Source of the DNA: an uncultured Erysipelotrichaceae bacterium | GTDB lineage: Bacteria > Bacillota_I > Bacilli_A > RF39 > UBA660 | Reading direction: 5' to 3' | DNA: 64,000 nt | Assembly (NCBI GenBank): GCA_902775285.1 | Contig: CACYLI010000001.1 | Coordinates: forward strand, 219,697-283,696 | Made by a program: the position numbers and the translations under genes | Notes under the pieces: generated by a model | What the model was told of the DNA's origin: nothing | What the model saw: only the letters and a program-made list of their open reading frames with translations | The model's database searches: none | Part shown: one piece after another, positions 1 through 64,000 of the stretch | Numbering within the stretch: the stretch's first letter is position 1 | How the letters are laid out: each line of letters starts with the position of its first letter

Positions 1-1169
1 TCAGTATAATCTAAAGAATCATTTATAACATCATATGATTTTTCTCCAATCATTTTTTCATTATATTCTTTAAATTCTATATTAGCATTTTCTCTAATTT
101 TAACTTCCACACCATAATCATTATTAATCTTTTCAAGTTTATCTGTTATTTTCTTTTCTAATATATTATCTAATTCATCTTTAGTTATTTCATTTAACGA
201 TATTTCATTATTTTTTAAAACATAGATTTTTTTATTTCCTATTATAAATAACAAATCATTATTTAATACAATTTCATCTATATCCTCATTTAATCTATAA
301 TCAAATAAACTAACTCTTTCATTTTCTAAATTATAAACTTTAAGATAATCATCAGAAAAATAATAAAGATGGTTATTATCTAAAAAACTTAAAGTTAATA
401 ATTCATCTTCTACTGGATTATTATAGTCTTTAATTTTATTATTTTTTACATCAAGAACATGTATCTTATCTTTATCAAAGAAATACAAACCTTTATTATA
501 TTTTCTTATACCTGTATATTTATAATTTTCACATTTATTATCCATAACATTTAATATACAACTATCATCATCTTCTATACTTGCAAAATAAAGATATATA
601 TTATCATCAAAAGAATCATATCTATAAAAATTTTTATTTGATAAATCTTTTTCTATTTTCCTAAACTCTTTATTTTTAAAGTAAATAGTATTGTTTTCGT
701 ATTTAATATAATCATCTTTATATGGTATTATTACTTTTTCTTCACCTTCATATATTGTTTTAAAACTATAATCATACATTATTTTTTTATTATCAACATA
801 ACAATCTATAAAATCATCTTCAAAATTACAATAATTATCTAAAGATGAAACTTCACCTAGTTTTTCTCTTTTATTACTATAAATATCCAACTTATAAAAT
901 TCATATTTGTCATTAGAATCAATCATGTAATAAATAGAATCTTTAATCACTTTAATTTTAAATATTTCATCCCCAGTTTCAATATTATATAAATACAAAC
1001 CATCTATTACTTTTTCTCCTAGTAAATTCTTTTTAGTTTTATTATTATCTTTTTCATTTGATGAATCTTTATTATTAAATAATAAGAAAATTATTCCAAT
1101 ACATAATAGTATAAAAAATACAAAAAATAAAACTTTAAATTTTGTTTTTAATCTCCTTCTTGTTTTCAT
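1..1169 (-). CDS. hypothetical N-terminally membrane-anchored protein; 3' end cut by the window edge
   Basis: Not in the supplied track. My own reverse-strand translation from ATG 1167-1169 (RBS AGGAG, complement of 1176-1180) reads MKTRRRLKTKFKVLFFVFFILLCIGIIFLLFNNKDSS... with no stop down to position 3. Confidence 0.55.
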   Translation of the reverse strand, partial: MKTRRRLKTKFKVLFFVFFILLCIGIIFLLFNNKDSSNEKDNNKTKKNLLGEKVIDGLYLYNIETGDEIFKIKVIKDSIYYMIDSNDKYEFYKLDIYSNKREKLGEVSSLDNYCNFEDDFIDCYVDNKKIMYDYSFKTIYEGEEKVIIPYKDDYIKYENNTIYFKNKEFRKIEKDLSNKNFYRYDSFDDNIYLYFASIEDDDSCILNVMDNKCENYKYTGIRKYNKGLYFFDKDKIHVLDVKNNKIKDYNNPVEDELLTLSFLDNNHLYYFSDDYLKVYNLENERVSLFDYRLNEDIDEIVLNNDLLFIIGNKKIYVLKNNEISLNEITKDELDNILEKKITDKLEKINNDYGVEVKIRENANIEFKEYNEKMIGEKSYDVINDSLDYT

Positions 1170-1238
1170 CATTCACTCCTTTTTATTCTAAATACCTTAC
1201 TTAAAGATTATATCATATTAAAAAATACAATATAATCT

Positions 1239-1862
1239 TTAATTATATTTTTTTACTAGTACCTTTCCTAAACTCTTATTATTTAAATCATATGTATAAT
1301 CATTACATAATTGTTCTAAATAATGAAAACTTAATTTATTATAAAAATGTCTTCCATCTCTATTAGAATTAATATTATATAAATAATCAACAATATAATA
1401 GTTATCATTACTATTATTAAGTTTTTTATTACTATCAACAATATTAATATAATTATTTTGTCCACAATTTACATATATATTAGGTATTCCATATTTTATT
1501 AATTTATTTCTTAAATCTATATTTACTTTTTTATAATAATTATTTAGATTATTTTTAATACTAATATTTTCCATATTTAAATCTATATATTCTTGAACAA
1601 TACTATATTTTTCTAACTCTTTTAATTTAGATAATAACTCTTTTAATTCACTTGAATTTTTATTATCATTATTATCTAATGATAAACTTAATAATCTTAT
1701 ATATTCATCAAATCCTTGCGCATACTTTCCCACTATTATATCAGTAGTTAATAAAGATATCTCTCTATTAATTAAAAACAACAATTTTCTATCATTATAA
1801 AGTTGTTTTTTACTTTCTTTTATTTTTAAATTATCAACAATTTCTTTAATATTATTATCCAT
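1239..1862 (-). CDS. hypothetical protein (207 aa, no recognisable motif)
   Basis: Long ORF in the track with no competing ORF. A hairpin (AAGCAT-N5-ATGCTT, ~1897-1913) lies upstream after clpB. Confidence 0.45.
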   Translation of the reverse strand: MDNNIKEIVDNLKIKESKKQLYNDRKLLFLINREISLLTTDIIVGKYAQGFDEYIRLLSLSLDNNDNKNSSELKELLSKLKELEKYSIVQEYIDLNMENISIKNNLNNYYKKVNIDLRNKLIKYGIPNIYVNCGQNNYINIVDSNKKLNNSNDNYYIVDYLYNINSNRDGRHFYNKLSFHYLEQLCNDYTYDLNNKSLGKVLVKKYN

Positions 1863-1911
1863 GTTCTCACCCTAATATAATTATACAATAAAAAATAAGC
1901 ATAATGAATGC

Positions 1912-4014
1912 TTATTTATTTATAACAAACTTATCAGTATAATCAATTACTAAATGATCCCCTTCATGTATTTTATCATTTAATAACTCTTCAGCTATTA
2001 AAGTTTCAATATTTTTAGTTACATATCTTTTAATAGGTCTAGCTCCAAATTCTTTAGTATAAGATTTTTCTATAATTGTATTTTTAGCTTTATCTGTTAA
2101 ACTAATATTTAATTTAACATTACTTAAATGTTGATTTACTACTTCTATAATTCTATCTAACACTTCATATATATGTTCTTTATCAAGAGAATTAAATATA
2201 ACTATTTCATCTATTCTATTAATTAATTCTGGTCTAAATTTTGACTTTAAAATTGACATTACTAATTCATTAACATCTTCATCTTTATCATGCTCTAGAA
2301 TAATTTCACTACCTAAATTAGATGTCATAATAATAATTGTATTTTTAAAATCAATAAGTCTACCTTGAGAATCTGTAATTCTACCATCATCAAGTATTTG
2401 TAACAAAATATTAAATACATCAGAATGAGCCTTTTCTATTTCATCAAACAATACTATTGAATATGGATTTCTTCTAACTGCTTCGGTTAATTCTCCACCT
2501 TCGTCATAACCTACATATCCAGGAGGAGCTCCTATAAGTCTAGAAACATTAAATGATTCCATATATTCAGAACAATCAATTCTAATCATATGTCTTTCAT
2601 CATCAAATAATTCATATGCAAGTGACTTAGCAACTTCAGTTTTTCCAACACCAGTAGGACCCATAAATATAAATGAACCAATTGGTCTATTTGGATCTTT
2701 AATACCACTTCTAGCTCTAATAATCGCATCACTTACAAGATTAATAGCTTCATCTTGACCCTTAACTCTTCTTTTTAAATTTTCTTTTAAAGATAATAAT
2801 TTTTCCTTTTCGCCACCAATTAATTTAGATACTGGTACATTAGTCCATTTAGATACTATTTCTGCTATATTATCTTCATCAACAATATCAGATAATACTT
2901 TATTTTCCATAGATAATTTTAATTGAGAAAGTTCAGACTCAACCTCTGGAATTTCACCATATTTAATTCTAGCTGCTTCATTCAAATCACTCTCATTTTG
3001 AGCCTTTTCAAATTTAAATTTTAATTCTTCTAATTTACTTTTCTTTTCATTTATTAAATCTTTTAATTTCTTTTCCTCTTCCCACTTCATTCTTAAATCA
3101 TCTTGTTTAATTTTTAAATCTTCCATTCTCTTTTCAATATCTTTAACTCTTATTTTAGACGCTTCATCACTTTCTTTTTTTAAAGCTTGATGTTCTATTT
3201 CTAAAGTCATAATTTCTCTATTAATAGAATCTAAACTAGAAGGAACAGAATTCATTTGCATTTTAATTGTAGCACAAGCTTCATCAACTAAATCAATTGC
3301 TTTATCAGGTAAAAATCTATCAGTTATATATCTATCAGATAAATTAACAGCAGAAACTAAAGCATTATCACGAATAGTTACACCATGATATATCTCAAAT
3401 CTTTCTTTTAATCCACGAAGAATAGTTAAAGTATCAACAACACTAGGTTCTTTTACCATAACTTTTTGAAGTCTTCTTTCAAGAGCACCATCTTTTTCTA
3501 TAAATTCACGATATTCATTTAAAGTAGTAGCACCAATTAATCTTATTTCAGCTCTAGCAAGCATTGGCTTTAACATATTTCCAACATTCATTGCATTATT
3601 AGATCCAGCTCCAACTATCATATGAATCTCATCAATAAACATAATAATGTCTCCATTACTCTCACTTACTTCTTTTAAAACAGCTTTAAATCTTTCTTCA
3701 AATTCTCCTTGATATTTAGCTCCTGCTACTAAAGAGGACAAATCAAGTTCCCAAATTCTTTTATTAATTAAATCATCAGGAACATCACCTCTAATAATTC
3801 TTTGTGCAAGACCTTCAACAATAGCGGTTTTACCTACACCTGGTTCACCAATTAAAACTGGATTATTTTTTGTTTTTCTAGATAAGATTCTAATTAGATT
3901 TCTAATTTCATCATCTCTACCAATAATAGGATCAATCTTATTGTCTTTAGCACATGCAGTTATATCTCTTCCATATTTTTCTAAAGGATTTTTATTATCA
4001 AATTCCATGTTCAT
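1912..4014 (-). CDS. clpB: ATP-dependent chaperone ClpB, short form lacking the N-terminal domain
   Basis: Two AAA+ modules ([15 protein letters not shown]; [15 protein letters not shown]) separated by a long coiled-coil middle domain. The Hsp100 signature GARPIKR is near the C-terminus. The 700-aa protein starts just upstream of the first Walker A. Confidence 0.9.
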
Positions 4015-4056
4015 AATACATCCCTCCTTTTAATCAAATAAATTATACAACAAAAA

Positions 4057-4083
4057 TTAGCACTCGTCAATATAGAGTGCTAA
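4057..4083. promoter_or_regulatory. CIRCE inverted repeat (HrcA operator) upstream of clpB
   Basis: Exact TTAGCACTC-N9-GAGTGCTAA read directly at 4057-4083, followed by a T-run. It lies between the clpB start (4014) and the stop of the upstream gene (4094). Confidence 0.85.
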
Positions 4084-4093
4084 TTTTTATATT

Positions 4094-6460
4094 TTATTTT
4101 GAAATAAAATGCATTGGGAAATCTACTTTAACTTTTTCTCCTGGCAAGTAATACTTATTTTCAAAAGTTGAAAACCATTTATTAACTCCAAGTACTTTTG
4201 GTAAAGTATAATAACTTCCTTCTTCATGTAAATATTTTTCCTTATTAAATACATTATCATGATTAGTTGTTACCATCCACATTCGATTACCTTTTTTATT
4301 AGTATTTACTTTTACTGCTCTTGTAGGATCTAATTGTGTATTTAATAAATAATCAATTAATGATTCAGTAGTTGCATATCCAAGATTTACAAATATCTTA
4401 GTTTCATTACCACGAGATCCTAAATATAAATAATATGGCATAACTTTTAAATCATCATATGTAAATAAAGAACCTGGTTTATTTATTATTTCTTTTCTTA
4501 TAGATGGCCATTTAATATTCTTATCAAATCCATACATATTAGATAGTGTTACTCCTGGAACAATTTGATCAGAAGTAGTTATAATATTATCAGAAATAAT
4601 ATTATAATATATTGAAGATGCTACATAATAATATTTTACTTTTTCAAATACTGTTTCAACACTAGTAACAGTTACAGGTACAATTTTACCATTAACTTCT
4701 TTAGCTACTTTTGTTCCAACTTTAATATATCCATTCCCATCATATATATTAACAAACTTATTTTCATCTAAACTAAATACTTGATGAAGTTCAACTGTCT
4801 TTAAGACACTTCCATCAGAGAATGTAGTTTTTTCATATGAATCTGCTTCTCTACTTTTTTCAATCCAAATAGGGTATTCATATGTTAAACTTCCACTTTC
4901 ATATGACCAAGCACTTAATAAATCTGTATATGTTATATCTTCTATATTTTTAGTTTTTCCATTTGCAAGTTTTATTTTACTTCCCTCAACTAAACATCCT
5001 CCACTAGTTGCAGTTACATTTATTGTAATTGGACCAGTAACATTTGGAATTTTCATAGTACCTCTATTATTATTTTCTGTCCAAGTATACTGACTATTCC
5101 TAGTTAATGTTCTTCCATTCATTGAAGCACTTATAGTATTAAAATCTCTATTACCAGATACAGTAAACACAGCTGTTAATGTTTCTCCGATAGCTATAGT
5201 ATCTGGACCACTTGATTTACTAATGTTATTTCCTAAACTATATGTTACATTAAATACCCATGTATATGTTGCTGATGTACTTTGAGAACATTTACCAGCA
5301 GATGTTTTACATTCTGTTGCTTGTGTTTTTCCACTATATCCCTTAGTGTCTACGCCATATACTTTAAAATAATATGTACCATTAGATAATCCAGTAGTTT
5401 GGAAAGTTGTATCATTATTTGTCGTAGTAAATGTAGTTATTTTATTATCTGAATCAATTGCCTCAATTATAAAATAATCTATTCCGCTTACATCAGTAGC
5501 AGACCAAGAAAGATCAACTTTACCATTACTAGCCACAAATACAGCATTAACATCACTAATAATAGGAGCATCAACATCAACTAATGATTCATCTTTAGTA
5601 ACAAGTATTTTAATATTACCTAAACTACTATTACCATCATTAGTTACAAAAATTAAATTTGTAGTTTGACTATCAGTAGCAAATGAAACATTTTTTCTTT
5701 CTATATATATATCATAGCTTTGAGTAGTATTTGCAGGAATTGTAAATGTAGATAAATTATTACCATTTGAGTCAACCAATTTAAAATTAGAATTACTTAA
5801 ATTAAATGAAAATTCTTTAGGTGAATCATATGAATTAATTACATTAACACTTACCTTATCTCTTACTTTTGGATTCTTTAAATCTAGTGTAATATTCTTT
5901 GAAATACTTCCAAGCAAGCTTCCAGTTTGCTCTTCTTCTTCACCTTGTGTTTGTACACTTGAACCACCACTAACATTATAATCTCCTGTTGTCTTAGGAT
6001 ACATATAAATAATTAATTTAAATGTTTTAGTAGTAAGTTTAGGTATAATATCACCAGGCTCAATATCTACAACATCATAAGATACATCTAAATTTTCATT
6101 ATTTGTGGTTTCAATAGAAGGAGTAAACATAGCAGATAAAAATTCATAATCATAAAATGACATATTACTCATAGTAATCTCATATTCTGCAACATACTCA
6201 TCATCTAAATTACTATCTGATTCAACAGTAAAATTTAAATTAAAGTTAATACTATCTTTAGTAAATTCAGGATTCTCAGGATTAGTAATATTACTAGAAT
6301 TAACTAATTCAACATTTGTTATTCCAACTTCTCCATTACCAGCAAATTTAACATTACCTCTAATTCCTAACTCCTGTCCATAAATAGCATATCCAACAGT
6401 TACAAATAAAAAAATAGAAAGTGTAATTATTGTTATAATAAGACTTAGCTTATTTTTCAT
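4094..6460 (-). CDS. large secreted protein: N-terminal signal anchor, beta-rich region, FN3-like module, Hint (intein-like) domain and an orphan C-terminal domain
   Basis: Track ORF is 4094..6508. I prefer the internal start MKNKLSLIITIITLS (6460), which has the RBS AGGAAGTG. FN3-like stretch: DLSWSATDVSGIDYFIIEA...GTYYFKVYGVD. Hint blocks: GGCLVEGSKIKLANGKTK, TVELHQVF and YYNIISDNIITTSD. Confidence 0.75.
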   Translation of the reverse strand: MKNKLSLIITIITLSIFLFVTVGYAIYGQELGIRGNVKFAGNGEVGITNVELVNSSNITNPENPEFTKDSINFNLNFTVESDSNLDDEYVAEYEITMSNMSFYDYEFLSAMFTPSIETTNNENLDVSYDVVDIEPGDIIPKLTTKTFKLIIYMYPKTTGDYNVSGGSSVQTQGEEEEQTGSLLGSISKNITLDLKNPKVRDKVSVNVINSYDSPKEFSFNLSNSNFKLVDSNGNNLSTFTIPANTTQSYDIYIERKNVSFATDSQTTNLIFVTNDGNSSLGNIKILVTKDESLVDVDAPIISDVNAVFVASNGKVDLSWSATDVSGIDYFIIEAIDSDNKITTFTTTNNDTTFQTTGLSNGTYYFKVYGVDTKGYSGKTQATECKTSAGKCSQSTSATYTWVFNVTYSLGNNISKSSGPDTIAIGETLTAVFTVSGNRDFNTISASMNGRTLTRNSQYTWTENNNRGTMKIPNVTGPITINVTATSGGCLVEGSKIKLANGKTKNIEDITYTDLLSAWSYESGSLTYEYPIWIEKSREADSYEKTTFSDGSVLKTVELHQVFSLDENKFVNIYDGNGYIKVGTKVAKEVNGKIVPVTVTSVETVFEKVKYYYVASSIYYNIISDNIITTSDQIVPGVTLSNMYGFDKNIKWPSIRKEIINKPGSLFTYDDLKVMPYYLYLGSRGNETKIFVNLGYATTESLIDYLLNTQLDPTRAVKVNTNKKGNRMWMVTTNHDNVFNKEKYLHEEGSYYTLPKVLGVNKWFSTFENKYYLPGEKVKVDFPMHFISK

Positions 6461-6465
6461 AATTA

Positions 6466-7497
6466 TCACTTCCTTTCTATTTTTCTTTTCTTCATTGTAT
6501 ATTTCCAAGCAATTTTATCATTTAAAAGTACAAAATAACTTCTATCAAGTCCTTTATAAAAATTAATAGGCATTCTAACTTCTCCATGAGCATCTAATAA
6601 TTCATCAAAACTAGAAACATCTATTATTTGATGATTGCTTAAATCAGGCAATTGTTTAACATTTACAATTATACTATCATAAGTATTAATAATTTTCTTT
6701 AATGTATTTTCATATAAATGTAAATCTCTTTTCTTTCTAGTAATTATTAATAATACTAAGAAACATATAATAACTGCAAATAAGTATATAACACCTACAG
6801 TTCTCATTAATTTTAATCTATCACCATCAATTGACTTAGTAACCTCTTTTACATTATTATGAGCATCTAAATCAACACTTGCTTCAACTGTCATTTCAGA
6901 TAAAGGTAACTGTAATAAAAGTTTACTTTCAATTGGAGTATCAATATTATTTCCTGATACATTACTACTAACATCTAAATAAACTTTTAATAGTCCATTT
7001 GCTGTACTTAGTCCTAAAGTTTTCTTAAATGAATTCAAAATACCATTATATTTATTATAATCTACATCTAAATTCTCATGAATACTAAATTCTCCACTAT
7101 GAGAAATTACTCCTTTTTTTTCATCAGTAATATTATAAGTTTTAGACCAATAATTAGTTTCACTATTAGATTTATTAGATTCTATAATTGCATAAACTCT
7201 ATACTTATATTCACCATCTACTAAATGATCAAATTTAATATTATAATTATAATCTACATTAATATAATCAATTAAACTAGTAATATAAGTTCTACCTTTT
7301 TCTAAGTATTTACTTTCAAAAAAATCATTTTTCTTTAAATAAACCTTATAATCAATATCATTATTTTCTTGATATTTTAAACTTAATTTCTTTTCTTCAA
7401 AATATCCACTTTTATATAGATAGACATCCATTAGAGCAAATAAAAGCATACCAAAAACACATAATACTTGGATAAGCGTATACTTTTTAGTTCTCAT
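6466..7497 (-). CDS. bitopic membrane protein, DUF5305-like SipW-operon partner
   Basis: N-terminal TM (LIQVLCVFGMLLFALMDVYL), a beta-rich ectodomain and a second TM (VGVIYLFAVIICFLVLLII). It overlaps both neighbouring genes, consistent with an operon. The family assignment is from memory of SipW neighbourhoods. Confidence 0.5.
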   Translation of the reverse strand: MRTKKYTLIQVLCVFGMLLFALMDVYLYKSGYFEEKKLSLKYQENNDIDYKVYLKKNDFFESKYLEKGRTYITSLIDYINVDYNYNIKFDHLVDGEYKYRVYAIIESNKSNSETNYWSKTYNITDEKKGVISHSGEFSIHENLDVDYNKYNGILNSFKKTLGLSTANGLLKVYLDVSSNVSGNNIDTPIESKLLLQLPLSEMTVEASVDLDAHNNVKEVTKSIDGDRLKLMRTVGVIYLFAVIICFLVLLIITRKKRDLHLYENTLKKIINTYDSIIVNVKQLPDLSNHQIIDVSSFDELLDAHGEVRMPINFYKGLDRSYFVLLNDKIAWKYTMKKRKIERK

Positions 7498-8611
7498 AAT
7501 CTATCTCACCCCTTCTAAAAAATTCATTGATCCATAATGTTGGATAACCAATGTACTTAATTTTATATTCTACTTTTCCTAATACTTCTGATGCATTTAC
7601 ATCAAAATAATCAACTCCATTATTATTATCACCTTTAGTTTTAATTGTATACCCTTTAATACTTACAATTCTATGCGTAATAATTGTTCCATTTTTATTA
7701 AATGCAATTACATCTCCTAAAACTAGATTATTAAAATCTACCTTTTCATAAATAATTGCATCCCCTTTTTCATAAACAGGCTTCATAGAATTAGAACCAA
7801 TTGCTATTAACTTATATCTAAATACCCCTGCTACTAGAATAACTATAAAAATTAAAAATGCTAGTATTGGTAAATATACAATATAAGTTGATACTTTTCT
7901 AGAATACTTATTACTCTTTTCAGCATAACTAATACTTTTACTAGAAAAATAATAAATTAAATAAACCAAAACGATATTAAAAACAGAATATAAATAATTA
8001 CCCAAAGCAGGTACTATAGGTAAAATATATCCATATAAAACTATAACACTCTTAAATATTAAACTAGGAATATAACTTACTTTATAAGTTAAATATGAAC
8101 ATAAAAATTCTCTAGAAATAACTGGTAAAACTGTTACACTAATAAAGATAAATACTAATTCTCTATTAGTAAAATCTAAACCATTTATTTCTATCATAAT
8201 ATTTAATGCAGATATTATAACAGCATAAATAATCATTGGAATATAACTATCAATTGATTTTTTTATTATTATATATCTAAGTATTTCCTCACAAATTATA
8301 ACAATAGCTTCAACAAATAATACTCTAACTATATAATTAGAATTAAAATTAAAAATACTATTATTAAATCCTGTAAATAAACCAATTGAATAAATTACTA
8401 CAAAAAATGATAATAAACAAGAAATAACAATTCTAATAACACTTGATTTAGCATAAGAATTATCTTTATATAGTCCATATAACATGAAAGAAACTATTGT
8501 TATCAAAACAATAGATAAATCAAGCATTAATGAATTTCTATATACAAAATTAAATACTATGATAGAAATAAATAGTATTAATTCTATCAAATACAATCTA
8601 ATATTTTTCAT
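7487..8611 (-). CDS. sipW: SipW-type (archaeal/ER-type S26) signal peptidase I fused to a ~250-aa polytopic N-terminal domain
   Basis: C-terminal GSNSMKPVYEKGDAIIYEKV...GDVIAF...IITHRIV matches the SipW-type catalytic core. It is preceded by about 8 hydrophobic helices. Confidence 0.75.
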   Translation of the reverse strand: MKNIRLYLIELILFISIIVFNFVYRNSLMLDLSIVLITIVSFMLYGLYKDNSYAKSSVIRIVISCLLSFFVVIYSIGLFTGFNNSIFNFNSNYIVRVLFVEAIVIICEEILRYIIIKKSIDSYIPMIIYAVIISALNIMIEINGLDFTNRELVFIFISVTVLPVISREFLCSYLTYKVSYIPSLIFKSVIVLYGYILPIVPALGNYLYSVFNIVLVYLIYYFSSKSISYAEKSNKYSRKVSTYIVYLPILAFLIFIVILVAGVFRYKLIAIGSNSMKPVYEKGDAIIYEKVDFNNLVLGDVIAFNKNGTIITHRIVSIKGYTIKTKGDNNNGVDYFDVNASEVLGKVEYKIKYIGYPTLWINEFFRRGEIDYEN

Positions 8612-8678
8612 AGAATCACTCCATGATGTAACATAAGAATTATCTCTAAAAAAGAGATAATTCTTACATTAAAAGATA

Positions 8679-9251
8679 TTATTCTGTAGCATCAAAATCT
8701 ACATAATAAAGTTTAACACCTAAATTAACTGTTTGTTCTGTTGTTGGTAAATCAGATGCATTAGCTGGATAATTATATTTAACTGTTACAGTTACTGTAG
8801 CTGTTTGAGTTTCATTTGGTTCAATAGCTATTGCTAAATTATCTGTTGTTGAACTATAAGATGTACCATCATAAGTAACAGTATGTTCAATATATTTTGA
8901 TTGAGCTTCATTTAAATTAGTTAATTCGATCTTTTTAAGTTTACCTTTAATAGTACCAAAGTTCTTAACTTTAACATCAAATGTATAAGTTGAACCTGGT
9001 GCTGGTAAAGTAACTTCATATGTAGCTTCAGTATCAGTTAATGTGTGATTAGTTGCATGAATTGCACCCTGTGTACTAGGCTCTGTAAATGAACTATCTA
9101 CAAAATGAATATCCCATTTAGCTGGAGTAAAATGTGCAGTACCATTAATTTCTAAATTACTAGCATATGTTGCAAAACCTATAGACATACCAATAACAGC
9201 AATAGATAAAACTATTATTATAATATTTTGTAAACTTCTTTCTCTTCTCAT
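8679..9251 (-). CDS. small secreted beta-rich protein, probable SipW substrate (TasA/camelysin-like class)
   Basis: Signal anchor IIIIVLSIAVIGMSIGFATYASNLEINGTAHF. The motif G[FY]AxYxxxLxIxGxxxF is shared with the 4094 protein. It is the first gene of the sipW operon. Confidence 0.5.
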   Translation of the reverse strand: MRRERSLQNIIIIVLSIAVIGMSIGFATYASNLEINGTAHFTPAKWDIHFVDSSFTEPSTQGAIHATNHTLTDTEATYEVTLPAPGSTYTFDVKVKNFGTIKGKLKKIELTNLNEAQSKYIEHTVTYDGTSYSSTTDNLAIAIEPNETQTATVTVTVKYNYPANASDLPTTEQTVNLGVKLYYVDFDATE

Positions 9252-9329
9252 ATATCCTCCTATATTCTACAATTATATTTTATCATTAAGAAATTAATTA
9301 TACAATATTTTTATTAAAAAAATTGTAAA

Positions 9330-9611
9330 CTAAATTACATTAAATATAGTTAATCCTATTATTAAAATACTTAAATCACAAAACAAGTGAACAATCCATG
9401 AAGAATATATACTATTATTTTTATCATTTAATACATTAAATATACATCCTCCAATAAATATACCAATTAATGCTACTACTTTAATAAGTACATTAAATGA
9501 ACCATTAATCATTCCAAAATTATACCTATTATAGTATTTCTTTAATAAAACATAACCAAATCCTCTAAATAATAATTCTTCTAAAAATGGATTAATAAAA
9601 ATAAAATAATT
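9330..9611 (-). pseudogene. truncated CPBP (CAAX/Abi) intramembrane protease remnant
   Basis: The track ORF (9330..9512) continues in frame upstream as NYFIFINPFLEELLFRGFGYVLLKKYYNRYNFG-MINGS..., i.e. the CPBP EExxxR motif. It is closed by a TAA at 9612-9614 with no start codon. Only about 30 aa precede the motif, and more frameshifted hydrophobic fragments run up to ~9730. Confidence 0.55.
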
Positions 9612-9769
9612 TTAAAAGTAATTTTAACATAATAATTAACAGAAAAAAACAAATCAGCATAACAAACCAATATTGAAAATAACAATAATGATATAATTAT
9701 ATAATTTCTTTTATTCTTTTTTATTCTTCATAAATTAATTATATCAATTAAAAAAGCACTTTAATAGTG

Positions 9770-10015
9770 CTATTTTCTTAATACTTTATTTACAACAAAA
9801 ATAACTAAGCATGCTCCTATAACAGAAACAAATATAGTACCTAAATATCCTGAAAAACTAATTCCAATTAATTCAAGTACCAAATCTCCTACAAACCCTC
9901 CAATAATACCTAAAACAATATCTCTTAAAAGGCCTCCTTCAGATTTCATTATTTTACCAGCTATAAAACCAGATATAGCTCCAAGCAAAATTGCTATTAA
10001 TAATTTTAATATCAT
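9770..10015 (-). CDS. GlsB/YeaQ/YmgE family stress-response membrane protein
   Basis: MILKLLIAILLGAISGFIAGKIM...GIIGGFVGDLV is a Gly-zipper TM pattern. Start chosen at the ATG after the RBS AGGAGG (track start is 10033). Confidence 0.8.
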   Translation of the reverse strand: MILKLLIAILLGAISGFIAGKIMKSEGGLLRDIVLGIIGGFVGDLVLELIGISFSGYLGTIFVSVIGACLVIFVVNKVLRK

Positions 10016-10055
10016 AAAACCTCCTATTATCATTTATGATATTAAAATAATATTA

Positions 10056-10268
10056 TTACAGAAAATCAAATATATTATTAAAAACTAATAATAAACTTAT
10101 CACAGTTAAAACTATTGTTAAAATTTTTAATACCTTTAACCTAGGATCTAAATAATTATTAATCTCTTTTGATTTTTTATTCTTATTAACAAATAACACT
10201 ATATCTACTAATAAATATAATGTTAATAAAATAACTACTATATCTAAAATTAAAATAAATATTTTCAT
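10056..10268 (-). CDS. small two-TM membrane protein
   Basis: 70-aa ORF with two hydrophobic helices, codirectional with its neighbours. Confidence 0.4.
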   Translation of the reverse strand: MKIFILILDIVVILLTLYLLVDIVLFVNKNKKSKEINNYLDPRLKVLKILTIVLTVISLLLVFNNIFDFL

Positions 10269-10280
10269 AATATCTCCAAC

Positions 10281-10724
10281 CTATAAACTCTTAGTTTTTT
10301 GTGAATCAATAAATGGTTTAGTAATTGTCTCTAACATATCATCAACCCTAATATTTGTATTAGAAACATCTAATTCAGCACTTAACATCTCATTAATTGA
10401 TTTATTAGCATGCAATAATGCATTAGTAAACTTTCTAGCATCTTCTTCACTTAAACCACATTTATTTATTAAAATATCTAATCCCTGATCAGAAGAAAAC
10501 ATAACTGCTTTTGATATATATGTTTTAGCCATAGAATCTATCATTTCTTCACTACTATAATAACCATTTCTTATTTTTTCACACAAATCATCACGAATAA
10601 ATTTACTATTAATACGTTTATAATATTTTTTAAAAATATCTACTTGAAATGGTAGTAATCCATATTCACTGCATAAACCTTCATCATCTTCATATATTAG
10701 CATATCAATTACATTGTCATTCAT
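10281..10724 (-). CDS. hypothetical cytosolic protein
   Basis: Track ORF 10281..10736. The ATG at 10724 is preceded by GGTGA. No recognisable domain. Confidence 0.45.
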   Translation of the reverse strand: MNDNVIDMLIYEDDEGLCSEYGLLPFQVDIFKKYYKRINSKFIRDDLCEKIRNGYYSSEEMIDSMAKTYISKAVMFSSDQGLDILINKCGLSEEDARKFTNALLHANKSINEMLSAELDVSNTNIRVDDMLETITKPFIDSQKTKSL

Positions 10725-10785
10725 AAATTTCACCAATTTAATTATATAAAATATAATATTGATTTAAAAACTTTTATATAATATT

Positions 10786-13700
10786 TTACATAATCTCTTG
10801 TAAAACAGTCTTCTCATCTAATATTGAATATAAATATGTATTTATTTTTTTATTACTTATACTACCAATATATTTTTTATATCCATCTAATTGTTTTAAA
10901 TAATTTTCATCTTTTGTATTTTTTAATTTAAAATCAACTATATCTATATGATCACTATATTCTAACATTAAATCAATTATTCCATGATAAATATTACCAT
11001 CTTCTTGATACATAAATTCATATTCGTGATAAATAGTTGCATTTTTAACATTTTTCATAATATCACAATTAACAAAACTATTGACTTTATTTCTAATAAA
11101 TTTATCTTTTATAATACTATCATCATAATTTTTAAAATCAATATATTCAAATGTTTCATGAATTTTAGTTCCATATTTCATATTATTTAATGTAATTGAA
11201 TCTAACAATGAATGACTTTCCTTAGAAAAATGATTTGTTTTATTTACTTCATTATTAATATTTATTTCATCTACTACAAAATCATCGTTAGAATCATTTA
11301 AAATATTATCAATTTTCTTAATATATAAATAACTCTTATTCAATCCAATATTATAAATATCAATATCATAGAAATATTCATTTAAATAATCTTTAATACC
11401 ATATATAAAATCAGATAATTTTAAAAATGAAAACCTTCTTATTTTATTTAATACACCATTTTCATCTTTTTCTAATTTCATAGTTTCTTTTTTAGGTAAA
11501 ACTATAATCATTTGTTCTCTTGCTCTTGTTAATGCAACATAGAATAACCTAATTTTTTCACTTATTTCTTCTTTAGTATAATCATTAATATATAATTTTT
11601 TTAAAATGCTTGTTTCTTCTTCACTTAATGTATTTGGTACTATTAATCCATAATCAGAAGATACAATAAACAAATCTTTAGTATCACTCATATTAAATGA
11701 ATGATCTAAATCAGCAAAATAACATATAGGAAACTCTAATCCCTTAGATTTATGTATAGTCATAATTTTAACACTATCATTTGAAGTATTATAAGCATTA
11801 TATTTAATATCAATACTCTCTTTATTAAGATTATCTAAATAAGTTACAAAATCACTTATAGTCATTCCTAAATCATTTAAACTTTCAGCTATATCACTTA
11901 ATGATTTTAATCTTACATTTATATTTTCATATTCACCTACTTTATATATTTTAGAGTAAAATGATGTCATATCTAAAATATCATCAAATAATTCTACAAT
12001 ACTTTTAGAATTAATTGAATCAATTTTACTAAAATCTTTAAATAGTTCTGTTTCTTTAAAAGTATTATTTTTAAATATAGAAAACAAATATTCATCACTA
12101 TATTCATATAAGAAACTTCTTCCTATACTCATAAAATCATATTTAAAATCAATTCCATAATCACATTTATTTATTCTAATTATAAAATCAAATATATTCT
12201 TAATTAATAAAATATCACTACTATCATTTAACTTTTCATCCTTTAATACATTTAGTGGAATTCCAGAATACTCAAAAACTTTTTTAAAATCAGTAAAATA
12301 TTTACTCCTATCAAGTATAATAACAAAATCACTATATTTAATATCTCTTAAATACTTCTTATCCTTATCAAATACCTTTAATTTTGAATTTATTTTATTT
12401 TTAATATCATTAGCTATTGTAAACATTTCAATCTCAATATTTGAATAATCATTACTTTTTTCATACTCTAATACTTTAAAATTATAATCATAATCTTTCA
12501 TTCTGTTATCATCATATAAAGTATTACCATAATTCATTTCATGACTTTCTTTGTATTTAGCTCCACCTAAATCATCATCCATTAATAGTTCAAATATTCT
12601 ATTAATATTATCTAAAACTTCACTTCTACTTCTAAAGTTTTTAATCAAATCAATTTTATAACCACCATCATTTAATGAATACTTATCATATTTACTTTTA
12701 AATATATTTGGATTTGAACCTCTAAATTTATAAATAGATTGTTTAATATCACCAACCATATATACATTATTATTTTCAATCAAACTTATAAAAGCATCTT
12801 GAATATCATTAGTATCTTGATATTCATCAATCATTATTTCTTTAAAACTATTTTTAATTTCATTTCTAATATTTTCATTATTTTTAAGAATATCAATAGA
12901 CATACAAGCAATATCATTAAAAGTATAAATATTATTTTCACTTTTATAATCACTTACTCTTTTAATAAATTTACTAACAATATCTAATATAGTTAAAACT
13001 ACACTTTTATTTTCTACAATACTATATCTTATACTATCACTATTTCCATATTTACTATATGATATTATTTCATCTATTGATTTTTTTAAATTTTCTTTAA
13101 TTTTTTTAGCTTCTTCATTAGGATATTTAGATATTCTAGGTAATGAAACACTATTAATTAAATATAAATCTCTAATATTACTATTTAATATATTACTAAT
13201 ACTATCATATATTTTATCAACTGTTTTTGAATCAAAATAATAATTTAGGTTTTCAAATTCCATTAATACACTTTTTCTTTTATCTTCTAAAAAATCATAA
13301 TATTTTTCAATTATTTTATTAATATATTCATCACTAAAAAATGTATTCTTAATAAAATCAATATATTCTATTTTATCAAATCTATTATCTATTATATTTG
13401 AAATCTTCAATATATTTTCTCTTAAATAATTATCATTCTTAACACAATAAACATCAATAAGATTTAAAAAATCTTTGTCTTTCTTTAAATAATATTCTTC
13501 AAATAATTCATCTAATATTCTCTTTTTTTCAAGAAGAATAATTGATTCATCACTTATTCCTATATCAGATGGAACATTTAATAAATAATGATACTTTTTT
13601 ACAATAGATAAAGCATATGAATCAAATGTTGTAATATAAGAAGAATTAAGTAAATTCAATTCATCCTTATAATCACTTAATTTTTTTCTAATTCTATCTT

Positions 13701-13887
13701 TCATTTCAGAAGCGGCTGCTTTAGTAAATGTTAAAATCAAAAGCTCATTTACATGAATATTATTTTTAACTTTATCAATTACTCTTTCAGAAAGAACAGC
13801 TGTTTTTCCACTACCTGCTCCTGCACTTACAATAATATTTTTTCCAGATTCAGTAATTGCCTTTAATTGTTCATTAGTCCAAGCCAT
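10786..13887 (-). CDS. addA: ATP-dependent helicase/nuclease subunit A (AddA/RexA)
   Basis: UvrD-type N-terminus WTNEQLKAITESGKNIIVSAGAGSGKTAVLSERV, DEYQDT motif, VKIMTIHKSKGLEF, and a C-terminal RecB-type nuclease (GIIDLM...VDFK). Confidence 0.9.
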   Translation of the reverse strand: MAWTNEQLKAITESGKNIIVSAGAGSGKTAVLSERVIDKVKNNIHVNELLILTFTKAAASEMKDRIRKKLSDYKDELNLLNSSYITTFDSYALSIVKKYHYLLNVPSDIGISDESIILLEKKRILDELFEEYYLKKDKDFLNLIDVYCVKNDNYLRENILKISNIIDNRFDKIEYIDFIKNTFFSDEYINKIIEKYYDFLEDKRKSVLMEFENLNYYFDSKTVDKIYDSISNILNSNIRDLYLINSVSLPRISKYPNEEAKKIKENLKKSIDEIISYSKYGNSDSIRYSIVENKSVVLTILDIVSKFIKRVSDYKSENNIYTFNDIACMSIDILKNNENIRNEIKNSFKEIMIDEYQDTNDIQDAFISLIENNNVYMVGDIKQSIYKFRGSNPNIFKSKYDKYSLNDGGYKIDLIKNFRSRSEVLDNINRIFELLMDDDLGGAKYKESHEMNYGNTLYDDNRMKDYDYNFKVLEYEKSNDYSNIEIEMFTIANDIKNKINSKLKVFDKDKKYLRDIKYSDFVIILDRSKYFTDFKKVFEYSGIPLNVLKDEKLNDSSDILLIKNIFDFIIRINKCDYGIDFKYDFMSIGRSFLYEYSDEYLFSIFKNNTFKETELFKDFSKIDSINSKSIVELFDDILDMTSFYSKIYKVGEYENINVRLKSLSDIAESLNDLGMTISDFVTYLDNLNKESIDIKYNAYNTSNDSVKIMTIHKSKGLEFPICYFADLDHSFNMSDTKDLFIVSSDYGLIVPNTLSEEETSILKKLYINDYTKEEISEKIRLFYVALTRAREQMIIVLPKKETMKLEKDENGVLNKIRRFSFLKLSDFIYGIKDYLNEYFYDIDIYNIGLNKSYLYIKKIDNILNDSNDDFVVDEININNEVNKTNHFSKESHSLLDSITLNNMKYGTKIHETFEYIDFKNYDDSIIKDKFIRNKVNSFVNCDIMKNVKNATIYHEYEFMYQEDGNIYHGIIDLMLEYSDHIDIVDFKLKNTKDENYLKQLDGYKKYIGSISNKKINTYLYSILDEKTVLQEIM

Positions 13888-16235
13888 TATTCTTCACCCC
13901 CAAAAATATTCTTTATTTCTTTTAAATTAACAATATCTTCATTTCTCATATAACAAATATCATTAAATTTACAATATTTACATGATTTATTAACCCCATT
14001 AATCATTTTAGGGTTAATATCAAAATTAGAAGATAAAATAGAATTACTACATTCATTAACTTTATCTTTTACTATATTAGAAATAATATCAAATTCACTA
14101 TCATTAAGAACTTTAGAATATGCATAAAAACCATTAGAACTAGTTTTTAAACTTTTAATAACACAAGAATTATTAAAAGAAGAATCTACTAATGATAAGA
14201 CACCAACATCACTATTTGAATATCCTTGTAATTTTAATGATTCTATTCTTTCATCTAAATCTCTTTTATTATTTAAAATCTTTTGTAAATAAAAACCACC
14301 AATTCTAACATTTTTTACAATATTAGAATTCTTAATTAAATACATATATATAGGTAACTGCATATCTAATCCATACTTAATATTATTAATATTTATATTT
14401 GGATTCCCTGTTTTATAATCAACTATAGCAACAATCGTTTCACCATTAAACTCATCATATAATATTTTATCTACATATCCTTTAAATGTAATATGTAAAT
14501 CTTTATTTACATCTATTATTATCTCTTTTTCATACATGGTTTTTGAAAGTGATGTGTATTTTAATTGATTTTTTATCGTATCAATTATTAAAATCAATTC
14601 TTCTTTTAATTTATCAAGAAAGAATTTCTCCATATTATTAAACTCATATTTACATGACTCTATTTCATAATTCCATAAATCTTCAAAATTACTATTTTCA
14701 ATAAAATATTTAGATAATATATGGTGAAATACATTTCCAATAACAATATCAAAAGTATCTTCATACTTATTCAAATGTAAAATATTATTCAAATAATATT
14801 TAAAAGCACACTCATAATATGTATTTAAAGATGAATATGATAGACTTAATTCATTATTCATGTATTCATTTATATCTTTTTTAGGTATCTTAGAATATTT
14901 ATTAGAGTAACCAAAAAAATCTAAATCTTTATAATGATTATTTAGAACAAATAATTCTTCACTTACACTACCATATTTTTTATATTCATCAAGTAAACTA
15001 ACTAATCTATTAATATTATATAAATTTGAATTACTATAATTAAACTTATAATCACACTTATTAAACAATTCTTCATTATATGAAGATGATATATATATTT
15101 CACCAGAAGAATCATTCTTACTATATGTCACTATTAAATTCTTAATTCTTTTAAAACCATCATATATATTATTATTAATACTTTTATTTAATTCTATAGA
15201 AGTACTAATACCTAGATTTTTTCTCTCAAAATCACTTAAATATTCCTCATCTTTATAATTAACAGGAAAAACTCCTTCATTATAATTAATCAAAAACACA
15301 TAATCATCTTCATTTATTATCTCATTTAAAACATCCACTACTTTAACACTATTCTTATATTTAATATTTTTTAATTTAATATTATCAAGATCACTAAATA
15401 CTAATTCTCTTACACTATTATAGTCACTAGCAAAATAATAATTATTTAATGTATCTATAATATTTTTATAAATCTCTACTTCACTTTCTGTTTGAATTAA
15501 ATCTTCAATACTTTTCAAAGATAAAGTAATATCATTAGAATAGTTTTCTTTAAAAGTTTTAATAATATTACTACCTTTAACACTACTATAATTATTAACT
15601 TCAAAACAAATATTAAACTCTTTCATTTTTCTTTTAATAATTTTAACATTAGACTTATTAACATTAGATAATTTTATTCTATTAATATCTATACCATTTT
15701 TAATAAGTTTACAAATTTTAGAACAAACGAAATCTATTTCTTCCTCTAAATCATTAAAACAATATAAATCTTTCCTTCCATAATCTTTCTCTATATCATA
15801 TTCAATAATATTATTATTTTTAGAAAGCACATTAAAAATATTTTTATAAAAATTATCTACATATTTTAAATCAAATAATACAATATCTTTAGAATTTAAA
15901 AAATTCTTAAATAAATCATCATATATTAATAAATCATTTGAATCCAAATCACTCTTTAATTCCTTTAAGAATTTAATCTTATCTGTTTCAAAATCATTTA
16001 AATAATATAAATTATCTAAATAAATTTTAGCTATACTATTATGTACTTTATATTTATTACATATATAATAAATACATTTTTTATCATAATCAAAATAATA
16101 CTTTTTCTTAAGTTCACTTAAAGTAATTATTTTAATATTGAAAAGACTAGAATTACTACTTAATAATTCTAATAAACTCTCTTTCATCTCATCTTTAATA
16201 ATAACAATTTTATCTTTAAGCAAACTAATATCCAT
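13887..16235 (-). CDS. addB: helicase/nuclease subunit B (AddB/RexB), short form
   Basis: Start-stop overlap with addA. C-terminal PD-(D/E)xK nuclease (VDYKTG) and Fe-S cysteine motif CKYCKFNDIC. I saw no Walker A at the N-terminus. Confidence 0.8.
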   Translation of the reverse strand: MDISLLKDKIVIIKDEMKESLLELLSSNSSLFNIKIITLSELKKKYYFDYDKKCIYYICNKYKVHNSIAKIYLDNLYYLNDFETDKIKFLKELKSDLDSNDLLIYDDLFKNFLNSKDIVLFDLKYVDNFYKNIFNVLSKNNNIIEYDIEKDYGRKDLYCFNDLEEEIDFVCSKICKLIKNGIDINRIKLSNVNKSNVKIIKRKMKEFNICFEVNNYSSVKGSNIIKTFKENYSNDITLSLKSIEDLIQTESEVEIYKNIIDTLNNYYFASDYNSVRELVFSDLDNIKLKNIKYKNSVKVVDVLNEIINEDDYVFLINYNEGVFPVNYKDEEYLSDFERKNLGISTSIELNKSINNNIYDGFKRIKNLIVTYSKNDSSGEIYISSSYNEELFNKCDYKFNYSNSNLYNINRLVSLLDEYKKYGSVSEELFVLNNHYKDLDFFGYSNKYSKIPKKDINEYMNNELSLSYSSLNTYYECAFKYYLNNILHLNKYEDTFDIVIGNVFHHILSKYFIENSNFEDLWNYEIESCKYEFNNMEKFFLDKLKEELILIIDTIKNQLKYTSLSKTMYEKEIIIDVNKDLHITFKGYVDKILYDEFNGETIVAIVDYKTGNPNININNIKYGLDMQLPIYMYLIKNSNIVKNVRIGGFYLQKILNNKRDLDERIESLKLQGYSNSDVGVLSLVDSSFNNSCVIKSLKTSSNGFYAYSKVLNDSEFDIISNIVKDKVNECSNSILSSNFDINPKMINGVNKSCKYCKFNDICYMRNEDIVNLKEIKNIFGGEE

Positions 16236-16306
16236 TATAATACCTCTTAATAATTATAACATGTATTTCTAACTTGTGATATAATGATTAATAAAGGAAG
16301 TGAATT

Positions 16307-16771
16307 ATGGCAATAGACAAAGTAAAAGAATATTTTAAAAAATATAATATAGATAATAGAATAAAAGAATTTGATGTAAGTAGCGCTACCGTAAGTGAAG
16401 CTGCTATGGCATTAAATACTGAAGAAAAAAGAATAGCAAAAACTCTTTCATTTAAAACAAAAGAAAATATTATTTTAGTAGTACTCGCAGGAGATGCTAA
16501 AATAAGCAATTCAAAATACAAAAATACATTTCATGAAAAAGCCCATATGATACCATTTGATGAAGTAAATGAATTAATAGGCCATCCAGTTGGTGGTGTT
16601 TGTCCATTCGCAGTAAATGAAAATGTAATTGTTTATTTAGATGAATCACTTAAAAGATTTGAAACAGTTTTCCCAGCATGTGGAAGTCCATCTTCTGCTA
16701 TAGAACTTACAATAGAAGAATTAGAAAAATACTCTAATTATGTAAAATGGGTAGATATTTCAACATATTAA
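16307..16771 (+). CDS. YbaK/EbsC-family aminoacyl-tRNA deacylase
   Basis: 154 aa with GHPVGGVCPF and the typical YbaK-domain layout. Confidence 0.8.
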   Translation: MAIDKVKEYFKKYNIDNRIKEFDVSSATVSEAAMALNTEEKRIAKTLSFKTKENIILVVLAGDAKISNSKYKNTFHEKAHMIPFDEVNELIGHPVGGVCPFAVNENVIVYLDESLKRFETVFPACGSPSSAIELTIEELEKYSNYVKWVDISTY

Positions 16772-16793
16772 AAAAGAGCTATATAGCTCTTTT
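16772..16793. terminator. bidirectional intrinsic terminator
   Basis: AAAAGAGCTA-TA-TAGCTCTTTT palindrome between convergent genes. Confidence 0.6.
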
Positions 16794-17682
16794 AATTTTG
16801 ATTAATATTATTATTTGATTCTGGTGTTAATGATTGATTATTATTATCTTCTTCAAGTTCACCTTCTTTAAATATCAATGTATTTCTAGAAGATAATTTC
16901 TTTTTAACAACTATAAATCCAATAATGCATCCAACTATTACGATTAATACAAGACTAGATACTATTATCATATTTTTAATATTATATATATTAAAAGTAT
17001 AATCAATATTATGAGTAGTACCATCATAACTTAAATTCCATGTAAGTGTTCTATTTAAATTACTTTTTTCATCAGCATTACTACTAGTACAAGAATAAGG
17101 TAAATTAACAACATATTTTAATTCAATATCATTAGTTAATTCTGATATTTTATTTAAATCTTCCATTGATGATTCATCTAAATTTTCACTAGTTTCAGTT
17201 TCACTCTCATCCTCGGTTTCTTCATTATTAGTTACTTCTTCTTTTTTTAAAATATTATCTTCATCACTTAACATAATACTAAATTTAGCTGTATAAATAT
17301 CCTTTAAAAAACTTTTTTTATGTACAAATAAATTCACAATATCTTCATTTTCAAGTAATTCTTTTAAGTTTACTCTATCAACTGCATCACTAGAATAATC
17401 ATCTATATTCTTATAAGTTTTTTTTAGTTTAATACCACTATATTCAGGAGTATCACCAGATTTACTAAAATTAACATTAGTTACTTTAAAACCATTACTT
17501 TCATATTTACTTGTATCAATATTCGCAGATACTTCATCACTTATCAAAGTAGATACTAACACTTCAACTTCATAAGTCATATTTTTATCTTTATCTATAG
17601 TCATACTATTTGTATTCTTAACGCAACCACTAAGTAAAATAATAGAAATAAGAATTAATAAAATAGAAAAAAACTTCTTCAT
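16792..17682 (-). CDS. lipoprotein with an acidic linker and a C-terminal TM anchor
   Basis: Lipobox LLSGC after a signal peptide. C-terminal helix IIVSSLVLIVIVGCIIGFIVV. ATG at 17682 follows AAGGTG. Confidence 0.6.
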   Translation of the reverse strand: MKKFFSILLILISIILLSGCVKNTNSMTIDKDKNMTYEVEVLVSTLISDEVSANIDTSKYESNGFKVTNVNFSKSGDTPEYSGIKLKKTYKNIDDYSSDAVDRVNLKELLENEDIVNLFVHKKSFLKDIYTAKFSIMLSDEDNILKKEEVTNNEETEDESETETSENLDESSMEDLNKISELTNDIELKYVVNLPYSCTSSNADEKSNLNRTLTWNLSYDGTTHNIDYTFNIYNIKNMIIVSSLVLIVIVGCIIGFIVVKKKLSSRNTLIFKEGELEEDNNNQSLTPESNNNINQN

Positions 17683-17746
17683 AGTAAACACCTTCTTATC
17701 TTAAAATGATTATAACACAAAAGAAAACAAATAAAAAGACATTGTA

Positions 17747-18184
17747 TTATATAAATGCCTTTAACTTTACAGCTTCATTTTCTTGAAACTTCATAAAATC
17801 TTTACAAATAGATAAATATTTTTTCTTTGCAATATGCTTATATTTATCAATTTTAGTATTCATTTCTAATACACCCATTGTAAAACCTTCAATAAGCATT
17901 TCAGCAATCGCAGAATCACTATTATCTTTTAAAGTTTCAAATCTAACTCCTAAATTACTACTAATTTTACTCATTAAACTACTACCTTCTATACTTATTT
18001 TGTTTCTCTTTAAAATCTTTTCACTTAATTTAAGAAAACTTTCATACTCTTTTAATTCACTTTCCAAAACATGTTTAATTTTATTTTCTTTATTCTTTAG
18101 TGCATTTACTAAACATGTAGTAGAATACACTCCCATTTCTGCACTCTTATATAAATGCAAAATTAATTCATTATTTTCATTCAT
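17747..18184 (-). CDS. helical-bundle hypothetical protein (DUF2383/ferritin-like by resemblance)
   Basis: All-helical 145-aa ORF. Assignment is tentative. Confidence 0.4.
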   Translation of the reverse strand: MNENNELILHLYKSAEMGVYSTTCLVNALKNKENKIKHVLESELKEYESFLKLSEKILKRNKISIEGSSLMSKISSNLGVRFETLKDNSDSAIAEMLIEGFTMGVLEMNTKIDKYKHIAKKKYLSICKDFMKFQENEAVKLKAFI

Positions 18185-18264
18185 TATATTCACCACTATT
18201 ATTTTGCTAATTACTTATAAAAATATACATATATATGGTATAATTTTATAAAGAGGTAAGCAAA

Positions 18265-18921
18265 ATGATTAAAAACAAAGAACAAGGATTATTAATAATA
18301 GTATCTGGTCCGAGTGGATGCGGAAAAAGTACACTCAATAGTATGCTATTAAACAAAAGAAAAAATATCGTAATGTCAATATCTGATACAACAAGAAAAC
18401 CAAGAGGTCAAGAAATTAATGGCATTGATTATAATTTTATAACAACTGAAGAATTTGAAGAAAACATTAAAAATGATAAATATTTAGAATACGCAATGGT
18501 ATACACAGGAACTTATTATGGAACACCAAGCGATTTTGTAGACAAAAAATTAAAAGAAGGAATAGATGTAATATTAGAAATAGATATTGAAGGTGCTAGA
18601 AAAGTTAATGAAAAAAGAAAAGATGCTATATTTATATTTATAATGCCACCATCAATGGAAATATTAAAAGAAAGACTTATATCTAGAAAAACAGAATCAA
18701 AAGAACAAATAATAGAAAGATTTAAAACAGCATATAAAGAAATCAATGAAGTATCAAAATACAACTATGTCATAGTAAATGATAATTTAGAAGAAGCTTT
18801 AAATAAAATGAATGCTATCATAACATGTGAAAAATGTAGAGTTGATAGAATAGAAGAAGTTGAAATTGGTAATCAAGAAGAAATAATTCACGAAATATTA
18901 ATGGATATGAAATCAGAATAA
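18265..18921 (+). CDS. gmk: guanylate kinase
   Basis: GPSGCGKST P-loop and TTRKPRGQEINGIDYNF. Confidence 0.9.
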   Translation: MIKNKEQGLLIIVSGPSGCGKSTLNSMLLNKRKNIVMSISDTTRKPRGQEINGIDYNFITTEEFEENIKNDKYLEYAMVYTGTYYGTPSDFVDKKLKEGIDVILEIDIEGARKVNEKRKDAIFIFIMPPSMEILKERLISRKTESKEQIIERFKTAYKEINEVSKYNYVIVNDNLEEALNKMNAIITCEKCRVDRIEEVEIGNQEEIIHEILMDMKSE

Positions 18922-18942
18922 AAAACACCATAAGGTGTTTTT
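18921..18942. terminator. bidirectional intrinsic terminator
   Basis: AAAAACACC-ATAA-GGTGTTTTT between the convergent gmk and ppaC. Confidence 0.6.
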
Positions 18943-20566
18943 ATTTGTCTAAAGCATCCATTATATAAGGTGCTATTTGCATTTTACGAGAAATAACTCC
19001 TTGTAATTCAACCCCCTCATATACTTTATTTAATTTAAAACTAATTTTAATTATTTCACTTGCTTCATCATTATATAAACAATAAGATTTATTTTTAAAA
19101 ATATCAGTTATAAATAATGTTAATACTTTATACTTTTCTTTTATACTTTCTTCATTTAAAAACTTAACTAATTCATTTACTTTTCTTTTAACACTATCAT
19201 AGTCAGATACAAGAATTTGTCCTATTCCAATTGTATTATCATCAACCTTATAAGATTTAAAATCTTTATGTAATATTTCTAAATTAGATAAACCTTTTAA
19301 ACTCATTCCAGCTTTAAGTAAATCCATACCATATTCTTTATATTTTACTTTAGCTATTTTAGATAATTCATTTACAGCATTAATATCTCTTTGAGTCGTA
19401 GTTGGAGAAGTAAGTAATACAGTATCAGATATTATAGCAGATAATAAAAGCCCTGCTATATTTTTAGGTATTTTAATACCACTTTCACCATACATTTCAT
19501 ATATAATTGTACTAACACAACCACATACACTAATTCTAAAATTAATAGGCATCTTAGTACTTATATCTCCAACATTATGATGATCAATAATTTCCAAAAT
19601 ATTAGCCTCTTCTAACCCATCAACACTCTGAATAAAATTATTATGGTCTACTAGTATTACTTTTTTTCTATCTACTTGATTAACATCAGTTAATGTAAGA
19701 ACACCAGTACACTCATTCTTTTTATTCAAAATTGGATAATTAGTATGTTTTAACTTTTTACTTAAATCACTAAAATCAGACAAATAATCAACTTCATTAA
19801 ATGTTACCGATTCATTTTCACTTCTAACAAAGTTTTTTATATAGTTTGATAATGATATAAGTTTACCAACTTCATAAGAATTATAATCAGTACTAATAAT
19901 ATTTACTCTATTCTTTCTAGCATGCCTTAATAATTCACTACTAATCTCTGCTCCTGCAACCAAAATAATTAATTTAACACATTTACTAATAGCATATTCT
20001 ACAATACCTTCTCTATCACCAGTAATTAAAATATATGAATTATCAAGACTTGATTTCTTTATAAAACCATCTTCTGAATATGTAGAAGCCAAAACATTAC
20101 CACAAATTTCTTTATCAAATTTTAATATTTTATTTCCTTTTAATATACTTAATATATTTCCATAAGAAGTATCTATCTTATGATAATTACCATTAATAAC
20201 TTCTCTTGCTATTTCTTTAAGAGAAACATATCCAAAATACTTATTTTTATTTTCAACTACTGGTATACCAGTTAAAGAATACTTATTCATATAATCAAAT
20301 GCATCTTTAACAGATAAATTCTTATCAATAAAACAATTCTTATGATAATTAACATCTTTTATTTGAAGTCTTACATCATTCAAATGAAAAGGAGCTTTAA
20401 AACCAAAATAATCTAAAGCATACTTAGTTTCAGCATTAATATTTCCTAATGATGCTGGTTTAGTTTTATATCCTAATTGATTCTTTAAATATGAAAGTGC
20501 AATTGATGCACATATAGAATCAGTATCTGGATTTTTATGACCAAATATATAAATAATATCATTCAT
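18941..20566 (-). CDS. ppaC: CBS/DRTGG-domain family II (Mn-dependent) inorganic pyrophosphatase
   Basis: DHH N-terminus IFGHKNPDTDSICASIA, CBS pair insert, VDHHN motif and a DHHA2-type C-terminus. Confidence 0.85.
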   Translation of the reverse strand: MNDIIYIFGHKNPDTDSICASIALSYLKNQLGYKTKPASLGNINAETKYALDYFGFKAPFHLNDVRLQIKDVNYHKNCFIDKNLSVKDAFDYMNKYSLTGIPVVENKNKYFGYVSLKEIAREVINGNYHKIDTSYGNILSILKGNKILKFDKEICGNVLASTYSEDGFIKKSSLDNSYILITGDREGIVEYAISKCVKLIILVAGAEISSELLRHARKNRVNIISTDYNSYEVGKLISLSNYIKNFVRSENESVTFNEVDYLSDFSDLSKKLKHTNYPILNKKNECTGVLTLTDVNQVDRKKVILVDHNNFIQSVDGLEEANILEIIDHHNVGDISTKMPINFRISVCGCVSTIIYEMYGESGIKIPKNIAGLLLSAIISDTVLLTSPTTTQRDINAVNELSKIAKVKYKEYGMDLLKAGMSLKGLSNLEILHKDFKSYKVDDNTIGIGQILVSDYDSVKRKVNELVKFLNEESIKEKYKVLTLFITDIFKNKSYCLYNDEASEIIKISFKLNKVYEGVELQGVISRKMQIAPYIMDALDK

Positions 20567-20592
20567 ATTCTTTTTTCCCTTTTCATATATTT

Positions 20593-22770
20593 TTATTTCG
20601 ATTTATTAAATTCATTATAAAATTCTCTAGTATCATTATTATATTGTTCTATTACAAGATTTAATACTCTCTTCAAATAATCTTCAACACTATCATTACC
20701 AATATCAATATAATATAGATATTCTACTGACTTAAATGAAGAATCAAAATCTTTTAATAATTCTTTTTCAAATAAGTATAGATACATTTTTGCATAATCA
20801 CTTAGATTTTTATCTTGGCAATACTTTTCAATTACATTCATTTTAGTATTAAAATAATTCATATCAATCTGTAAATCATTATCATTAATAAATCTTCTTA
20901 TTTTAAATAATTCCATATTTATTTTATCTAATTCATTAATATTAGCATTATTAAATAACTCATTTTCATATTTTAATGCTTCATCAAAACTTTCAAATCT
21001 TTTAAACTTAAAATTTTTATCTTTGTAGTCCAAATACTTATTCATTAAGTCTCTTTCATCTTCTTTTACTTCAGAAATTGATTTACTAGATTTTACTTCT
21101 ACCTCTTCACTTTCTTTAGCAGACTTAACAAAATCAGATTTAACTTCTTGTTTTCTAGGACTAGAATTACTAGTTTGTAAATTATTAACAATATTTTGTT
21201 CTTGTAATAGTGAAGTAGAATACATTCCTCCTCCATCTGTTGCAAAAACATAATTTATATCGTTGTCATCATAATATTTAATAGGTAAATTCTCTAAATC
21301 ATCAACATGACCCAAAGCAACATTAGAACTAATATTAAATTCTATTACTGCTCCAAAATCGTGAATTAAATGTATTAACTCTTCATTTTCATTTATATTT
21401 ACTCCATGACCTATTCTAATTCTAGGAGGAGGTATTACTCCCCAAGATTCTCCAAACAAATCACTACAACTTTCATTAATTTTATTAGCTGTTTCTCTTA
21501 TAGCTTTTAAAGTATTTAAAATATTATCAGTACAATCCTTAAACTCACTAGCATGTATTCTTAATACACTATTTGGATGTATATGTAATACTGGTAAAAT
21601 CCATTCTAATTTTTCTTTAAATAAAGAATACTCTTCTCCTTCTAATGGATGTTCACTCCCCATAATATCTATACCAATTACACTACCACTTTCAAGTAAT
21701 GGTTCTAAGCTTTTAGCAGCATTACTAAATGCTTTAACATTTTTTAATCTATCTATACTATACAAAAATTTAAAATTATCATCATCCTTATGTTTATCAC
21801 TCATATATTTAATTCTAGTATCATTAGAATAACTAATTTCTGAATAACTAATATTTTCACGCTTTAATTTTTTTAAACACTCTTCAAAATAATCATTATA
21901 AACTATGTATCCACTAAAAGTTTGTTCACTATCTTTAAGTTTAACTATTTGATTATTAATTTCAACTTTTTCACTCTTTAATTTATTCTTTTCTTTTTTA
22001 GAATTACATTTTAATATTTTAACTTCAATATTAGTAAGTTCTATATTCAATAAATCTAAATTCTTTGCTATTCTTTCTTTTTCACGAATCCATTCTTTAT
22101 CATTATCTAAATTACTCTTATATTCTTCAATAGCAAGTTTCATTAATTGATTTCTATTATTTACACAATTTTCTAAATCATCAAAATTACCAACTTTAAA
22201 ATCAAGTGATAAACAAGACTCAAGATTCTTTTCCCATCCATTTAATACAATTTCTTCATATGAATACATGTATTCAGAATTAAAATCTAAAAATCCATTT
22301 TCATTCATTGGATATAAAACATTATACTTATTAATAAATTCAATAAATTCATGAGAATTTAATATTTCAATTAAATGAGTATGCAATTCTGTATTTAATA
22401 CTTGAGTAGAGTCCCATCTTTTTTTATTTAAAGCTTTTAAATTTCTCATAATCTTTTCTTTAGATTCTTTAAATAAACTAATTATATTTTCACTTCTATT
22501 TACAAAATGATTATAATATGCTCTTAATATTCTAATTTCCGTACTACTAATTGGTAAAACTCTTGTAATTTCATTATTCTTTATTGTAAGTATTAATTTC
22601 ATACCAAGTGTTACATAAACACCATTATCTCTATTAGTAACAGTAATAAATTTATTTAAAAATGACATATTTTTATCAAATTCAAAAGAAATATTATCTT
22701 TTTCAATAATACATTTATACTTTACACCTTGATCATTTAATAATAATTCTTTCTCCATATCTATCATCAA
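20593..22770 (-). CDS. extended adenosine/AMP-deaminase-fold metallohydrolase (725 aa)
   Basis: ADA signature set found in order: ELHTHL (HxH), VIGIDIMGSE, RIHASE (HAGE-like), RIGHG, EFNISSN, FATDGGG. Flanked by a ~120-aa N-terminal domain and a ~200-aa helical C-terminal domain. Confidence 0.65.
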   Translation of the reverse strand: MMIDMEKELLLNDQGVKYKCIIEKDNISFEFDKNMSFLNKFITVTNRDNGVYVTLGMKLILTIKNNEITRVLPISSTEIRILRAYYNHFVNRSENIISLFKESKEKIMRNLKALNKKRWDSTQVLNTELHTHLIEILNSHEFIEFINKYNVLYPMNENGFLDFNSEYMYSYEEIVLNGWEKNLESCLSLDFKVGNFDDLENCVNNRNQLMKLAIEEYKSNLDNDKEWIREKERIAKNLDLLNIELTNIEVKILKCNSKKEKNKLKSEKVEINNQIVKLKDSEQTFSGYIVYNDYFEECLKKLKRENISYSEISYSNDTRIKYMSDKHKDDDNFKFLYSIDRLKNVKAFSNAAKSLEPLLESGSVIGIDIMGSEHPLEGEEYSLFKEKLEWILPVLHIHPNSVLRIHASEFKDCTDNILNTLKAIRETANKINESCSDLFGESWGVIPPPRIRIGHGVNINENEELIHLIHDFGAVIEFNISSNVALGHVDDLENLPIKYYDDNDINYVFATDGGGMYSTSLLQEQNIVNNLQTSNSSPRKQEVKSDFVKSAKESEEVEVKSSKSISEVKEDERDLMNKYLDYKDKNFKFKRFESFDEALKYENELFNNANINELDKINMELFKIRRFINDNDLQIDMNYFNTKMNVIEKYCQDKNLSDYAKMYLYLFEKELLKDFDSSFKSVEYLYYIDIGNDSVEDYLKRVLNLVIEQYNNDTREFYNEFNKSK

Positions 22771-22837
22771 ATATAATTATAACAAATTTATCTAATAATT
22801 AAAACAAAATTGTTGTATAATTAAAGAGGTGATTAAT

Positions 22838-24184
22838 ATGTTTCAAAATAAAAAAATTTTTATACTAGGAATGGCAAGAAGTGGATATGAAGCTGCTAAG
22901 GTACTTGCTAAAAGAAATAATGAAATTGTTTTAAATGATAATAATGAAAATCAAGATAAAAATCATATAAAAGAATTAGAGAGTCTTGGAGTTAAAGTAA
23001 TACTCGGATCACATCCAGATGATATATTAGATGAATCATTTGACTATTTAATTAAAAATCCAGGAGTAAAATTTGATCATAAATATTTAAAATATGCAGA
23101 AGAACATAACATTAAAGTAATTAATGAAATAGAAATGGCTTATCACTTACTTCCTAAAGGAGTAAAAATAATAGCTATAACTGGTACTAATGGAAAAACA
23201 ACTACCACTACTCTTACATATGAAATTGTATCTCATGCATTCAAAAATAAAACTCATTTAGCAGGAAATATTGGTTTTCCTCTTTGTGAAATACTTGATA
23301 ATATAAAAGAAAATGATTACTTAGTTATGGAAATAGGCGTACCACAAATACATGATTTTTATGATTTTAATCCATATATTGGAGTACTTACTAATATATT
23401 CGAAGCTCATTTAGATATGTTTAAAACTAGAGAATACTATAATGAAAATAAAGTAAGACTTTTTCAAAACCATACAAATAAAAATATAGCAATAATTAAT
23501 TATGATAACGAAGATGCATATAGAATAACAAAAAACATAAAAAGCACAAAAAAATACTTTTCAAGTAATAATATAATTGATGGTAGCTACTTAAAAGATG
23601 ATATTATTTACTATTATAATGAACCAATTATCAATACAAAAGATATAAAATTAAAAGGTAAACATAATTATGAAAATATAATGTGTGCAATTATGATAGC
23701 TAAAGAACTTAATATTAGTAATGATATAATAATAGATGTACTAAAAAACTTTGGCGGTGTAGAACATAGAATAGAATACACAAGAACAATTAATGGAATA
23801 GAATTCTATAACGATTCAAAAGCAACAAATGTTACATCAACTCAAATAGCTCTTTCATCATTTAATAAACCAACAATTTTAATTCTTGGTGGTTTAGACA
23901 GAGGTCATTCATTTGAAGGACTTACAGAATATATGAAAAATGTTAAACTTGTATGTTCCTTAGGACAAACAAATAAAAGAATTAAAGAATATTGTGACAA
24001 AATAAACAAAAAATGTATAGTTGGAGATACTTTAGAAGAAGCAATAAATAATGCATATAATAATTCAGAATCAGGAGATGTTATATTATTAAGCCCAGCT
24101 TGTGCATCATGGGATCAATATAAATGTTTTGAAGATAGAGGAACTGAATTTAAAAATATAGTAAAAGAATTAAAGGAGAAATAG
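22838..24184 (+). CDS. murD: UDP-N-acetylmuramoylalanine--D-glutamate ligase
   Basis: ITGTNGKTTTTTLT P-loop and Mur ligase layout. ATG at 22838 follows AAAGAGG (track starts at a GTG, 22829). Confidence 0.9.
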   Translation: MFQNKKIFILGMARSGYEAAKVLAKRNNEIVLNDNNENQDKNHIKELESLGVKVILGSHPDDILDESFDYLIKNPGVKFDHKYLKYAEEHNIKVINEIEMAYHLLPKGVKIIAITGTNGKTTTTTLTYEIVSHAFKNKTHLAGNIGFPLCEILDNIKENDYLVMEIGVPQIHDFYDFNPYIGVLTNIFEAHLDMFKTREYYNENKVRLFQNHTNKNIAIINYDNEDAYRITKNIKSTKKYFSSNNIIDGSYLKDDIIYYYNEPIINTKDIKLKGKHNYENIMCAIMIAKELNISNDIIIDVLKNFGGVEHRIEYTRTINGIEFYNDSKATNVTSTQIALSSFNKPTILILGGLDRGHSFEGLTEYMKNVKLVCSLGQTNKRIKEYCDKINKKCIVGDTLEEAINNAYNNSESGDVILLSPACASWDQYKCFEDRGTEFKNIVKELKEK

Positions 24185-24187
24185 TAT

Positions 24188-24973
24188 ATGAAAATAACAT
24201 GTGAACATTGTGGAAGTATAATAGATACAGAACATGATAAAAAATGTCCTACTTGTGGAGCACCTTATGCTAAAAGTAAAGAATATGAAGAAGTAAAACA
24301 AAGCAAAAAGAAAGATAAAGACTATGACTATAGAGAAAGAGAAGCAGATATTAAAGCAAAAGAACTAAACAATGAAATAATAGAAAAAACACTAAAAACA
24401 TCAAAAAAAATAACTATTATTCCAATTATAATATTTATAGTTTTTATTATAATATTTATATTTGTTTTTAAACAAATAAATAATACAAGTAAAAAAATAA
24501 ATAATCAAAATTCTAATATTAATAATAACAATAACATATTAGATTTAAATGAAGTTAAGGAACAAACTATAATTGGAAATTTTAACGAAACATTACAAAC
24601 AGATTCTTTTGATATCAAATGTGATAAAATAACCACTTACTCATATGATGAATTTGAAAAAAAACAAAAAGATAAAAACACTACATATTATAATTTTCAC
24701 TTTGTATTTACAAACAAAACAAATTCATGGCAAACATTAAATAATATTAATTTAACTTATACAGATGATAATAATAATCCTAATATAGTTGCTAAAAAAC
24801 CTAGTATGAATGTAAAAGAAAGCAAAAATGAATTAGACTTCTTTGCTAAAGAAAAACTATCATATTCAGGTAATATTACATTTGAAATACCAAACTATGT
24901 AACAGATGTAAAAATAGTTTTTGATAAAACAATAATTCAAATAGACAATTACAAAGAAAAAATAACACAATAA
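24188..24973 (+). CDS. zinc-ribbon membrane protein
   Basis: CEHCGS...CPTCG ribbon, one TM (ITIIPIIIFIVFIIIFIFVF) and a beta-rich ectodomain. Confidence 0.55.
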   Translation: MKITCEHCGSIIDTEHDKKCPTCGAPYAKSKEYEEVKQSKKKDKDYDYREREADIKAKELNNEIIEKTLKTSKKITIIPIIIFIVFIIIFIFVFKQINNTSKKINNQNSNINNNNNILDLNEVKEQTIIGNFNETLQTDSFDIKCDKITTYSYDEFEKKQKDKNTTYYNFHFVFTNKTNSWQTLNNINLTYTDDNNNPNIVAKKPSMNVKESKNELDFFAKEKLSYSGNITFEIPNYVTDVKIVFDKTIIQIDNYKEKITQ

Positions 24974-24985
24974 TGTGTTATTTTT

Positions 24986-26455
24986 TTAATCTAAATCATA
25001 TACACTAGGTAAATACTCTGCTTCACAAGTTAAATTAACTTTTAAATTCTTTAATGTTTTCTTATCTCCATTATCTACAATATAAGTAGCATGAGCTTCA
25101 CAATCTTTAAGTTTACTTAAATTAGATATAGCTTTTTCAGTCATAGAATTAGTAGCAGAACAAATACTAAGAGCAGTTAATACTTCAGGCAAAGTTAATC
25201 TATCTCCATTATTTAATTCTTTCTTAAGACTTAGCATAGGTTCAAGAACATTAGGACTTAATAACTTAATATCATCAGGTATTTTACTAATATATTTAAT
25301 AGCATTAATAACTACACTAGAAGCAGGAGTTAAAATATCAGTTTGTTTACCAGTAATAATCTTTTTACCAATCTTAAGAGAAATAACTGGTAATTTTTCT
25401 TTTTCACTCTTTTCTAAAGCTGGTTTAATTACATCCAAATAATTTTCATCTATACCAACTTCATTCATTAATAACTTAACTTTTTCACAAGTATCAGCTT
25501 CACATAAACCAAGTTTATAATTATTTGTTTCATTATAATAACGTCTAACAATTTCTTTTTTAGCAGCTTCTTCAACTATATCATTATCAGTAATACAAAA
25601 ACCAACCATATTAACTCCCATATCAGTAGGAGAATAATAAATATCTTTTCCACTAACTTTAGATAATATATTTTTTAAAACTGGAAACATTTCAATATCT
25701 CTATTATAATTTACAGCTGTTATATTATACTTTTCTAAATGGAATGGATCAATCATATTAACATCTTTTAAATCAGCAGTAGCAGCTTCATATGCAAGAT
25801 TAACTGGATGTTTTAAAGGTAAATTCCATACAGGAAAAGTTTCAAACTTAGCATACCCTGCGTTAACACCTCTAACATGTTCATGATATATTTGACTTAA
25901 ACATGTAGCAAGTTTACCACTACCAGGTCCAGGAGCATTAACAAGAATTAATGGTTTAGTAGTTTCAATATATGGATTAGCTCCATAACCTTCTTCACTA
26001 ACAATTGTATCCACATCAGTAGGATAACCTTTAGTAAATGTATGAATATATGTTTTAATACCATTTCTATTTAATTTCTTAATAAATTTATCAACACTAA
26101 CTTGATTTTTATAAAGTGTTATAACTACACTATTAACACTAAAACCCATCTTTTTAGAATTATTAATTAACTTTAATATTTCATTATCATAAGTAATACC
26201 ATATTCACCACGAGTTTTATTTCTTTCAATATCTCCTGCATTAATACAAAAAATAATTTCTAAATCATTTTTTAATTCCTTAAACATATTGATTTTAGCA
26301 TCACTCATAAAACCAGGCAAAACCCTTGATGCATGAGAATCATCAAATAACTTTCCGCCAACTTCTAAATATAATTTGTCAAATAAACCAAATCTCTCCC
26401 TAATTTTAGCGCTCTGTATTTTAACATACTTAGCGTTATCAAATCCCTTCTTCAT
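24986..26455 (-). CDS. DUF1846 (UPF0371) family protein
   Basis: N-terminus GFDNAKYVKIQSAKIRERF...LYLEVGGKLFDDSHASRVLPGF matches my memory of UPF0371. Length is 489 aa. Confidence 0.7.
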   Translation of the reverse strand: MKKGFDNAKYVKIQSAKIRERFGLFDKLYLEVGGKLFDDSHASRVLPGFMSDAKINMFKELKNDLEIIFCINAGDIERNKTRGEYGITYDNEILKLINNSKKMGFSVNSVVITLYKNQVSVDKFIKKLNRNGIKTYIHTFTKGYPTDVDTIVSEEGYGANPYIETTKPLILVNAPGPGSGKLATCLSQIYHEHVRGVNAGYAKFETFPVWNLPLKHPVNLAYEAATADLKDVNMIDPFHLEKYNITAVNYNRDIEMFPVLKNILSKVSGKDIYYSPTDMGVNMVGFCITDNDIVEEAAKKEIVRRYYNETNNYKLGLCEADTCEKVKLLMNEVGIDENYLDVIKPALEKSEKEKLPVISLKIGKKIITGKQTDILTPASSVVINAIKYISKIPDDIKLLSPNVLEPMLSLKKELNNGDRLTLPEVLTALSICSATNSMTEKAISNLSKLKDCEAHATYIVDNGDKKTLKNLKVNLTCEAEYLPSVYDLD

Positions 26456-26576
26456 ATTACCTTCACCTATTATAAATATAACACAACAAAAAATATATTA
26501 ACAAGCAAACAAATAAAAAAAGAAAAATTTTTTTCTTCTTTTACATTTTAATTGTAAATAAAAAAAGAAAACTATT

Positions 26577-28400
26577 TTATAGTTTTCTTCTCTCTTTAAT
26601 AACAATAAATATAATTACAAATAATATTGATAATGAAATACTAAATATTGATATATATATATTTATATTATCTATTGTCTTTGGTACATTTGGTTTTACT
26701 TCTGATGGTGTATTATCATTTCCTTTTGGTGTCTCACTAGAACCCTGTCCACTATTTTCATTATTTGTTTTTAAATTAAATTCTACTGATGCTTTATATA
26801 CCTTATTTTCTAAATAATATCCATTATCTCCTTCTGCACTTATTATTTCAAGTTCATTTGTTAATAACTTGTCAGTATCTTCTGTTACTTTATATGTTGA
26901 ATATAAATCTATACTCTCTTTTGCATTTAACTTTCTTATACTTGCAAGCCTCTTATTATTTGAATTAACTATATAATTATTATTCTCACTAAATTCTTGT
27001 CCTTCTAATTTAGATTCTATTACTACATTATATATATCTATATCTTCATTATTTTTGATATTAGTTTTAAATGTTACAATATCACCTTTTTTATAATATT
27101 CTTTTTCTTCTACTATTTCACTTTCTATAGATGGACTAAATAATCCATTTATTGCTTGCCATAATCCATTAATAGTTACATTTCTTGAAGGCATTGTTAT
27201 AGTTGAAGGACTTACCCATCCTACAAATCTACATAATGTTTCACTATTATCTTCATCATTTATACATGAAGTATAATCATAATTATAAGTTATTTCAATT
27301 GTATCTCCTGGTTTATATTCCTTTTTAGGAGGAAGTAAATTTGCATTTACAGGTGAAACATTACCTACAAAATCAAAGTCAAGAAAATATCCACTTTTTT
27401 CAAATTTCGCAGCAAATACAACATCTTCATTTGGCATTGTAAATAATCCAGAAGAACTATCATTAAAAGTAATATTATCTGGAATTATCCATTCAATAAA
27501 ATTATATTCATTATTAGAATCTTGTAAAACCGTATTATTAAATTTAACTATTTCACCTGGTAAGTATTCTCCACCTTTAGGTAGTGAATAAACATTAACA
27601 TTTACTCCATCAATAATCTTATATATTACTTTATGTTTGATTTCACCATTTTTTGTAAAAGAACCTGTACATGTTACTTTACTATTAGGCATAATAAATG
27701 AAGCATTATTAATATTTACATCACAATACCATCCATTAAAAATATAACCTGGTATTTTATAAACGTTTTCTACTGATACTCTTTGACCAACCGTATATTC
27801 TTTTTCACTTGGTACATCAATTGAATATCCAATAGGTAAATCTCCGGTTATTCTATATTTAACCTTATTCTTATTTGAAGAATCATTTCCTATATAAGAA
27901 TGAACTGGATTTGAAATAACATATTGCTTCAAATGTCTAGCACTAGCACTATTATAGAAATCTAATCTATCAACAGAACTACTTGTTCTAACAATAACAC
28001 CAACATATAAAGTTTCTTCTGTAGTCAAACCTGCTACTTTAAATGATATTGTTCTAGTATCTTCATTATATACTATTCCATCTCTTCCACCAATTACATA
28101 TCCATTTGGCATAAGCCATTCGTAATAATCTATTTTATAATAAATGTCACCAAATTTTAAAATATCAACAAACTCTACTCCCTCTGGTAATTTATCTTCA
28201 ATATAAATAATATCTGGAATCGTTTCTCCTAAATAATTAGCATCTTGATATGAAACCTTAATATAATATGTTAATTCACTATTTTCATTAACTTTATCAA
28301 ATGTCGAAAGTGAAGTGGCAGATATTTTATTATTAAAAGTCAAAAAGATTCCTAATAGAATTAAGCAAATTAATAATAACTTTTTAATATCTTTCATCAA
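26577..28400 (-). CDS. surface protein with InlB-B/Listeria-Bacteroides-type repeats and a C-terminal TM anchor
   Basis: Signal peptide. Repeated G(Y/F)xFxGW-type motifs (GYIFNGWYCD, CRFVGWVSP). C-terminal helix ISIFSISLSILFVIIFIVI followed by KERRKL. Confidence 0.65.
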   Translation of the reverse strand: MMKDIKKLLLICLILLGIFLTFNNKISATSLSTFDKVNENSELTYYIKVSYQDANYLGETIPDIIYIEDKLPEGVEFVDILKFGDIYYKIDYYEWLMPNGYVIGGRDGIVYNEDTRTISFKVAGLTTEETLYVGVIVRTSSSVDRLDFYNSASARHLKQYVISNPVHSYIGNDSSNKNKVKYRITGDLPIGYSIDVPSEKEYTVGQRVSVENVYKIPGYIFNGWYCDVNINNASFIMPNSKVTCTGSFTKNGEIKHKVIYKIIDGVNVNVYSLPKGGEYLPGEIVKFNNTVLQDSNNEYNFIEWIIPDNITFNDSSSGLFTMPNEDVVFAAKFEKSGYFLDFDFVGNVSPVNANLLPPKKEYKPGDTIEITYNYDYTSCINDEDNSETLCRFVGWVSPSTITMPSRNVTINGLWQAINGLFSPSIESEIVEEKEYYKKGDIVTFKTNIKNNEDIDIYNVVIESKLEGQEFSENNNYIVNSNNKRLASIRKLNAKESIDLYSTYKVTEDTDKLLTNELEIISAEGDNGYYLENKVYKASVEFNLKTNNENSGQGSSETPKGNDNTPSEVKPNVPKTIDNINIYISIFSISLSILFVIIFIVIKERRKL

Positions 28401-30997
28401 GATCCACCTCCTACACTATCAGGAGTAAATGTACCATTACTTGCCCATGTTCCACTTACTTTAGTAAATTCTGGTTTACTAGGAGTCGAATAAAAGAAAT
28501 GATCAAAATTACTTACCTTTGTTATATCCCAATTATTAATTTGTGAACTATCGTTTAATCTATTATTAAAACCAAACATATAACCCATGTCCGTTACATT
28601 TGATACATCCCAATTTTGTAGTCCTTCTAGACTAGTAATTACACTATTTGCATAGAAAGTTCTGTTCATATTTTTAACACTTGAAGTATTCCAGTTTGTT
28701 AATGGTGCTAAACTTGCATTTTTTATAAGATTATAAAAAGTATATTCCATATTTTCTACTTTTGAAACATTCCAATTTTCTAATCCTTCTAAACTCAAAA
28801 GATTACTATCACCAAAGAATAAACTTTGCATATATCTAACATTTGATACATTCCAATCTTTTAAAGGTAATAAACTGCTTATATTATAATTTCCACCAAA
28901 CATATGTCTCATATCGGATACATATTTAGTATCCCAATTATCAATACCTGATAAACTTTCTAAATTTTCACAATGGTAAAACATATAATCAAAGAATGGT
29001 GATTTTAAATCCAAATCAAATTCATATAAAAATTCAATACTTTTTAGACTTCTAAAATCTCTAAACATATAACTTGCATATTTGATGGCAAGTCTTTCAC
29101 CTTTTGTATAGAAGAATACAGTCTTTAGGTTTTCATCATACCATATATAAATTGGAAAATCAGATTTATTACTTGAAATAGTATTATCTTCAGTTGGAAC
29201 AAATCCATCCGGTAAGCTATCACTTCTCTTAATGTATTCAACACTATAATTAGCTGTAGTATAAGAAGGTGAAGTTTCACCTGCTACCTTCTTAATTTTA
29301 ATATTTACACTTGTACCTTGATCCAATTCAGCAAAAGAAAGCATTTTTTCAACCTCAACTTTAGTATATGTTGGAGTTAAATATACATCACCTGTAGGCA
29401 TCTCAAAAGTATTATTATTTATATTAAAGTTAACTCTTTTTGGATATGTATTATTGTAATCAATTGGTTCCCACATCAATGCATCATTATCGGACGAATA
29501 ATAATTATAAGCCAACCATCCCATAAACTGATATCCATCACATTCATATTTTTTATCACTAATATCAACTTTATCGCCAACAATATATTTTTCATCTGGA
29601 ATTGTTTGAACATTACAACCAGATGGAACTTCAGCTAAATAATGAACAGTAAATCCAAGTGGTAAAATTGGAGATAACTGGGTATCAGATGAATATATTA
29701 TATCTTCATCCATTAAATTATCTTGTTTATCTATTCTTGAATCAACAACACTTCTTTTACTAGTATTAAAAAATTCATTTGTTAAATCAACTTCATCTTT
29801 TAAACTTAATTCAATTATTAAATTTATTATCTCACCAGTAACAAACTTATCTTTAAAATCCCATGTAACCATAATATTATTATCCTTATAGTCTATACTA
29901 GCATTTCCTTTATCAACTTCAACTATTTTATTGTCTTTTAAAACAAAATAATCATCATTTAAATAATCAATCATTTTAAAATTCTTATAACTAGAATCAA
30001 AAGCAATATTTCTCATTATATTAGAAATACTATCTAAGCCATCATATGGATCAAAACCACCTGTTTTTTTTATAGAATAATCTTTATTGCTAACAACAGG
30101 TCCTGAAGAAGAATTACATTCTTGATTATATAATTTAGCAAACATAAACTGATTATCACTAACATTTATTACTTCATTAAGAAATTGGTTATCATAATCT
30201 AATGATCTTTGTATAGCATTTATTTTTAAAAAAGGATATTTATTTTTCAATTCAGTACGTTTTGATAATTCTGTTTCTAAATTTCCAGATGAAATATTAC
30301 CAATTATCATAACAACTATCAAATCTCTATTTGAATTATATTCATATGTACTCAAAATATTATCTATTCCATCTAAAGCTTGCTCATAATTAGTTAAAGA
30401 TTTACTATCTTCAATATTTGAAAATTTTGATAAAAATTCTTCCATATTATTTGTAAAATCTTGTTCTATTTTGTAACTATCATTAAAAGTAATTAAAGCA
30501 GCTTTACTATTCATATTGTATTCTTCATTCATGTAATTAATATCTTCTGTTATACCATAAATTGAATTAAATATATTTTGTGAATAACTGCTAGCAGGCA
30601 TATCTACTTTCTTAATATTATTACTTGAAGCATCTGAAAAAAAATGTGAACAATCATTACTAGGATAATCTTGATTTAAATAAAAAGAATTATCTATTAC
30701 AAATAAAACATCTTTATCTTTTCTATTATTAAATATATTTGAATTAATAGTATATTTCAATCTTACTCTTCTTGGATTTATCCAATTAGCATTTTTATAT
30801 AAAATCCAAGAACCATCATTATAATTATATTCTACAGGATTATAATTATCAGGATATATATATACTTCATTTAATAATTCATTATTAGATAAACTACTTT
30901 TATTATCAATTAAAAGAACTAAAAAAATTATAAGTATAAATAAAAATATACTTACATACGCTATATGAGTCCTTAAAAAGCTGACTATTTTATTCAT
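28397..30997 (-). CDS. large surface protein: vWA-like region, B-repeat and DUF285/BspA-type leucine-rich repeats
   Basis: N-terminal anchor. VLFVIDNSFY (vWA-like). GYQFMGW. Six C-terminal repeats of the type NW(D/N)xSxVxxMxxxF. 4-nt overlap with the downstream gene. Confidence 0.7.
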   Translation of the reverse strand: MNKIVSFLRTHIAYVSIFLFILIIFLVLLIDNKSSLSNNELLNEVYIYPDNYNPVEYNYNDGSWILYKNANWINPRRVRLKYTINSNIFNNRKDKDVLFVIDNSFYLNQDYPSNDCSHFFSDASSNNIKKVDMPASSYSQNIFNSIYGITEDINYMNEEYNMNSKAALITFNDSYKIEQDFTNNMEEFLSKFSNIEDSKSLTNYEQALDGIDNILSTYEYNSNRDLIVVMIIGNISSGNLETELSKRTELKNKYPFLKINAIQRSLDYDNQFLNEVINVSDNQFMFAKLYNQECNSSSGPVVSNKDYSIKKTGGFDPYDGLDSISNIMRNIAFDSSYKNFKMIDYLNDDYFVLKDNKIVEVDKGNASIDYKDNNIMVTWDFKDKFVTGEIINLIIELSLKDEVDLTNEFFNTSKRSVVDSRIDKQDNLMDEDIIYSSDTQLSPILPLGFTVHYLAEVPSGCNVQTIPDEKYIVGDKVDISDKKYECDGYQFMGWLAYNYYSSDNDALMWEPIDYNNTYPKRVNFNINNNTFEMPTGDVYLTPTYTKVEVEKMLSFAELDQGTSVNIKIKKVAGETSPSYTTANYSVEYIKRSDSLPDGFVPTEDNTISSNKSDFPIYIWYDENLKTVFFYTKGERLAIKYASYMFRDFRSLKSIEFLYEFDLDLKSPFFDYMFYHCENLESLSGIDNWDTKYVSDMRHMFGGNYNISSLLPLKDWNVSNVRYMQSLFFGDSNLLSLEGLENWNVSKVENMEYTFYNLIKNASLAPLTNWNTSSVKNMNRTFYANSVITSLEGLQNWDVSNVTDMGYMFGFNNRLNDSSQINNWDITKVSNFDHFFYSTPSKPEFTKVSGTWASNGTFTPDSVGGGS

Positions 30998-31082
30998 AAT
31001 CTATCACCTATTATATATACTAACATAATTATAATTCATTACACATATATAGTCAAACAAATAAAAAAGACATAAATGTCTT

Positions 31083-31751
31083 TTATCCTACAATTAATAC
31101 ATTAAAGTTATTATGAAGTCTATTTTGTGAGTTTACAAGTAACACATACATTCTTCCCACTTCACTTACTAATAGGCTTTTATCAGTTAAATAATCATTC
31201 ATAATACTAAAAGCATATTCAGGATCCATTCCTTTAGATATAACTATATCTCTTAATTCAATTAATTCACCAAAATCAAGTACTTTTAATATATTACTAT
31301 CTTCATATAAATTATCTAATATAACTTCACCATTCTTATCAGGAATTGTTGTAAGTATTTCATTCTTTGTAAAAGCATCTACTAAAGTATAGTATGTACT
31401 AATAATTTCATTATTCTCTACAACAAAATTAGTATATAGATTAACTATAGATATTATTTCATTATTATCTTTATCTATATATCTTATAACTTTATACATA
31501 TCATATGGTAATACTTTATTATCTACAATTCCTAAATCAGAAATACTTTTATCAACATCATATGTATCAGTATTATAAGTAATTCCATATTTAGGCAGTG
31601 CATTAATTCTATTATTAATATCAATTATTTCTTCATATGTTAATTCACTATTTGTTTTTTTATTTTCTTTTTTACCAATGCATCCTGATGCAGTAGATAA
31701 ACATAGTATTAATACAGAAACAATTGATATAAGTCTTCTCTTATAATTCAT
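31083..31751 (-). CDS. lipoprotein
   Basis: Lipobox TASGC. Terminator AAAAGACAT-AA-ATGTCTTTT at 31065-31084. Confidence 0.55.
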   Translation of the reverse strand: MNYKRRLISIVSVLILCLSTASGCIGKKENKKTNSELTYEEIIDINNRINALPKYGITYNTDTYDVDKSISDLGIVDNKVLPYDMYKVIRYIDKDNNEIISIVNLYTNFVVENNEIISTYYTLVDAFTKNEILTTIPDKNGEVILDNLYEDSNILKVLDFGELIELRDIVISKGMDPEYAFSIMNDYLTDKSLLVSEVGRMYVLLVNSQNRLHNNFNVLIVG

Positions 31752-31842
31752 AATCCCTCCAAAGTAGAAATATATTACATCAATAAATTATTTTTTTCAA
31801 TATGATATTTAAAAAAATGTAACTTTATGGTATAAATATTAC

Positions 31843-33054
31843 ATGAAGAAAAAAATAATAATTATTTTAGTAGTTATTTTATTTATAATAATAGACTTTA
31901 TTATTTTATTTTTTACTTTAAATAAAAAAGATATTAAAGAAATTAAAAGTCCTAAAAAAGAAGAAATAAAACTAGAAACAAAAGAATTAAATGATTTAGT
32001 ATTTGAATATGATTCTGATATTTATTTAAAAGATATATTAGAAATAGATATTGAAGGAAAACTAGATACTTTAACATTAGGAGATAATACTAAAGAAATA
32101 ACAAATGATAGAACAAAATATATTTTAAACTATCAAATTGTTGATACAATTGCTCCAATGATAATGGGTAGTACTACTAAAACTACTACTAAAGGAAAAG
32201 ATATTAATTTAGTAAACAAATATCTATGTGGAGACAATCATGATTCAAAACCAAATTGTTATATTGAAGGTTCTTATGATATTAATAAAGTTGGAACTTA
32301 CAATTTAACATATGTTGCAATAGATTCAAGTAATAATAAAACAACAAAACCTATTAAATTAAAAGTTATCGAGAAATCTAAAAGCAGTTCATCATCTTCT
32401 TCAACATCAAAAGGAAAAACTGCTCTAAAAACATATATTGATAAATATAAAAATGAAAACACCAAAATAGGAATAGATGTATCTGCTTGGCAAGATAATA
32501 TAGACTGGAAAAAAGCAAAAGATAATGGTGTAGAATTTGCTATGCTTAGAATTGGATATGGACCAACTAGTGATAATGAAATAAAATTAGATAAATGGTT
32601 TAACAATAATATAAAAAAAACAAAAGAAAATAATATTCCAGTAGGACTTTATTTATATTCTTATGCAAAAAACATAAAAGAAGCAAAAGAACAAGCAAAA
32701 TGGATTGTTGATAAACTTAATGGTCAAAAAATAGAATTACCAATAGCTTTTGATTGGGAAAACTGGAATTCATTTAATAAATATGGTGTAAGTTTCAAAG
32801 AATTAAATGATGTAGCTGCTGCTTTTATTGAAGAAGTAGAAAAATATGGTTACACTGGTATGCTATATTCAAGTGCATATTATTTAAACCATATATGGAA
32901 AAACTATGATAATACTTGGTTAGCATACTATACAAACAATAATGACTTTAAAAAACCATATATAATGTGGCAATTAACAAGCAGTGGAAAAGTTAATGGA
33001 ATAAGTGGAGCAGTTGACGTAGATATACTATATAATGATAAAGAGACACACTAA
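31843..33054 (+). CDS. membrane-anchored GH25 lysozyme (muramidase) with an Ig-like (DUF5011-type) domain
   Basis: IGIDVSAWQDNIDWKKAKDNGVEFAMLRIGYG is the GH25 signature. N-terminal TM and a poly-Ser linker. Confidence 0.85.
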   Translation: MKKKIIIILVVILFIIIDFIILFFTLNKKDIKEIKSPKKEEIKLETKELNDLVFEYDSDIYLKDILEIDIEGKLDTLTLGDNTKEITNDRTKYILNYQIVDTIAPMIMGSTTKTTTKGKDINLVNKYLCGDNHDSKPNCYIEGSYDINKVGTYNLTYVAIDSSNNKTTKPIKLKVIEKSKSSSSSSSTSKGKTALKTYIDKYKNENTKIGIDVSAWQDNIDWKKAKDNGVEFAMLRIGYGPTSDNEIKLDKWFNNNIKKTKENNIPVGLYLYSYAKNIKEAKEQAKWIVDKLNGQKIELPIAFDWENWNSFNKYGVSFKELNDVAAAFIEEVEKYGYTGMLYSSAYYLNHIWKNYDNTWLAYYTNNNDFKKPYIMWQLTSSGKVNGISGAVDVDILYNDKETH

Positions 33055-33077
33055 AAAATGCACAAAAGTGCATTTTT
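33055..33077. terminator. bidirectional intrinsic terminator
   Basis: AAAATGCAC-AAAA-GTGCATTTT between convergent genes. Confidence 0.6.
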
Positions 33078-34257
33078 ATTTATAATATTTTTTTAAATTT
33101 TCTAAAGCATACTCACATCTTTCACTAATAGGTGCTTCAAGTGCTTTACTATAATATATATAAGCTGTATCTAAATCATTATTCTTTCTATAATACTCTC
33201 CGACTTTATTTAATGCCCAACTATTGCCCATATCGGCACTTATTTTATAATATTTTATTGCTTCTTCAATTTTATTATCTTCTTCATATAATTTACCAAT
33301 ATTATTAAAAGCAAATACATATCCCATTTCACTAGATATTTTAAAGTACTCTAAAGCTGCATCTAAATCTACTACATTTTTATCATTTATTCCTCTTTTA
33401 TAACATAAACCCATAGTATTATATCCAGCTGCGCTACCAAGATTAATTGATTTATTTAAATACTCCCACATTATATCAAAATCATATTTTACTCTATTTG
33501 TTAACATCAAATTTGCAACCATCCAACAAGCTTTAGGATGATCCTTTTGAGCGGCCTTATAATAATACTCATATGATTTATTATAATCTTTTTTTCCTTC
33601 TATACTTCCATCAAAGTATAATTCACCAAGTTCTGCACAAGCATACATATTATTTTTACTAGCAAGTAATTGCAGAGAACTAATATAACTTTGACCATAA
33701 TATAATTTTATTTTTAAATACTCTTCCAATTCATTTTTATTTATTTTAATGTTAATATCTTGTTTATATAATGGTTGCTTATTTATATTAATTGCATAAT
33801 TTAATAACTCAACAATAGCATCATAGCTATCTAATAATTTTACTTTGTTAATAAAATCTTCACTAACACACTCATCATTACTAGAAATTGTTAATAATTC
33901 GTTTATAACTAATCTTAATTTTTCATTATTATTTATTAAATCAAAACTATTCTCATCAACATAATAAACTCTATCATCAAGTATACTAATCAAAGAAATA
34001 ATATTTGTTAAAAACAATCTTTTATCTTCTCTATATTTATCTAAAAATAGTTTTCTATATTCTAATCCAATTGCCCTAATACCAATACAATAGTTATTAA
34101 TTGTAGTAGTATTTACATTATTAACATCAAAAATACTTGAAAATATTTCTAACTGCATAGCATTATTATTATTAGATACTTTTTTAATAACACTAACTAT
34201 ATTACCAAATGATAAATACTTATCATTATTATTCATTTTTATATAATTCTTTTTCAT
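33076..34257 (-). CDS. Sel1-like (SLR/TPR) repeat protein
   Basis: At least five A-x-x-x-L/G-x-x-Y type repeats (ACAELGELYFDG, AGYNTMGLCYKRG, FAFNNIGKLYEED, WALNKVGEYYRKN). Confidence 0.75.
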   Translation of the reverse strand: MKKNYIKMNNNDKYLSFGNIVSVIKKVSNNNNAMQLEIFSSIFDVNNVNTTTINNYCIGIRAIGLEYRKLFLDKYREDKRLFLTNIISLISILDDRVYYVDENSFDLINNNEKLRLVINELLTISSNDECVSEDFINKVKLLDSYDAIVELLNYAININKQPLYKQDINIKINKNELEEYLKIKLYYGQSYISSLQLLASKNNMYACAELGELYFDGSIEGKKDYNKSYEYYYKAAQKDHPKACWMVANLMLTNRVKYDFDIMWEYLNKSINLGSAAGYNTMGLCYKRGINDKNVVDLDAALEYFKISSEMGYVFAFNNIGKLYEEDNKIEEAIKYYKISADMGNSWALNKVGEYYRKNNDLDTAYIYYSKALEAPISERCEYALENLKKYYK

Positions 34258-34260
34258 ATT

Positions 34261-34692
34261 TTATCCTTTATATATTAGTTTAAGATTTTTATTTAAGTCA
34301 CTCATAATACATTCATCAAAATCAATTTCACTAACATTATATATTTCTTTTAAATAATCTAAACACATATCTTTTATATCAATTGCATATTCATTGATAC
34401 TTTTTAATTCTTTAAAATTAATTAAATCATAATAATATCCTAGTCCCTTATATTTTAAAGCAATATTGTCAGGAATTTCATAAACACATAAATATGTAAA
34501 ATCCCAATATGCATAAAATATATCATAAATACTTTCAAAAAAATGCATGTATTTTGTATCTCTTTTATATCTATGATTATTACATCTTATTTTATCATCT
34601 AAATATTCACTTCCATATTTTCCAATACTCTCTAAAGACTTATTAATTAAATCATTTTTTTCACTTTCTCCACATACTCTATAAAGTATCAT
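34261..34692 (-). CDS. hypothetical protein (143 aa), operon partner of the Sel1-repeat gene
   Basis: 3-nt gap to the downstream gene. No recognisable motif. Confidence 0.45.
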   Translation of the reverse strand: MILYRVCGESEKNDLINKSLESIGKYGSEYLDDKIRCNNHRYKRDTKYMHFFESIYDIFYAYWDFTYLCVYEIPDNIALKYKGLGYYYDLINFKELKSINEYAIDIKDMCLDYLKEIYNVSEIDFDECIMSDLNKNLKLIYKG

Positions 34693-34815
34693 ATAATCCC
34701 CTCAAAAATATTATATACAAAAATAAAATTTATTCAATATGTGGATTTAGTGTGGAAATAGAAAGATGGACTTTTTTTAAATCTAATTTATATAATTAAT
34801 ATGAAAGGAGTAATT

Positions 34816-36057
34816 ATGAAAAAATTCATAAAAAATTATAAATCATCATTAATTTTACTTGCATCTTTAATAATTGGAACAATAGTAGGTCTAGTATTTA
34901 AAGAAAAAGCAAGCATTTTAAGTCCATTTGGAGACTTATTCTTAAATCTATTACTTGTAATTATAATACCACTAATATTTTTAACACTAACAACATCAAT
35001 TGGTAAAATGAAACAACCTAAAAGAATTGGTAAAATTCTTACTTCTGTACTAATAGTTTTTATTATTACATCTCTTATTAGTGTTCTTGTTGGTCTTGCT
35101 ACTACAAAATCAATAAAACTAGTAAAAACTCAAGATGCAAATAGTATTAAAGAAGTATTAAAAACAGAAGAGGTGTTAGAAAAAGAAGATATAAATTTTT
35201 TAGAAAGAACAGTTCAAACATTAAGTGTAAACGATTTTTCTAAAATTCTTACAAGAGACAATATGATAGCATTAATAGTATTTTCTATTCTAATTGGAAT
35301 AAGTATTAATATATCAAAAGAAAAAGGAAAAAAATTCTTAGAAGTACTTGAAAGTGCTAATGAAGTAGTACAATCATTTATAAAAATAATTATGTATTAT
35401 GCACCTATAGGACTAGGATGTTACTTTGCATCTCTTGTTGGAACATTTGGTGGAGAAATTGCTCTTGGATATGGTAAAACATTTATTGTTTATACAATAG
35501 TAGCAGTATTATTCTATTTTATAGCGTATTCATTATATGCATTTATTGCAGCTGGAAAAGAAGGCTTTATTGCTTACTGGAAAAATATATTACCAGCAAC
35601 TCTTACATCTCTTGCTACATGTTCATCAGCTGCTTCTATTCCAGTAAACACATCTTGTGCTAAAAATATCGGAGTAAGTGATGACATAGCAGATACTACT
35701 ATTCCACTTGGAACTAGTTTCCATAAAGATGGTTCAATAATAGGTAGTGTATTTAAAATAATGTTCTTAGTTAATTTATTTGGAACAAATATACAAACTT
35801 CTAAAATATTAGGTATAGCTCTTCTTGCAACACTTTTAATAACAGCAGTTCCAATTGGTGGTGGTACTATATCAGAAACACTAATAATTACTATGTTAGG
35901 TTTCCCTGCTGCATCACTTGGAATGCTTACAATAATAGCAACTATTATAGATCCACCAGCTACTATGTTAAATGTTGTTGGTGACTCAGCATCAAGTATG
36001 TTAGTAGCAAGAATAATTGATGGAAAAAATTGGTTAAAAAAGAAAAGAAAGGAATAA
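34816..36057 (+). CDS. dicarboxylate/amino acid:cation symporter (DAACS family)
   Basis: Polytopic protein with CSSAASIPV and IPLGTSFHKDGS reentrant-loop motifs. ATG at 34816 follows AAAGGAG. Terminator GGAATAA-N9-TTATTCC plus a T7 run at 36051-36080. Confidence 0.85.
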   Translation: MKKFIKNYKSSLILLASLIIGTIVGLVFKEKASILSPFGDLFLNLLLVIIIPLIFLTLTTSIGKMKQPKRIGKILTSVLIVFIITSLISVLVGLATTKSIKLVKTQDANSIKEVLKTEEVLEKEDINFLERTVQTLSVNDFSKILTRDNMIALIVFSILIGISINISKEKGKKFLEVLESANEVVQSFIKIIMYYAPIGLGCYFASLVGTFGGEIALGYGKTFIVYTIVAVLFYFIAYSLYAFIAAGKEGFIAYWKNILPATLTSLATCSSAASIPVNTSCAKNIGVSDDIADTTIPLGTSFHKDGSIIGSVFKIMFLVNLFGTNIQTSKILGIALLATLLITAVPIGGGTISETLIITMLGFPAASLGMLTIIATIIDPPATMLNVVGDSASSMLVARIIDGKNWLKKKRKE

Positions 36058-36078
36058 CTTAAAAAATTATTCCTTTTT

Positions 36079-38460
36079 TTATAAACTCATAAGAACTCTA
36101 TAATATTTACTTTTAAATTCATCTTTTTCTATACCAAGTTTTTCATAGAAAATATCAATATATTCTTTACCATAATTTCTTTCAATTGACATTTCACATA
36201 TTACCAAATCAAAATAAATATCACTTAAACCACATGAACCAACATCAATAAGCCCACTAAAATGTCCACAAGTAGCTAAAATATTAGGTAAAGACATATC
36301 TCCATGAGTAAAACCAATTATTTGTTTTGGCTTATTACCTTTTAAATATGCAAGTATTTTATCTTTACTATAAAACTCCTCAAGTATTTCTCTTTTTATA
36401 TTTTCTTCTTTAATATTAGAAAAATTCTTTTCAATATTACTTATTTTAGTATCAATTGATTCATCAATTAAACAATCTTTATAGTCTATATTATATAAAC
36501 TATTAAAAGCTTCTACTATAATATCAATACCTAATAAAGGATTATTTATATAATAATCACTACACAACATTTCCCCTTTTACTTCTTTAGTCAATAAATA
36601 TGATTTACCATTATACTTTTCATAAAAAACTTTCTCTGGTACATTTATTTTTCCTTTTAAATAATCTAATCTGATAGACTCTTGACTTAAATGATCAGCA
36701 ATTTTTAAATAATACACTTTACTTTTCTTACGTATTTTATAAACTTTAGAATTACACCCAATACTTATTTCTTCTATTCTATTAGCGTCTTTTAAAAACT
36801 CATTTAATCTATTACTACCCTTAATAACAATATTCTCTTTTTTAGTTTTGTCAGAGTCATTTATTATTTTAATTTCTTTTTCCTTAATACTATCATAATT
36901 ACCATTATAAGTTACTAATTTTTTATCTTCTATTCTTACTATCTTTGTAGCAATCTTATTAATAAAGTATCTATCATGAGATATAAATAATATTGTTCCA
37001 TCAAAATCTAACAAAGAAGTTTCAAGTATTTCTTTAGTATCTATATCAATATGATTAGTAGGTTCATCTAATATTAAAAAATTAGCATGTTTTAATATTA
37101 ATTCAAGTAATTTTAATCTAACCTTTTCTCCACCACTAATAGTTTTAATTTTTTTTGAAATAGCTTCTTCTCCAAAATAGAATTGATATAATTTACTTCT
37201 AAGTTCACTTTCATTTCCTATAAAAAACTGTCTTGTATATTCATATACTGTCAACTCTGGATTGTCAAATCTAATTTCTTGTGGAATATATCCAATTTCA
37301 ACATTTGCACCTATTTTTATATTTTCATGTGTATTATTTAATATATTTTTTATCAAAGTGGTTTTACCACTACCATTTTTTCCCATTAAACATACACGTT
37401 CTTTATAGTATACACTCATAAAAGAAGATAATAATAATTGCTTACTTGACACATATAAATCTAAATTTTCAATTGTTAATACATGATTAGCACTTCTATC
37501 ACTAAAACTTAAATTAAGATTTAAATCTTTCTTAACAATAGGTTTATCTATCTTTTCCATCTTATCTATTCTTTTTTGCATAGAAGCAGCCCTTCTAAAG
37601 AAAATTGGATTATCTGCTTTTTTACCCCATTCTTTTAATCTTTTTATTGCTTCTTCTATTGCCTTAATTTGTTTTTGTTGATTATTATATGCTTGGAACT
37701 CAAGCATCATTCTTTTTTCTGATTCTTCTAAATAATAAGAATAATTTCCATAATAAATATCTTCTTTTCCATTATCAATACAAATTATTTTATTAATTAC
37801 TTTATCTAAAAAATATCTATCATGACTAACCATTAATATAGTTCCTTTATAAGTATTCAAATATTCTTCAAACCATTCTAAAGTTTCTATATCTAAATGA
37901 TTAGTAGGTTCATCTAAAAGTAATATATCAGGATTTGATAATACTAAGGATGCTAAATTAATAATAGTTTTTTCTCCTCCGCTTAAATCATTATATTTAG
38001 TATTTAATAATTCAGGAGTTAATTTAAAACCATTTTTAATTCTTTTAATTTTTTCATTTAATTGATACCCACCTTTAATACGAAACTCCTCTTGAAGTTT
38101 ATCAAGTCCAACAATAGATTTATTACTAGAATCCATATTTTTAACATACTCATCTATTTTTCTTTCTAAATCTAGTAATTCTTTAACTCCTCTTAAATAG
38201 ACATCTAATGCTTTTACATTATCATTTTCTAAATCAGGTATTTGAGTTAAATATCCAATAGTAGAATTCTTTCTAATCGTAATTGTTCCACTATCTACAG
38301 TTTCTAAACCCATAATTAAGCGAAGTGTAGTAGTCTTACCACACCCATTATTTCCTATTAAACATACTCTCTCATTTGTTTTTATATCAAAAGATAAATC
38401 TTTTAGTACACTACTAAAACCATAATTCTTATTTATCTTATTTAAACTAATTTCTATCAT
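36079..38460 (-). CDS. ABC-F ATPase fused to a C-terminal APH(3')-like aminoglycoside/antibiotic kinase domain
   Basis: Two ABC cassettes with no TMD (GNNGCGKTT / LSGGEKT...LLLDEPTNHLD; GKNGSGKTT / ISGGEKV...LILDEPTNHID). The C-terminal ~250 aa (36082-36843) aligns by eye to APH(3')-IIIa: GFTHGDMSLPNIL, GLIDVGSCGLSDIYFDL, GIEKDEFKSKYYRVL. Confidence 0.85.
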   Translation of the reverse strand: MIEISLNKINKNYGFSSVLKDLSFDIKTNERVCLIGNNGCGKTTTLRLIMGLETVDSGTITIRKNSTIGYLTQIPDLENDNVKALDVYLRGVKELLDLERKIDEYVKNMDSSNKSIVGLDKLQEEFRIKGGYQLNEKIKRIKNGFKLTPELLNTKYNDLSGGEKTIINLASLVLSNPDILLLDEPTNHLDIETLEWFEEYLNTYKGTILMVSHDRYFLDKVINKIICIDNGKEDIYYGNYSYYLEESEKRMMLEFQAYNNQQKQIKAIEEAIKRLKEWGKKADNPIFFRRAASMQKRIDKMEKIDKPIVKKDLNLNLSFSDRSANHVLTIENLDLYVSSKQLLLSSFMSVYYKERVCLMGKNGSGKTTLIKNILNNTHENIKIGANVEIGYIPQEIRFDNPELTVYEYTRQFFIGNESELRSKLYQFYFGEEAISKKIKTISGGEKVRLKLLELILKHANFLILDEPTNHIDIDTKEILETSLLDFDGTILFISHDRYFINKIATKIVRIEDKKLVTYNGNYDSIKEKEIKIINDSDKTKKENIVIKGSNRLNEFLKDANRIEEISIGCNSKVYKIRKKSKVYYLKIADHLSQESIRLDYLKGKINVPEKVFYEKYNGKSYLLTKEVKGEMLCSDYYINNPLLGIDIIVEAFNSLYNIDYKDCLIDESIDTKISNIEKNFSNIKEENIKREILEEFYSKDKILAYLKGNKPKQIIGFTHGDMSLPNILATCGHFSGLIDVGSCGLSDIYFDLVICEMSIERNYGKEYIDIFYEKLGIEKDEFKSKYYRVLMSL

Positions 38461-38490
38461 AATTATTCTCCTTTAAATTTTATTCCATGT

Positions 38491-38540
38491 AAAAAAATTC
38501 ACACTTGTTATTATCTTTAAAGGATTCTAACAAAGTGTGA
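38491..38540 (-). terminator. leader (attenuator) terminator between the promoter and the RBS of the ABC-F gene
   Basis: On the minus strand: TCACACTTTGTT-N19-AACAAGTGTGA (11 bp with one bulge) followed by a 7-T run, then AAAGGAG and the ATG at 38460. Confidence 0.65.
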
Positions 38541-38583
38541 TATCATTTGTATAAATTATAACTGTTTGTTTATATATACACAT
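38527..38583 (-). CDS. candidate 18-aa leader peptide MCIYKQTVIIYTNDITLC
   Basis: ATG preceded by AAGGGTG. Its last codons and stop overlap the 5' arm of the leader terminator. Confidence 0.45.
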   Translation of the reverse strand: MCIYKQTVIIYTNDITLC

Positions 38584-38602
38584 AATATCACCCTTCGATG
38601 AT

Positions 38603-38630
38603 ATTATAGCATAATTTTTATTATTTTCAA
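38603..38630 (-). promoter_or_regulatory. sigma-A-type promoter of the ABC-F leader
   Basis: Minus strand TTGAAA, a 16-nt spacer, then TATAAT preceded by TGC (extended -10, TGCTATAAT). Confidence 0.5.
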
Positions 38631-39991
38631 CCTACATCAGATCTAGTTTGACTAAGCATCCATTCAAATAAATTTAAACTTTCATCTCTAAATATAGAAT
38701 ACTCTGCACAAACTATATTATGATTTTTATATGGAGCTGATGTAAACTTAGCAGTTCCACCTAATGAATTTACATTATTTACAAAGCCAGGCATTGTACT
38801 AGCTCCATCGCCTGAACCAACAAAAGCCCAAACAGGGGTATATCTAAATGCTTCCGCATTTGTTACTGTACAACCAATTAATACGGATGCAGAAAAATAT
38901 TTACGATAATTATTTACCATATGAACAGAACCATAACATCCATGTGAAAAGCCTGCTAGTGATATTTTAGCTTTATCTGTATTTAATTCATCTGCAATTT
39001 TATCAGTTAAATCATGAAATTTACCTATATAATTTTGAACATAATCATTTCCAGGTACTTGCATATGAACAATAACTGCATCTATTTCATATCCATAAGA
39101 AATTATTTCACGAATAGGTCCATCATTAATAGCAAGAGTAGAATTATTAACATAATCATTTCCACGTGAACCAAGTCCATGTAAATAAACAATCATAGGA
39201 AGATTTCCACTCATATTAGTAGGTGTATATACCCAATATGAAAAACCATTATAATAATTAACAGTAATATTTGGATAATCACCATATTGTCTAGGAGAAT
39301 GATTAGGATCTATATTTGCAATATCACCAAAATCAGAATTTCTGTTTATACCAGGAGCTGATATAAATCTGGAATTCTCTTCATTTAATCTTTTCCTAAT
39401 TGTTTCTAAATCAGCAAGCAATTTAGTTTTTAAGTCCCCATCTTCTAATTCATTAACTCTTTTTAATAATTCAGAATAATTTGATTCATTAGCATTTTTA
39501 ATACCATAAGCAACATCATTTTTTAAATCAATTTTTGATTTAAGAGACTTTAGTCTTTCTAATAACGTACTTTTATAAGCACCATCATCAAGTTTATTAA
39601 CTCTAGATAATGCTGTCTGATATTCACTTTCACTAATTACACTTTCTGCTCTACTAACAATAGATTCTATTTCTTTTTTCTTAGAATCACTTAAAGACCC
39701 TATAATAGAAACATCTAAACAAGATTCATATTCAGTTCCTACCATAGTAGCATGAGCAATAATATTTACAAAATATGGCACAAAAAATACAAGTATAGCA
39801 GCTACTATTCTACTTATTATTACATTACTCATATCTTTAATATCATTACCAGAACTAACACAAGAAGCAATTTTTAAAGACAAAGAAACAATTAAAATTA
39901 TAGGTACTGCTATCCTTATAATCTTAATTGCTAAATTAATCAATCCCATTACTTCCTGAACAGTGGAATTATCGCATAATGATAAAACCAT
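38627..39991 (-). CDS. membrane-anchored alpha/beta-hydrolase (esterase/depolymerase family) with helical repeats
   Basis: N-terminal TMs. Two ~35-aa repeats (YxxxLxRVNxLxDGxxKxxLLxxL). MIVYLHGLGSRG oxyanion-type motif and GFSHG nucleophile elbow. Confidence 0.65.
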   Translation of the reverse strand: MVLSLCDNSTVQEVMGLINLAIKIIRIAVPIILIVSLSLKIASCVSSGNDIKDMSNVIISRIVAAILVFFVPYFVNIIAHATMVGTEYESCLDVSIIGSLSDSKKKEIESIVSRAESVISESEYQTALSRVNKLDDGAYKSTLLERLKSLKSKIDLKNDVAYGIKNANESNYSELLKRVNELEDGDLKTKLLADLETIRKRLNEENSRFISAPGINRNSDFGDIANIDPNHSPRQYGDYPNITVNYYNGFSYWVYTPTNMSGNLPMIVYLHGLGSRGNDYVNNSTLAINDGPIREIISYGYEIDAVIVHMQVPGNDYVQNYIGKFHDLTDKIADELNTDKAKISLAGFSHGCYGSVHMVNNYRKYFSASVLIGCTVTNAEAFRYTPVWAFVGSGDGASTMPGFVNNVNSLGGTAKFTSAPYKNHNIVCAEYSIFRDESLNLFEWMLSQTRSDVG

Positions 39992-40002
39992 ATTATCAAC
40001 TC

Positions 40003-40797
40003 CTATTTTAATACGTTATATAATATTTCATACTCTTCATTTGATAGATTTTCAATTCTTTTATTAAGCATTTCTTTTGGCAAGTTATAACCTTCTATTA
40101 TACTCTTACTTTCTTTTTTAGTCATTTTTTTATCATGTAATTTTACAAATTCTATTAAAGCTTCCATTAAATTATTCTTTAATTTTCTATCTCTATAAAA
40201 GAACAATTCTCTTATAATAAACTTTCTAAAATTTAAATTTAATTCCTCTCTTTTAATAGGAATAAGTCTAATCATAGAAGACATTACTCTAGGCATTGGA
40301 TCAAAAGCATCAGGTGCTATATCCATAATCTTTTCTACTCTAAAAAATGAATTAGTAAGTAATGCAAGTTTATTTAATTTTTTTTCAATTACATTATCAG
40401 CAAATCTTTTTCCTACTATTAGTATTGCTTCCTTAAAATCACATCTAAGTAATTTCTCAATAAAAGGCTCTGTAATAGAATAAGGTAAAGCTGATATTAT
40501 TTTATCACACTCAGGTATAAATACGCTTAATGCACTACCATATATAACATCAACATTACTATGTTTATCTTTTAATACATTAATAAAAGGTTCTAAATTT
40601 CTATCTATTTCTATACATGTTAAATGATTAACTCTTCTAGCAATAGTATCACTTATTTCTCCTTTACCTGGTCCTATTTCAACAACATTTTCATCAATTC
40701 TTAAATTAGATGCATCAATAAATGCATTAATAATAGACTTATCTATTAAAAAATGTTGATCTAAATAATTAATATCATTAACAAATTCTTCTTCCAT
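40003..40797 (-). CDS. rRNA adenine N6-dimethyltransferase family protein (KsgA/Erm-like)
   Basis: LDQHFLIDKSII...VVEIGPGKGEISD...CIEIDRNL...ALPYSITEPFIEKLL. Confidence 0.7.
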   Translation of the reverse strand: MEEEFVNDINYLDQHFLIDKSIINAFIDASNLRIDENVVEIGPGKGEISDTIARRVNHLTCIEIDRNLEPFINVLKDKHSNVDVIYGSALSVFIPECDKIISALPYSITEPFIEKLLRCDFKEAILIVGKRFADNVIEKKLNKLALLTNSFFRVEKIMDIAPDAFDPMPRVMSSMIRLIPIKREELNLNFRKFIIRELFFYRDRKLKNNLMEALIEFVKLHDKKMTKKESKSIIEGYNLPKEMLNKRIENLSNEEYEILYNVLK

Positions 40798-40799
40798 AA

Positions 40800-41471
40800 C
40801 TAATCCCTCTTTTTCTTTTTAAATATATTAAATGGTTCTCTATCTGGTAAATCAACTTCAAATGTTAATAACTCGTTAGTAATAGGATGATAAAATTCTA
40901 ACTTTTTAGCAAATAACGCTAGTTGCTCTTTAACATGAGAATTCTTATTATATTTTTGATCTCCATATAAAGGATTACCATTATTAGAAAACTGAACTCT
41001 AATTTGATGTGATCTTCCAGTATGTAATTTTATTTCAACTAAACTTAAATTATTAATTGTTTTTATTTTCTTGTATTCAAGTACAGCCTTTTTTCCATTT
41101 TTATCTACTCTTACAATATTATTCTTTTTATCTTTTAATAAATAATCTTCTAATAAACCTTTTTCTTTTATATTACCAGTTACTACTGCATAATATATTT
41201 TATTAAATTTATCATTTCTGATTTGTTCTGATAATCTAGATGCACATTTACTAGTCTTAGCAAAAACCATAACTCCACTAACAGGTCTATCTAATCTATG
41301 AACAAGTCCTAAATAAACATTTCCTGGTTTATTATATTTTTCTTTTAAGTAGTTTTTTAATATTGTTAATAAATCTTCATCTCCACTACTATCTTCTTGA
41401 ACAGGAATATTTATAGGTTTTACAACAACTAATAAATGATTATCTTCATATAAAACATCAATTTTTTTCAT
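40800..41471 (-). CDS. RluA-family pseudouridine synthase
   Basis: LVHRLDRPVSGVMVFAKT catalytic-Asp motif and HTGRSHQIR. Confidence 0.85.
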   Translation of the reverse strand: MKKIDVLYEDNHLLVVVKPINIPVQEDSSGDEDLLTILKNYLKEKYNKPGNVYLGLVHRLDRPVSGVMVFAKTSKCASRLSEQIRNDKFNKIYYAVVTGNIKEKGLLEDYLLKDKKNNIVRVDKNGKKAVLEYKKIKTINNLSLVEIKLHTGRSHQIRVQFSNNGNPLYGDQKYNKNSHVKEQLALFAKKLEFYHPITNELLTFEVDLPDREPFNIFKKKKRD

Positions 41472-41811
41472 TTTTTATTATTTCCAATCCATGTTTTTCT
41501 AGAGAAGTAATTGTTACTTTTTCATGTTCAAGTGCATTCTTTAATGAGTCAATTACTCCATCTTCCCAAACTAGTGTAATATTAGCACTTTTTATACAAG
41601 GTAAATAATAATTATATTCATCATCTGTATATATTAATTCTAAAGCAGAAGGACATACATTACTATCATCTCTAATAACATAATCAACAATTTTTAAATT
41701 TGAAACTTGAATATTACCAGGTGTTTTAGAAAAAATAATATATATTAATCCAATTAGAATTAATGTTAAGAAAAACACAAATATACTTTTAAGTATTATC
41801 TTAGTTTTCAT
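41458..41811 (-). CDS. small N-terminally anchored protein
   Basis: MKTKIILKSIFVFFLTLILIGLIYIIF followed by a soluble domain. Start chosen after GGAAGGTGGG. Confidence 0.45.
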   Translation of the reverse strand: MKTKIILKSIFVFFLTLILIGLIYIIFSKTPGNIQVSNLKIVDYVIRDDSNVCPSALELIYTDDEYNYYLPCIKSANITLVWEDGVIDSLKNALEHEKVTITSLEKHGLEIIKNEKN

Positions 41812-42679
41812 GATTTTCCCACCTTCCATATACTCCGCAAGGTAATATCAAATCAGACTTTGTAATTTTTAAACCAATCTCACCAGTTGTAATAGTACCT
41901 TTTTTAAAATTCGAAGTCAGAAGAACATTTTTTAAAATATTAGGTGTAATTCCTTTTGTATAAGAACTAATTAGTAAAAATAATGCATCATCACTAAGTA
42001 ATTTAATACAAGAATCAATTAATTTATTTAAACTATCTTCAAATCTCCATAATTCTTTTGAAGGTCCTCTTCCATAAGTTGGTGGATCCATTATAATCGC
42101 ATCATACTTATTTCCTCTTCTAATTTCTCTTTCAACAAATTTTAAACAATCATCACAAATATATCTAATCTTATTATTCTCCAAATGAGATAATTTAGCA
42201 TTTTCTTTTGCCCAATCATTCATTCCCTGAGATGCATCTACATGAACCACTTCTATAGCACCAGCATACGAAGCAGCCATAGTAGCTCCTCCAGTATATG
42301 CAAATAAATTTAACACTTTAACTTTTTTATTTGAAGCTTTTATTTTAGAAATAATAAAATCCCAATTAGCAGCTTGTTCAGGAAATAAACCTGTGTGTTT
42401 AAAACCAGTTGGACTAACTTTAAAAGTAAGATTTTTATAATTTACAGTCCAAAAATCAGGAAATTTTTTTACATTTTCCCAGCTTCCTCCACCTTTATCA
42501 CTTCTATGATATATAGCATGATAATCATTCCAATAATCTTCATCTTTATGAGTCCATAAAGCCCATGGATCAGGACGTCTTAAAATAACATTTTTCCAAC
42601 GTTCTAATTTTTCACCATTACCAGCATCAATGCACTCATAATCTTTCCAATCATCACTTACAAGCATATACCCCTCCAA
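41801..42679 (-). CDS. class I SAM-dependent (RlmI/RlmK-like) RNA methyltransferase
   Basis: LNLFAYTGGATMAASYAGA...VVHVDAS...IIMDPPTYG. Confidence 0.75.
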   Translation of the reverse strand: MEGYMLVSDDWKDYECIDAGNGEKLERWKNVILRRPDPWALWTHKDEDYWNDYHAIYHRSDKGGGSWENVKKFPDFWTVNYKNLTFKVSPTGFKHTGLFPEQAANWDFIISKIKASNKKVKVLNLFAYTGGATMAASYAGAIEVVHVDASQGMNDWAKENAKLSHLENNKIRYICDDCLKFVEREIRRGNKYDAIIMDPPTYGRGPSKELWRFEDSLNKLIDSCIKLLSDDALFLLISSYTKGITPNILKNVLLTSNFKKGTITTGEIGLKITKSDLILPCGVYGRWENHEN

Positions 42680-42739
42680 TATATTTAATTATATCAATCT
42701 AATGATTTTTTATCAATTAAAAAGCATATAATTATTAAA

Positions 42740-44695
42740 TTACATACTTTGAACACTTATATCTCCATAACTTGAATTAATAATTTCATAAGTTTTATTT
42801 ACATAATTTCTTAAAATAGTTTCATATCCAGAAGTTATCATATCATTTGATTCTTTTATTAATCTTTGATAAGTATGAATTTCTGCTATTTCACTTCTTA
42901 AACTAGATATTAATTCTGTATTAGCCATTAAACTTCCATAAAGATTAGTATAGGCAGGATTTTCAATTTGTTTATTTGTTTTACCATCTTCACCATCAAC
43001 ATAAATATATCTTGGCATATGAAATACAAGTAACTCTAATCTTGATTGATCTTTTAAAGCACTAGATAAAGAGTTTTCTAAACTTTCTAAATTACTATCA
43101 TCAAATGATTCATTCGGATCAATGAAATTATAAACTGGTCCTAAAGCTGTAACAAATAATTTTTCAAGCTCATCTGAACACTCTTTTCTTAGTGCCATTA
43201 TATCTGTATATGCATAAAATGATTTTAATATTTCATCACCTGCATCTCCATTTATTGATTTTTTATCAATCATTTCATTTATATAATCAGTTAATTCAAT
43301 AGAATTTGCAATTTCAAATTCAAGTTTGTTTTTTAATGCACCAGTAAGACCATTACCATCATACATTTTCTTAAGATCACTCATATATGTTTGGCCAACT
43401 AATACATTATTTTCTTCTATAGTTTCACTATTAGTTTTATCATCAAGCATATTACCATAATCTAAGTTTAAATCAACTATACTACTTCCATCTGAACCTA
43501 TATGTGCACCTAATAATAAAGTATCTTTTACTAAATCAGTTTCAACATTATAATATTTTCTTAACGCATTAGCACTTAACTCCGTTTTATCAATTACACT
43601 ATTCATTACTCTTGAAGTTACACTTTGAAAAGAATCTGTTAAACCATATATATTTTGAGGAAATCCACTAGTACCCACAAAAGACTTTGATAAATAATCA
43701 TTATTTGCAAGATAATTTTTATATATTACCTTTCTAATATTATTAAGTTCACTTACTGCACTATTATATTCTACAGATGTTGTATTATTATCTAATAATC
43801 CAATACCACCAATACTAGAATACATATTATCTAAAAATTCATATCTACTGCCATTATTATCAGTTATTATATACTCTTTACTATCTTTATCATAAGTTAT
43901 ATTAAAATCATCTAAATTATCAAGTTCACTTAGAATATTAAATCTATTTGGATCAGTAATAATAAGATTTAAAGTTTCATGGCTTGTATTTGATAAATCA
44001 ATTACTTTAATTCCAGAATCATCAACAAATTTTTGAGTGTATAAAACATCATCATTAGGATTTTTTTCATGATCCAAATATCTAGTACTACTAAATATGT
44101 AACATGAATTTATTTTATCAGATTGAAATTTGTCTGAAGTTTCATTTAACATGCGATATTTTTCTTCTTCATCAATTTCATTTGTATTTATAAAATGAGA
44201 ATAATTAGCAGTTTCTGCATTTATGATATTAGCATGCATACCTTTCTCTGTAACAAAATCAGCTACATCTTTTGTCATATACCCGCCACCACTATGAAGA
44301 AAAAACATACCATGATCTATTTTTTCTCCTTGTGACTCTAAAAAATCATATGCTTCTTCCATTGTTTTTTTATTACTTTCTTCTTTATATTGACCTACAA
44401 TCAATATTGGAGAAGAATATTCAACAGTCCCATTTTCAAAATTTTTAATAATACCTGCATTAGAATACGCAGAATATCCACTTGCTGAATCACCTGCTAC
44501 TAAAGTACTAAATCCATGTCTTAAATCTATATTTGATGGTATTAAAAATGAAGTCCCTTTAGTTTCATCAACACCTAAAAAAGAAAAACCATCTACGTTC
44601 TCTTTTACATGTACATCGCTATACCTCTGTTGTAAAAATTCATATGTTTTTCTTTCAGTATCTGACATTTTATTTAAAACTTCATTATCTACCAT
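42740..44695 (-). CDS. hypothetical 651-aa cytosolic protein
   Basis: Long ORF with RBS GGTGA. The N-terminal half is mixed alpha/beta (…FFLHSGGGY…) and the C-terminal half is helical. No family recognised. Confidence 0.5.
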   Translation of the reverse strand: MVDNEVLNKMSDTERKTYEFLQQRYSDVHVKENVDGFSFLGVDETKGTSFLIPSNIDLRHGFSTLVAGDSASGYSAYSNAGIIKNFENGTVEYSSPILIVGQYKEESNKKTMEEAYDFLESQGEKIDHGMFFLHSGGGYMTKDVADFVTEKGMHANIINAETANYSHFINTNEIDEEEKYRMLNETSDKFQSDKINSCYIFSSTRYLDHEKNPNDDVLYTQKFVDDSGIKVIDLSNTSHETLNLIITDPNRFNILSELDNLDDFNITYDKDSKEYIITDNNGSRYEFLDNMYSSIGGIGLLDNNTTSVEYNSAVSELNNIRKVIYKNYLANNDYLSKSFVGTSGFPQNIYGLTDSFQSVTSRVMNSVIDKTELSANALRKYYNVETDLVKDTLLLGAHIGSDGSSIVDLNLDYGNMLDDKTNSETIEENNVLVGQTYMSDLKKMYDGNGLTGALKNKLEFEIANSIELTDYINEMIDKKSINGDAGDEILKSFYAYTDIMALRKECSDELEKLFVTALGPVYNFIDPNESFDDSNLESLENSLSSALKDQSRLELLVFHMPRYIYVDGEDGKTNKQIENPAYTNLYGSLMANTELISSLRSEIAEIHTYQRLIKESNDMITSGYETILRNYVNKTYEIINSSYGDISVQSM

Positions 44696-44770
44696 ACACT
44701 ATTCACCATATAAATTATATCATGACTAACTATTATTTTTCTATAAAAAAAGCTTAATATTACATTAAGC

Positions 44771-45688
44771 TTAAAAATTTCTACCTCCACTAATATGTCC
44801 TCCTCCAGAAGAACCAAATCCACTATGTGAAGAACCACCAACACTACTAACATCACTAGTTATTATATGATGTGTAGTAATAGTAGAAACTAAATTATCA
44901 GTTTTATTTAAATATTCTATAGATGATGAAACTAAATAATCATTAGCATTACTGGCTTTAGTAACCATCTTATTCTTTTTAACTAGCCCAAGCATTGAAA
45001 GTAATGATACTAAAGCCCCTGAAATAATTCCTCCTGCATAAGGTAAACTATAATTCTTTTTTAATGAACCATTTTCATCAATATAATATGCATCTTCATC
45101 ATAACCTCTATCATAATAATTCTTAAATTGATGTATATATGATATAACTCCTTCTTTATATGTTCCTCCCTTAAAATAATCAAATAAATTATCTAAAATA
45201 ACATCATTATTTTCTTCATTAACATATAATTGTGCTTCTCCAAAGACTGAAGAAATATATATTCTATTATTTTCATAAACATTTATAAAAAACAATACTC
45301 CACCATAAGATTTATTATTTAATCCAAAATCATTATAATCATAAAAATCATATGTATAATTATAATCTTCATCATTAGTATATGGTAAATTAACACTAAC
45401 TAAAGCAAAATCAAGACCAGTTTCACTAATAAAACCATCTATTAAACTTTTTAATTCATTTTCATCTTCTTCATTAAATATATCTGCATAATCATATATT
45501 TTTTTACTAACATCTACATATGGTGTATTAATAATATTATTTAAATTATCATCTTTTACTTTCCACTTTTTATTAACACCATAATTATTAGTTTCATTTC
45601 TTTCATAACCTTCACTATCATATTCACTAGCAAATATAGGGAAAATACATAATAGAAAAGAAATAATAAAAATAATAATCTTTTTCAT
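44771..45688 (-). CDS. TPM-domain protein (YgcG-like) with a TM helix and Gly/Ser-rich tail
   Basis: Signal peptide, YDYADIFNEEDENELKSLIDGFISETGLDFALVSV, and a C-terminal TM followed by GGSSHSGFGSSGGGHISGG. Terminator AAGCTTAAT-N5-ATTAAGCTT at 44750-44772. Confidence 0.7.
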   Translation of the reverse strand: MKKIIIFIISFLLCIFPIFASEYDSEGYERNETNNYGVNKKWKVKDDNLNNIINTPYVDVSKKIYDYADIFNEEDENELKSLIDGFISETGLDFALVSVNLPYTNDEDYNYTYDFYDYNDFGLNNKSYGGVLFFINVYENNRIYISSVFGEAQLYVNEENNDVILDNLFDYFKGGTYKEGVISYIHQFKNYYDRGYDEDAYYIDENGSLKKNYSLPYAGGIISGALVSLLSMLGLVKKNKMVTKASNANDYLVSSSIEYLNKTDNLVSTITTHHIITSDVSSVGGSSHSGFGSSGGGHISGGRNF

Positions 45689-46761
45689 TAAGCACCTCCC
45701 TTATAAATAAGATAAGTAAATAATACAATTAATAAAGCTACAGCTAAGAAAATTAATATCGAAAATAAAACCACTTTTCCTTTTGATATAGGTGTATCTC
45801 CTATAAATTCTCCTGATTGAGCATTCATAGCATATGTATAAAACTTATCATTATATTTAACATTAACCATCCATACTGGTAATAAAACATATTCTACATT
45901 TTCAATATTATTTGTTATTTTAGAATCTTTAAGAATAGTAGATGTATACCCTTTTACAGAATCAAGTAATGTTTTTTTAGTAGTTTCATCTGCTCTTTTC
46001 TTTGCAATAATCTCACTATCTTTATCACTAACATCATATTTTTCTGCTAAAAAACCAGATAGATAAGCATGATTATAATCTACCATTTCTTTATAATCAA
46101 ATGGTTCAATACTTGTCATTAAATCATCATTAAATCTTTTAGATCCATCTACAGGGATTCTTTCATACTTCATTTTTCCATCTCTATTAACATTAAATGT
46201 ATCAGTTTTCGTATATTCTGTATTACCTGATACCCAAGTATGTACTCTAGTAGCATGAACATTTATATTTCCTTCGCTTTCTATTGAGAATAACCAAAAT
46301 GGAATATATACTCCAGAAATCTTTTCTATATTTTCTTGTTTATTAAAAAATTTTGGAGTCAAAGGTTTACCTTTAGAAATATTCTTAAAAGCTTCAAGTG
46401 CTTCATCTTTTGTTTTCTTAAATGGAATTATTTTAGAAGGAGCAAACTTACCTGATAATTTACTTTTAAGTATTGCTGTATTACCACAATAAACACAAAA
46501 AGTAGATGCAGTATTCTCATCTGCTATTATTTCTGCTCCACAATTCTTACAATGATATTCTATATAATTAATATCTTCTATTATTTCTTCACTTTTATTA
46601 TTTTCTTCACTACTAGCATTATTAAACTTTTTTAATGTCTCTAAATCAAATTCCCCTTTACAATTATCACATTTCCACTTACCAAGTCCAGGAACAAAAA
46701 TAATTTTACTTCCACAATTAGGACACTTATGATCTAAAGCTCTTTCTCTACTTTTACTCAC
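45688..46761 (-). CDS. double zinc-ribbon protein with a C-terminal TM anchor
   Basis: CPNCGS...CDNC and CKNCGA...CVYCG. C-terminal VVLFSILIFLAVALLIVLFTYLI. Stop overlaps the start of the TPM gene. Confidence 0.55.
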   Translation of the reverse strand: MSKSRERALDHKCPNCGSKIIFVPGLGKWKCDNCKGEFDLETLKKFNNASSEENNKSEEIIEDINYIEYHCKNCGAEIIADENTASTFCVYCGNTAILKSKLSGKFAPSKIIPFKKTKDEALEAFKNISKGKPLTPKFFNKQENIEKISGVYIPFWLFSIESEGNINVHATRVHTWVSGNTEYTKTDTFNVNRDGKMKYERIPVDGSKRFNDDLMTSIEPFDYKEMVDYNHAYLSGFLAEKYDVSDKDSEIIAKKRADETTKKTLLDSVKGYTSTILKDSKITNNIENVEYVLLPVWMVNVKYNDKFYTYAMNAQSGEFIGDTPISKGKVVLFSILIFLAVALLIVLFTYLIYKGGA

Positions 46762-46813
46762 ATTATCACCTAATATAAGTATAACATATTTAAAAAGTAA
46801 ATAAATAAAAAGA

Positions 46814-48307
46814 TTACCTCTTATCGAAGTAATCTATATAATATTCAGAATCAGAATATTTTTTTAATTTAAGAGAATTAAGCTTCTTTACTGCTTTATT
46901 TCTAGAAATATTATACTCAAATATACTATTATCTTTAAAATCTTTTTTAATAATTACAAAATAATTATTTAAACTTTTCTTTATATCTTCATCTTTAGTA
47001 TTATTAAATAAATCTATAAGCAAAGATACATTATCACTATGAAAGTTTTCTAAATAATTAATATCTATTTTATTATTTTTATAATATCTATTAATATTTC
47101 TTTCTGCTATTAAATAATCAAAATTCATAAAATTAATAATTGTATATACACCAACAAATATAATCATATAATACTTAACTATATTAACTTTAGAATTAAA
47201 TATATACATAACAGTTGGAATCATTATTATACACTCGGTAATCAACGCAACATACACATATAATCTTAAAACAGTATATCCATAAGCACTTTCGTATAAG
47301 TTCATTCTTAAGAATGAAGAAACTATTATTATAAGAGTTAAAAATACCATAATTAAACTCATTATATTAATATATTTTTTATCTTTTTCTTTTATACTAT
47401 TTTCAAACTTTTTAGAAATAAGAATTATTGCAATATTAATAACAGATACAGCCATTAACTCAAAGAATCCTTTTCTAGCATATTCTGCATAATTAAATCC
47501 ACTTGATACTTGATGTAACATCAATGATTTAATTTGAATAAAATCAAAAACTACATAAATAATATTTAATATACTAATTAATAGCTTAGTAGTAAATGTA
47601 TCTATTTTAAAATTAGATTTTAATTCATTATTCTTTTTCTTAGAATAATCTTTTAACAAATATAATAAATCCACTCCAATAGCTACAAACATAATAATAA
47701 GTAAGATTAGTTTACCAATTATATTATCAAAGAATTTATAAAAGAAAGCATCTTTTATTTTTCTAAATATACTAGCAAAAATATTATCAAATATCATATC
47801 AGCATTAGATAATAAAACTAATACTATTACTACTATAGGTATAACAATTATTAATGATTTTAATACTTTTTTTGCATTTTCTGATAATTTAATCTTAGAA
47901 CTAATTTTATTTGTTACTTCTTTTAAGTAGTCTCCTATTAATGAAATAGGTTCAAATACTATAGTTACACCCTCTACAATAATATCTTTAATTTCATACG
48001 TAGGTTTTATAGTAAATATATACATTAAAATAAAGAAACCAAATATTACAAAATAATTAAGAGAAGTAAATGAACTACTATCGTATATTAAATATGTTGA
48101 AGATAATAATATAATTGGTATCATAAATAATAACCCTTTTTTATTTTTTATTAAATTATTCTTCTTAAAAAAGAAATACAATAATATTAATAAAGGTAAT
48201 ATAAATAATAATACAGATATCCCATATCTTTTTCCATAAAACAATATTACATTCCATAATGAAAGTAAAAATATATAAATTACAAATTCACTCATTTTTT
48301 TCACCAT
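46814..48307 (-). CDS. polytopic membrane protein (DUF4153/DUF4173-like)
   Basis: About 10 TM helices. Sits downstream of the HTH/DUF2975 pair. Confidence 0.5.
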   Translation of the reverse strand: MVKKMSEFVIYIFLLSLWNVILFYGKRYGISVLLFILPLLILLYFFFKKNNLIKNKKGLLFMIPIILLSSTYLIYDSSSFTSLNYFVIFGFFILMYIFTIKPTYEIKDIIVEGVTIVFEPISLIGDYLKEVTNKISSKIKLSENAKKVLKSLIIVIPIVVIVLVLLSNADMIFDNIFASIFRKIKDAFFYKFFDNIIGKLILLIIMFVAIGVDLLYLLKDYSKKKNNELKSNFKIDTFTTKLLISILNIIYVVFDFIQIKSLMLHQVSSGFNYAEYARKGFFELMAVSVINIAIILISKKFENSIKEKDKKYINIMSLIMVFLTLIIIVSSFLRMNLYESAYGYTVLRLYVYVALITECIIMIPTVMYIFNSKVNIVKYYMIIFVGVYTIINFMNFDYLIAERNINRYYKNNKIDINYLENFHSDNVSLLIDLFNNTKDEDIKKSLNNYFVIIKKDFKDNSIFEYNISRNKAVKKLNSLKLKKYSDSEYYIDYFDKR

Positions 48308-48509
48308 CTTTCTTATATTCCAAAATATCTCCTGGACTACATTTTAACACTTCACATATTTTATCTAAAGTTGTAAATCTAATAGCTTTACCCTTATTAG
48401 TTTTCAAAATAGATAAATTTGCTTGAGTAATTCCAAGCTTATTAGCTAATTCATTTGATGATATTTTTCTTTTTGCCATCATAACATCTAAATTCACAAT
48501 TATTGCCAT
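48288..48509 (-). CDS. XRE/Cro-type HTH regulator (YozG-like)
   Basis: ISSNELANKLGITQANLSILKTNKGKAIRFTTLDKICEVLKCSPGDILEY. Confidence 0.8.
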   Translation of the reverse strand: MAIIVNLDVMMAKRKISSNELANKLGITQANLSILKTNKGKAIRFTTLDKICEVLKCSPGDILEYKKDGEKNE

Positions 48510-48518
48510 ACACATCAC

Positions 48519-48986
48519 CTATATAGTTAAATCATTCTCTTCTTTATATTTATGTGCTTTATTAAACAAACACGATAATATATAAAAACAAACAGAAAAG
48601 CAGAAAAATAAAAATGCTATAAATGCTATTGCTACCTTTAATTGTAAACTATAATAATTATATTTAAATATTGATATAAATAATGCAATAATTACAAAAA
48701 TAGTTATTATATTTGCACAATACATACTCTTTTTAAACCTAGTTACATTTTCATAACAGAAAGGATCATTTATTTTTAATGTTTCAAATAGTTTAATAAA
48801 CTGATAAATCAAATAAATAAAACTAATTCCACACGGATATATCATTATAATAAATAAATCATAATGTATACCAAATATTTTTGTTAATGGATATAAAAAC
48901 AACATAACTAGTATTCCAATAACAGCAAAAACATATAAAAATATACTAACAATATTCCCAACATTCTGTAATCTACTATTCTTCAT
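48519..48986 (-). CDS. DUF2975-like four-TM protein
   Basis: Four hydrophobic helices. The typical partner of YozG-like HTH genes. Confidence 0.55.
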   Translation of the reverse strand: MKNSRLQNVGNIVSIFLYVFAVIGILVMLFLYPLTKIFGIHYDLFIIMIYPCGISFIYLIYQFIKLFETLKINDPFCYENVTRFKKSMYCANIITIFVIIALFISIFKYNYYSLQLKVAIAFIAFLFFCFSVCFYILSCLFNKAHKYKEENDLTI

Positions 48987-49093
48987 AATCTCACTTCCAA
49001 AAATATAATACAACACTTTTTTCTATTTTTCAATATATTTTTATCGTTTTTCGATAAATTTAATGTTAAAAATAAAAGGCTTATAAATAAGCC

Positions 49094-49384
49094 TTATTTT
49101 TTTAAGAATGTACTTGCTAAATCCATAACTTTAGATAAAGAATCACTATTAGAAGTCTTACTACTACTTTTTTTAGTAGTCTTTTTACTAGTTGTTTTTT
49201 TGCTTGAAGACCCTAAAACATTATTCTTAATAATATCTGTTACTCCATCTTTTATTTTTTTAACAGCTTCTGGATTATCATCAATAATATCTTTAATTTT
49301 ACTTAAATCGATTTTTCCCTTTGACTCACTCTTTTTAGCTGTCTTTTTTAAATCACTAGCTTTAATTATTTTTTTCTCAGTCAT
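49094..49384 (-). CDS. small Lys/Ser-rich protein
   Basis: 96-aa ORF whose start overlaps the upstream stop. Terminator AAGGCTTAT-AA-ATAAGCCTT at 49076-49096. Confidence 0.4.
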   Translation of the reverse strand: MTEKKIIKASDLKKTAKKSESKGKIDLSKIKDIIDDNPEAVKKIKDGVTDIIKNNVLGSSSKKTTSKKTTKKSSSKTSNSDSLSKVMDLASTFLKK

Positions 49385-50151
49385 TATTCTGCCTCTTCTT
49401 CATGATTATGATCTTCTTCCAATTCTGGAATACATCTTCTACATGGATCTGTTAAACCAGCTTCAAAAGCATCTCTAACTGATCCTTCAATAATTGTTTC
49501 ACTTCTTGAGAATGATGGACAATCTTGTTTAACATGATATTTTTTGCTATTTGGTGCCCAATATACAGTACCTTCTGGATTAACATTTAAAACTTCTTGT
49601 TCTGCTCTTAATAATTGTTCTTCTGAAACAGGATTAAAATCATAACTAGAAACACCTGCTATTAATAAAACTATAATTCCAACAACACTTACAATAGTTT
49701 TATTCTTTTTATCCATTTCCTTATCAGTTAAAACAAGTATAATAATTGGTAAAAATGCAATAACTGAAATAATAACACCTAAATTATTTTGTACCCAGAA
49801 CTTAAGGGCATTCTTTTCACTAGCTGGGTCAATGTGATTTGCTTTCTTCCAGAATTGTGAACCAATTATAACAGCAATACCATCAAGAATTAAACAAATG
49901 ATTAAGAATGTAGTATCAGATAAAGAAGGTAACCATCCTATTACATTTTTAAGTCTCAAAATACCAACAACTTCAAAGAAAATACCAACTAACCATAAAC
50001 AAACTGCTATAATTCTTTTAGATGTTGCTCTTTCTTTTGGTTCTCCTTTATGTTCAATTTTTACAATCTTACCATGAGAATCAATCCCAACATCAACATT
50101 ACTTTTTTTATTTGTTGATGCTTTAACAATTTTCTTTTCCTTTTTTTCCAT
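49384..50151 (-). CDS. membrane protein with a C-terminal Cys-motif domain
   Basis: Four TM helices, then YWAPNSKKYHVKQDCPSF...DPCRRC. Confidence 0.5.
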   Translation of the reverse strand: MEKKEKKIVKASTNKKSNVDVGIDSHGKIVKIEHKGEPKERATSKRIIAVCLWLVGIFFEVVGILRLKNVIGWLPSLSDTTFLIICLILDGIAVIIGSQFWKKANHIDPASEKNALKFWVQNNLGVIISVIAFLPIIILVLTDKEMDKKNKTIVSVVGIIVLLIAGVSSYDFNPVSEEQLLRAEQEVLNVNPEGTVYWAPNSKKYHVKQDCPSFSRSETIIEGSVRDAFEAGLTDPCRRCIPELEEDHNHEEEAE

Positions 50152-50224
50152 AAAACACTACTCCTTTATGAGTTTAATATATCACAATATTTAATAAAAA
50201 TCTATATAATATTGTATGTTAAAA

Positions 50225-50253
50225 TTGACTTTTTATTGATTTTATGATATAAT
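50225..50253 (+). promoter_or_regulatory. sigma-A promoter of the sigma factor gene
   Basis: TTGACT-N17-TATAAT, with TGA immediately before the -10 (extended -10). Confidence 0.6.
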
Positions 50254-50283
50254 CTATGAGGTTTTTAAAAAGGGGGATAAAAA

Positions 50284-51531
50284 ATGAAAAACGATCCAAT
50301 ATTAGAATATATAGAAAATTCTTTTAAAGATGGTAGTTTAAAAGAACAAATTAAAAATTTAAAAAGATTAATTATTTATTTATCAGATGAAGAAAATAAT
50401 AAAGAAATTGATTTAACAGAAGCAGATTTTTTACTTAATCATAGTGATAAACTTAATACTATGATTAAAACTATAATTGAAGCCGGAAACTATTCTAAAT
50501 ATTTAAATGATTTAAATATTTACTCAATTGCTGCTGTTTATGCAGAAAAAAATAAAATTAATTTAAAAATTGATGATGAAACAGATTCAAGAACTAATCA
50601 TTCTGGTTCATTAACAAAAAAAGATGAAGATATTTTAAATTATTATTTTGACGACATTCATAGAATAAAGTTATTAACACCAGATGAAGAAATAGAACTT
50701 GCTAAAAGAGTTGAACTTGGTGATATGGAGGCTAAGAATAAACTTATAACAGCAAACTTAAGATTAGTTTTAACTATAGCAAGAAAATATGAAGATAAAA
50801 ACCTTCCATTTACAGATTTAATTCAAGAAGGAAACATAGGTTTAATAAGAGCTGTTGAAAAATTTGATTATAGAAAAGGATTTAAATTTTCAACATATGC
50901 ATGCTACTGGATTAGACAAGGTATGTCAAGAGCATTAGCAGAAAAATCAAGAATTATTAAATTACCTACTCACTTATTTGAGGATTTAAATAAAATATAT
51001 ACATTTATGGGAAAATATAGACAAGAACATGGATTTGATCCATCAGTAAGTGAAATAGCATCTGAAATTAATATAAGTAAACAAAGAGTTGAAAGAGCTT
51101 TAGCAATTCAAGAACCTAGATCTTTAAATGAATATTGTAAAAATGAAGATACTGATACAGAAATTGGAGATTTAGTTCCAGATGAAACCGATTATGAAGA
51201 AGATATATTAAATAAATTATATAATGAAAATGTTAAAGCATTCTTAGAAAATAATGAAATATTAACAATTAATGAAACAACTGTATTAAAATATAGATAT
51301 GGTTTTGTTAATGGTAAACTTTATACTTTAGAAGAAATAGGAAATATTCTTGGATTAACTAGAGAAAGAGTTAGACAAATAGAAGATAAAGCTTTAAGAA
51401 AATTAAGCAGATCTAAACAAATGCAAGAATTATATCAAGGTAGAATTAATAAAGATATAATCTATGGACAAAAAAATCATTATAGAACATTAAAACAATT
51501 ATATAGACATCAAGATACAATAAAAATGTAG
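50284..51531 (+). CDS. RpoD-like (group 1/2) sigma-70 factor with a non-canonical ~130-aa N-terminal region
   Basis: Region 2 ([32 protein letters not shown]), region 3, and region 4.2 ([27 protein letters not shown]). Confidence 0.85.
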
Positions 51532-51831
51532 AAATACATTTTTATTTTTTTGAATTAATAATTAAAAATTGAAATGTATATAATATAAGACAACTAATGA
51601 AAGAGAAAAATAATATGACAGAAGAATTTTTAAAAAATTACAAGAAGCAAATCAAAAAGCTATAAAAGTTTATAAAAAAGAAAATAATAAGTTTTTAGAA
51701 GAATGCAAAAAAATTAAAAGGAAAGTTTTATCATAAACAAAAAGAACTTATTGTATTATAATAGTCCTTTTGTTTTAAAGAATAAATTATAATTAATATT
51801 TATTCTTTTTGTTTGATTAACTAAATAAAAA

Positions 51832-51858
51832 TCGAACTATTTCTAGTTCGACTATTTT
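51832..51858 (+). terminator. intrinsic terminator-like hairpin at or near the left boundary of element 1
   Basis: TCGAACTA-TTTC-TAGTTCGA followed by CTATTTTT. Confidence 0.55.
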
Positions 51859-52011
51859 TACAAATGGAGCGATAACTTTACTTATATTCGAAAAATTATA
51901 CTCCCAAAGTTGTTTGATTAAATCAACTAAATAAATTATATCAGTTTTTAAAATTATTACAATACTTTTAGGATAAAATCACTTGTTGCTATTTAAAAAA
52001 ATGTCAAAATA

Positions 52012-52067
52012 TGATATTATTATGGTAGATTTGTATCATTAATTATGATACTTTTTTTCTTGGGAGG
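52012..52067 (+). promoter_or_regulatory. promoter, 5'-terminal hairpin/U7 leader and RBS of NTase operon 1
   Basis: Extended -10 TGATATTAT (52012-52020). TAGATTT (52026-32). GTATCAT-TAATT-ATGATAC (52033-51). T7 (52052-58). GGGAGG (52062-67). Confidence 0.55.
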
Positions 52068-52075
52068 AATTATAT

Positions 52076-52864
52076 ATGTCAGTAAATTCATATTTAGAAA
52101 ATTTAGCGGGGAATTTAATACTATCAAATTCGGAAAAAGATAGTATAAAAACATCAATAGATACATTAGAGTATAGATTAAATTCATATTTTGGTGACGA
52201 TATTGAGGAACAGTTTGAATTTGGATCTTATCCTAGAGTCACTATATTGCCTAGAAAAGTTGATGATGATTCGGATGTAGATTATATGGTTGTATTTGAT
52301 AATTCTAATAATTATAAACCTCAAACTTTTTTAGATAGATTAAGAAAGTTTGCAGAAGCAAAGTATTCTACATCAGAAATTTATCAATCATCACCTACAA
52401 TGGTATTAGAATTAAATCACATTAAATTTGAACTTGTTCCTGCATATAAGTCTTACTCTGGAACATATTATATTTCCAATGGCAATGGTGGTTGGATGGC
52501 AACATATCCAAATGACTTCAATTCACAACTTACAAAAGCAAATAACAATAATTCATATAAAATAAAGCCAATTGTAAGACTTATTAAAGAATGGAATGTA
52601 AAAGTAAATTATCATGATTTAACTTCTTATAAGATAGAAGAAAGAATTGCATATAATATGGATTATTCATATGTTTACTGTACAAGTTATACAGATTATG
52701 TAAAAGAAGCTTTTTATCAATTAAAAAATATTACTTACGATAGTAGCATTAAAAGTAGAATTGATACTGCATTAGAAAGAATAGATAAAGCACTAAAATA
52801 TGAAAATGATAATATGCCTTATTCAGCATTAGGAGAAATTAAAAAGGTTTTCCCAGAGGTATAA
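52076..52864 (+). CDS. minimal SMODS/CD-NTase-type nucleotidyltransferase
   Basis: Pol-beta NTase signature FGSYPRVT...DSDVDYMVVF...IKFELVPAY. 262 aa. Followed directly by a TM effector-like gene. Confidence 0.7.
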   Translation: MSVNSYLENLAGNLILSNSEKDSIKTSIDTLEYRLNSYFGDDIEEQFEFGSYPRVTILPRKVDDDSDVDYMVVFDNSNNYKPQTFLDRLRKFAEAKYSTSEIYQSSPTMVLELNHIKFELVPAYKSYSGTYYISNGNGGWMATYPNDFNSQLTKANNNNSYKIKPIVRLIKEWNVKVNYHDLTSYKIEERIAYNMDYSYVYCTSYTDYVKEAFYQLKNITYDSSIKSRIDTALERIDKALKYENDNMPYSALGEIKKVFPEV

Positions 52865-52865
52865 A

Positions 52866-53642
52866 ATGAGTGATGATAGAATAGATGAAATTCAAGAACT
52901 TTATGATAGGTGCAATAAAATTGCAAAGTATGCTAATTGGTTATTTTTAATTAATATTGCTGTTTCGTTTATATTATTATTTAATTTTAAATATAGGGAT
53001 ATATTTGTTATTATAAGTCTATTACTAACTATTGTATATGTTATATTGGTAAACATAAATGAAATGTATTTTAGTAATCTTGCAGAAAACGAAAGAAGAA
53101 AGTCTCTTTTAAAAGAATCGTTTGATGTTAACACTACCTTGAGAGATACAAATAAGTATTATAATAATGAAGCACAACCTTCTATTGAAAAACTAGGACT
53201 AAATTGTTATGAAAGTGCCTTTTTTACAAAAAAAGTAGTTGATAAAATGCTTCCGATAAATATTATTAAAGTTAGTATACTTATTATAATATATATAATT
53301 TTAATGATAAAATTAGATAATATGGATTTATTATTAGTAATTACACAAACATTATTTTCTGCCGAAATTATATTTTCTTTTATAAAATTATGTTATTATA
53401 AATTTCAATTAGATAAAGTTTGTAAAGAATTTCAAAACATATTTTTGATAATTGGTTTAAAAAATAAAGATGCGAATGTATTAATATTAGATGCTACTAT
53501 GGATTATGAATGCTTAAAAAGTTATTGTAAGATTTTAACATCTAGCAAGATTTTCCTTAAAAACAATGATCAATGGTCAAAAGAATGGCAAAGACTGTTA
53601 AATAAAATTAAAAAGAAAAAGGAGAAGGATAGCAATGAATAA
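52866..53642 (+). CDS. four-TM (2+2) membrane protein, S-4TM-like putative effector
   Basis: Starts 1 nt after the NTase stop. Helices WLFLINIAVSFILLFNF, IFVIISLLLTIVYVILVNI, VSILIIIYIILMIKL, LLLVITQTLFSAEIIFSFIKL. Confidence 0.6.
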   Translation: MSDDRIDEIQELYDRCNKIAKYANWLFLINIAVSFILLFNFKYRDIFVIISLLLTIVYVILVNINEMYFSNLAENERRKSLLKESFDVNTTLRDTNKYYNNEAQPSIEKLGLNCYESAFFTKKVVDKMLPINIIKVSILIIIYIILMIKLDNMDLLLVITQTLFSAEIIFSFIKLCYYKFQLDKVCKEFQNIFLIIGLKNKDANVLILDATMDYECLKSYCKILTSSKIFLKNNDQWSKEWQRLLNKIKKKKEKDSNE

Positions 53643-54993
53643 TTATGATGTTTGTATTATAGGTGCTGGTCCATGTGGCTTAACTCTAGCATTAGAATTA
53701 AGTACCAAATATAAAGTATGTATTATTGAAGCGGGACGTGAGTATCAAAAAAGAATATGTCCACTAGATACGAAAGGAATATGTAAAGAAAATTGTAATC
53801 CTTGTAATATTATAACAGGTTTCGGTGGGTGTCAATTTATTGATGGTACAAAGGCATGCTTTTATCCCGCAGGATCTGGCTTATTTAATTTTAATTCTAA
53901 AGAAGAAGTTATATCAAATTATAATTATATAGAAAAATTGTTAGTTAAATATGGTAAACCATTGAGAGAACAATCAAGCGAAGAAGAAATAAACAAAATA
54001 ATAAGTGATTTTAATAAATATAATATTGATGTTAAATATTATAATGCTCAAAAAGTGGATAAAGATGTTATGCAGTCAATTGGAATTAGAATGCGTGAAG
54101 AGTTAATTAAAAATGGTGTTGAATTTTTTTATAATGAATGTGTCTACAACATAGAAAAAAATGATGATTTCACCATTTATTCAACAAGCAAAGTAATCAA
54201 AGCAAAAAAGGTTGCCTTAGCTACAGGCAGATATGGTGGACTATTCTTAAACAAGTTATCAGAAAAATTGAAGATAGAATATGAAAAAAATAATTTTGTA
54301 GGTGAAATAGGTGTAAGAATAGAAATGCCATATAATGTTTTTAATCATGTTGATAATGTCTTTAACGATATAAAATTAAAAAGAAAAATTGATGATTTTA
54401 ATGAGATGAGGTCTTTTTGTCAAAACTATAAAGGTATAGTTAGAAAATGTGTGTTTGATACCGAAAACGCTAAAATGTCTTCATTAGATGGTTGCATATT
54501 AGGTCCAGAAAGAAATAATACACAAAGTATAAATATTGCTATTCATCACAGAAAAAAAGATATAACTGAAATTGAGAAATTTAAGGATATGATTTTACAA
54601 GCAAATAAGGACGGAAAGCCAATCGCTCAAAATATGGTATCATTTCTTAATAATACAGACAATTGTGAGTTTAACGAAAAATATTGTACTATGAAAGATT
54701 ATGTTATAGATAATGCTAATAAGTATTTACCAGAAGAAACATTAAATTATATAAAAGATATGATAGTTGATATTGATAAGGTTTTACCAGGATTTGCTGA
54801 TAGAGACAATATAGTTTATGCTCCATCATTTGAATTAGGCGGAGATAAATACAAACTTTCAAAAGGGTTTGAAACAAATATTGAAGGATTATATATTGGC
54901 GGAGATGCTTGTGGATTCTTTAGAGGATTAATGCAAGCGATGATATCAGGTAAAATAATTAGTGAAGATATAATAAAAAAAATGGAGGTATAG
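53635..54993 (+). CDS. FAD-dependent oxidoreductase (COG2509-like)
   Basis: YDVCIIGAGPCGLTLALEL dinucleotide fold, Cys cluster CPLDTKGICKENCNPC, and C-terminal GLYIGGDACGFFRGLMQAMISG. 8-nt overlap with the upstream gene. Confidence 0.8.
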   Translation: MNNYDVCIIGAGPCGLTLALELSTKYKVCIIEAGREYQKRICPLDTKGICKENCNPCNIITGFGGCQFIDGTKACFYPAGSGLFNFNSKEEVISNYNYIEKLLVKYGKPLREQSSEEEINKIISDFNKYNIDVKYYNAQKVDKDVMQSIGIRMREELIKNGVEFFYNECVYNIEKNDDFTIYSTSKVIKAKKVALATGRYGGLFLNKLSEKLKIEYEKNNFVGEIGVRIEMPYNVFNHVDNVFNDIKLKRKIDDFNEMRSFCQNYKGIVRKCVFDTENAKMSSLDGCILGPERNNTQSINIAIHHRKKDITEIEKFKDMILQANKDGKPIAQNMVSFLNNTDNCEFNEKYCTMKDYVIDNANKYLPEETLNYIKDMIVDIDKVLPGFADRDNIVYAPSFELGGDKYKLSKGFETNIEGLYIGGDACGFFRGLMQAMISGKIISEDIIKKMEV

Positions 54994-54997
54994 AAAG

Positions 54998-55654
54998 ATG
55001 AATGAAAAAGATTATATTGAGATTAACAAAGCATCATACGATATAGTTGCTGAAGAATATAAAACAAAATATAAAAACAATGATGGTGCTAATAAGTTTT
55101 ATGAGATATTACAGGAATTTGTTTTAAATAAGAAAAATAGTAGCATTTCAAAAATGTTAGAAATTGGACCAGGAGTTGGTACACTTCTAAAAATATTTGA
55201 AGAAAAAGGATTTAGAACAACAGCAGTAGAATTATCAAAAAACATGGCATCTTTAGCTTGTGAAAATTCGAGTAATTCAGTCATTATCAATGGCAATATT
55301 CTTGAAACTGATTTTATGCCTAAACAATTTGATTTTATTTTAGCAATGGCTGTTATTCATAATTTTCCAGAAGAAGATTTAATAAAATTACTAGATAAAA
55401 TTAAAATATGGTTAAAAGATGACGGATATTTTATTTTAGATACTACTAATAATAAAGTTACCGAAACTGGATTTTTTGAAAAAGAAGATTACAATAATAA
55501 TGTAGTACGTTATAGAAGAAAATGGAAAAAGGAAGATTTAGAAACTTTTATGGAAAAACAAGGATTTTATATTCAAGATAGTGTTGTTTATAAAGATTCT
55601 ACCTCTAGTAAAGAATGGCTTATATATAGTTTTAAAGTTGAAAAAAGTGCGTAA
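54998..55654 (+). CDS. class I SAM-dependent methyltransferase
   Basis: MLEIGPGVGTL (motif I), FDFILAMAVIHNF. Starts 4 nt after the FAD gene stop. Confidence 0.8.
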   Translation: MNEKDYIEINKASYDIVAEEYKTKYKNNDGANKFYEILQEFVLNKKNSSISKMLEIGPGVGTLLKIFEEKGFRTTAVELSKNMASLACENSSNSVIINGNILETDFMPKQFDFILAMAVIHNFPEEDLIKLLDKIKIWLKDDGYFILDTTNNKVTETGFFEKEDYNNNVVRYRRKWKKEDLETFMEKQGFYIQDSVVYKDSTSSKEWLIYSFKVEKSA

Positions 55655-55674
55655 TATTTTACACACTTTTCATT

Positions 55675-56985
55675 TTATTCTAAAGTCTTAGAATTGTCTT
55701 TTTCTTTTTGAATATCTTTATCAAAATTATTAAGATTATTTTGTATGCCTTCGGCTCTTTTAGTTATTTCTTTACAATACTTATCATACTTATAGAGTAC
55801 TTTAATTTTAGGTTGTATATCATTTATTTCAGCAAGTATTTCATTTTGTTTATCTTCAATTTTTGCTCTGTGGTATCTTTTCCAGAGATTTTCTCTTTTT
55901 CCTTTTAATTCACTTAATTCATTAGAGTTATTTTTAGCAAAATTTTCCAAATCTTCTTTTGTAACGATATTTTTCTCATGCATAAATCTAACTTGTTGTG
56001 AAATTTGTTCTAATTTATAAACTTCTTTTCTAATAGAGTATGGAAGATATTGTTTTGGATGTTTCTTTGGAAAGACTCCTAGTAGATAACAATAGTATAA
56101 ATATAATCCATATATTCCTTTATGGGTTTTATTAGTTTTAGAATATTCTTCAAAGATAGATTTTTGTGGCATAGGTCTAAATACTATTTGTCTTGATAAA
56201 TATAATCGTTGGTTTAGTCTTTCTTTTGAATATTCTTCACCAAATACATTTTCTATTCTAACTTTATCTTCACCATCTCTATAAATAGTTATTACACCAT
56301 TACGAGAATAAACTTTATAACCTAGTGACCTCATTCTCTCAAATAATTGTTTTAAAGTAACTGAATAACTAATAACACTATCTAAATCTTCTTTAAGAGT
56401 TTTGTAATATTCATCATTTGAAATGCTTTTAGTATAAGTCCTTTTATAAAACTTATCTTCATCTAAAACAGATAGTCCATATTCAGAACATAGTGAATCA
56501 GAAATATGTCTTATCTTTGATATATTGGTTAGGTTGTTATTATATTTCTTACCAGTTTTAAATGATACAGAATTGATAATGAAATGGTTGTGTATGTGGT
56601 TAGTATTTTGATGTGTAGCAACAACCACTTCATAATCTTTAAACATTTCTTCAACAAACTTAACTCCAATCTCATGAGCAATGTCAGGAGTAACTTCTCC
56701 TTTTTTAAATGACTGATAACCATGATAAGCGAGAACTCCATCTTTTTTTCTAAATCTTTCTTTGGTGAACTCCATATCATCACAAGGATTATCTTCATCA
56801 CAATTCAAGCAACTGACATAACAAACTTTTTCTTCTTTAAAATTATAATCTTTAATAGGTTCTTCTAAATAACTATATGATTCTCTATTACCATAATCTT
56901 TATTAAGAGTTTTCTCAGGATTGATGATATAATTTATAGACTGCTTTAAATTATTCTTAATACTCCAAATTGATGTTGTTGCCAT
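55675..56985 (-). CDS. relaxase/mobilisation nuclease (MobA/VirD2-type)
   Basis: MATTSIWSIKNNLKQSINYIINPEKT N-terminus and the His-cluster ATHQNTNHIHNHFIINSV. Confidence 0.85.
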   Translation of the reverse strand: MATTSIWSIKNNLKQSINYIINPEKTLNKDYGNRESYSYLEEPIKDYNFKEEKVCYVSCLNCDEDNPCDDMEFTKERFRKKDGVLAYHGYQSFKKGEVTPDIAHEIGVKFVEEMFKDYEVVVATHQNTNHIHNHFIINSVSFKTGKKYNNNLTNISKIRHISDSLCSEYGLSVLDEDKFYKRTYTKSISNDEYYKTLKEDLDSVISYSVTLKQLFERMRSLGYKVYSRNGVITIYRDGEDKVRIENVFGEEYSKERLNQRLYLSRQIVFRPMPQKSIFEEYSKTNKTHKGIYGLYLYYCYLLGVFPKKHPKQYLPYSIRKEVYKLEQISQQVRFMHEKNIVTKEDLENFAKNNSNELSELKGKRENLWKRYHRAKIEDKQNEILAEINDIQPKIKVLYKYDKYCKEITKRAEGIQNNLNNFDKDIQKEKDNSKTLE

Positions 56986-57008
56986 TATAGGTTTATTCTT
57001 CCTTTTTG

Positions 57009-57040
57009 GGTGGTGGGAGTAATACCACCTTGCTTGCTTA
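57009..57040 (+). promoter_or_regulatory. candidate oriT core of element 1
   Basis: GGTGG...CCACC hairpin with GGGAGTAA in the loop, followed by TGCTTGCTTA. Same motif and spacing recur at 63394-63430. Confidence 0.4.
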
Positions 57041-57048
57041 TGACAACA

Positions 57049-57402
57049 TTAGACATAAATTAACTCCTTTAGAATAATTTCTTCAGCAGTATTTTTATAA
57101 TTATTCATCAATTTTACCCATTCAAGTTGATTATTTTCTTTACTTTTTTCGGATAGTTTTTCATCATTTTTAATATAATTATCCATTAAAGTTTTTAATC
57201 TTTCTTCACATTCTTTACTGGCTGAAAGAAGATGATTTGTTAGTTCATTCTTCATTAAAAGTGCTTGATATAATCCTTTTTTGTGTTCCTTAATATAATA
57301 TAATCGCAAGTAACCATACTTATTTACTTCTCCATAATTTTGATTTTCTATTACTAAATTAGGTAATAAATAGTCTCCAACTTTTCTATAATCGATATTC
57401 AT
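57049..57402 (-). CDS. tnpV: TnpV family transposon protein
   Basis: MNIDYRKVGDYLLPNL...NKYGYLRL...QLEWVKLMNNYKNTAEEIILKELIY matches the TnpV pattern of Tn4451-type elements. Confidence 0.8.
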   Translation of the reverse strand: MNIDYRKVGDYLLPNLVIENQNYGEVNKYGYLRLYYIKEHKKGLYQALLMKNELTNHLLSASKECEERLKTLMDNYIKNDEKLSEKSKENNQLEWVKLMNNYKNTAEEIILKELIYV

Positions 57403-57420
57403 AATTTAATCAAATCCTTT

Positions 57421-59262
<1,842 letters not shown>

Positions 59263-59288
59263 TTAGTAATGAAAGGCACCAAAGTAAA

Positions 59289-59314
59289 AAGGTGTCACAT
59301 AACAAGGACACCTT
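59289..59314 (-). terminator. hairpin terminator upstream of the recombinase gene
   Basis: AAGGTGTC-N10-GACACCTT followed on the minus strand by TTTTT. Confidence 0.5.
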
Positions 59315-59382
59315 TGAATAATTGATTATTTTATACGACAAAAACAACCAATATTGTGGGAGTATATAAACTCACCAATTCA

Positions 59383-59655
59383 TTAATGCCTTGCTATGTA
59401 CTCTGATAATTCAGACAATGGGATTTTCTTCTTTAAATTCCCTATATAAAAATGTTTCTGTTCATTGAAGAATAGGTATAACTTATCTCCAATAATTACT
59501 TTATGTGGTTCTACATACGCTAAATTGGTATGTTCCACAATCCTTAAGTATCCTTCAATTATTTGATAGGACTTCTTATTAAATTTGCAAGACCAATTAA
59601 TTTTGGCTTTGAGTTCATCACTCATATTGATTTTCTTTTTTACGATATTAATCAT
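59383..59655 (-). CDS. hypothetical 90-aa protein at the right end of element 1
   Basis: ORF in the track with no recognisable motif. Codirectional with the recombinase. Confidence 0.4.
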   Translation of the reverse strand: MINIVKKKINMSDELKAKINWSCKFNKKSYQIIEGYLRIVEHTNLAYVEPHKVIIGDKLYLFFNEQKHFYIGNLKKKIPLSELSEYIARH

Positions 59656-59836
59656 ACCACATCACACCCTTTCTTTGCAATAGCAACAAAAAAATCAACT
59701 TGCGTTGATTTAATCATTAACATCGCTTGGTGCGACGATTTTATCTTTTGGAGCGATTAAGCAACAGCTTACGAACTAATAAGTTCTCTTTCTAAATAAA
59801 TTATATATTAATTCTTTTTAAATTTCAATGGGAGTA

Positions 59837-59913
59837 TGGAAAAAAATACCTAGATATAGTATAATTAAACTAGATTTCGTATCGTTAAATTACGATACTT
59901 TTTTTGTGGGAGG
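59837..59913 (+). promoter_or_regulatory. promoter, 5'-terminal hairpin/U7 leader and RBS of NTase operon 2
   Basis: TGGAAA-N17-TATAAT (59837-59865). TAGATTT (59871-77). GTATCGT-TAAATT-ACGATAC (59879-98). T7 (59899-905). GGGAGG (59908-913). Confidence 0.55.
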
Positions 59914-59918
59914 TTTAA

Positions 59919-60812
59919 ATGAGATATACTGAAAGTCAATTAGAAGGTTTTACTAAGCCAATTAGTGATACTGAAAATCAAAGATGTGAAAATATGATAA
60001 AAATGGTAAAGGAGGCTATCCAAGACTATTATATTGAAACTAGAGATAATAAAATGAATTTAAGTGATTATGAAATATTTTTACAAGGTTCTTATGCAAA
60101 CAATACTAATGTTAAGCAAAATAGCGATGTTGATATTTGTGTTATGTATAAAAATGTATTTCATTATAGTATGCCTGAAGGATATTCTTTAAATGGCTCA
60201 TACACAGATTCTTCATTAGATTATTTTGAATTAAGAAATACCATAAAAAGAGCATTAATTAAGAAATTTGGCTCTGATAGAATAATAGATAAAAATAAAG
60301 CTATAAGGATATTATCAAACTCTTACACGACAGATGCAGATGTTGTAGTTGCATTTCAATATAGAAAATATATCAATTCCACAAATTTTCAAGAAGGTAT
60401 TTATTATAAAGCATTAGATAAGTCCATAGTTATTAATTATCCTAAAATACATATTAAAAATGGAAATGAAAAAAATGTTGCTAGTAATTATATGTATAAA
60501 AAAATGGTAAGAATTTTCAAAAAAATAATGTATGATATGCAAGATGACAAAATTTATGGAAGTAAAGATGTAAAAGGATTTGTTTTAGAATGTATGATTT
60601 ATAATTTTCCTAATGATGAGATGTTTAAACATATAGAAACTAAATATACAGATAATTTACAAAAAATGATGAATACATTTATTAATGAATCTATGAATTT
60701 GTGGAAAGAAGTAAATGAAATAAAATGGTTATTTGGCATTGAAGAAGGAAAAAAAGAAAGTGATTATAAGGATTATATAAAAGCTATGAAGGAGTATGTA
60801 AATGGAAACTAA
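59919..60812 (+). CDS. cdnX: CD-NTase (cGAS/DncV-like nucleotidyltransferase)
   Basis: FLQGSYANNTNVKQNSDVDICVMY and TTDADVVVAF catalytic acidic residues. 297 aa. Overlaps the downstream effector gene. Confidence 0.8.
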   Translation: MRYTESQLEGFTKPISDTENQRCENMIKMVKEAIQDYYIETRDNKMNLSDYEIFLQGSYANNTNVKQNSDVDICVMYKNVFHYSMPEGYSLNGSYTDSSLDYFELRNTIKRALIKKFGSDRIIDKNKAIRILSNSYTTDADVVVAFQYRKYINSTNFQEGIYYKALDKSIVINYPKIHIKNGNEKNVASNYMYKKMVRIFKKIMYDMQDDKIYGSKDVKGFVLECMIYNFPNDEMFKHIETKYTDNLQKMMNTFINESMNLWKEVNEIKWLFGIEEGKKESDYKDYIKAMKEYVNGN

Positions 60813-61407
60813 AAAAATTATAATAATATTGCCAATTATAAATTATATTATATTTTTTTCTTTAATATCTAAAATTATTAATCTGTCGTGGTATGATTCA
60901 CTTGGATATGCTATAACTGCAACATTACTTGAAATATTTATATTCAAAAAATGGTTATGGAAAATACCAATATTACAAAAAATCACTAAAATTAACAATA
61001 TACAGGGAATATGGACAGGAAAAATTGTATCTAATTACGATGATAAAGAGCACATAATAGAGGAAGTTATTATTAAGCAAAGTTTTAATAAATATAAAGT
61101 AGTTCTAAGCACAAAAGAATCAAGAAGTTATAGTGGTATTAACGAAATAAGTATTAATGAGTTTGATAGAATGGAATTACAGTATATGTATAAAAATGAA
61201 GCTCCAGTAAATTTAAGAAAAAAAAATCCTATGCATTTTGGTGTTGCAAATTTAGAGTATAAAGATAATAAATTAACTGGGACTTATTGGACTGATCGAG
61301 AAATTAATGGTGGAAAAAATACAAGAGGAACAATGGAATTACAAAGAACTAACAAAAATGGACATTTTGATTTAATAAGTATATTAGATGTTTTTGATGT
61401 TTTTTAG
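60802..61407 (+). CDS. cap15: Cap15-like (S-2TM-beta) CBASS effector
   Basis: Two N-terminal TM helices, then a beta-rich ~130-aa domain (GIWTGKIVSNY...YKVVLSTKESRSYS...LQYMYKNE...HFGVANLEY...LTGTYWTDRE...TRGTMELQR). 11-nt overlap with the CD-NTase gene. Confidence 0.7.
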   Translation: METKKIIIILPIINYIIFFSLISKIINLSWYDSLGYAITATLLEIFIFKKWLWKIPILQKITKINNIQGIWTGKIVSNYDDKEHIIEEVIIKQSFNKYKVVLSTKESRSYSGINEISINEFDRMELQYMYKNEAPVNLRKKNPMHFGVANLEYKDNKLTGTYWTDREINGGKNTRGTMELQRTNKNGHFDLISILDVFDVF

Positions 61408-61426
61408 AAAAAATTATTAAAAATAT

Positions 61427-61435
61427 GTTATAATA
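61427..61435 (+). promoter_or_regulatory. extended -10 promoter element for the repeat-protein gene
   Basis: TGTTATAAT about 25 nt upstream of the RBS AAGGGAGG. Confidence 0.4.
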
Positions 61436-61459
61436 TTTAGCACAAAGGGAGGATTTGGA

Positions 61460-63016
61460 ATGAAAAGCGATGAATTAAAGAAATTAATTAGTCAAATAAG
61501 AAAGTATAATTTGGAAAAAGCATTTGATACACCAAAAGATTTTGATAAGTGGCTAAAGGGCTTAAGTGCAAAACAAATTAAAAATTTTAATAGTTTAACA
61601 GTAGAACCAAGTGAAATACAATTTCCTGTATGTTTTTTAATTGATGAAGATTTATTAAATTGTGATGATTATAATAATAGAATTATTGCAATGTCAAAAA
61701 TTAGAAATGCTGATGGATGGTATCACCTATTTGATAGATTATGCTCACCTAATTTTTTGAATAGTAAAAATTATTATGAAGACATGGAAATGATAAGTAA
61801 GGCGCCTAGTGCACAATATCCTTTATGGATAATTAATGAAGATGCTTTTATAAATAGCCCATATCATAAAGAAGATTTAAAACTTATAATAGAAGCAAAA
61901 GATACGCCAAAAGAAAATGGTAATGAATTAGACTGGCTTGTAGCAGAAGCTTTAACTGTAGTTGCTGGTAATGCTAATTCTATTAATAGTCCATATCATC
62001 AAAAGGATATGCAGTTAATAGCACATGCTGGTAGTGAATGCTTGCAAATGAGCCATTCTTATCCAGAAAGTAGTTTAAATAATCTTGCAACAAATAGTGT
62101 TTCATTAAAAGATAAATATCATCTAGAAAATATGCAAATACTAGCACAAAATCCAGCAGCAGGAGAATATCTATATGAGTTGATGACTAATCCTGAAATT
62201 ATTAAGGGAAGATATTATAGAAACGAAGTAAATGCTTTGGCTACTTCAAAAAGTCCGATTACCGCATTAGCAATGTATTTTTATATTTTAAATCCAGATG
62301 AATTTGAGTCAAGAAGAAAATCAAGTGATTTACTATGGAATTTAGGATGTTGGGACTATAATGATGTCTTAGAATGTAGACGAAGAAATAGTATTAAAGG
62401 TAGCACCAATCCAAATTATATAAAGTATTTAGAATCATTAAATCAAATTGATGATAAATGTGTATTATTTATTGAATCACTTTTATCAAATAAAACTTTC
62501 GCTAGTAGTCAATATTGTGACTATGATCTAAATTTATTACTTTCTACACAAGATAAAAATATTTTTATAGATTTATATAGGGTTATGTCTAATGAAATAT
62601 CGTTAAATGGAAGTCATCATATTAAAGACTTAGATATTATAAGTAAAGTAAGTAATAAAGAATTAAGGCAGTTGTTAATAGAGAAAGCAATAGATGAGGA
62701 TAGTATAGATAGTTGCTATCACGATTATGATATGGAATATATATCTAAATTAGATTTGGATAACATTGATAAAGAAACTTTTAAATTAATATATCATTAT
62801 CTTTTTATTCCTAATAAAATTAATCACCCTAATCATATTGAAAGACTAGAAAAACTATCAAGAGGTGAAAGTATACAAAGTGAAGATACTATAATAAGTC
62901 ACCTAGATTACTTAGAAAATAATCCAGATAATGTTATAGTTCCAGATAAAGTAGTTCCAAATGAAGAAAAACCAAAAGTTTTATCTAGAATTAGACAAAT
63001 ATTTAGGAAAAGATAA
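61460..63016 (+). CDS. uncharacterised helical repeat protein (~10 copies of a ~40-aa NSPYH-type repeat)
   Basis: Repeats INSPYHKEDLKLIIEA, INSPYHQKDMQLIAHA, LKDKYHLENMQILAQN, LNGSHHIKDLDIISKV, IDSCYHDYDMEYISKL, INHPNHIERLEKLSRG and others. Confidence 0.6.
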   Translation: MKSDELKKLISQIRKYNLEKAFDTPKDFDKWLKGLSAKQIKNFNSLTVEPSEIQFPVCFLIDEDLLNCDDYNNRIIAMSKIRNADGWYHLFDRLCSPNFLNSKNYYEDMEMISKAPSAQYPLWIINEDAFINSPYHKEDLKLIIEAKDTPKENGNELDWLVAEALTVVAGNANSINSPYHQKDMQLIAHAGSECLQMSHSYPESSLNNLATNSVSLKDKYHLENMQILAQNPAAGEYLYELMTNPEIIKGRYYRNEVNALATSKSPITALAMYFYILNPDEFESRRKSSDLLWNLGCWDYNDVLECRRRNSIKGSTNPNYIKYLESLNQIDDKCVLFIESLLSNKTFASSQYCDYDLNLLLSTQDKNIFIDLYRVMSNEISLNGSHHIKDLDIISKVSNKELRQLLIEKAIDEDSIDSCYHDYDMEYISKLDLDNIDKETFKLIYHYLFIPNKINHPNHIERLEKLSRGESIQSEDTIISHLDYLENNPDNVIVPDKVVPNEEKPKVLSRIRQIFRKR

Positions 63017-63029
63017 GTTAAAAGCAATG

Positions 63030-63341
63030 TCATTTGGCATTGCTTTTGTCATCTATTAGTTTATTCAAATTATTGATTATTTTATCTAAAACAACAATTA
63101 TTTTTTCATATCGAAGTCTGTGCATATAATTATTTACCTCATTTAAATCTTTAATAGATGATTTAACAATATTGTTTATAGTATCAATATCTATCTTTGA
63201 TTTAGTTTCATAAGTGTAATCTTTGATTAGTTTTCTAATAAATTCAGATTGTGTTAGTCTAACCTTATTAGTTTTTTCTATTAGTAAATCGTGTTCTCTT
63301 TCGTTCAGAAAAACATTTAGTTTTATATTTCTATTTCTCAT
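63030..63341 (-). CDS. MobC-like ribbon-helix-helix relaxosome accessory protein
   Basis: KLNVFLNEREHDLLIEKTNKVRLTQSEFIRKLI is the RHH/MobC pattern. Located next to an oriT-like region. Confidence 0.6.
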   Translation of the reverse strand: MRNRNIKLNVFLNEREHDLLIEKTNKVRLTQSEFIRKLIKDYTYETKSKIDIDTINNIVKSSIKDLNEVNNYMHRLRYEKIIVVLDKIINNLNKLIDDKSNAK

Positions 63342-63370
63342 AATATTTCATTCCTTTCTTTGTTTTGGGC

Positions 63371-63477
63371 TTGGGATATCCCAAAATTGAATTTGCAAAA
63401 TTGCGGGAGTAAGTTTGCAGTGCTGGCTAATACCAAAAATTTTAAATGTACTCACATATGGAACTTGTGTACTCACA
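63371..63477. promoter_or_regulatory. oriT/operator-like region of element 2
   Basis: 14-bp perfect palindrome TTGGGATATCCCAA (63371-84). TGCAAA...TTTGCA hairpin with GGGAGTAA in the loop plus TGCTGGCTAA (63394-430). Two TGTACTCACA direct repeats (63447-56 and 63468-77). Confidence 0.45.
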
Positions 63478-63482
63478 CAAAA

Positions 63483-63839
63483 TTATTGATAAATTATCTC
63501 ATTTTTTATGATTTCTTCAGCACAATTTTTATAATTATTCATTAATTTTACCCACTCAATTTGATTAATATTTTTATTTTTTTCAGATAGTCTTTTATCA
63601 TTTTTTATATAATTATTCATTAATATTTTTAATCTATTTTCACATTCATTACTAACTGAAAAAAGATGTTTAGTTAATTCATTTTTAATTAGTAATGTTT
63701 GATAAAATCCTTTCTTATATTTCTTAATATAATCTAATCTTAGATAACCATATTTGTTTATTCTACCATTATTTTTATTCTCATTTATTATTAAATTTGG
63801 TAATAAATAACCATTAATTTTTAAATATTTTATATTCAT
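63483..63839 (-). CDS. tnpV: TnpV family transposon protein (second copy)
   Basis: Roughly two-thirds identical by eye to the 57049-57402 product (YLLPNL, NKYGYLRL, EWVKLMNNYKN, AEEII). Confidence 0.8.
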   Translation of the reverse strand: MNIKYLKINGYLLPNLIINENKNNGRINKYGYLRLDYIKKYKKGFYQTLLIKNELTKHLFSVSNECENRLKILMNNYIKNDKRLSEKNKNINQIEWVKLMNNYKNCAEEIIKNEIIYQ

Positions 63840-63859
63840 AATTTAAATCATTCCTTTCA

Positions 63860-64000
63860 TTTTTCATAATTAATTACTCTAGTTTTTGGTATTAAAAGTA
63901 GTCTATCAGTAATATTTTCTCCGTCATAATATGGACATTCTATTACACCATCAAAGTAAAAATGCTCTTGAATAAGTTCAGTATAAAAGTTGATTTCTTT
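63860..64000 (-). CDS. C-terminal fragment of an upstream gene, probably a second large serine recombinase (5' part outside the window)
   Basis: My own translation gives ...KEINFYTELIQEHFYFDGVIECPYYDGENITDRLLLIPKTRVINYEK, ending in TGA at 63860-62. That is 20 nt before tnpV, mirroring the recombinase-tnpV junction of element 1 (18 nt). Confidence 0.35.

Follow-up and report, generated by a model that had tools for sequence, protein, structure and literature searches.

Tn4451 is described as a mobilisable element driven by a large serine recombinase (LSR); its recombination takes place at identities of 2 bp, needs no directionality factor and has low target specificity (PMC5704250). SCC/SCCmec-type cassettes of staphylococci and enterococci are inserted by Ccr recombinases at rlmH, where tandem cassettes with defence systems have been recorded (PMC11470126, PMC6222049). 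The ssrA-specific islands of Dehalococcoides have been proposed to be mobilisable, not conjugative (PMC3146451). According to a 2017 review of IMEs, tRNA 3' ends are used by IMEs with tyrosine integrases, and IMEs with serine recombinases disrupt genes from within (PMC5704250).

The stretch of 64,000 nucleotides analysed here (the window) holds two units back to back, each with its cargo on the plus strand followed by Mob, TnpV and LSR genes on the minus strand (Table 1). We consider it probable, at about 80%, that three integrative elements stand head to tail, with the 3' end of a tRNA-Gly(GCC) gene as their anchor, and that these units, E1 (7,884 bp) and E2 (~6.4 kb), are the two distal members. 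Contig L001 matches window positions 59749-64000 and contig L002 positions 53483-64000, both at 100% identity, and L002 then runs past the window end through the remainder of the LSR2 gene, a small ORF of 97 aa, the next core, a third element (E3, 7.2 kb) and the tRNA-Gly(GCC) gene (L002 1-9683), which lies ~9.4 kb past the window end. Read in tRNA orientation, the array runs from tRNA-Gly(GCC) through E3, E2 and E1 to the terminator that follows the sigma gene. Contig extension had been proposed in the original prediction as a way to reach the other end of E2; it also made the partial ORF at the window edge callable, and this ORF is the C-terminus of a second recombinase, on which that prediction had staked itself. 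The claim of two diverged tandem elements sharing a TnpV/LSR backbone is borne out by ORFs, domains and TnpV identity; both units in the window are real, but the array has three elements, E3 being seen in L002. The sigma-70 gene, downstream of which the elements had been placed, is simply the neighbour at the array's far end; the target is the tRNA-Gly 3' end, and the flank at 51832..51851 corresponds, on the opposite strand, to the right arm of the original tRNA-Gly attB. In a sister strain (L008), from which E1 is missing, this sigma flank (99.07% identity over 3442 bp) directly adjoins the cargo-side arm of E2, with a single core between them.

Table 1. Features of the array within the window
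Feature	Position	Strand	Remark
Sigma-70 gene	50284-51531		Borders far end of array
Terminator hairpin TCGAACTA/TAGTTCGA	51832..51851	+	Behind sigma-70 gene; native flank, far side of array
E1 cargo-side core copy	51865..51870	-	TGGAGC on +, GCTCCA in tRNA orientation; joins E1 cargo-side end to native flank
E1 cargo-side arm (Pl)	51871..51975	-	From alignment; TACTCCC box at ~51899
Cargo leader, hairpin GTATCAT/ATGATAC and T-run	52028..52063	+	Directly before ribosome-binding site of cyclase gene
E1 cargo 1, predicted type I CBASS	52076..53642	+	Cyclase and 4TM effector
E1 CD-NTase	52076-52864	+	Pfam SMODS E 7e-44; PADLOC cyclase E 2.5e-94
E1 4TM effector	52866-53642	+	PADLOC E 1e-55
E1 FAD-type oxidoreductase	53635-54993	+	Start overlaps effector stop
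E1 SAM methyltransferase	54998-55654	+	
E1 relaxase	55675-56985	-	MobA/VirD2-like nuclease domain; PF03432 E 1.4e-37
TACTCCC box	57011..57021	-	tnpV/relaxase gene interval
E1 TnpV	57049-57402	-	PF14198 E 1e-30
E1 LSR1, 609 aa	57421-59250	-	Resolvase and Recombinase domains; catalytic motif YxRVST..DQ
TACTCCC box	59354..59364	-	Small ORF/LSR1 gene interval
sORF1, conserved, 90 aa	59383-59655	-	Upstream of LSR1 gene
E1 recombinase-side arm (Pr)	59694..59748	-	After core AAAGATAAAATCGTCGCACCAAGCGATG, then terminator hairpin ATCAACGCAAGTTGAT and T-run
Core copy at E2/E1 junction	59749..59754	-	TGGAGC on +
E2 cargo-side arm (GATTAAGCAACAGCTTACGAAC...) and leader	59755..59918	-	
E2 cargo 1, predicted type I CBASS	59919..61407	+	Cyclase and Cap15-type effector
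E2 CD-NTase	59919-60812	+	PADLOC E 6e-87
E2 Cap15-type 2TM effector	60802-61407	+	E 8e-36; Pfam Cap15_CD_rec
E2 cargo 2, 518-aa repeat-containing protein	61460-63016	+	
E2 NikA-like ribbon-helix-helix protein, 103 aa	63030-63341	-	Relaxosome accessory
TACTCCC box	63401..63411	-	tnpV2/nikA-like gene interval
E2 TnpV	63483-63839	-	PF14198 E 2e-27
Partial ORF, C-terminal 47 codons of 596-aa LSR2	63860..64000	-	Extension in L001, L002

The elements follow a general plan. A small conserved ORF and the LSR gene stand at the tRNA-proximal end, tnpV and a mobilisation gene are usually present, and the cargo is read the other way, starting from a conserved leader at the distal end; E3 has a Mob_Pre relaxase and lacks tnpV. 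Each element encodes one full-length LSR (LSR1-3) in which R16, S18, D21 and Q22 are conserved. A homologue of the small ORF precedes the LSR gene in E1, E2, E3 and a tRNA-His element, the loci checked; sORF1 has 547 homologous clusters, none of them named, and an AF2 pLDDT of 90, and a PDB fold search with it gave no match. The TnpV proteins of E1 and E2, judged by eye to be two-thirds identical, agree at 83 of 117 positions (71%), and the tnpV genes and LSR-tnpV junctions are indeed homologous, forming direct repeats of 73-80% identity. The predicted homology of the left ends was recovered in the leader before the cyclase gene, which E1 has in common with E2 (59888-59910) and with elements of other cargo in L012 and L004. 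The Pl module (~110 bp) is kept in all E1-backbone elements regardless of cargo.

The 6-bp core GCTCCA, corresponding to tRNA positions 71-76, is common to all junctions and lies within a repeat of 6-9 bp, (ATC)GCTCCA, at both ends. Complete tRNA-Gly genes ending at the core were found by ARAGORN in L001, L002, L006, L012, L014, L016 and 49 further loci. At least 128 public contigs, of which at least 120 are metagenomic and 8 come from IMG/VR, contain the E1 recombinase-side arm, and upstream of it stood tRNA-Gly in 49 (UCC 28, CCC 15, GCC 6), tRNA-Thr in 4 and other sequence in 70, mostly cargo-side arms of different elements. A tRNA 3' end thereby adjoins the arm in 53 of 123 scorable copies, and the remaining classified junctions have the same core. 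In the table of unique junctions, at least 10 families of cargo-side arms are freely combined with 3 families of recombinase-side arms and with native flanks, and no insertion of E1 or E2 at an unrelated site lacking GCTCCA was found among ~150 loci. In these sequences every junction consists of a tRNA 3' end or cargo-side arm, then GCTCCA, then a recombinase-side arm or the native terminator; the tRNA stays intact, and elements are gained and lost precisely at the core. We accordingly describe the elements as putative site-specific integrative elements of tRNA-Gly gene 3' ends.

The two ends of E2 together form an imperfect inverted repeat, GTTCGTAAG...core...CTTACGAAC, and the reconstructed E2 joint has 17 of 24 dyad matches centred on the CT of GCTCCA; the reconstructed joints of E1 and E3 have little dyad symmetry. 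From the symmetry of the E2 joint we infer that the crossover dinucleotide within GCTCCA is probably CT (AG on the plus strand of the window). The LSR would exchange strands at this dinucleotide, and each integration would leave a copy of the core on both sides and a new terminator for the tRNA, whose transcript the hairpin and T-run of Pr would terminate. Junctions would therefore stay usable, and elements of the same or related families would pile up by accretion. Recombinase-less mini-cassettes with the same arms may be moved in trans. E1 would be mobilised by a conjugative helper through its own relaxase, and E2 would need a relaxase in trans. The original prediction had assigned a Mob gene to each unit; E1 does encode a relaxase (PF03432), with 72-95% identity to its counterparts in other E1-backbone loci, but E2 has the relaxosome accessory protein only, with no relaxase among its genes. 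No T4SS genes were found in E1, E2 or E3 and no oriT was identified in the elements; TACTCCC boxes occur in the E1 cargo-side arm, near the mob genes of E1 and E2 and 5' of the LSR1 gene, those near the mob genes being candidates only for oriT.

In organisation, SCC/SCCmec cassettes come close to these elements: both are driven by LSRs, insert at a conserved housekeeping gene's 3' end and leave the gene undamaged, have a short att core at each junction, stack in tandem, include recombinase-less cassettes and carry defence genes. The likeness described is one of organisation. Here the target is a tRNA gene and not rlmH, each element has a single LSR, TnpV and relaxase genes are present and the hosts are uncultured low-GC gut Bacillota. 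The Dehalococcoides islands, too, are serine-recombinase islands arrayed in tandem behind the gene for a structured RNA (tmRNA), with a direct repeat of the gene 3' end at their boundaries and some members without an integration module; they differ in a 20-bp repeat and insertion in the T-loop, as against 6 bp at the acceptor end/CCA here, in a CcrB-like plus small recombinase pair within a six-gene integration module, and in reductive dehalogenase cargo (PMC3146451). Islands and IMEs with tyrosine integrases share the tRNA 3' end as attachment site, the restored gene and known tandem accretion, but their recombinases belong to an unrelated family and the segment of identity, inside the tRNA, usually spans tens of bp. 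The elements described here call for a correction of the rule given in the 2017 review (PMC5704250): the last six bases of tRNA-Gly (and tRNA-Thr) serve an abundant LSR family as target, and the gene is left intact.

E2 occurs in at least four genomic contexts. At 100% identity it is found in another genome, where it directly follows a tRNA-Gly(UCC) gene downstream of a Tex gene; L001, L003, L005 and L007 have this arrangement, and a variant stands at tRNA-Gly(UCC) of another species (L006). The distal junction of L001 reads GCTCCAGCTCCA, an observation that we list against the preferred explanation. The E1 backbone with conserved ends was present in 10 of the 12 MAG loci returned by a TnpV scan, directly at tRNA-Gly in L012 and L016 and within arrays in L014, L015 and L016; these three contigs have arrays of at least 3-4 elements, as compared with 3 in L002. 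With E1 absent from L008 and E2 in several contexts, the region is not conserved and immobile in all relatives.

An array that was integrated at the tRNA in the past, is now immobile in this strain and persists as a fixed chromosomal defence island is an unlikely explanation. The backbone ORFs of E1, E2 and E3 are all full length with intact catalytic motifs, and copies of E2 in different genomic contexts match at 100% over 4.25 kb, which, together with the presence or absence of E1 between flanks that differ by ~1%, points to very recent movement. In favour of such a fossil, no excised circular joint was found in the assembled contigs over the region or in IMG/VR (assembled Logan contigs from 4 runs break at 59727-59758, with no joint among them), and no empty tRNA-Gly(GCC)/sigma-flank site of this species was found among assembled contigs. 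Many related loci are also decayed or lack an LSR; about half of the E1-arm contigs have no LSR close downstream, so that many E1-arm copies may be decayed.

The original prediction read the units as Tn4451-like, with a TnpX-type recombinase whose preference for targets resembling its own joint would explain the stacking. That a Tn4451/Tn4453-type transposon with a TnpX-like recombinase of low specificity landed beside another copy behind the sigma gene is now highly improbable. The general likeness to Tn4451/Tn4453 (TnpX, TnpV, TnpZ) is real: a size of 6-8 kb, a single LSR gene followed directly by tnpV in E1 and E2 (TnpV 46% identical to that of a Tn4451-like element), a mobilisation gene without conjugation pore genes, cargo swapped among relatives and very short crossover identity, Tn4451 itself being LSR-driven, mobilisable and free of a directionality factor at its 2-bp identities (PMC5704250). 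However, LSR1 is only 23% identical to the LSR of a Tn4451-like element (CP123681), which has DUF4368 (E 4e-24) and a significant Zn_ribbon_recom match, whereas a Pfam scan found no DUF4368 in LSR1, LSR2 or LSR3, and the zinc-ribbon match is under the Pfam threshold in LSR2 and LSR3 and missing in LSR1; a TnpX-type assignment of the LSRs was ruled out on these grounds. A conserved small ORF precedes the LSR gene here, no TnpW was found (Pfam scans of sORF1 and sORF2 gave no family), and the relaxases are of other types, MobA/VirD2-type in E1, missing in E2 and Mob_Pre in E3, the last without significant similarity to the reference TnpZ. The GA dinucleotide of Tn4451 does occur in the core when its complementary strand (TGGAGC) is read, yet the symmetry of the E2 joint is centred on CT/AG. 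The cargo is predicted phage defence and not chloramphenicol resistance, and the share of E1-arm copies abutting a tRNA 3' end, with the same core at the other classified junctions, speaks for specificity for tRNA 3' ends, as opposed to the low specificity of Tn4451 (PMC5704250); insertion is read as site-specific at the tRNA-Gly 3' end, with GCTCCA at all junctions, and not as a low-specificity preference for an own joint.

Hardest to credit are remnants of prophages or phage satellites with serine integrases: LSRs are common phage integrases, the LSR1 catalytic domain matches TP901-1 integrase and 8 E1-arm copies lie on IMG/VR contigs, but no capsid, terminase, tail or phage-replication family was found among the scanned proteins of E1, E2 and E3, whose backbone has relaxase, NikA-like or Mob_Pre genes instead and whose size is only 6-8 kb.

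The site-specific array at tRNA-Gly may belong to something larger, although we put this somewhat short of an even chance. A large, hitherto undescribed superfamily of LSR cassettes would dock at the tRNA-Gly genes of many gut Bacillota, in the manner of an integron but with integrases carried by the cassettes themselves. Each unit would bring a replacement tRNA terminator, a conserved cargo leader and two arms round a 6-bp core. Autonomous units, which have the small ORF and LSR and may or may not have TnpV and Mob, would stack in any order with mini-cassettes lacking a recombinase and so build defence islands of a modular kind; related LSR clades would have tRNA-Thr and tRNA-His as targets. 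Gut bacteria commonly have relatives of these elements, and mini-cassettes of 0.95-2.3 kb without a recombinase were seen in L060, L082, L138 and L062, the last with 4 cassettes lacking an LSR. One small cassette after another docking at the same tRNA gene is a concrete route, open to testing, for the assembly of defence islands in uncultured gut Bacillota, and LSRs with a short, universal and naturally occurring target could interest genome engineers.

Each unit in the window carries a distinct two-gene CBASS of predicted type I, consisting of a cyclase and a membrane effector, in line with the different NTase defence cargoes first proposed; no further CBASS genes (Cap2/Cap3, HORMA/TRIP13) were found in E1 or E2. 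The two systems, both of predicted type I but different, should protect against phage by abortive infection, and for this genome they represent recent, independently acquired accessory genes. A related CBASS element in L029 lacks the FAD-type oxidoreductase and SAM methyltransferase of E1, and the 518-aa protein of E2 had no match in Pfam, PADLOC or PDB. The proposal of a family shuttling CBASS modules holds as regards a wider mobile family, but that family is not specialised in CBASS: the suggested database search for the backbone with other cargoes returned many unrelated types, mostly defence-like, under the same backbone. The conserved arms and small ORF/LSR backbone can serve as a marker for new defence genes. 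Several cargo proteins match nothing known; PADLOC models were matched by 6 of 10 sampled cargo proteins.

The observation of two tandem units in the window is confirmed, and its earlier interpretation is partly supported. The region is best described, on the sequences compared here, as a three-member array of tRNA-Gly-specific integrative (mobilisable) elements driven by large serine recombinases (LSRs), of which two (E1 and E2) lie in the window, each with a type I CBASS, and the third (E3) lies beyond the window end. The elements are likewise best described as members of a widespread gut Bacillota family whose cassette arrays, with mostly defence-like cargo, are built at tRNA genes that end in GCTCCA.

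The predicted layout, cargo on the plus strand and Mob, TnpV and LSR genes on the minus strand, was borne out, the same gene order being found in E1 and E2, in a region of about 25% G+C. The features are listed in the table. TnpV1 and TnpV2 were 71% identical, direct repeats of 73-80% identity between the two elements covered the tnpV genes and the LSR-tnpV junctions, and the leader 5' of the cyclase gene was common to both; an Rfam search of 51000-64000 gave no credible match. A Mob gene had been claimed for both units; E1 has a relaxase, but the "Mob gene" of E2 encodes an accessory protein. The 518-aa protein after the E2 CBASS had no match in Pfam, PADLOC or PDB sequences and was kept everywhere E2 was found. 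Downstream of the E1 CBASS, in the same direction, lies an oxidoreductase and methyltransferase pair (53635-55654).

Features of E1 and E2 in window coordinates, except where another contig is named
Feature	Position	Strand	Remark
Terminator hairpin	51832-51851		300 nt behind sigma-70 gene
Core copy	51865-51870	+	as TGGAGC
TACTCCC box	51899
E1 leader hairpin and T-run	52028-52063		directly 5' of ribosome-binding site of first cargo gene
E1 CD-NTase	52076-52864	+
E1 4TM effector	52866-53642	+
E1 FAD-type oxidoreductase	53635-54993	+	start overlaps stop of 4TM effector
E1 SAM methyltransferase	54998-55654	+	matches PADLOC mad2, E 1e-17
E1 MobA/VirD2-type relaxase	55675-56985	-
TACTCCC box	57011-57021
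E1 TnpV	57049-57402	-
E1 LSR1	57421-59250	-	609 aa
TACTCCC box	59354-59364
E1 small ORF	59383-59655	-	90 aa
Core copy	59749-59754	+	as TGGAGC
E2 leader hairpin and T-run	59880-59910		directly 5' of ribosome-binding site of first cargo gene
E2 CD-NTase	59919-60812	+	differs from that of E1
E2 Cap15-type 2TM effector	60802-61407	+
E2 518-aa protein	61460-63016	+	internal repeats of ~45 aa, motif ..SPYH..D..LI..
E2 NikA-like ribbon-helix-helix protein	63030-63341	-	103 aa
TACTCCC box	63401-63411
E2 TnpV	63483-63839	-
E2 47-codon ORF		-	truncated by window end; C-terminus of LSR2
TACTCCC box	L002:13849

An exact look-up of TnpV2 was used to extend the window and returned ten contigs. One of these, L002, was 100% identical to window positions 53483-64000 and ran 9.7 kb further, through LSR2 and then E3 to a tRNA-Gly(GCC) gene. 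The partial ORF at the window end was thereby recognized as the C-terminus of the 596-aa LSR2, so the second recombinase of the original prediction stands, but it could be called only by extension past the window. The LSR2 gene is preceded by a 97-aa homologue of the 90-aa ORF. E3 has a small ORF, LSR3 (626 aa) and a Mob_Pre relaxase, and it also encodes a 268-aa protein, an FtsX permease and an HTH-ABC ATPase. LSR1 was 26% identical to LSR2 and 39% to LSR3, and the catalytic R/S/D/Q residues were kept in all three.

Read in tRNA orientation (window minus strand), the array is tRNA-Gly ...CACTT-GCTCCA-[E3]...CTATT-GCTCCA-[E2]...TTAATC-GCTCCA-[E1]...GTTATC-GCTCCA-TTTGTAAAAATAGTCGAACTAGAAATAGTTCGA, in which the core GCTCCA covers tRNA positions 71-73 and the encoded CCA, and TTTGTAAAAATAGTCGAACTAGAAATAGTTCGA is the terminator hairpin behind the sigma-70 gene. 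From the two core copies in the window, E1 is therefore 7,884 bp long; the start formerly placed at 51831 falls at this hairpin, 34 nt outside the true end. After the core, each element begins with a short arm followed by a hairpin and T-run, which would end the tRNA transcript cut off by the insertion from its own terminator. The reconstructed E2 joint, GTTCGTAAGCTGTTGCTTAATC-GCTCCA-TTTGAAGACAACTTACGAAC, has dyad symmetry at 17 of 24 positions, centred on the CT of GCTCCA, as would be expected of an LSR attP whose crossover dinucleotide is central; at the same place the E1 joint has only a weak maximum and the E3 joint none. The crossover position is thus a putative one. In native flanks behind arrays TCGAAC is often found 13-19 nt past the core; it repeats the tRNA-side T-loop GTTCGA in inverted form, so the chromosomal site is roughly palindromic too.

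Comparison across genomes revealed the same elements in other settings. E2 (100% identity over 4.25 kb) was found directly after tRNA-Gly(UCC) behind a Tex gene in four contigs (L001, L003, L005 and L007), and a variant of it after the tRNA-Gly(UCC) of another species (L006). In contig L008, whose flank is 99.07% identical to that of the window, the cargo-side arm of E2 (the end next to the cargo) is joined to the sigma-side flank via one core and E1 is absent, so that its presence or absence is a polymorphism located exactly at the core. Gut and rumen MAGs contributed the 12 loci returned by a TnpV scan with one genome per species, and ten of the 12 have the E1 backbone; in these, identity to E1 was 72-95% for the relaxase and 79-92% for TnpV wherever either was present, 86-97% for LSR1 and, where the contig extends that far, 71-100% for the small ORF. 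The ends of these ten are conserved as GCTCCA|AAAGATAAAATCGTCGCACC... and ...TTTTTCGAATATAAGTAAAGTTATC|GCTCCA. E1-type elements stood directly after tRNA-Gly(UCC) in L012 and tRNA-Gly(GCC) in L016, and within arrays in L014, L015 and L016. MAGs with related elements were labelled as uncultured Bacilli, Clostridia, Clostridiaceae and Erysipelotrichia.

A scan with the recombinase-side arm of E1 (the end next to the LSR) gave at least 120 metagenome matches and 8 in IMG/VR. Among the matches listed, ARAGORN placed a complete tRNA ending at the core directly upstream of the arm in 53 (tRNA-Gly UCC in 28, CCC in 15 and GCC in 6, and tRNA-Thr in 4), and other sequence in 70, mostly recognisable cargo-side arms of other elements and in a few cases 3' fragments of tRNAs. 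Among the unique junctions in the fetched loci, the cargo-side arms fall into at least ten families and the recombinase-side arms into three; the former combine freely with the latter and with native flanks, and GCTCCA is in every junction. With this core throughout and the complete tRNA upstream in 53 matches listed, low-specificity transposition was not borne out; the mode of insertion is, as the junctions read, site-specific integration followed by accretion. A fixed family order in the arrays was considered and rejected: E3>E2>E1 recurs in L051 and L058, but E1>E2 was found in L014-L016, L019 and L031.

Known elements were compared with those of the array. According to a 2017 review of integrative mobilisable elements, tRNA 3' ends are targets of tyrosine-integrase elements, serine-recombinase elements insert within genes and disrupt them, and Tn4451 has low specificity and 2-bp identities and does not need a directionality factor (PMC5704250). 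The reference was a Tn4451-like element on an IncHI2 plasmid (TnpV, Mob, TnpW and an LSR with DUF4368). Its TnpV shared 46% identity with TnpV1; its LSR, at 23% identity to LSR1, ends in a C-terminal domain (DUF4368) missing in LSR1-3, and its Mob had no detectable similarity to that of E3. TnpV and the general plan are therefore common with Tn4451, but the elements depart from it in four of its defining features. Closer in behaviour are SCC cassettes, with tandem stacking at rlmH and defence cargo (PMC11470126), and the ssrA islands of Dehalococcoides resemble the arrays in their serine recombinase, their tandem arrangement and their repeat of an RNA gene 3' end, and also in that some islands lack an integration module (PMC3146451). 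In the literature searched, no description of TnpV/LSR elements at tRNA-Gly was found; large island databases may hold such elements unnamed. The Tn4451-like segment itself (L156/L157, CP123681.1 65183-82000) contains TnpV, aac(6')-aph(2''), Mob, TnpW and a DUF4368 recombinase. It is an element of Gram-positive type, here on enterobacterial IncHI2 plasmids (Salmonella, Klebsiella, Enterobacter and Citrobacter).

A database search for the backbone with other cargo, as the original prediction had suggested, returned many, the E1 backbone having a different one at every locus examined: Abi_alpha (PADLOC PDC-S47); Ltp lipoprotein, TM2 protein and DUF3800; radical SAM and DUF5680; NUDIX/ASCH/Schlafen-AlbA_2 with an OLD-TOPRIM ATPase; an HD protein; DUF2207 and LemA; HD/AAA and a KAP NTPase (PDC-S49); a fused C5/Eco57I methyltransferase with a 411-aa partner; and an AriA/Old-like ATPase. 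The swap zone always runs from the relaxase stop to a conserved module of ~110 bp at the distal end. Family cargo is therefore mostly defence-like and not CBASS in particular. In locus L029, a CD-NTase 76% identical to that of E1 is accompanied by a diverged 4TM protein and an LSR of just 66% identity, and the oxidoreductase/methyltransferase pair is absent.

In about half of the E1-arm contigs among the matches listed, neither the small ORF nor an LSR lies close downstream. Mini units bounded by the same arms include one of 950 bp, found in five contigs (L060, L081, L082, L113 and L145), whose single ORF encodes 133 aa, and a 1.17-kb unit with the small ORF alone (L138). In contig L062 (1772-8266), four cassettes of 1.3-2.3 kb stand behind a tRNA-Gly, each with the core and recognisable arms at its bounds, and no LSR gene was found in the 14.5 kb of this contig. 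From their sequences, these units look like cassettes relying on an LSR in trans, or decayed elements. The idea that the recombinase-side arm of E1 copies native sequence downstream of tRNA-Gly, integration regenerating a true attB, was dropped: the arm contigs without an LSR were mostly mini-cassettes or decayed, ending in another core and unrelated native terminators. The arrangement in L062 resembles an integron cassette array. The small ORF family comprises 547 homologue clusters, none named; its AF2 model has a confident alpha/beta fold (pLDDT 90), with no Pfam or PADLOC match and no Foldseek fold match in PDB (best E 0.75).

Excised circles and empty sites were searched for. The joint predicted for E1 is ...AAGTAAAGTTATC-GCTCCA-AAAGATAAAATCGTCGC... 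and that for E2 ...GCTGTTGCTTAATC-GCTCCA-TTTGAAGACAACTTACG...; the predicted restored site is tRNA-Gly(GCC) ...TTCACTT-GCTCCA-TTTGTAAAAATAGTCGAAC.... The two joints had no match in IMG/VR, and where E1|E1 and E2|E2 joints do occur, in L015 and L047, they are within arrays. For four independent gut metagenome runs, the ends of the Logan contigs all fall within 59727-59758 (30 nt), a pattern consistent with an assembly graph that branches where the neighbours of the core vary; contigs of the runs with the junction gave no trustworthy joint, candidates matching just 20-24 letters on one side. No empty site was found: exact look-ups with the sigma protein and with the 96-aa protein next to it returned the contexts flank|E1 and flank|E2 only, and a metagenome scan with a 30-nt flank/core sequence had no match.

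The TACTCCC box is confined to non-coding spots of the backbone: the cargo-side arm and two spacers, small ORF-LSR and tnpV-mob. Five ACTCCC copies occur in 20 kb of L002 (about 0.7 expected per strand), each of them intergenic, four in the same orientation and that of the E3 small ORF-LSR3 spacer on the opposite strand; the box may act as an operator or belong to an oriT. The leader hairpin, which is terminator-like, is common to E1, E2 and, with unrelated cargo, L012 and L004, and the cargo leader may be an attenuator or a regulated leader. At the distal E2 junction of L001 (14086-14097) the core is duplicated (GCTCCAGCTCCA), possibly as the scar left by some earlier event or as a trait of that genome's flank. 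The tRNA-Gly at the junction in L055 has a 3' acceptor strand unable to pair with the 5' strand, and other junctions upstream of the E1 arm among L055, L148, L151 and L153 have a tRNA 3' half only (T-arm and acceptor); this suggests that some element families bring longer tRNA-like arms with them or have damaged the tRNA gene. Directly after a tRNA-His gene, L005 (467-915) has an LSR and a small ORF 42% identical to that of E1; the same site is unoccupied in L001 (877-1000), and a 27-nt terminator hairpin after the tRNA is common to both.

What the first reader, a model, noticed from the sequence alone, without database searches (positions are those of the whole stretch)
52076..53642. Minimal SMODS-type nucleotidyltransferase plus 2+2-TM effector pair
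A 262-aa NTase (GSYPRV...DSDVDYMVVF...FELVPAY, with Glu at the third acidic position) is followed after 1 nt by a 258-aa protein. That protein has two pairs of TM helices separated by a ~65-aa loop, plus a Lys-rich tail. This matches the predicted SMODS/S-4TM signalling-effector logic (Burroughs et al. 2015; the TM-effector class of type I CBASS). The NTase is much smaller than characterised CD-NTases and may make an unknown signal.
Basis: partly seen in the sequence, partly recalled or inferred. Interest (0 to 1): 0.65.

Follow-up and report, generated by a model that had tools for sequence, protein, structure and literature searches.

The report
Two-gene CBASS on a transposon
This is an ordinary, already catalogued two-gene bacterial anti-phage alarm system (type I CBASS), made of a small signalling-nucleotide synthase and a four-helix membrane effector and carried as cargo on a small mobilisable transposon; its signal molecule and the effector's mechanism are still unknown.

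Summary
A 262-aa nucleotidyltransferase (52076-52864) sits 1 nt upstream of a 258-aa protein (52866-53642). That protein has 2+2 TM helices, a ~63-aa loop and a Lys-rich tail.

The NTase is a true CD-NTase:
- Pfam SMODS E=7e-44.
- PADLOC CBASS cyclase model, full length, E=2.5e-94.
- AlphaFold model pLDDT 94.8; its top 50 PDB matches are all CD-NTases, best P. aeruginosa CdnD.
- G50, S51, D67 and E119 are invariant in 77 homologues, and D69 is kept in 76.

The partner matches the PADLOC '4TM' CBASS effector model at full length (E=1e-55). It follows or adjoins a SMODS/CD-NTase-type gene in all nine other contexts examined, including a BREX operon, a type I R-M locus and three plasmids.

- The effector is not Pfam S-4TM (no HMM hit; hhalign probability 1-9%).
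- The NTase is only about 10% shorter than the smallest solved CD-NTases.

The downstream flavoprotein and methyltransferase are a swappable passenger cassette, not part of the system.

Verdict: a new member of a known kind. Interest is low to moderate. The nucleotide product and the 4TM mechanism are still open: the family has 719 clusters, no Pfam model and no solved structure.

The parts
51986..52075 (+). Putative promoter (TTGCTA-18-TATGAT, or extended -10 TGATATTAT) and 5' leader. The leader has a 7-bp hairpin followed by U7 and the RBS GGGAGG.
   Evidence: Consensus scan, sequence and fold (centroid -6.6 kcal/mol, z = -1.0). The same leader layout precedes the second CBASS operon at 59866-59918. 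Function is inferred only.
52076..52864 (+). CD-NTase / SMODS cyclase (cdn), 262 aa. Catalytic residues are G50, S51, D67, D69 and E119.
   Evidence: Pfam PF18144 E=7.3e-44. PADLOC PDLC00769, positions 1-260/261, E=2.5e-94. AF2 pLDDT 94.8. Foldseek top 50 all CD-NTases, best PaCdnD E=1.4e-13. Residue conservation.
52866..53642 (+). 4TM CBASS effector, 258 aa. Predicted topology is N-in/C-in. TM1 is about 24-42, TM2 46-66, the cytoplasmic loop 67-129, TM3 130-149, TM4 155-177 and the cytoplasmic C-terminal helices 178-258.
   Evidence: PADLOC PDLC00719 '4TM', positions 2-254/256, E=9.9e-56. Hydropathy and charge tally. AF2 all-helical model, pLDDT 84.5. Residues kept in at least 90% of 122 diverse members: R77, Y98, Y99, N100, N101, E116, Q161, F164, Y214, E215, K218.
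51861..53650 (.). Left homology block of the transposon: left end, leader and the CBASS pair. It ends 8 nt after the effector stop codon.
   Evidence: 95% DNA identity to L011 7789-9575 and L013.
53651..55688 (+). NOT part of the system. This is a swapped passenger cassette: flavoprotein 53635-54993 and SAM methyltransferase 54998-55654.
   Evidence: There is no DNA homology to L011 or L013 here. The 95%-identical relative has a 366-aa protein plus an HD_3 protein instead. Flavoprotein homologues occur without SMODS in four contexts.
55675..59755 (-). Vehicle backbone: MobA/VirD2-type relaxase 55675-56985, TnpV 57049-57402, large serine recombinase 57421-59250, then the right end.
   Evidence: Pfam PF03432, PF14198, PF00239 and PF07508. 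94% DNA identity to L011 11400-15465.

Best explanation
This is a minimal (type I) CBASS anti-phage system, carried as cargo on a ~7.9-kb Tn4451-like mobilisable transposon with a serine recombinase, TnpV and a relaxase.

Shown:
- The first gene encodes a compact CD-NTase of the SMODS family. Its Pol-beta active site is intact (G50-S51, D67, D69, E119).
- The second gene is translationally coupled to it. It encodes a four-TM protein of a catalogued CBASS effector family.
- The pair is inherited as a unit across very different genomic contexts.

Inferred mechanism:
- On phage infection the cyclase is activated directly by a phage-derived cue. There are no Cap2/Cap3 or HORMA/TRIP13 regulators.
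- It converts NTPs into a cyclic di- or trinucleotide.
- The signal binds the cytoplasmic face of the effector. This face is a helical bundle made of extensions of TM2, TM3 and TM4 plus two C-terminal helices. It carries the family's near-invariant residues: AE..RRK, T..YYNN, E116, YE..K.
- Binding drives oligomerisation or opening in the membrane. This depolarises or permeabilises the cell and aborts the infection before phage release.

The identity of the nucleotide and the effector's mode of membrane damage are not known for this cluster.
For: - Cyclase family: Pfam SMODS 150 bits against a cut-off of 26.5. PADLOC cyclase and 4TM effector models both match at full length.
- Cyclase fold: AF2 model pLDDT 94.8, pTM 0.90. 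The top 50 Foldseek PDB hits are all bacterial CD-NTases, with TMq up to 0.80. A profile search of the PDB finds CD-NTases only, led by 9sa4 and PaCdnD at about 9e-11.
- Active site: the catalytic residues are fixed in 76-77 of 77 homologues. E119 aligns with the third catalytic Asp of PaCdnD and 9sa4.
- Pairing: an effector homologue lies directly beside a SMODS/CD-NTase-type gene in all nine other independent contexts checked. These are a BREX operon, a type I R-M locus, three chromosomal or contig settings (L008-L010, L035, L037), the same transposon, pMRC01, a B. cereus plasmid and an S. hominis plasmid.
- Topology: positive-inside charges place the conserved loop (10 K+R) and the C-terminus (17 K+R) in the cytoplasm.
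- Defence and mobile context: BREX, R-M and the transposon.
- Patchy distribution: absent from 17 same-family genomes.
- Literature: type I CBASS operons mostly pair clade D/E/F cyclases with 2TM or 4TM effectors, and EcCdnD12-4TM restricts phages from five families. Other TM effectors kill by inner-membrane disruption.
Against: - No experiment exists for this cluster, so the product, the trigger and membrane damage are all inferred.
- NCBIfam's CBASS_cyclase_b equivalog scores 101.9 bits, below its cut-off of 200.
- The effector has no Pfam family, no S_4TM match and no structural neighbour in the PDB (best E=0.26). Its mode of action rests on analogy with Cap15 and Cap14.
- Whether the tested E. 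coli 4TM effector belongs to the same sequence family was not checked.
Confidence: 0.85

Rival explanations
1. The pair is the front half of a four-gene system. In this reading the overlapping flavoprotein (53635-54993) and the methyltransferase (54998-55654) modify the signal, the cyclase or a phage target.
For: The flavoprotein start overlaps the effector stop by 8 nt, and all four genes share a strand with no terminator-like site on that strand. Flavoprotein homologues are found next to or fused with nucleotide-hydrolase domains such as Ham1 and HD_3. The methyltransferase has a weak PADLOC mad2-like hit.
Against: DNA homology to the 95%-identical element stops 8 nt after the effector stop codon and resumes at the relaxase. 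The relative carries unrelated genes there, a 366-aa protein plus HD_3. The pair occurs without these genes in the eight other contexts with different neighbours. The flavoprotein occurs without SMODS in four contexts; at 84% identity it has the same methyltransferase on a conjugative element.
Confidence: 0.05
2. The system mainly serves the transposon rather than the host. It would act as an addiction or exclusion module, or as a weapon against competing mobile elements, not as anti-phage immunity.
For: It is cargo of a mobilisable transposon, and a second element with a different CBASS sits next to it. Homologues are on conjugative plasmids.
Against: Homologous pairs also sit inside a BREX operon and beside type I R-M genes on chromosomal contigs. 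That is typical of anti-phage islands. Type I CBASS-4TM has shown anti-phage activity. The two roles are not mutually exclusive.
Confidence: 0.07
3. The NTase is a MNT/AbiEii-type toxin-antitoxin nucleotidyltransferase that acts on a protein or tRNA. It would not be a second-messenger synthase, and the TM protein would be an unrelated toxin.
For: There is a weak Pfam NTP_transf_2 hit (E=0.033). Many homologues carry a secondary PF01909 annotation.
Against: The SMODS hit is 40 orders of magnitude stronger. The whole 262-aa model, including the C-terminal helical lobe, superposes on CD-NTases. The top 50 structural hits include no MNT/AbiEii-type or other non-CD-NTase enzyme.
Confidence: 0.03

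Closest known systems
Type I CBASS with a clade-D-like CD-NTase and a 4TM effector (PADLOC cbass 'Cyclase' PDLC00769 plus 'Effector 4TM' PDLC00719; experimental example EcCdnD12-4TM, bioRxiv 10.1101/2023.05.21.541620)
   Same: Two-gene operon with the cyclase first and the four-TM effector second, and no ancillary regulators. Both PADLOC models match at full length. The best sequence and structure matches in the PDB that carry a clade name are clade D enzymes.
   Different: The host is a low-GC (~25%), small-genome bacterium and the vehicle is a serine-recombinase transposon. The cyclase is 262 aa with Glu as the third acidic residue. Whether the E. coli 4TM effector is the same sequence family was not tested.
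SMODS + S-4TM pairs of Burroughs et al. 2015 (Pfam PF18144 + PF18159); example found here in L015
   Same: The logic and architecture are the same. The SMODS NTase is 31% identical over 129 aa to the L015 NTase. Its partner is a ~250-300-aa protein with 2+2 TM helices, a long cytoplasmic loop and a basic C-terminal tail.
   Different: No detectable sequence homology between the effectors: BLASTP E=0.94, no PF18159 hit, hhalign probability 0.9-8.7%.
P. aeruginosa CdnD (PDB 6p8u, 6p82, 6p8j), the type III CBASS cAAA synthase
   Same: Closest solved structure (E=1.4e-13, TMq 0.75-0.78). Profile E=9e-11 over residues 2-181. Same GS / DxD / third-acid geometry.
   Different: 18% identity. PaCdnD is 300 aa with an extra ~11-residue loop and a longer C-terminal lobe. 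It uses Asp at the third position. It is regulated by HORMA/TRIP13 and signals to the NucC nuclease, not to a membrane protein.
Cap15 (2TM + beta-barrel) type I CBASS, present 7 kb away at 59919-61407
   Same: A two-gene cyclase plus membrane-effector system on a sister transposon with the same leader layout.
   Different: The cyclases are unrelated at BLAST level (E=5.1). The effector there has a beta-barrel sensor (PF18153); the one studied here is all-helical.

Membership tests
SMODS (Pfam PF18144) | HMM score above the gathering threshold over the whole domain | tested here: met
   150.3 bits against a cut-off of 26.5. Profile positions 1-164 of 164, E=7.3e-44.
CD-NTase (cGAS/DncV-like nucleotidyltransferase) | Bilobed Pol-beta NTase core plus C-terminal helical lobe that superposes on solved CD-NTases | tested here: met
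   AF2 pLDDT 94.8. The top 50 Foldseek PDB hits are all bacterial CD-NTases (named CdnB/C/D/E/G or DncV where a clade is given). TMq is 0.60-0.80 and the best E is 1.4e-13.
CD-NTase (cGAS/DncV-like nucleotidyltransferase) | Catalytic GS motif, [DE]x[DE] and a third acidic residue | tested here: met
   G50, S51, D67 and E119 are fixed in 77/77 homologues and D69 in 76/77. E119 aligns with the third Asp of PaCdnD and 9sa4. The third residue is Glu rather than Asp.
CD-NTase (cGAS/DncV-like nucleotidyltransferase) | Synthesises a cyclic oligonucleotide | not testable with these tools
   Needs an enzyme assay.
CD-NTase clade D | Groups with clade D references in a phylogeny | tested here: inconclusive
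   The clade-named PDB sequence and profile hits are clade D enzymes, alongside 9sa4/9sa5, whose clade is unknown. No tree with the reference set was built.
Type I CBASS | Cyclase adjacent to an effector gene, with the pairing conserved | tested here: met
   1-nt gap. The pairing is kept in every context examined. Both PADLOC cbass models hit.
Type I CBASS | No Cap2/Cap3 (E1/E2/JAB), HORMA/TRIP13 or QueC/TGT/OGG ancillary genes | tested here: met
   The neighbours are a sigma factor, a flavoprotein, a methyltransferase, a relaxase, TnpV and a recombinase.
Type I CBASS | Confers abortive-infection phage defence | not testable with these tools
   Only the context supports this: BREX, R-M and mobile elements.
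S-4TM (Pfam PF18159) | HMM match above the 26.9-bit cut-off, or profile-level homology to members | tested here: not met
   No hit at E<=10 for the protein or the genome. 0 of 122 family members hit. hhalign probability against true members is 0.9-8.7%.
PADLOC CBASS '4TM' effector (PDLC00719) | Full-length HMM match and four TM helices | tested here: met
   E=9.9e-56, positions 2-254 of 256. Four hydrophobic segments.
NCBIfam CBASS_cyclase_b (NF041117, equivalog) | Score of at least 200 bits | tested here: not met
   101.9 bits. It is related to this equivalog but is not a member of it.

The most novel reading that the evidence does not exclude
This compact cyclase cluster has Glu fixed at the third catalytic position. 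It may make a nucleotide signal not yet described for CBASS. Its partner may be a new kind of nucleotide-gated membrane effector. That effector family is all-helical, has 719 clusters, no Pfam model, no PDB neighbour and no detectable homology to S-4TM. Its sensor would be a cytoplasmic helical bundle carrying the AE..RRK / YYNN / YE..K residues, with no SAVED, beta-barrel or STING domain.
Probability: 0.2. Interest if true: 0.55.

Novelty: new member of a known kind. Interest (0 to 1): 0.25.

Why it matters
This locus adds one more example of a catalogued defence system, so it changes little by itself. Three points have modest value.

1. The '4TM' class of CBASS effectors is not one family. 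This family, widespread in Firmicutes, is distinct from Pfam S-4TM. It has no solved structure or known ligand, and a clear set of conserved cytoplasmic residues is now available for mutagenesis.
2. The locus shows CBASS modules being shuffled as cassettes on small serine-recombinase transposons, next to interchangeable passenger genes.
3. A homologous pair, annotated only as NTase and 'hypothetical', sits on the classic lactococcal phage-resistance plasmid pMRC01. It offers a tractable lab host for testing.

Tried and rejected
1. Pfam S-4TM membership. I scanned the protein at E<=10, the whole genome and 122 family members. I also ran hhalign against five true S_4TM proteins gathered from 399 genomes. 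All were negative or weak.
2. PDB fold search of the effector model. Nothing was significant; the best E was 0.26.
3. The four-gene-system idea. It was rejected by the homology breakpoints, by the lack of similarity between the alternative third genes and by the independent occurrence of the flavoprotein.
4. Phage-collection search for the effector. No match.
5. Literature searches for a mechanism of 4TM effectors or for 'Cap13'. They gave only the class-level statements cited. Millman 2020 and the published Richmond-Buccola paper are not held.
6. Mapping pMRC01's historical phage-resistance phenotype to the homologous pair. This was not possible from the held papers.
7. The leader hairpin as an attenuator. 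The fold is weak (z = -1.0 and -2.2). I left it as an observation.

Full report
**Observation**

Table-11 ORF calling gives a 262-aa ORF at 52076..52864 (+) and a 258-aa ORF at 52866..53642 (+), separated by one nucleotide. The second start codon is preceded by GAGGT, which lies inside the end of the first gene. This fits translational coupling.

The second protein has four hydrophobic segments in two pairs, at about 24-42/46-66 and 130-149/155-177. A 63-aa loop separates the pairs. An 81-aa C-terminal region ends in KIKKKKEKDSNE.

**The cyclase**

- Pfam SMODS (PF18144) matches over its whole length (150 bits, E=7.3e-44).
- The PADLOC CBASS cyclase model PDLC00769 matches residues 1-261 at E=2.5e-94.
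- A search of 5.8 billion proteins returns 2336 homologues. The 120 best listed are 214-269 aa, nearly all 256-262 aa.
- In an alignment of 77 of them, G50, S51, D67 and E119 are invariant and D69 is kept in 76. The Glu at the third acidic position is therefore a fixed trait of the cluster, not a lesion.
- E119 aligns with the third catalytic Asp of P. aeruginosa CdnD and of the CD-NTase 9sa4.
- The AlphaFold2 model is confident (pLDDT 94.8, pTM 0.90). Its 50 best PDB matches are all bacterial CD-NTases. They are led by P. aeruginosa CdnD (E=1.4e-13, TMq 0.75-0.78) and include CdnB, CdnC, CdnE, CdnG and DncV.
- At profile level, the clade-named PDB matches are clade D enzymes. The unclassified CD-NTase 9sa4 scores about equally.

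The solved chains that match are 271-302 residues at the short end. PADLOC has cyclase models of 236-261 positions. So the enzyme is compact, with shorter loops and a shorter C-terminal lobe. It is not exceptionally small.

**The effector**

- PADLOC's CBASS '4TM' effector model PDLC00719 matches residues 4-248 at E=9.9e-56. A second 4TM model matches at 1.5e-29.
- Pfam has nothing for it. PF18159 (S_4TM) gives no hit at E<=10 for the protein or anywhere in the genome. None of 122 diverse family members hits it.
- I gathered five true S_4TM proteins from 399 genomes of the phylum. One of them, L015, sits behind a SMODS gene.
- hhalign between the families gives 0.9-1.1% probability with the shallow alignment. 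It gives 8.7% with the deep one, although that alignment is co-linear across TM1-TM4.
- The effector therefore shares the S-4TM architecture but fails the membership test. At best it is a very remote relative.
- An exhaustive HMM search of 1.84 billion representatives finds 719 clusters (568 at E<=1e-10). Nearly all are 244-271 aa and match end to end.
- Across 122 of them (mean column identity 32%), N101 and E116 are invariant. D7, A73, R77, Y98, Y99, N100, F120, M128, Q161, F164, Y214, E215, K218, N234 and W241 are kept in at least 90%.
- The AF2 model (pLDDT 84.5, pTM 0.83) is all-helical. TM2 and TM3 continue as long helices (44-86 and 107-149), and three further helices follow TM4.
- The conserved residues lie on these extensions and on the loop at their tip.
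- K+R counts are 10 in the loop and 17 in the C-terminus, against 1 and 0 in the short turns. This places those parts in the cytoplasm, where a nucleotide signal would be met.
- The model has no significant PDB neighbour (best E=0.26).

**The pair is the unit**

Homologues of both genes are adjacent in every independent context I read:

| Context | NTase identity | Effector identity |
|---|---|---|
| Inside a BREX operon, between brxC and pglX | 79% | 63% |
| Upstream of a type I R-M operon | 66% | 53% |
| Chromosomal context (L008-L010) | 60% | 30% |
| Same kind of transposon | 95% | 95% |
| Behind 265-266-aa SMODS genes (two more divergent effector homologues) | n/a | 32%, 41% |
| L. lactis pMRC01 | 56% | 29% |
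| B. cereus plasmid | 44% | 32% |
| S. hominis plasmid; different 333-aa cyclase, reversed order | 29% (local, over 136 aa) | 31% |

The S. hominis case shows that the effector is a module that can change cyclase partner.

**The downstream genes are passengers**

- The flavoprotein gene (53635-54993) overlaps the effector stop codon by 8 nt, and a methyltransferase follows. This invites a four-gene reading.
- DNA comparison with the 95%-identical element shows homology over 51861-53650 and 55689-59755, and none over 53651-55688.
- In that gap the relative carries an unrelated 366-aa protein plus an HD_3 protein.
- Conversely, flavoprotein homologues occur without any SMODS gene in four contexts. 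At 84% identity it has the same methyltransferase on a conjugative element. Elsewhere it sits beside radical-SAM or Ham1-like genes.
- The system is therefore two genes.

**The vehicle**

The pair is cargo of a ~7.9-kb element (about 51861-59755). The backbone is a MobA/VirD2 relaxase, TnpV and a large serine recombinase.

A sister element follows. It carries an unrelated cyclase (PDLC00801) and a Cap15-like effector (PF18153).

The effector family is absent from all 17 same-family genomes. In the 399-genome phylum sample, only one genome other than the window's own has a match, and that match is partial. This fits recent horizontal acquisition.

**Mechanism**

Shown: the fold, the intact active site, the catalogued families, the conserved pairing and the defence or mobile context.

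Inferred from established CBASS biology:
- Type I operons lack regulators and respond directly to phage cues. A clade-D 4TM operon restricts phages of five families in E. coli (bioRxiv 10.1101/2023.05.21.541620).
- TM effectors such as Cap15 disrupt the inner membrane on ligand binding (PMC10419184).
- By analogy, infection activates the cyclase. It makes a cyclic di- or trinucleotide. The signal binds the cytoplasmic helical bundle of the effector, and membrane integrity is lost, aborting the infection.
- The product is unknown. The nearest solved enzymes make cyclic trinucleotides, but 18% identity does not allow a prediction.

**Comparison, novelty and scores**

The system belongs to type I CBASS with a 4TM effector, and both components are already modelled in PADLOC (2023). 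It is a new member of a known kind.

What remains open is the nucleotide product of this Glu-type compact cyclase cluster, and the structure and mechanism of a large effector family that has no Pfam model or solved relative.

- Confidence in the CBASS reading: 0.85.
- Interest: 0.25.
- Most novel reading not excluded: a new signal plus a new class of helical nucleotide sensor. Probability is about 0.2 and interest if true about 0.55.

Earlier scan notes on look-alike loci in two other genomes reached the same two-gene conclusion. I treated them as leads and re-derived the result here.

Noticed in passing
window 59919-61407: A second, unrelated type I CBASS sits 6.3 kb downstream on a sister transposon. 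It has a 297-aa cyclase (PADLOC PDLC00801, E=6e-87) overlapping a 201-aa Cap15-like 2TM/beta-barrel effector (PF18153, E=2.7e-18). The two cyclases show no BLAST similarity (E=5.1).
   Followed up: partly
window 52029-52070 and 59871-59913: Both CBASS operons share a leader layout: TAGATTT, a 7-bp hairpin (GTATCAT/ATGATAC versus GTATCGT/ACGATAC), U7, then GGGAGG. The folds are weak (-6.6 and -10.7 kcal/mol; z = -1.0 and -2.2). It could be an attenuator or an operator belonging to the transposon backbone.
   Followed up: partly
window 53635-55654: The flavoprotein plus SAM-methyltransferase cassette travels on its own. At 84% identity it sits on a conjugative element (L020). More distant flavoprotein homologues sit beside, or are fused to, Ham1-like or HD_3/YfbR-like nucleotide hydrolases or a radical-SAM enzyme. 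This hints at a nucleotide-related substrate.
   Followed up: partly
L001-L004, 6001-7565: A homologous NTase+4TM pair (79% and 63% identity) is inserted inside a type 1 BREX operon, between brxC and pglX.
   Followed up: no
L030 (NC_001949.1, L. lactis pMRC01, record 21584-23131): The classic phage-resistance and lacticin plasmid pMRC01 carries a homologous pair (NTase 56%, 4TM 29% identity). The record annotates it only as 'nucleotidyltransferase domain-containing protein' and 'hypothetical protein'. Whether it explains the plasmid's abortive-infection phenotype could not be established from the held papers.
   Followed up: partly
L017, L018, L019 (S_4TM matches at about 1090-2330): Weak but above-threshold Pfam S_4TM hits occur in 380-412-aa proteins with long Lys/Thr/Pro-rich tails. 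No SMODS-like ORF is visible in the ±1.5-kb flanks, and in L017 and L018 the same flanking ORFs recur on both sides. So S_4TM-like domains also occur outside CBASS.
   Followed up: no
window 61460-63016: A 518-aa ORF with no family match (Pfam and NCBIfam negative) fills the rest of the second element's cargo space.
   Followed up: no
window 51830-51853: A bidirectional terminator-like hairpin lies just outside the transposon's left end (homology to relatives begins at 51861-51865), after the sigma-70 gene at 50284-51531.
   Followed up: no

Follow-up and report, generated by a model that had tools for sequence, protein, structure and literature searches.

Four closely packed plus-strand genes on a mobile element of an uncultured Erysipelotrichaceae bacterium encode a nucleotidyltransferase, a 4TM protein, an FAD-dependent flavoprotein and a methyltransferase. 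A reading made from the sequence only had proposed that they form a single undescribed system. The question is whether the four genes work as one CBASS variant or whether two unrelated pairs have come to share an operon. The window analysed here, in which all positions are given, is the whole 64,000-nucleotide stretch of contig CACYLI010000001.1.

A type I CBASS on a mobilisable element

The layout that had been described for the four open reading frames was reproduced exactly. A 1-nt gap separates the CD-NTase and 4TM genes, the 4TM and flavoprotein genes overlap by 8 nt (ATGAATAA) and a 4-nt gap precedes the methyltransferase gene. A GGAG-type RBS stands ahead of each gene, and a scan of the plus strand found no terminator-like site within the block. 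Tight packing and the lack of such a site make joint expression of the four genes likely, and their co-transcription from one promoter is plausible. The putative promoter was located by consensus scan at 51986–52020 of the plus strand (TTGCTA-18-TATGAT, or TTTAAA-17-TATTAT with an upstream TG), in a leader region that recurs in conserved form ahead of seven CBASS cassettes. It is followed by a conserved palindrome, GTATCAT-N5-ATGATAC, and a T-run (52033–52058, plus strand), which precede the RBS at 52062–52067. The palindrome has a compensatory change, GTATCGT/ACGATAC, in a sister element described below. A riboswitch-like reading of the leader was considered and dropped, as RNA folding gave only a weak hairpin. 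No Rfam family matched anywhere in 51500–60000.

The first gene (52076–52864, plus strand) codes for a 262-aa CD-NTase, the CBASS cyclase, with matches to Pfam SMODS (E 7e-44) and, over its full length, to the PADLOC Cyclase model PDLC00769 (2.5e-94). The second (52866–53642, plus strand) codes for a 258-aa protein matching the PADLOC Effector 4TM model PDLC00719 over its full length (1e-55), with four hydrophobic segments (residues 23–41, 46–64, 130–148 and 155–173). Two marks of type I CBASS were found: the catalytic motif GS...DSDVD in the CD-NTase (G50-S51 and D65-S-D-V-D69) and an effector gene directly adjoining that of the cyclase. No Pfam or PADLOC match to Cap2/Cap3 (type II) or HORMA/TRIP13 (type III) genes was obtained in the operon and its flanking genes. 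Classification with PADLOC had been suggested as a check, and the first two genes turned out to be covered already by CBASS models; on the strength of the full-length sequence matches we call them (52076–53642) a canonical type I CBASS. The closest solved CD-NTase is CdnD 9NTN (E 6e-4), and a scan of the viral collection found no relatives of the 4TM effector. In CBASS, the CD-NTase produces a signal on phage infection and a 4TM effector damages the membrane. Here, the CD-NTase would make a cyclic nucleotide upon infection and the 4TM protein would answer it by membrane damage, leading to abortive infection.

The mobile context proposed by the sequence-only reading was borne out. The element extends approximately from 51843 to 59755 (left end within 51843–51857, right end near 59755), its limits being the ends of blastn homology to two other transposons, L098 (94–95% identity) and L102 (75–77%). 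On the minus strand it encodes a MobA/VirD2-type relaxase (55675–56985; Pfam Relaxase, 1.4e-37), TnpV (57049–57402; Pfam TnpV, 1.3e-30) and a large serine recombinase (57421–59250; Pfam Resolvase and Recombinase). Judged by this gene content together with the cargo operon, it is a Tn4451-like mobilisable transposon. Megablast found no plasmid match to it. The sister element was likewise confirmed to carry a CBASS behind a homologous leader. Its plus-strand cargo (59919–63016) comprises a CD-NTase (59919–60812; PADLOC PDLC00801, 6e-87), a Cap15-like 2TM effector (60802–61407; PDLC00705, 8e-36; Pfam Cap15_CD_rec, 2.7e-18) and a 518-aa protein (61460–63016) for which no family match was found. 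Small mobilisable transposons of one family carry CBASS in the window and at the loci L098, L102 and L113.

The flavoprotein and methyltransferase genes as a separate cassette

The calls made earlier for the remaining two genes as well as for the first two, namely an NTase, a 4TM protein, a COG2509-type flavoprotein and a small-molecule-type methyltransferase, agree with Pfam, PADLOC and fold matches. The third gene (53635–54993, plus strand) encodes a 452-aa FAD-dependent protein with the Rossmann motif GAGPCG at residues 10–15 and a conserved Cys4 site (C42, C50, C54 and C57). Its AlphaFold model (pLDDT 83.6) found 3NLC (VP0956), the prototype of COG2509, as the best Foldseek match in the PDB (E 3.7e-21, TM 0.75). 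With this predicted overall fold and the N-terminal GxGxxG, the protein is COG2509/VP0956-like, a resemblance to a family of uncharacterised FAD-dependent proteins. The C-terminal Pfam model FAD-depend_C (PF21688) gave the window protein 19.4 bits, the cut-off being 27; distant relatives are above the threshold. The Cys4 motif and C262 are present in the window protein and in 78–80 of 80 distant genomic COG2509 paralogues. These paralogues share only 20–29% identity with the window protein and have no conserved synteny in the neighbourhoods retrieved by the genome-collection scan, whereas the window protein falls in a mobile clade of its own (42–94% identity) with variable enzyme partners. The generic FAD-binding motif swamped the genome-collection scan, made with the flavoprotein alignment, which yielded only paralogues of 24–29% identity, of use solely for checking the cysteine motif. 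A metagenome scan with the single flavoprotein sequence returned just two irrelevant loci, the scan of the viral collection found no relatives, and tblastn with the flavoprotein against plasmids and phages gave only paralogues of 23–28% identity.

The product of the fourth gene (54998–55654, plus strand) is a 218-aa class I SAM-dependent methyltransferase of small-molecule type (Pfam Methyltransf_23/11/25), which scored above the cut-offs for Methyltransf_23 (2.3e-16) and Methyltransf_11 (3.5e-14) and carries the class I motif I, EIGPGVG, at residues 55–61. Fold matches to its model (pLDDT 90) are methyltransferases, the best being 5UFM, a toxoflavin N1-methyltransferase (TM 0.78); toxoflavin is a GTP-derived heterocycle. 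The structural neighbours include natural-product and TehB-like small-molecule enzymes, and ArsM- and TehB-type NCBIfam models gave weak matches far below their cut-offs. Among the PADLOC-DB 2.0 models, none matched the flavoprotein and one, mad2, matched the methyltransferase at a generic domain level over its core (1.3e-17); neither protein belongs to a known defence family of this database. Literature searches likewise found no description of such a pair or of such CBASS accessories, and the earlier statement that no described CBASS includes these enzymes stands as far as PADLOC models and published papers show.

Co-conservation of the four genes was examined in both directions. A cyclase or 4TM gene was found at none of 22 fetched flavoprotein loci, which represent about seven distinct contexts, and a flavoprotein or methyltransferase gene at none of 18 cyclase/4TM loci, which represent five distinct CBASS contexts. 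The proposal of a single four-gene system does not survive this comparison. It is also contradicted by L098, the most similar copy of this transposon, which matches the window at 51857–53650 (94.8% nucleotide identity) and 55678–59755 (94.3%) and has a gene for a 365-aa HD-motif protein in place of the flavoprotein–methyltransferase block. Conversely, blastn alignments with four copies that lack CBASS (L096, L091, L001 and L094) start at 53628–53635 and end at 55634–55661; homology runs from the flavoprotein ATG to just past the methyltransferase stop. The cassette (53635–55661, plus strand) is thus delimited as a discrete block exchanged as a unit. The CBASS-free copies (L096, 94% amino acid identity; L091, 91%; L001–6, 84%, on a conjugative element; L094, 83%) each carry TATAAT and GGAGG signals of their own, and in L094 another serine-recombinase/Mob transposon carries the cassette and no other cargo. 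Among the members listed, methyltransferase and flavoprotein sequences agree in the length of their longest contig, apparently one and the same contig, in at least 12 cases, a count that leaves out the three most abundant methyltransferase sequences (P0267, P0307 and P0308); the NCBI accessions of one pair are neighbours. In all the other contexts studied, the pair occurs independently of NTase and 4TM genes, and it is far commoner without CBASS than with it. We conclude that the two genes make up an undescribed cassette, autonomous and widely co-inherited. Its hosts are gut and rumen Mycoplasmatota and Bacillota, and it travels on transposons and conjugative elements or resides in chromosomes.

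The 8-nt overlap had been taken as a sign of coupling between the 4TM and flavoprotein genes. This argument fails, since a start at the same −7 offset is used after homologous 4TM genes by HD-like genes, by the flavoprotein gene and even by the BREX gene pglX. Judged from these alignments, the overlap is a generic property of the 4TM 3′ end rather than a partner-specific one. In this CBASS lineage the 4TM 3′ end docks whatever gene follows, so tight packing and overlap do not prove a single system.

Taken together, the four genes are most likely a composite operon, in which a type I CBASS is joined to an independent flavoprotein–methyltransferase cassette, each a two-gene module mobile in its own right. 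The cassette would have been spliced in, ORF for ORF, immediately after the 4TM gene in place of the HD-domain gene kept in L098, and would rely on an RBS and a ATGAATAA start that the 4TM 3′ end already contains. Through these signals it is probably co-transcribed with the CBASS, with no part in the CBASS mechanism. It is conceivable that the modules acquired a functional interaction after their fusion. An integrated four-gene CBASS, with the flavoprotein and methyltransferase tailoring or inactivating the signal or conferring self-immunity to the 4TM effector, appears very improbable to us. The tight operon with overlapping or adjacent reading frames behind one leader would fit it, as would the link of the flavoprotein clade to nucleotide enzymes and the reported presence of enzymatic, nucleotide-modifying ancillary genes in type IV CBASS. 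Against it stand the failure of co-conservation in either direction, the L098 copy without the pair, the generic overlap, and the promoter and RBS signals that the pair has elsewhere, including as sole transposon cargo. In addition, published tests found 4TM CBASS operons of just two genes to be sufficient for defence (bioRxiv 10.1101/2023.05.21.541620).

The genes found downstream of the CBASS pair vary: HD-like genes in L098 and L099, NUDIX and PHP-NUDIX genes in L102, a KilA-N gene in L112 and BREX pglX in L116–119, where the same CBASS pair is embedded within a BREX operon. Among these, the HD, NUDIX and PHP-NUDIX genes code for nucleotide hydrolases, and the flavoprotein clade has links to nucleotide enzymes as well, which fits a loose functional theme downstream of CBASS. 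This position might be a functional accessory slot whose interchangeable nucleotide-directed enzymes modulate CBASS signalling or nucleotide pools. Three of the five alternative occupants are nucleotide phosphohydrolases, relatives of the flavoprotein are fused to HD and Ham1 domains, and the CBASS effector Cap16 itself contains NUDIX domains (PMC10419184). Moreover, the 4TM and HD-like genes stay together at 81–82% identity in L099 even though the cyclase there is only 44% identical. We nevertheless regard such a slot as improbable, because KilA-N genes and pglX, which belongs to another system, also occupy it, the flavoprotein–methyltransferase pair mostly occurs without CBASS, and any action of the occupants on the signal is purely conjectural.

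Possible chemistry and role of the cassette

Further clues come from the partners of flavoprotein relatives. These are paired or fused with an RlmN/Cfr-family rSAM methylase (E 6e-55), an nfo-like EndoIV, an XTP/dITP diphosphatase and an AAA_18-HIT protein; the fusions include HD_3/YfbR and Ham1. One relative is in an operon with an rSAM protein (weak viperin-type matches), a kinase-HIT protein and Ham1. Two candidates were set aside. A viperin identity for the rSAM partner in L007 was rejected, the PADLOC pVip match being weak (2.6e-6) and the NCBIfam assignment being to the RlmN/Cfr family (6e-55), and the apparent flavoprotein–IstB fusion P0557 is likely an IS or gene-call artefact. By association with these nucleotide enzymes, the substrate of the cassette is probably nucleotide-like. 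We infer that the flavoprotein, with FAD and a Cys4 site holding a metal or an Fe-S cluster, would oxidise or reduce a small molecule resembling a nucleotide or nucleobase, and that the small methyltransferase would methylate the substrate or product of this step. The pair would then be an accessory trait of mobile elements, possibly a protective one.

The cassette may, though we hold this doubtful, be an independent and undescribed anti-phage or anti-MGE module that makes or destroys a modified nucleotide and sits beside CBASS as a miniature defence island. The cassette is cargo of the same small-transposon family that carries CBASS in the window and three other loci, its partner gene varies as is typical of defence modules, one relative shares the rSAM, kinase-HIT and Ham1 operon, and the cassette is occasionally pseudogenised, as would suit an accessory gene. 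The flavoprotein, however, lacks PADLOC matches and viral relatives, no known defence genes flank the tested CBASS-free copies, and many copies are on large chromosomal contigs. Resistance to, or detoxification of, a small molecule (a redox-active heterocycle, a nitro compound or a metalloid), unrelated to phages and nucleotides, is unlikely. Similar transposons do classically carry resistance genes, and the fold neighbours of the methyltransferase, its weak ArsM- and TehB-type matches and the Cys-rich site of the flavoprotein are in line with this explanation; yet every match to a resistance family is far below cut-off, the other cargoes seen in the transposon family are defence genes, and the Ham1, HD, HIT, EndoIV-like and RlmN/Cfr-like partners of relatives point to nucleotides or nucleic acids. 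A bolder proposal, which we also consider unlikely, is a new autonomous conflict module directed against phages or MGEs, which would modify or generate a non-canonical purine-like nucleotide by combining FAD/Fe-S redox chemistry with methylation and would have swappable partners; the position after the 4TM gene would be a hotspot for nucleotide-directed modules that may cooperate with CBASS. The swappable partners would be the class I methyltransferase, the RlmN/Cfr-like rSAM enzyme, the EndoIV-like protein, Ham1 and HD.

Comparison with known systems

The composite operon removes a false lead, namely that genes of a mobile element must form one system when they are tightly packed and their start and stop codons overlap. 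It offers a clear natural case of ORF-precise cassette exchange in small mobilisable transposons that ferry CBASS, and it brings to light an FAD and Cys4 flavoprotein/methyltransferase cassette for which gene neighbourhoods and fusions suggest a nucleotide chemistry. Should a role of the cassette in defence or nucleotide modification be proved, this would be the first function for the large uncharacterised COG2509 family.

The first two genes resemble experimentally tested type I systems such as EcCdnD12-4TM in having an SMODS/CD-NTase gene followed by one for a four-helix membrane effector of about 250 aa, in their full-length PADLOC matches and in lacking Cap2/3 and HORMA/TRIP13 genes. They differ in the low similarity to solved CD-NTases, in residing on a serine-recombinase transposon of an organism with 24% G+C and in having unrelated genes translationally butted onto the effector 3′ end. 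In the classification of Millman 2020, type IV CBASS reportedly has QueC-, TGT- and OGG-like ancillary genes that modify nucleotides. To our knowledge, no other CBASS class described so far has enzymatic accessories that modify bases, which makes type IV the nearest precedent for a four-gene system. The flavoprotein and methyltransferase have no homology to these accessories and, unlike them, are not co-conserved with the cyclase.

Mobilisable transposons of the Tn4451/Tn4453 type are found in clostridia and classically carry resistance genes, catP in Tn4451. As in these transposons, genes for a large serine recombinase, TnpV and a Mob relaxase share one strand of the element, and a short cargo operon lies on the other. 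Unlike them, the element has a relaxase of MobA/VirD2 type (PF03432) and carries defence and enzyme genes instead of catP, and two elements are inserted in tandem in the window.

In MnmC, an FAD oxidoreductase and a SAM methyltransferase act in sequence on one nucleobase substituent. By analogy, the cassette may follow similar logic, with a flavin redox step paired with methyl transfer and with RlmN/Cfr enzymes among the partners of flavoprotein relatives. Unlike in MnmC, the flavoprotein is not of DAO/MnmC type, the methyltransferase is not of MnmC/MnmM type and tRNA-binding features are not evident.

Gene layout and mobile context

Four genes were found in close succession on the plus strand: a CD-NTase, the CBASS cyclase (52076-52864, 262 aa), a 4TM effector (52866-53642, 258 aa), an FAD flavoprotein (53635-54993, 452 aa) and a SAM methyltransferase (MTase; 54998-55654, 218 aa). 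Positions and spacings agree with the sequence-only reading, which had proposed that the four genes make a single undescribed immune system: the first and second genes lie 1 nt apart, the second and third overlap by 8 nt (ATGAATAA), and 4 nt separate the third from the fourth. A GGAG-type RBS is present at every start, and no terminator-like site was found on the plus strand within the four-gene block. The G+C content is ~24% across the whole window. Directly 3' of the cargo genes, on the minus strand, lies a MobA/VirD2 relaxase gene (55675-56985), accompanied by genes for TnpV (57049-57402) and a large serine recombinase (57421-59250), both also on the minus strand. We take this arrangement to be that of a Tn4451-like mobilisable transposon, hereafter element 1 (~51843-59755).

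At the left end of element 1, a 45-nt stretch (51827-51871) is an inverted copy, at 91%, of a sequence located upstream of a stand-alone flavoprotein-MTase cassette (locus L096, 20-64), which comprises the 3' end of a tRNA (CGCTCCA) and a terminator hairpin. ARAGORN detected no tRNA in the window. Directly to the left of the element and on the same strand as its cargo is a sigma-70-family gene (50284-51531) with complete regions 1.2, 2, 3 and 4 and an N-terminus of 115 aa without assignment.

A second element begins near 59755, in tandem with element 1. As had been claimed, it carries a CBASS behind a homologous leader, with a distinct cyclase (59919-60812) and a Cap15-like 2TM effector (60802-61407). 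It also encodes a 518-aa protein (61460-63016) without Pfam or PADLOC match, a NikA-like protein and a further TnpV; the 518-aa protein gene, third in this element, follows the effector gene, the position taken by the flavoprotein gene in element 1. Two serine-recombinase/TnpV mobilisable elements with different CBASS cargo (51843-59755 and 59755-64000) are inserted head to tail. The element at L098, which carries the closest 4TM homologue, is likewise adjoined by a second recombinase gene, suggesting that such elements stack into small defence arrays.

The domain identities assigned earlier to all four genes proved right by Pfam, PADLOC, motif and fold matches. The first protein is a SMODS/CD-NTase (Pfam, 7e-44) with a GS...DSDVD motif that matches PADLOC cyclase PDLC00769 end to end (2.5e-94); its nearest solved relative, CdnD, is only weakly similar. 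The second matches the PADLOC CBASS 4TM effector model PDLC00719 end to end (1e-55), and its four hydrophobic segments are laid out as two hairpins. Two-gene CD-NTase/4TM operons were shown to provide defence alone (bioRxiv 10.1101/2023.05.21.541620). Since both matches are full-length, the first two genes by themselves should constitute a complete, canonical type I CBASS, of which they are a new member by every defining feature that can be tested in sequence.

Distribution of the two gene pairs

The closest 4TM homologue (95%) is found at L098 on the same transposon as in the window. The two loci align over 51857-53650 (94.8%) and 55678-59755 (94.3%), and in the slot that corresponds to the flavoprotein-MTase block L098 has instead a gene coding for a 365-aa protein with an H...HD motif (3504-4601). 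The same HD-like gene (5770-6873, 367 aa) follows the 4TM gene at L099. The motif in these proteins is H65...H89-D90, and the Pfam HD match (E 0.005) is below threshold. The 4TM and HD-like genes remain paired at 81-82% identity; the L099 cyclase, in contrast, shares just 44% identity with that of the window and so appears to have been swapped. At L102, on an element of related NikA/TnpV/recombinase type, the CBASS pair is followed by genes for a NUDIX protein and then a PHP-NUDIX fusion (5720-7646), both matching PADLOC candidate family PDC-S07. KilA-N genes come after the 4TM gene at L112-115, and at L116-119 (3207-8234) the cyclase-4TM pair sits inside a BREX operon, with brxC and pglX on either side.

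The flavoprotein belongs to a well-defined family. None of its close homologues with a readable contig is accompanied by a cyclase or 4TM gene. At L096 (94% identity) a tRNA end and intergenic DNA lie upstream and the same MTase downstream; at L091-93 (91%) the flavoprotein is preceded by an HTH gene and a 149-aa gene and followed by the MTase; L001-6 (84%) have conjugative-element surroundings with TrbL and PrgI; at L094 (83%) another serine-recombinase/Mob transposon carries nothing but flavoprotein and MTase as cargo. The partner can also differ: at L097 (85%) it is an EndoIV-like TIM barrel rather than the MTase, and at L007 (64%) an N-terminally truncated RlmN/Cfr-family radical-SAM methylase (E 6e-55). 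The latter gene (9358-10206) overlaps the flavoprotein gene, lacks the N-terminal ~65 RlmN residues and falls short of the family cut-off in its score; near this pair there is also a HIT gene.

DNA homology of the window to CBASS-free loci starts at the flavoprotein ATG (53628-53635) and ends at 55634-55661, reported as 0-7 nt past the MTase stop (55654). Every CBASS-free copy is preceded by a TATAAT-like box and a GGAGG of its own. At least 12 MTase sequences are tied to flavoprotein sequences by longest contigs of identical size (for example, 180750, 43773, 15696, 19267, 312777 and 404154 bp), and in one case the two proteins have neighbouring NCBI accessions (MCI7553825/MCI7553826, from a Mycoplasmatota MAG). 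Flavoprotein and MTase thus form a unit that is widely inherited together and often chromosomal. In some lineages the flavoprotein is broken into two pieces beside an intact MTase (clusters P0378+P0379, 3721-bp contig; P0382+P0383, 21 contigs, longest 17293 bp), which suggests pseudogenisation and would be consistent with a dispensable accessory gene.

A tblastn search over all fetched loci revealed a cyclase or 4TM gene in 0/22 flavoprotein loci and a flavoprotein or MTase gene in 0/18 cyclase/4TM loci, the window being the only member of the set that combines them. Co-conservation of the four genes thus fails in both directions, and it is highly improbable that flavoprotein and MTase are dedicated CBASS accessories. 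That they serve CBASS in a looser sense, from an "accessory slot" behind the effector, is unlikely as well.

The junction and the leader

The 8-nt overlap had been read as a sign of translational coupling. At its 3' end the 4TM gene reads aaggagaaggata(g/a)caATGAATAA in the window as well as at L098 and L099, and aaggataATGGATAA in the BREX-embedded copy. A start 7 nt ahead of the 4TM stop is common to the HD-like gene, the flavoprotein and pglX, the pglX overlap also being 8 nt. Because unrelated downstream genes share this offset, the overlap belongs to the 3' end of the CBASS cassette and gives no sign of a dedicated partnership. Stand-alone flavoprotein copies also open with ATGAA(T/A)AA(T/C)TA(T/C)GAT; recombination at this start-site microhomology could have replaced the HD gene with the flavoprotein ORF.

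Seven CBASS cassettes share a conserved leader of ~110 nt ahead of the cyclase, which contains a -10-like box, a palindrome (GTATCAT/ATGATAC) with a T-run, and then an RBS. The palindrome is found at 52033-52058 and 59879-59905 in the window and at L098, L099, L102, L112 and L113; in the sister element it has changed in a compensatory manner (GTATCGT/ACGATAC). No such leader precedes the BREX-embedded copy. Folding predicts a weak RNA hairpin, and the leader matches no Rfam family. The palindrome is possibly a repressor operator or a weak attenuator.

The flavoprotein-MTase cassette and known systems

The flavoprotein carries an FAD Rossmann motif. Its AlphaFold model (pLDDT 83.6, pTM 0.87) has by far its top fold match in PDB 3NLC (VP0956; E 3.7e-21, TM 0.75), the uncharacterised COG2509 prototype. 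It is a COG2509/3NLC-like protein from a distinct mobile clade. The cysteines C42, C50, C54 and C57, together with C262, are invariant within the clade and present in 78-80/80 distant paralogues; they fall in the sole low-confidence loop of the model, as would be expected of a metal or Fe-S site. The MTase is of class I (model pLDDT 90) and nearest to small-molecule enzymes, with 1,6-didemethyltoxoflavin N1-methyltransferase (5UFM, TM 0.78) on top, followed by natural-product and TehB-like enzymes.

Among flavoprotein relatives at 42-45% identity there are fusions to an HD_3/YfbR-type 5'-deoxynucleotidase (P0064) and to Ham1/ITPase (P0077, P0083). Another homologue (P0085, 42%) is part of an operon whose gene order on its contigs (L107, 1281-7858) is 273-aa unknown, radical-SAM (243 aa), AAA_18 kinase-HIT (509 aa), 182-aa unknown, flavoprotein, XTP/dITP diphosphatase and 225-aa unknown, which looks like a nucleotide-modification pathway; at L111 other genes follow the flavoprotein. 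Closer relatives partner with the RlmN/Cfr-type adenine methylase or EndoIV-like enzyme, and 5UFM methylates a GTP-derived heterocycle. From these fusions, partners and fold neighbour we tentatively suggest that the cassette may act on a small molecule resembling a nucleotide or nucleobase, by a redox reaction plus methylation.

The cassette may confer anti-phage defence, toxin resistance or pool sanitation. A defence role would fit the transposon family, which otherwise carries CBASS here, and the varying partner gene, but the flavoprotein matches no PADLOC model, a search of a viral collection returned no relative, known defence genes were absent beside the CBASS-free copies examined, and many copies are chromosomal.

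No description of the flavoprotein-MTase pair was found in the literature searched, nor of either protein as part of any described CBASS class, which upholds the earlier claim that no such CBASS is known. The gene layout and domains of the sequence-only reading stand; the single four-gene system was an over-read. Co-conservation, the defining feature of accessory genes, was not found, so the pair beside CBASS is a juxtaposition and not a new class. The locus is most probably a composite operon of a type I CBASS and an autonomous, undescribed flavoprotein-MTase cassette, which would have arisen on a mobilisable transposon through cargo exchange precise to the ORF. The locus serves chiefly as a caution, and it directs attention to a mobile, uncharacterised enzyme pair, probably nucleotide-directed, whose likeness to MnmC is by analogy only.
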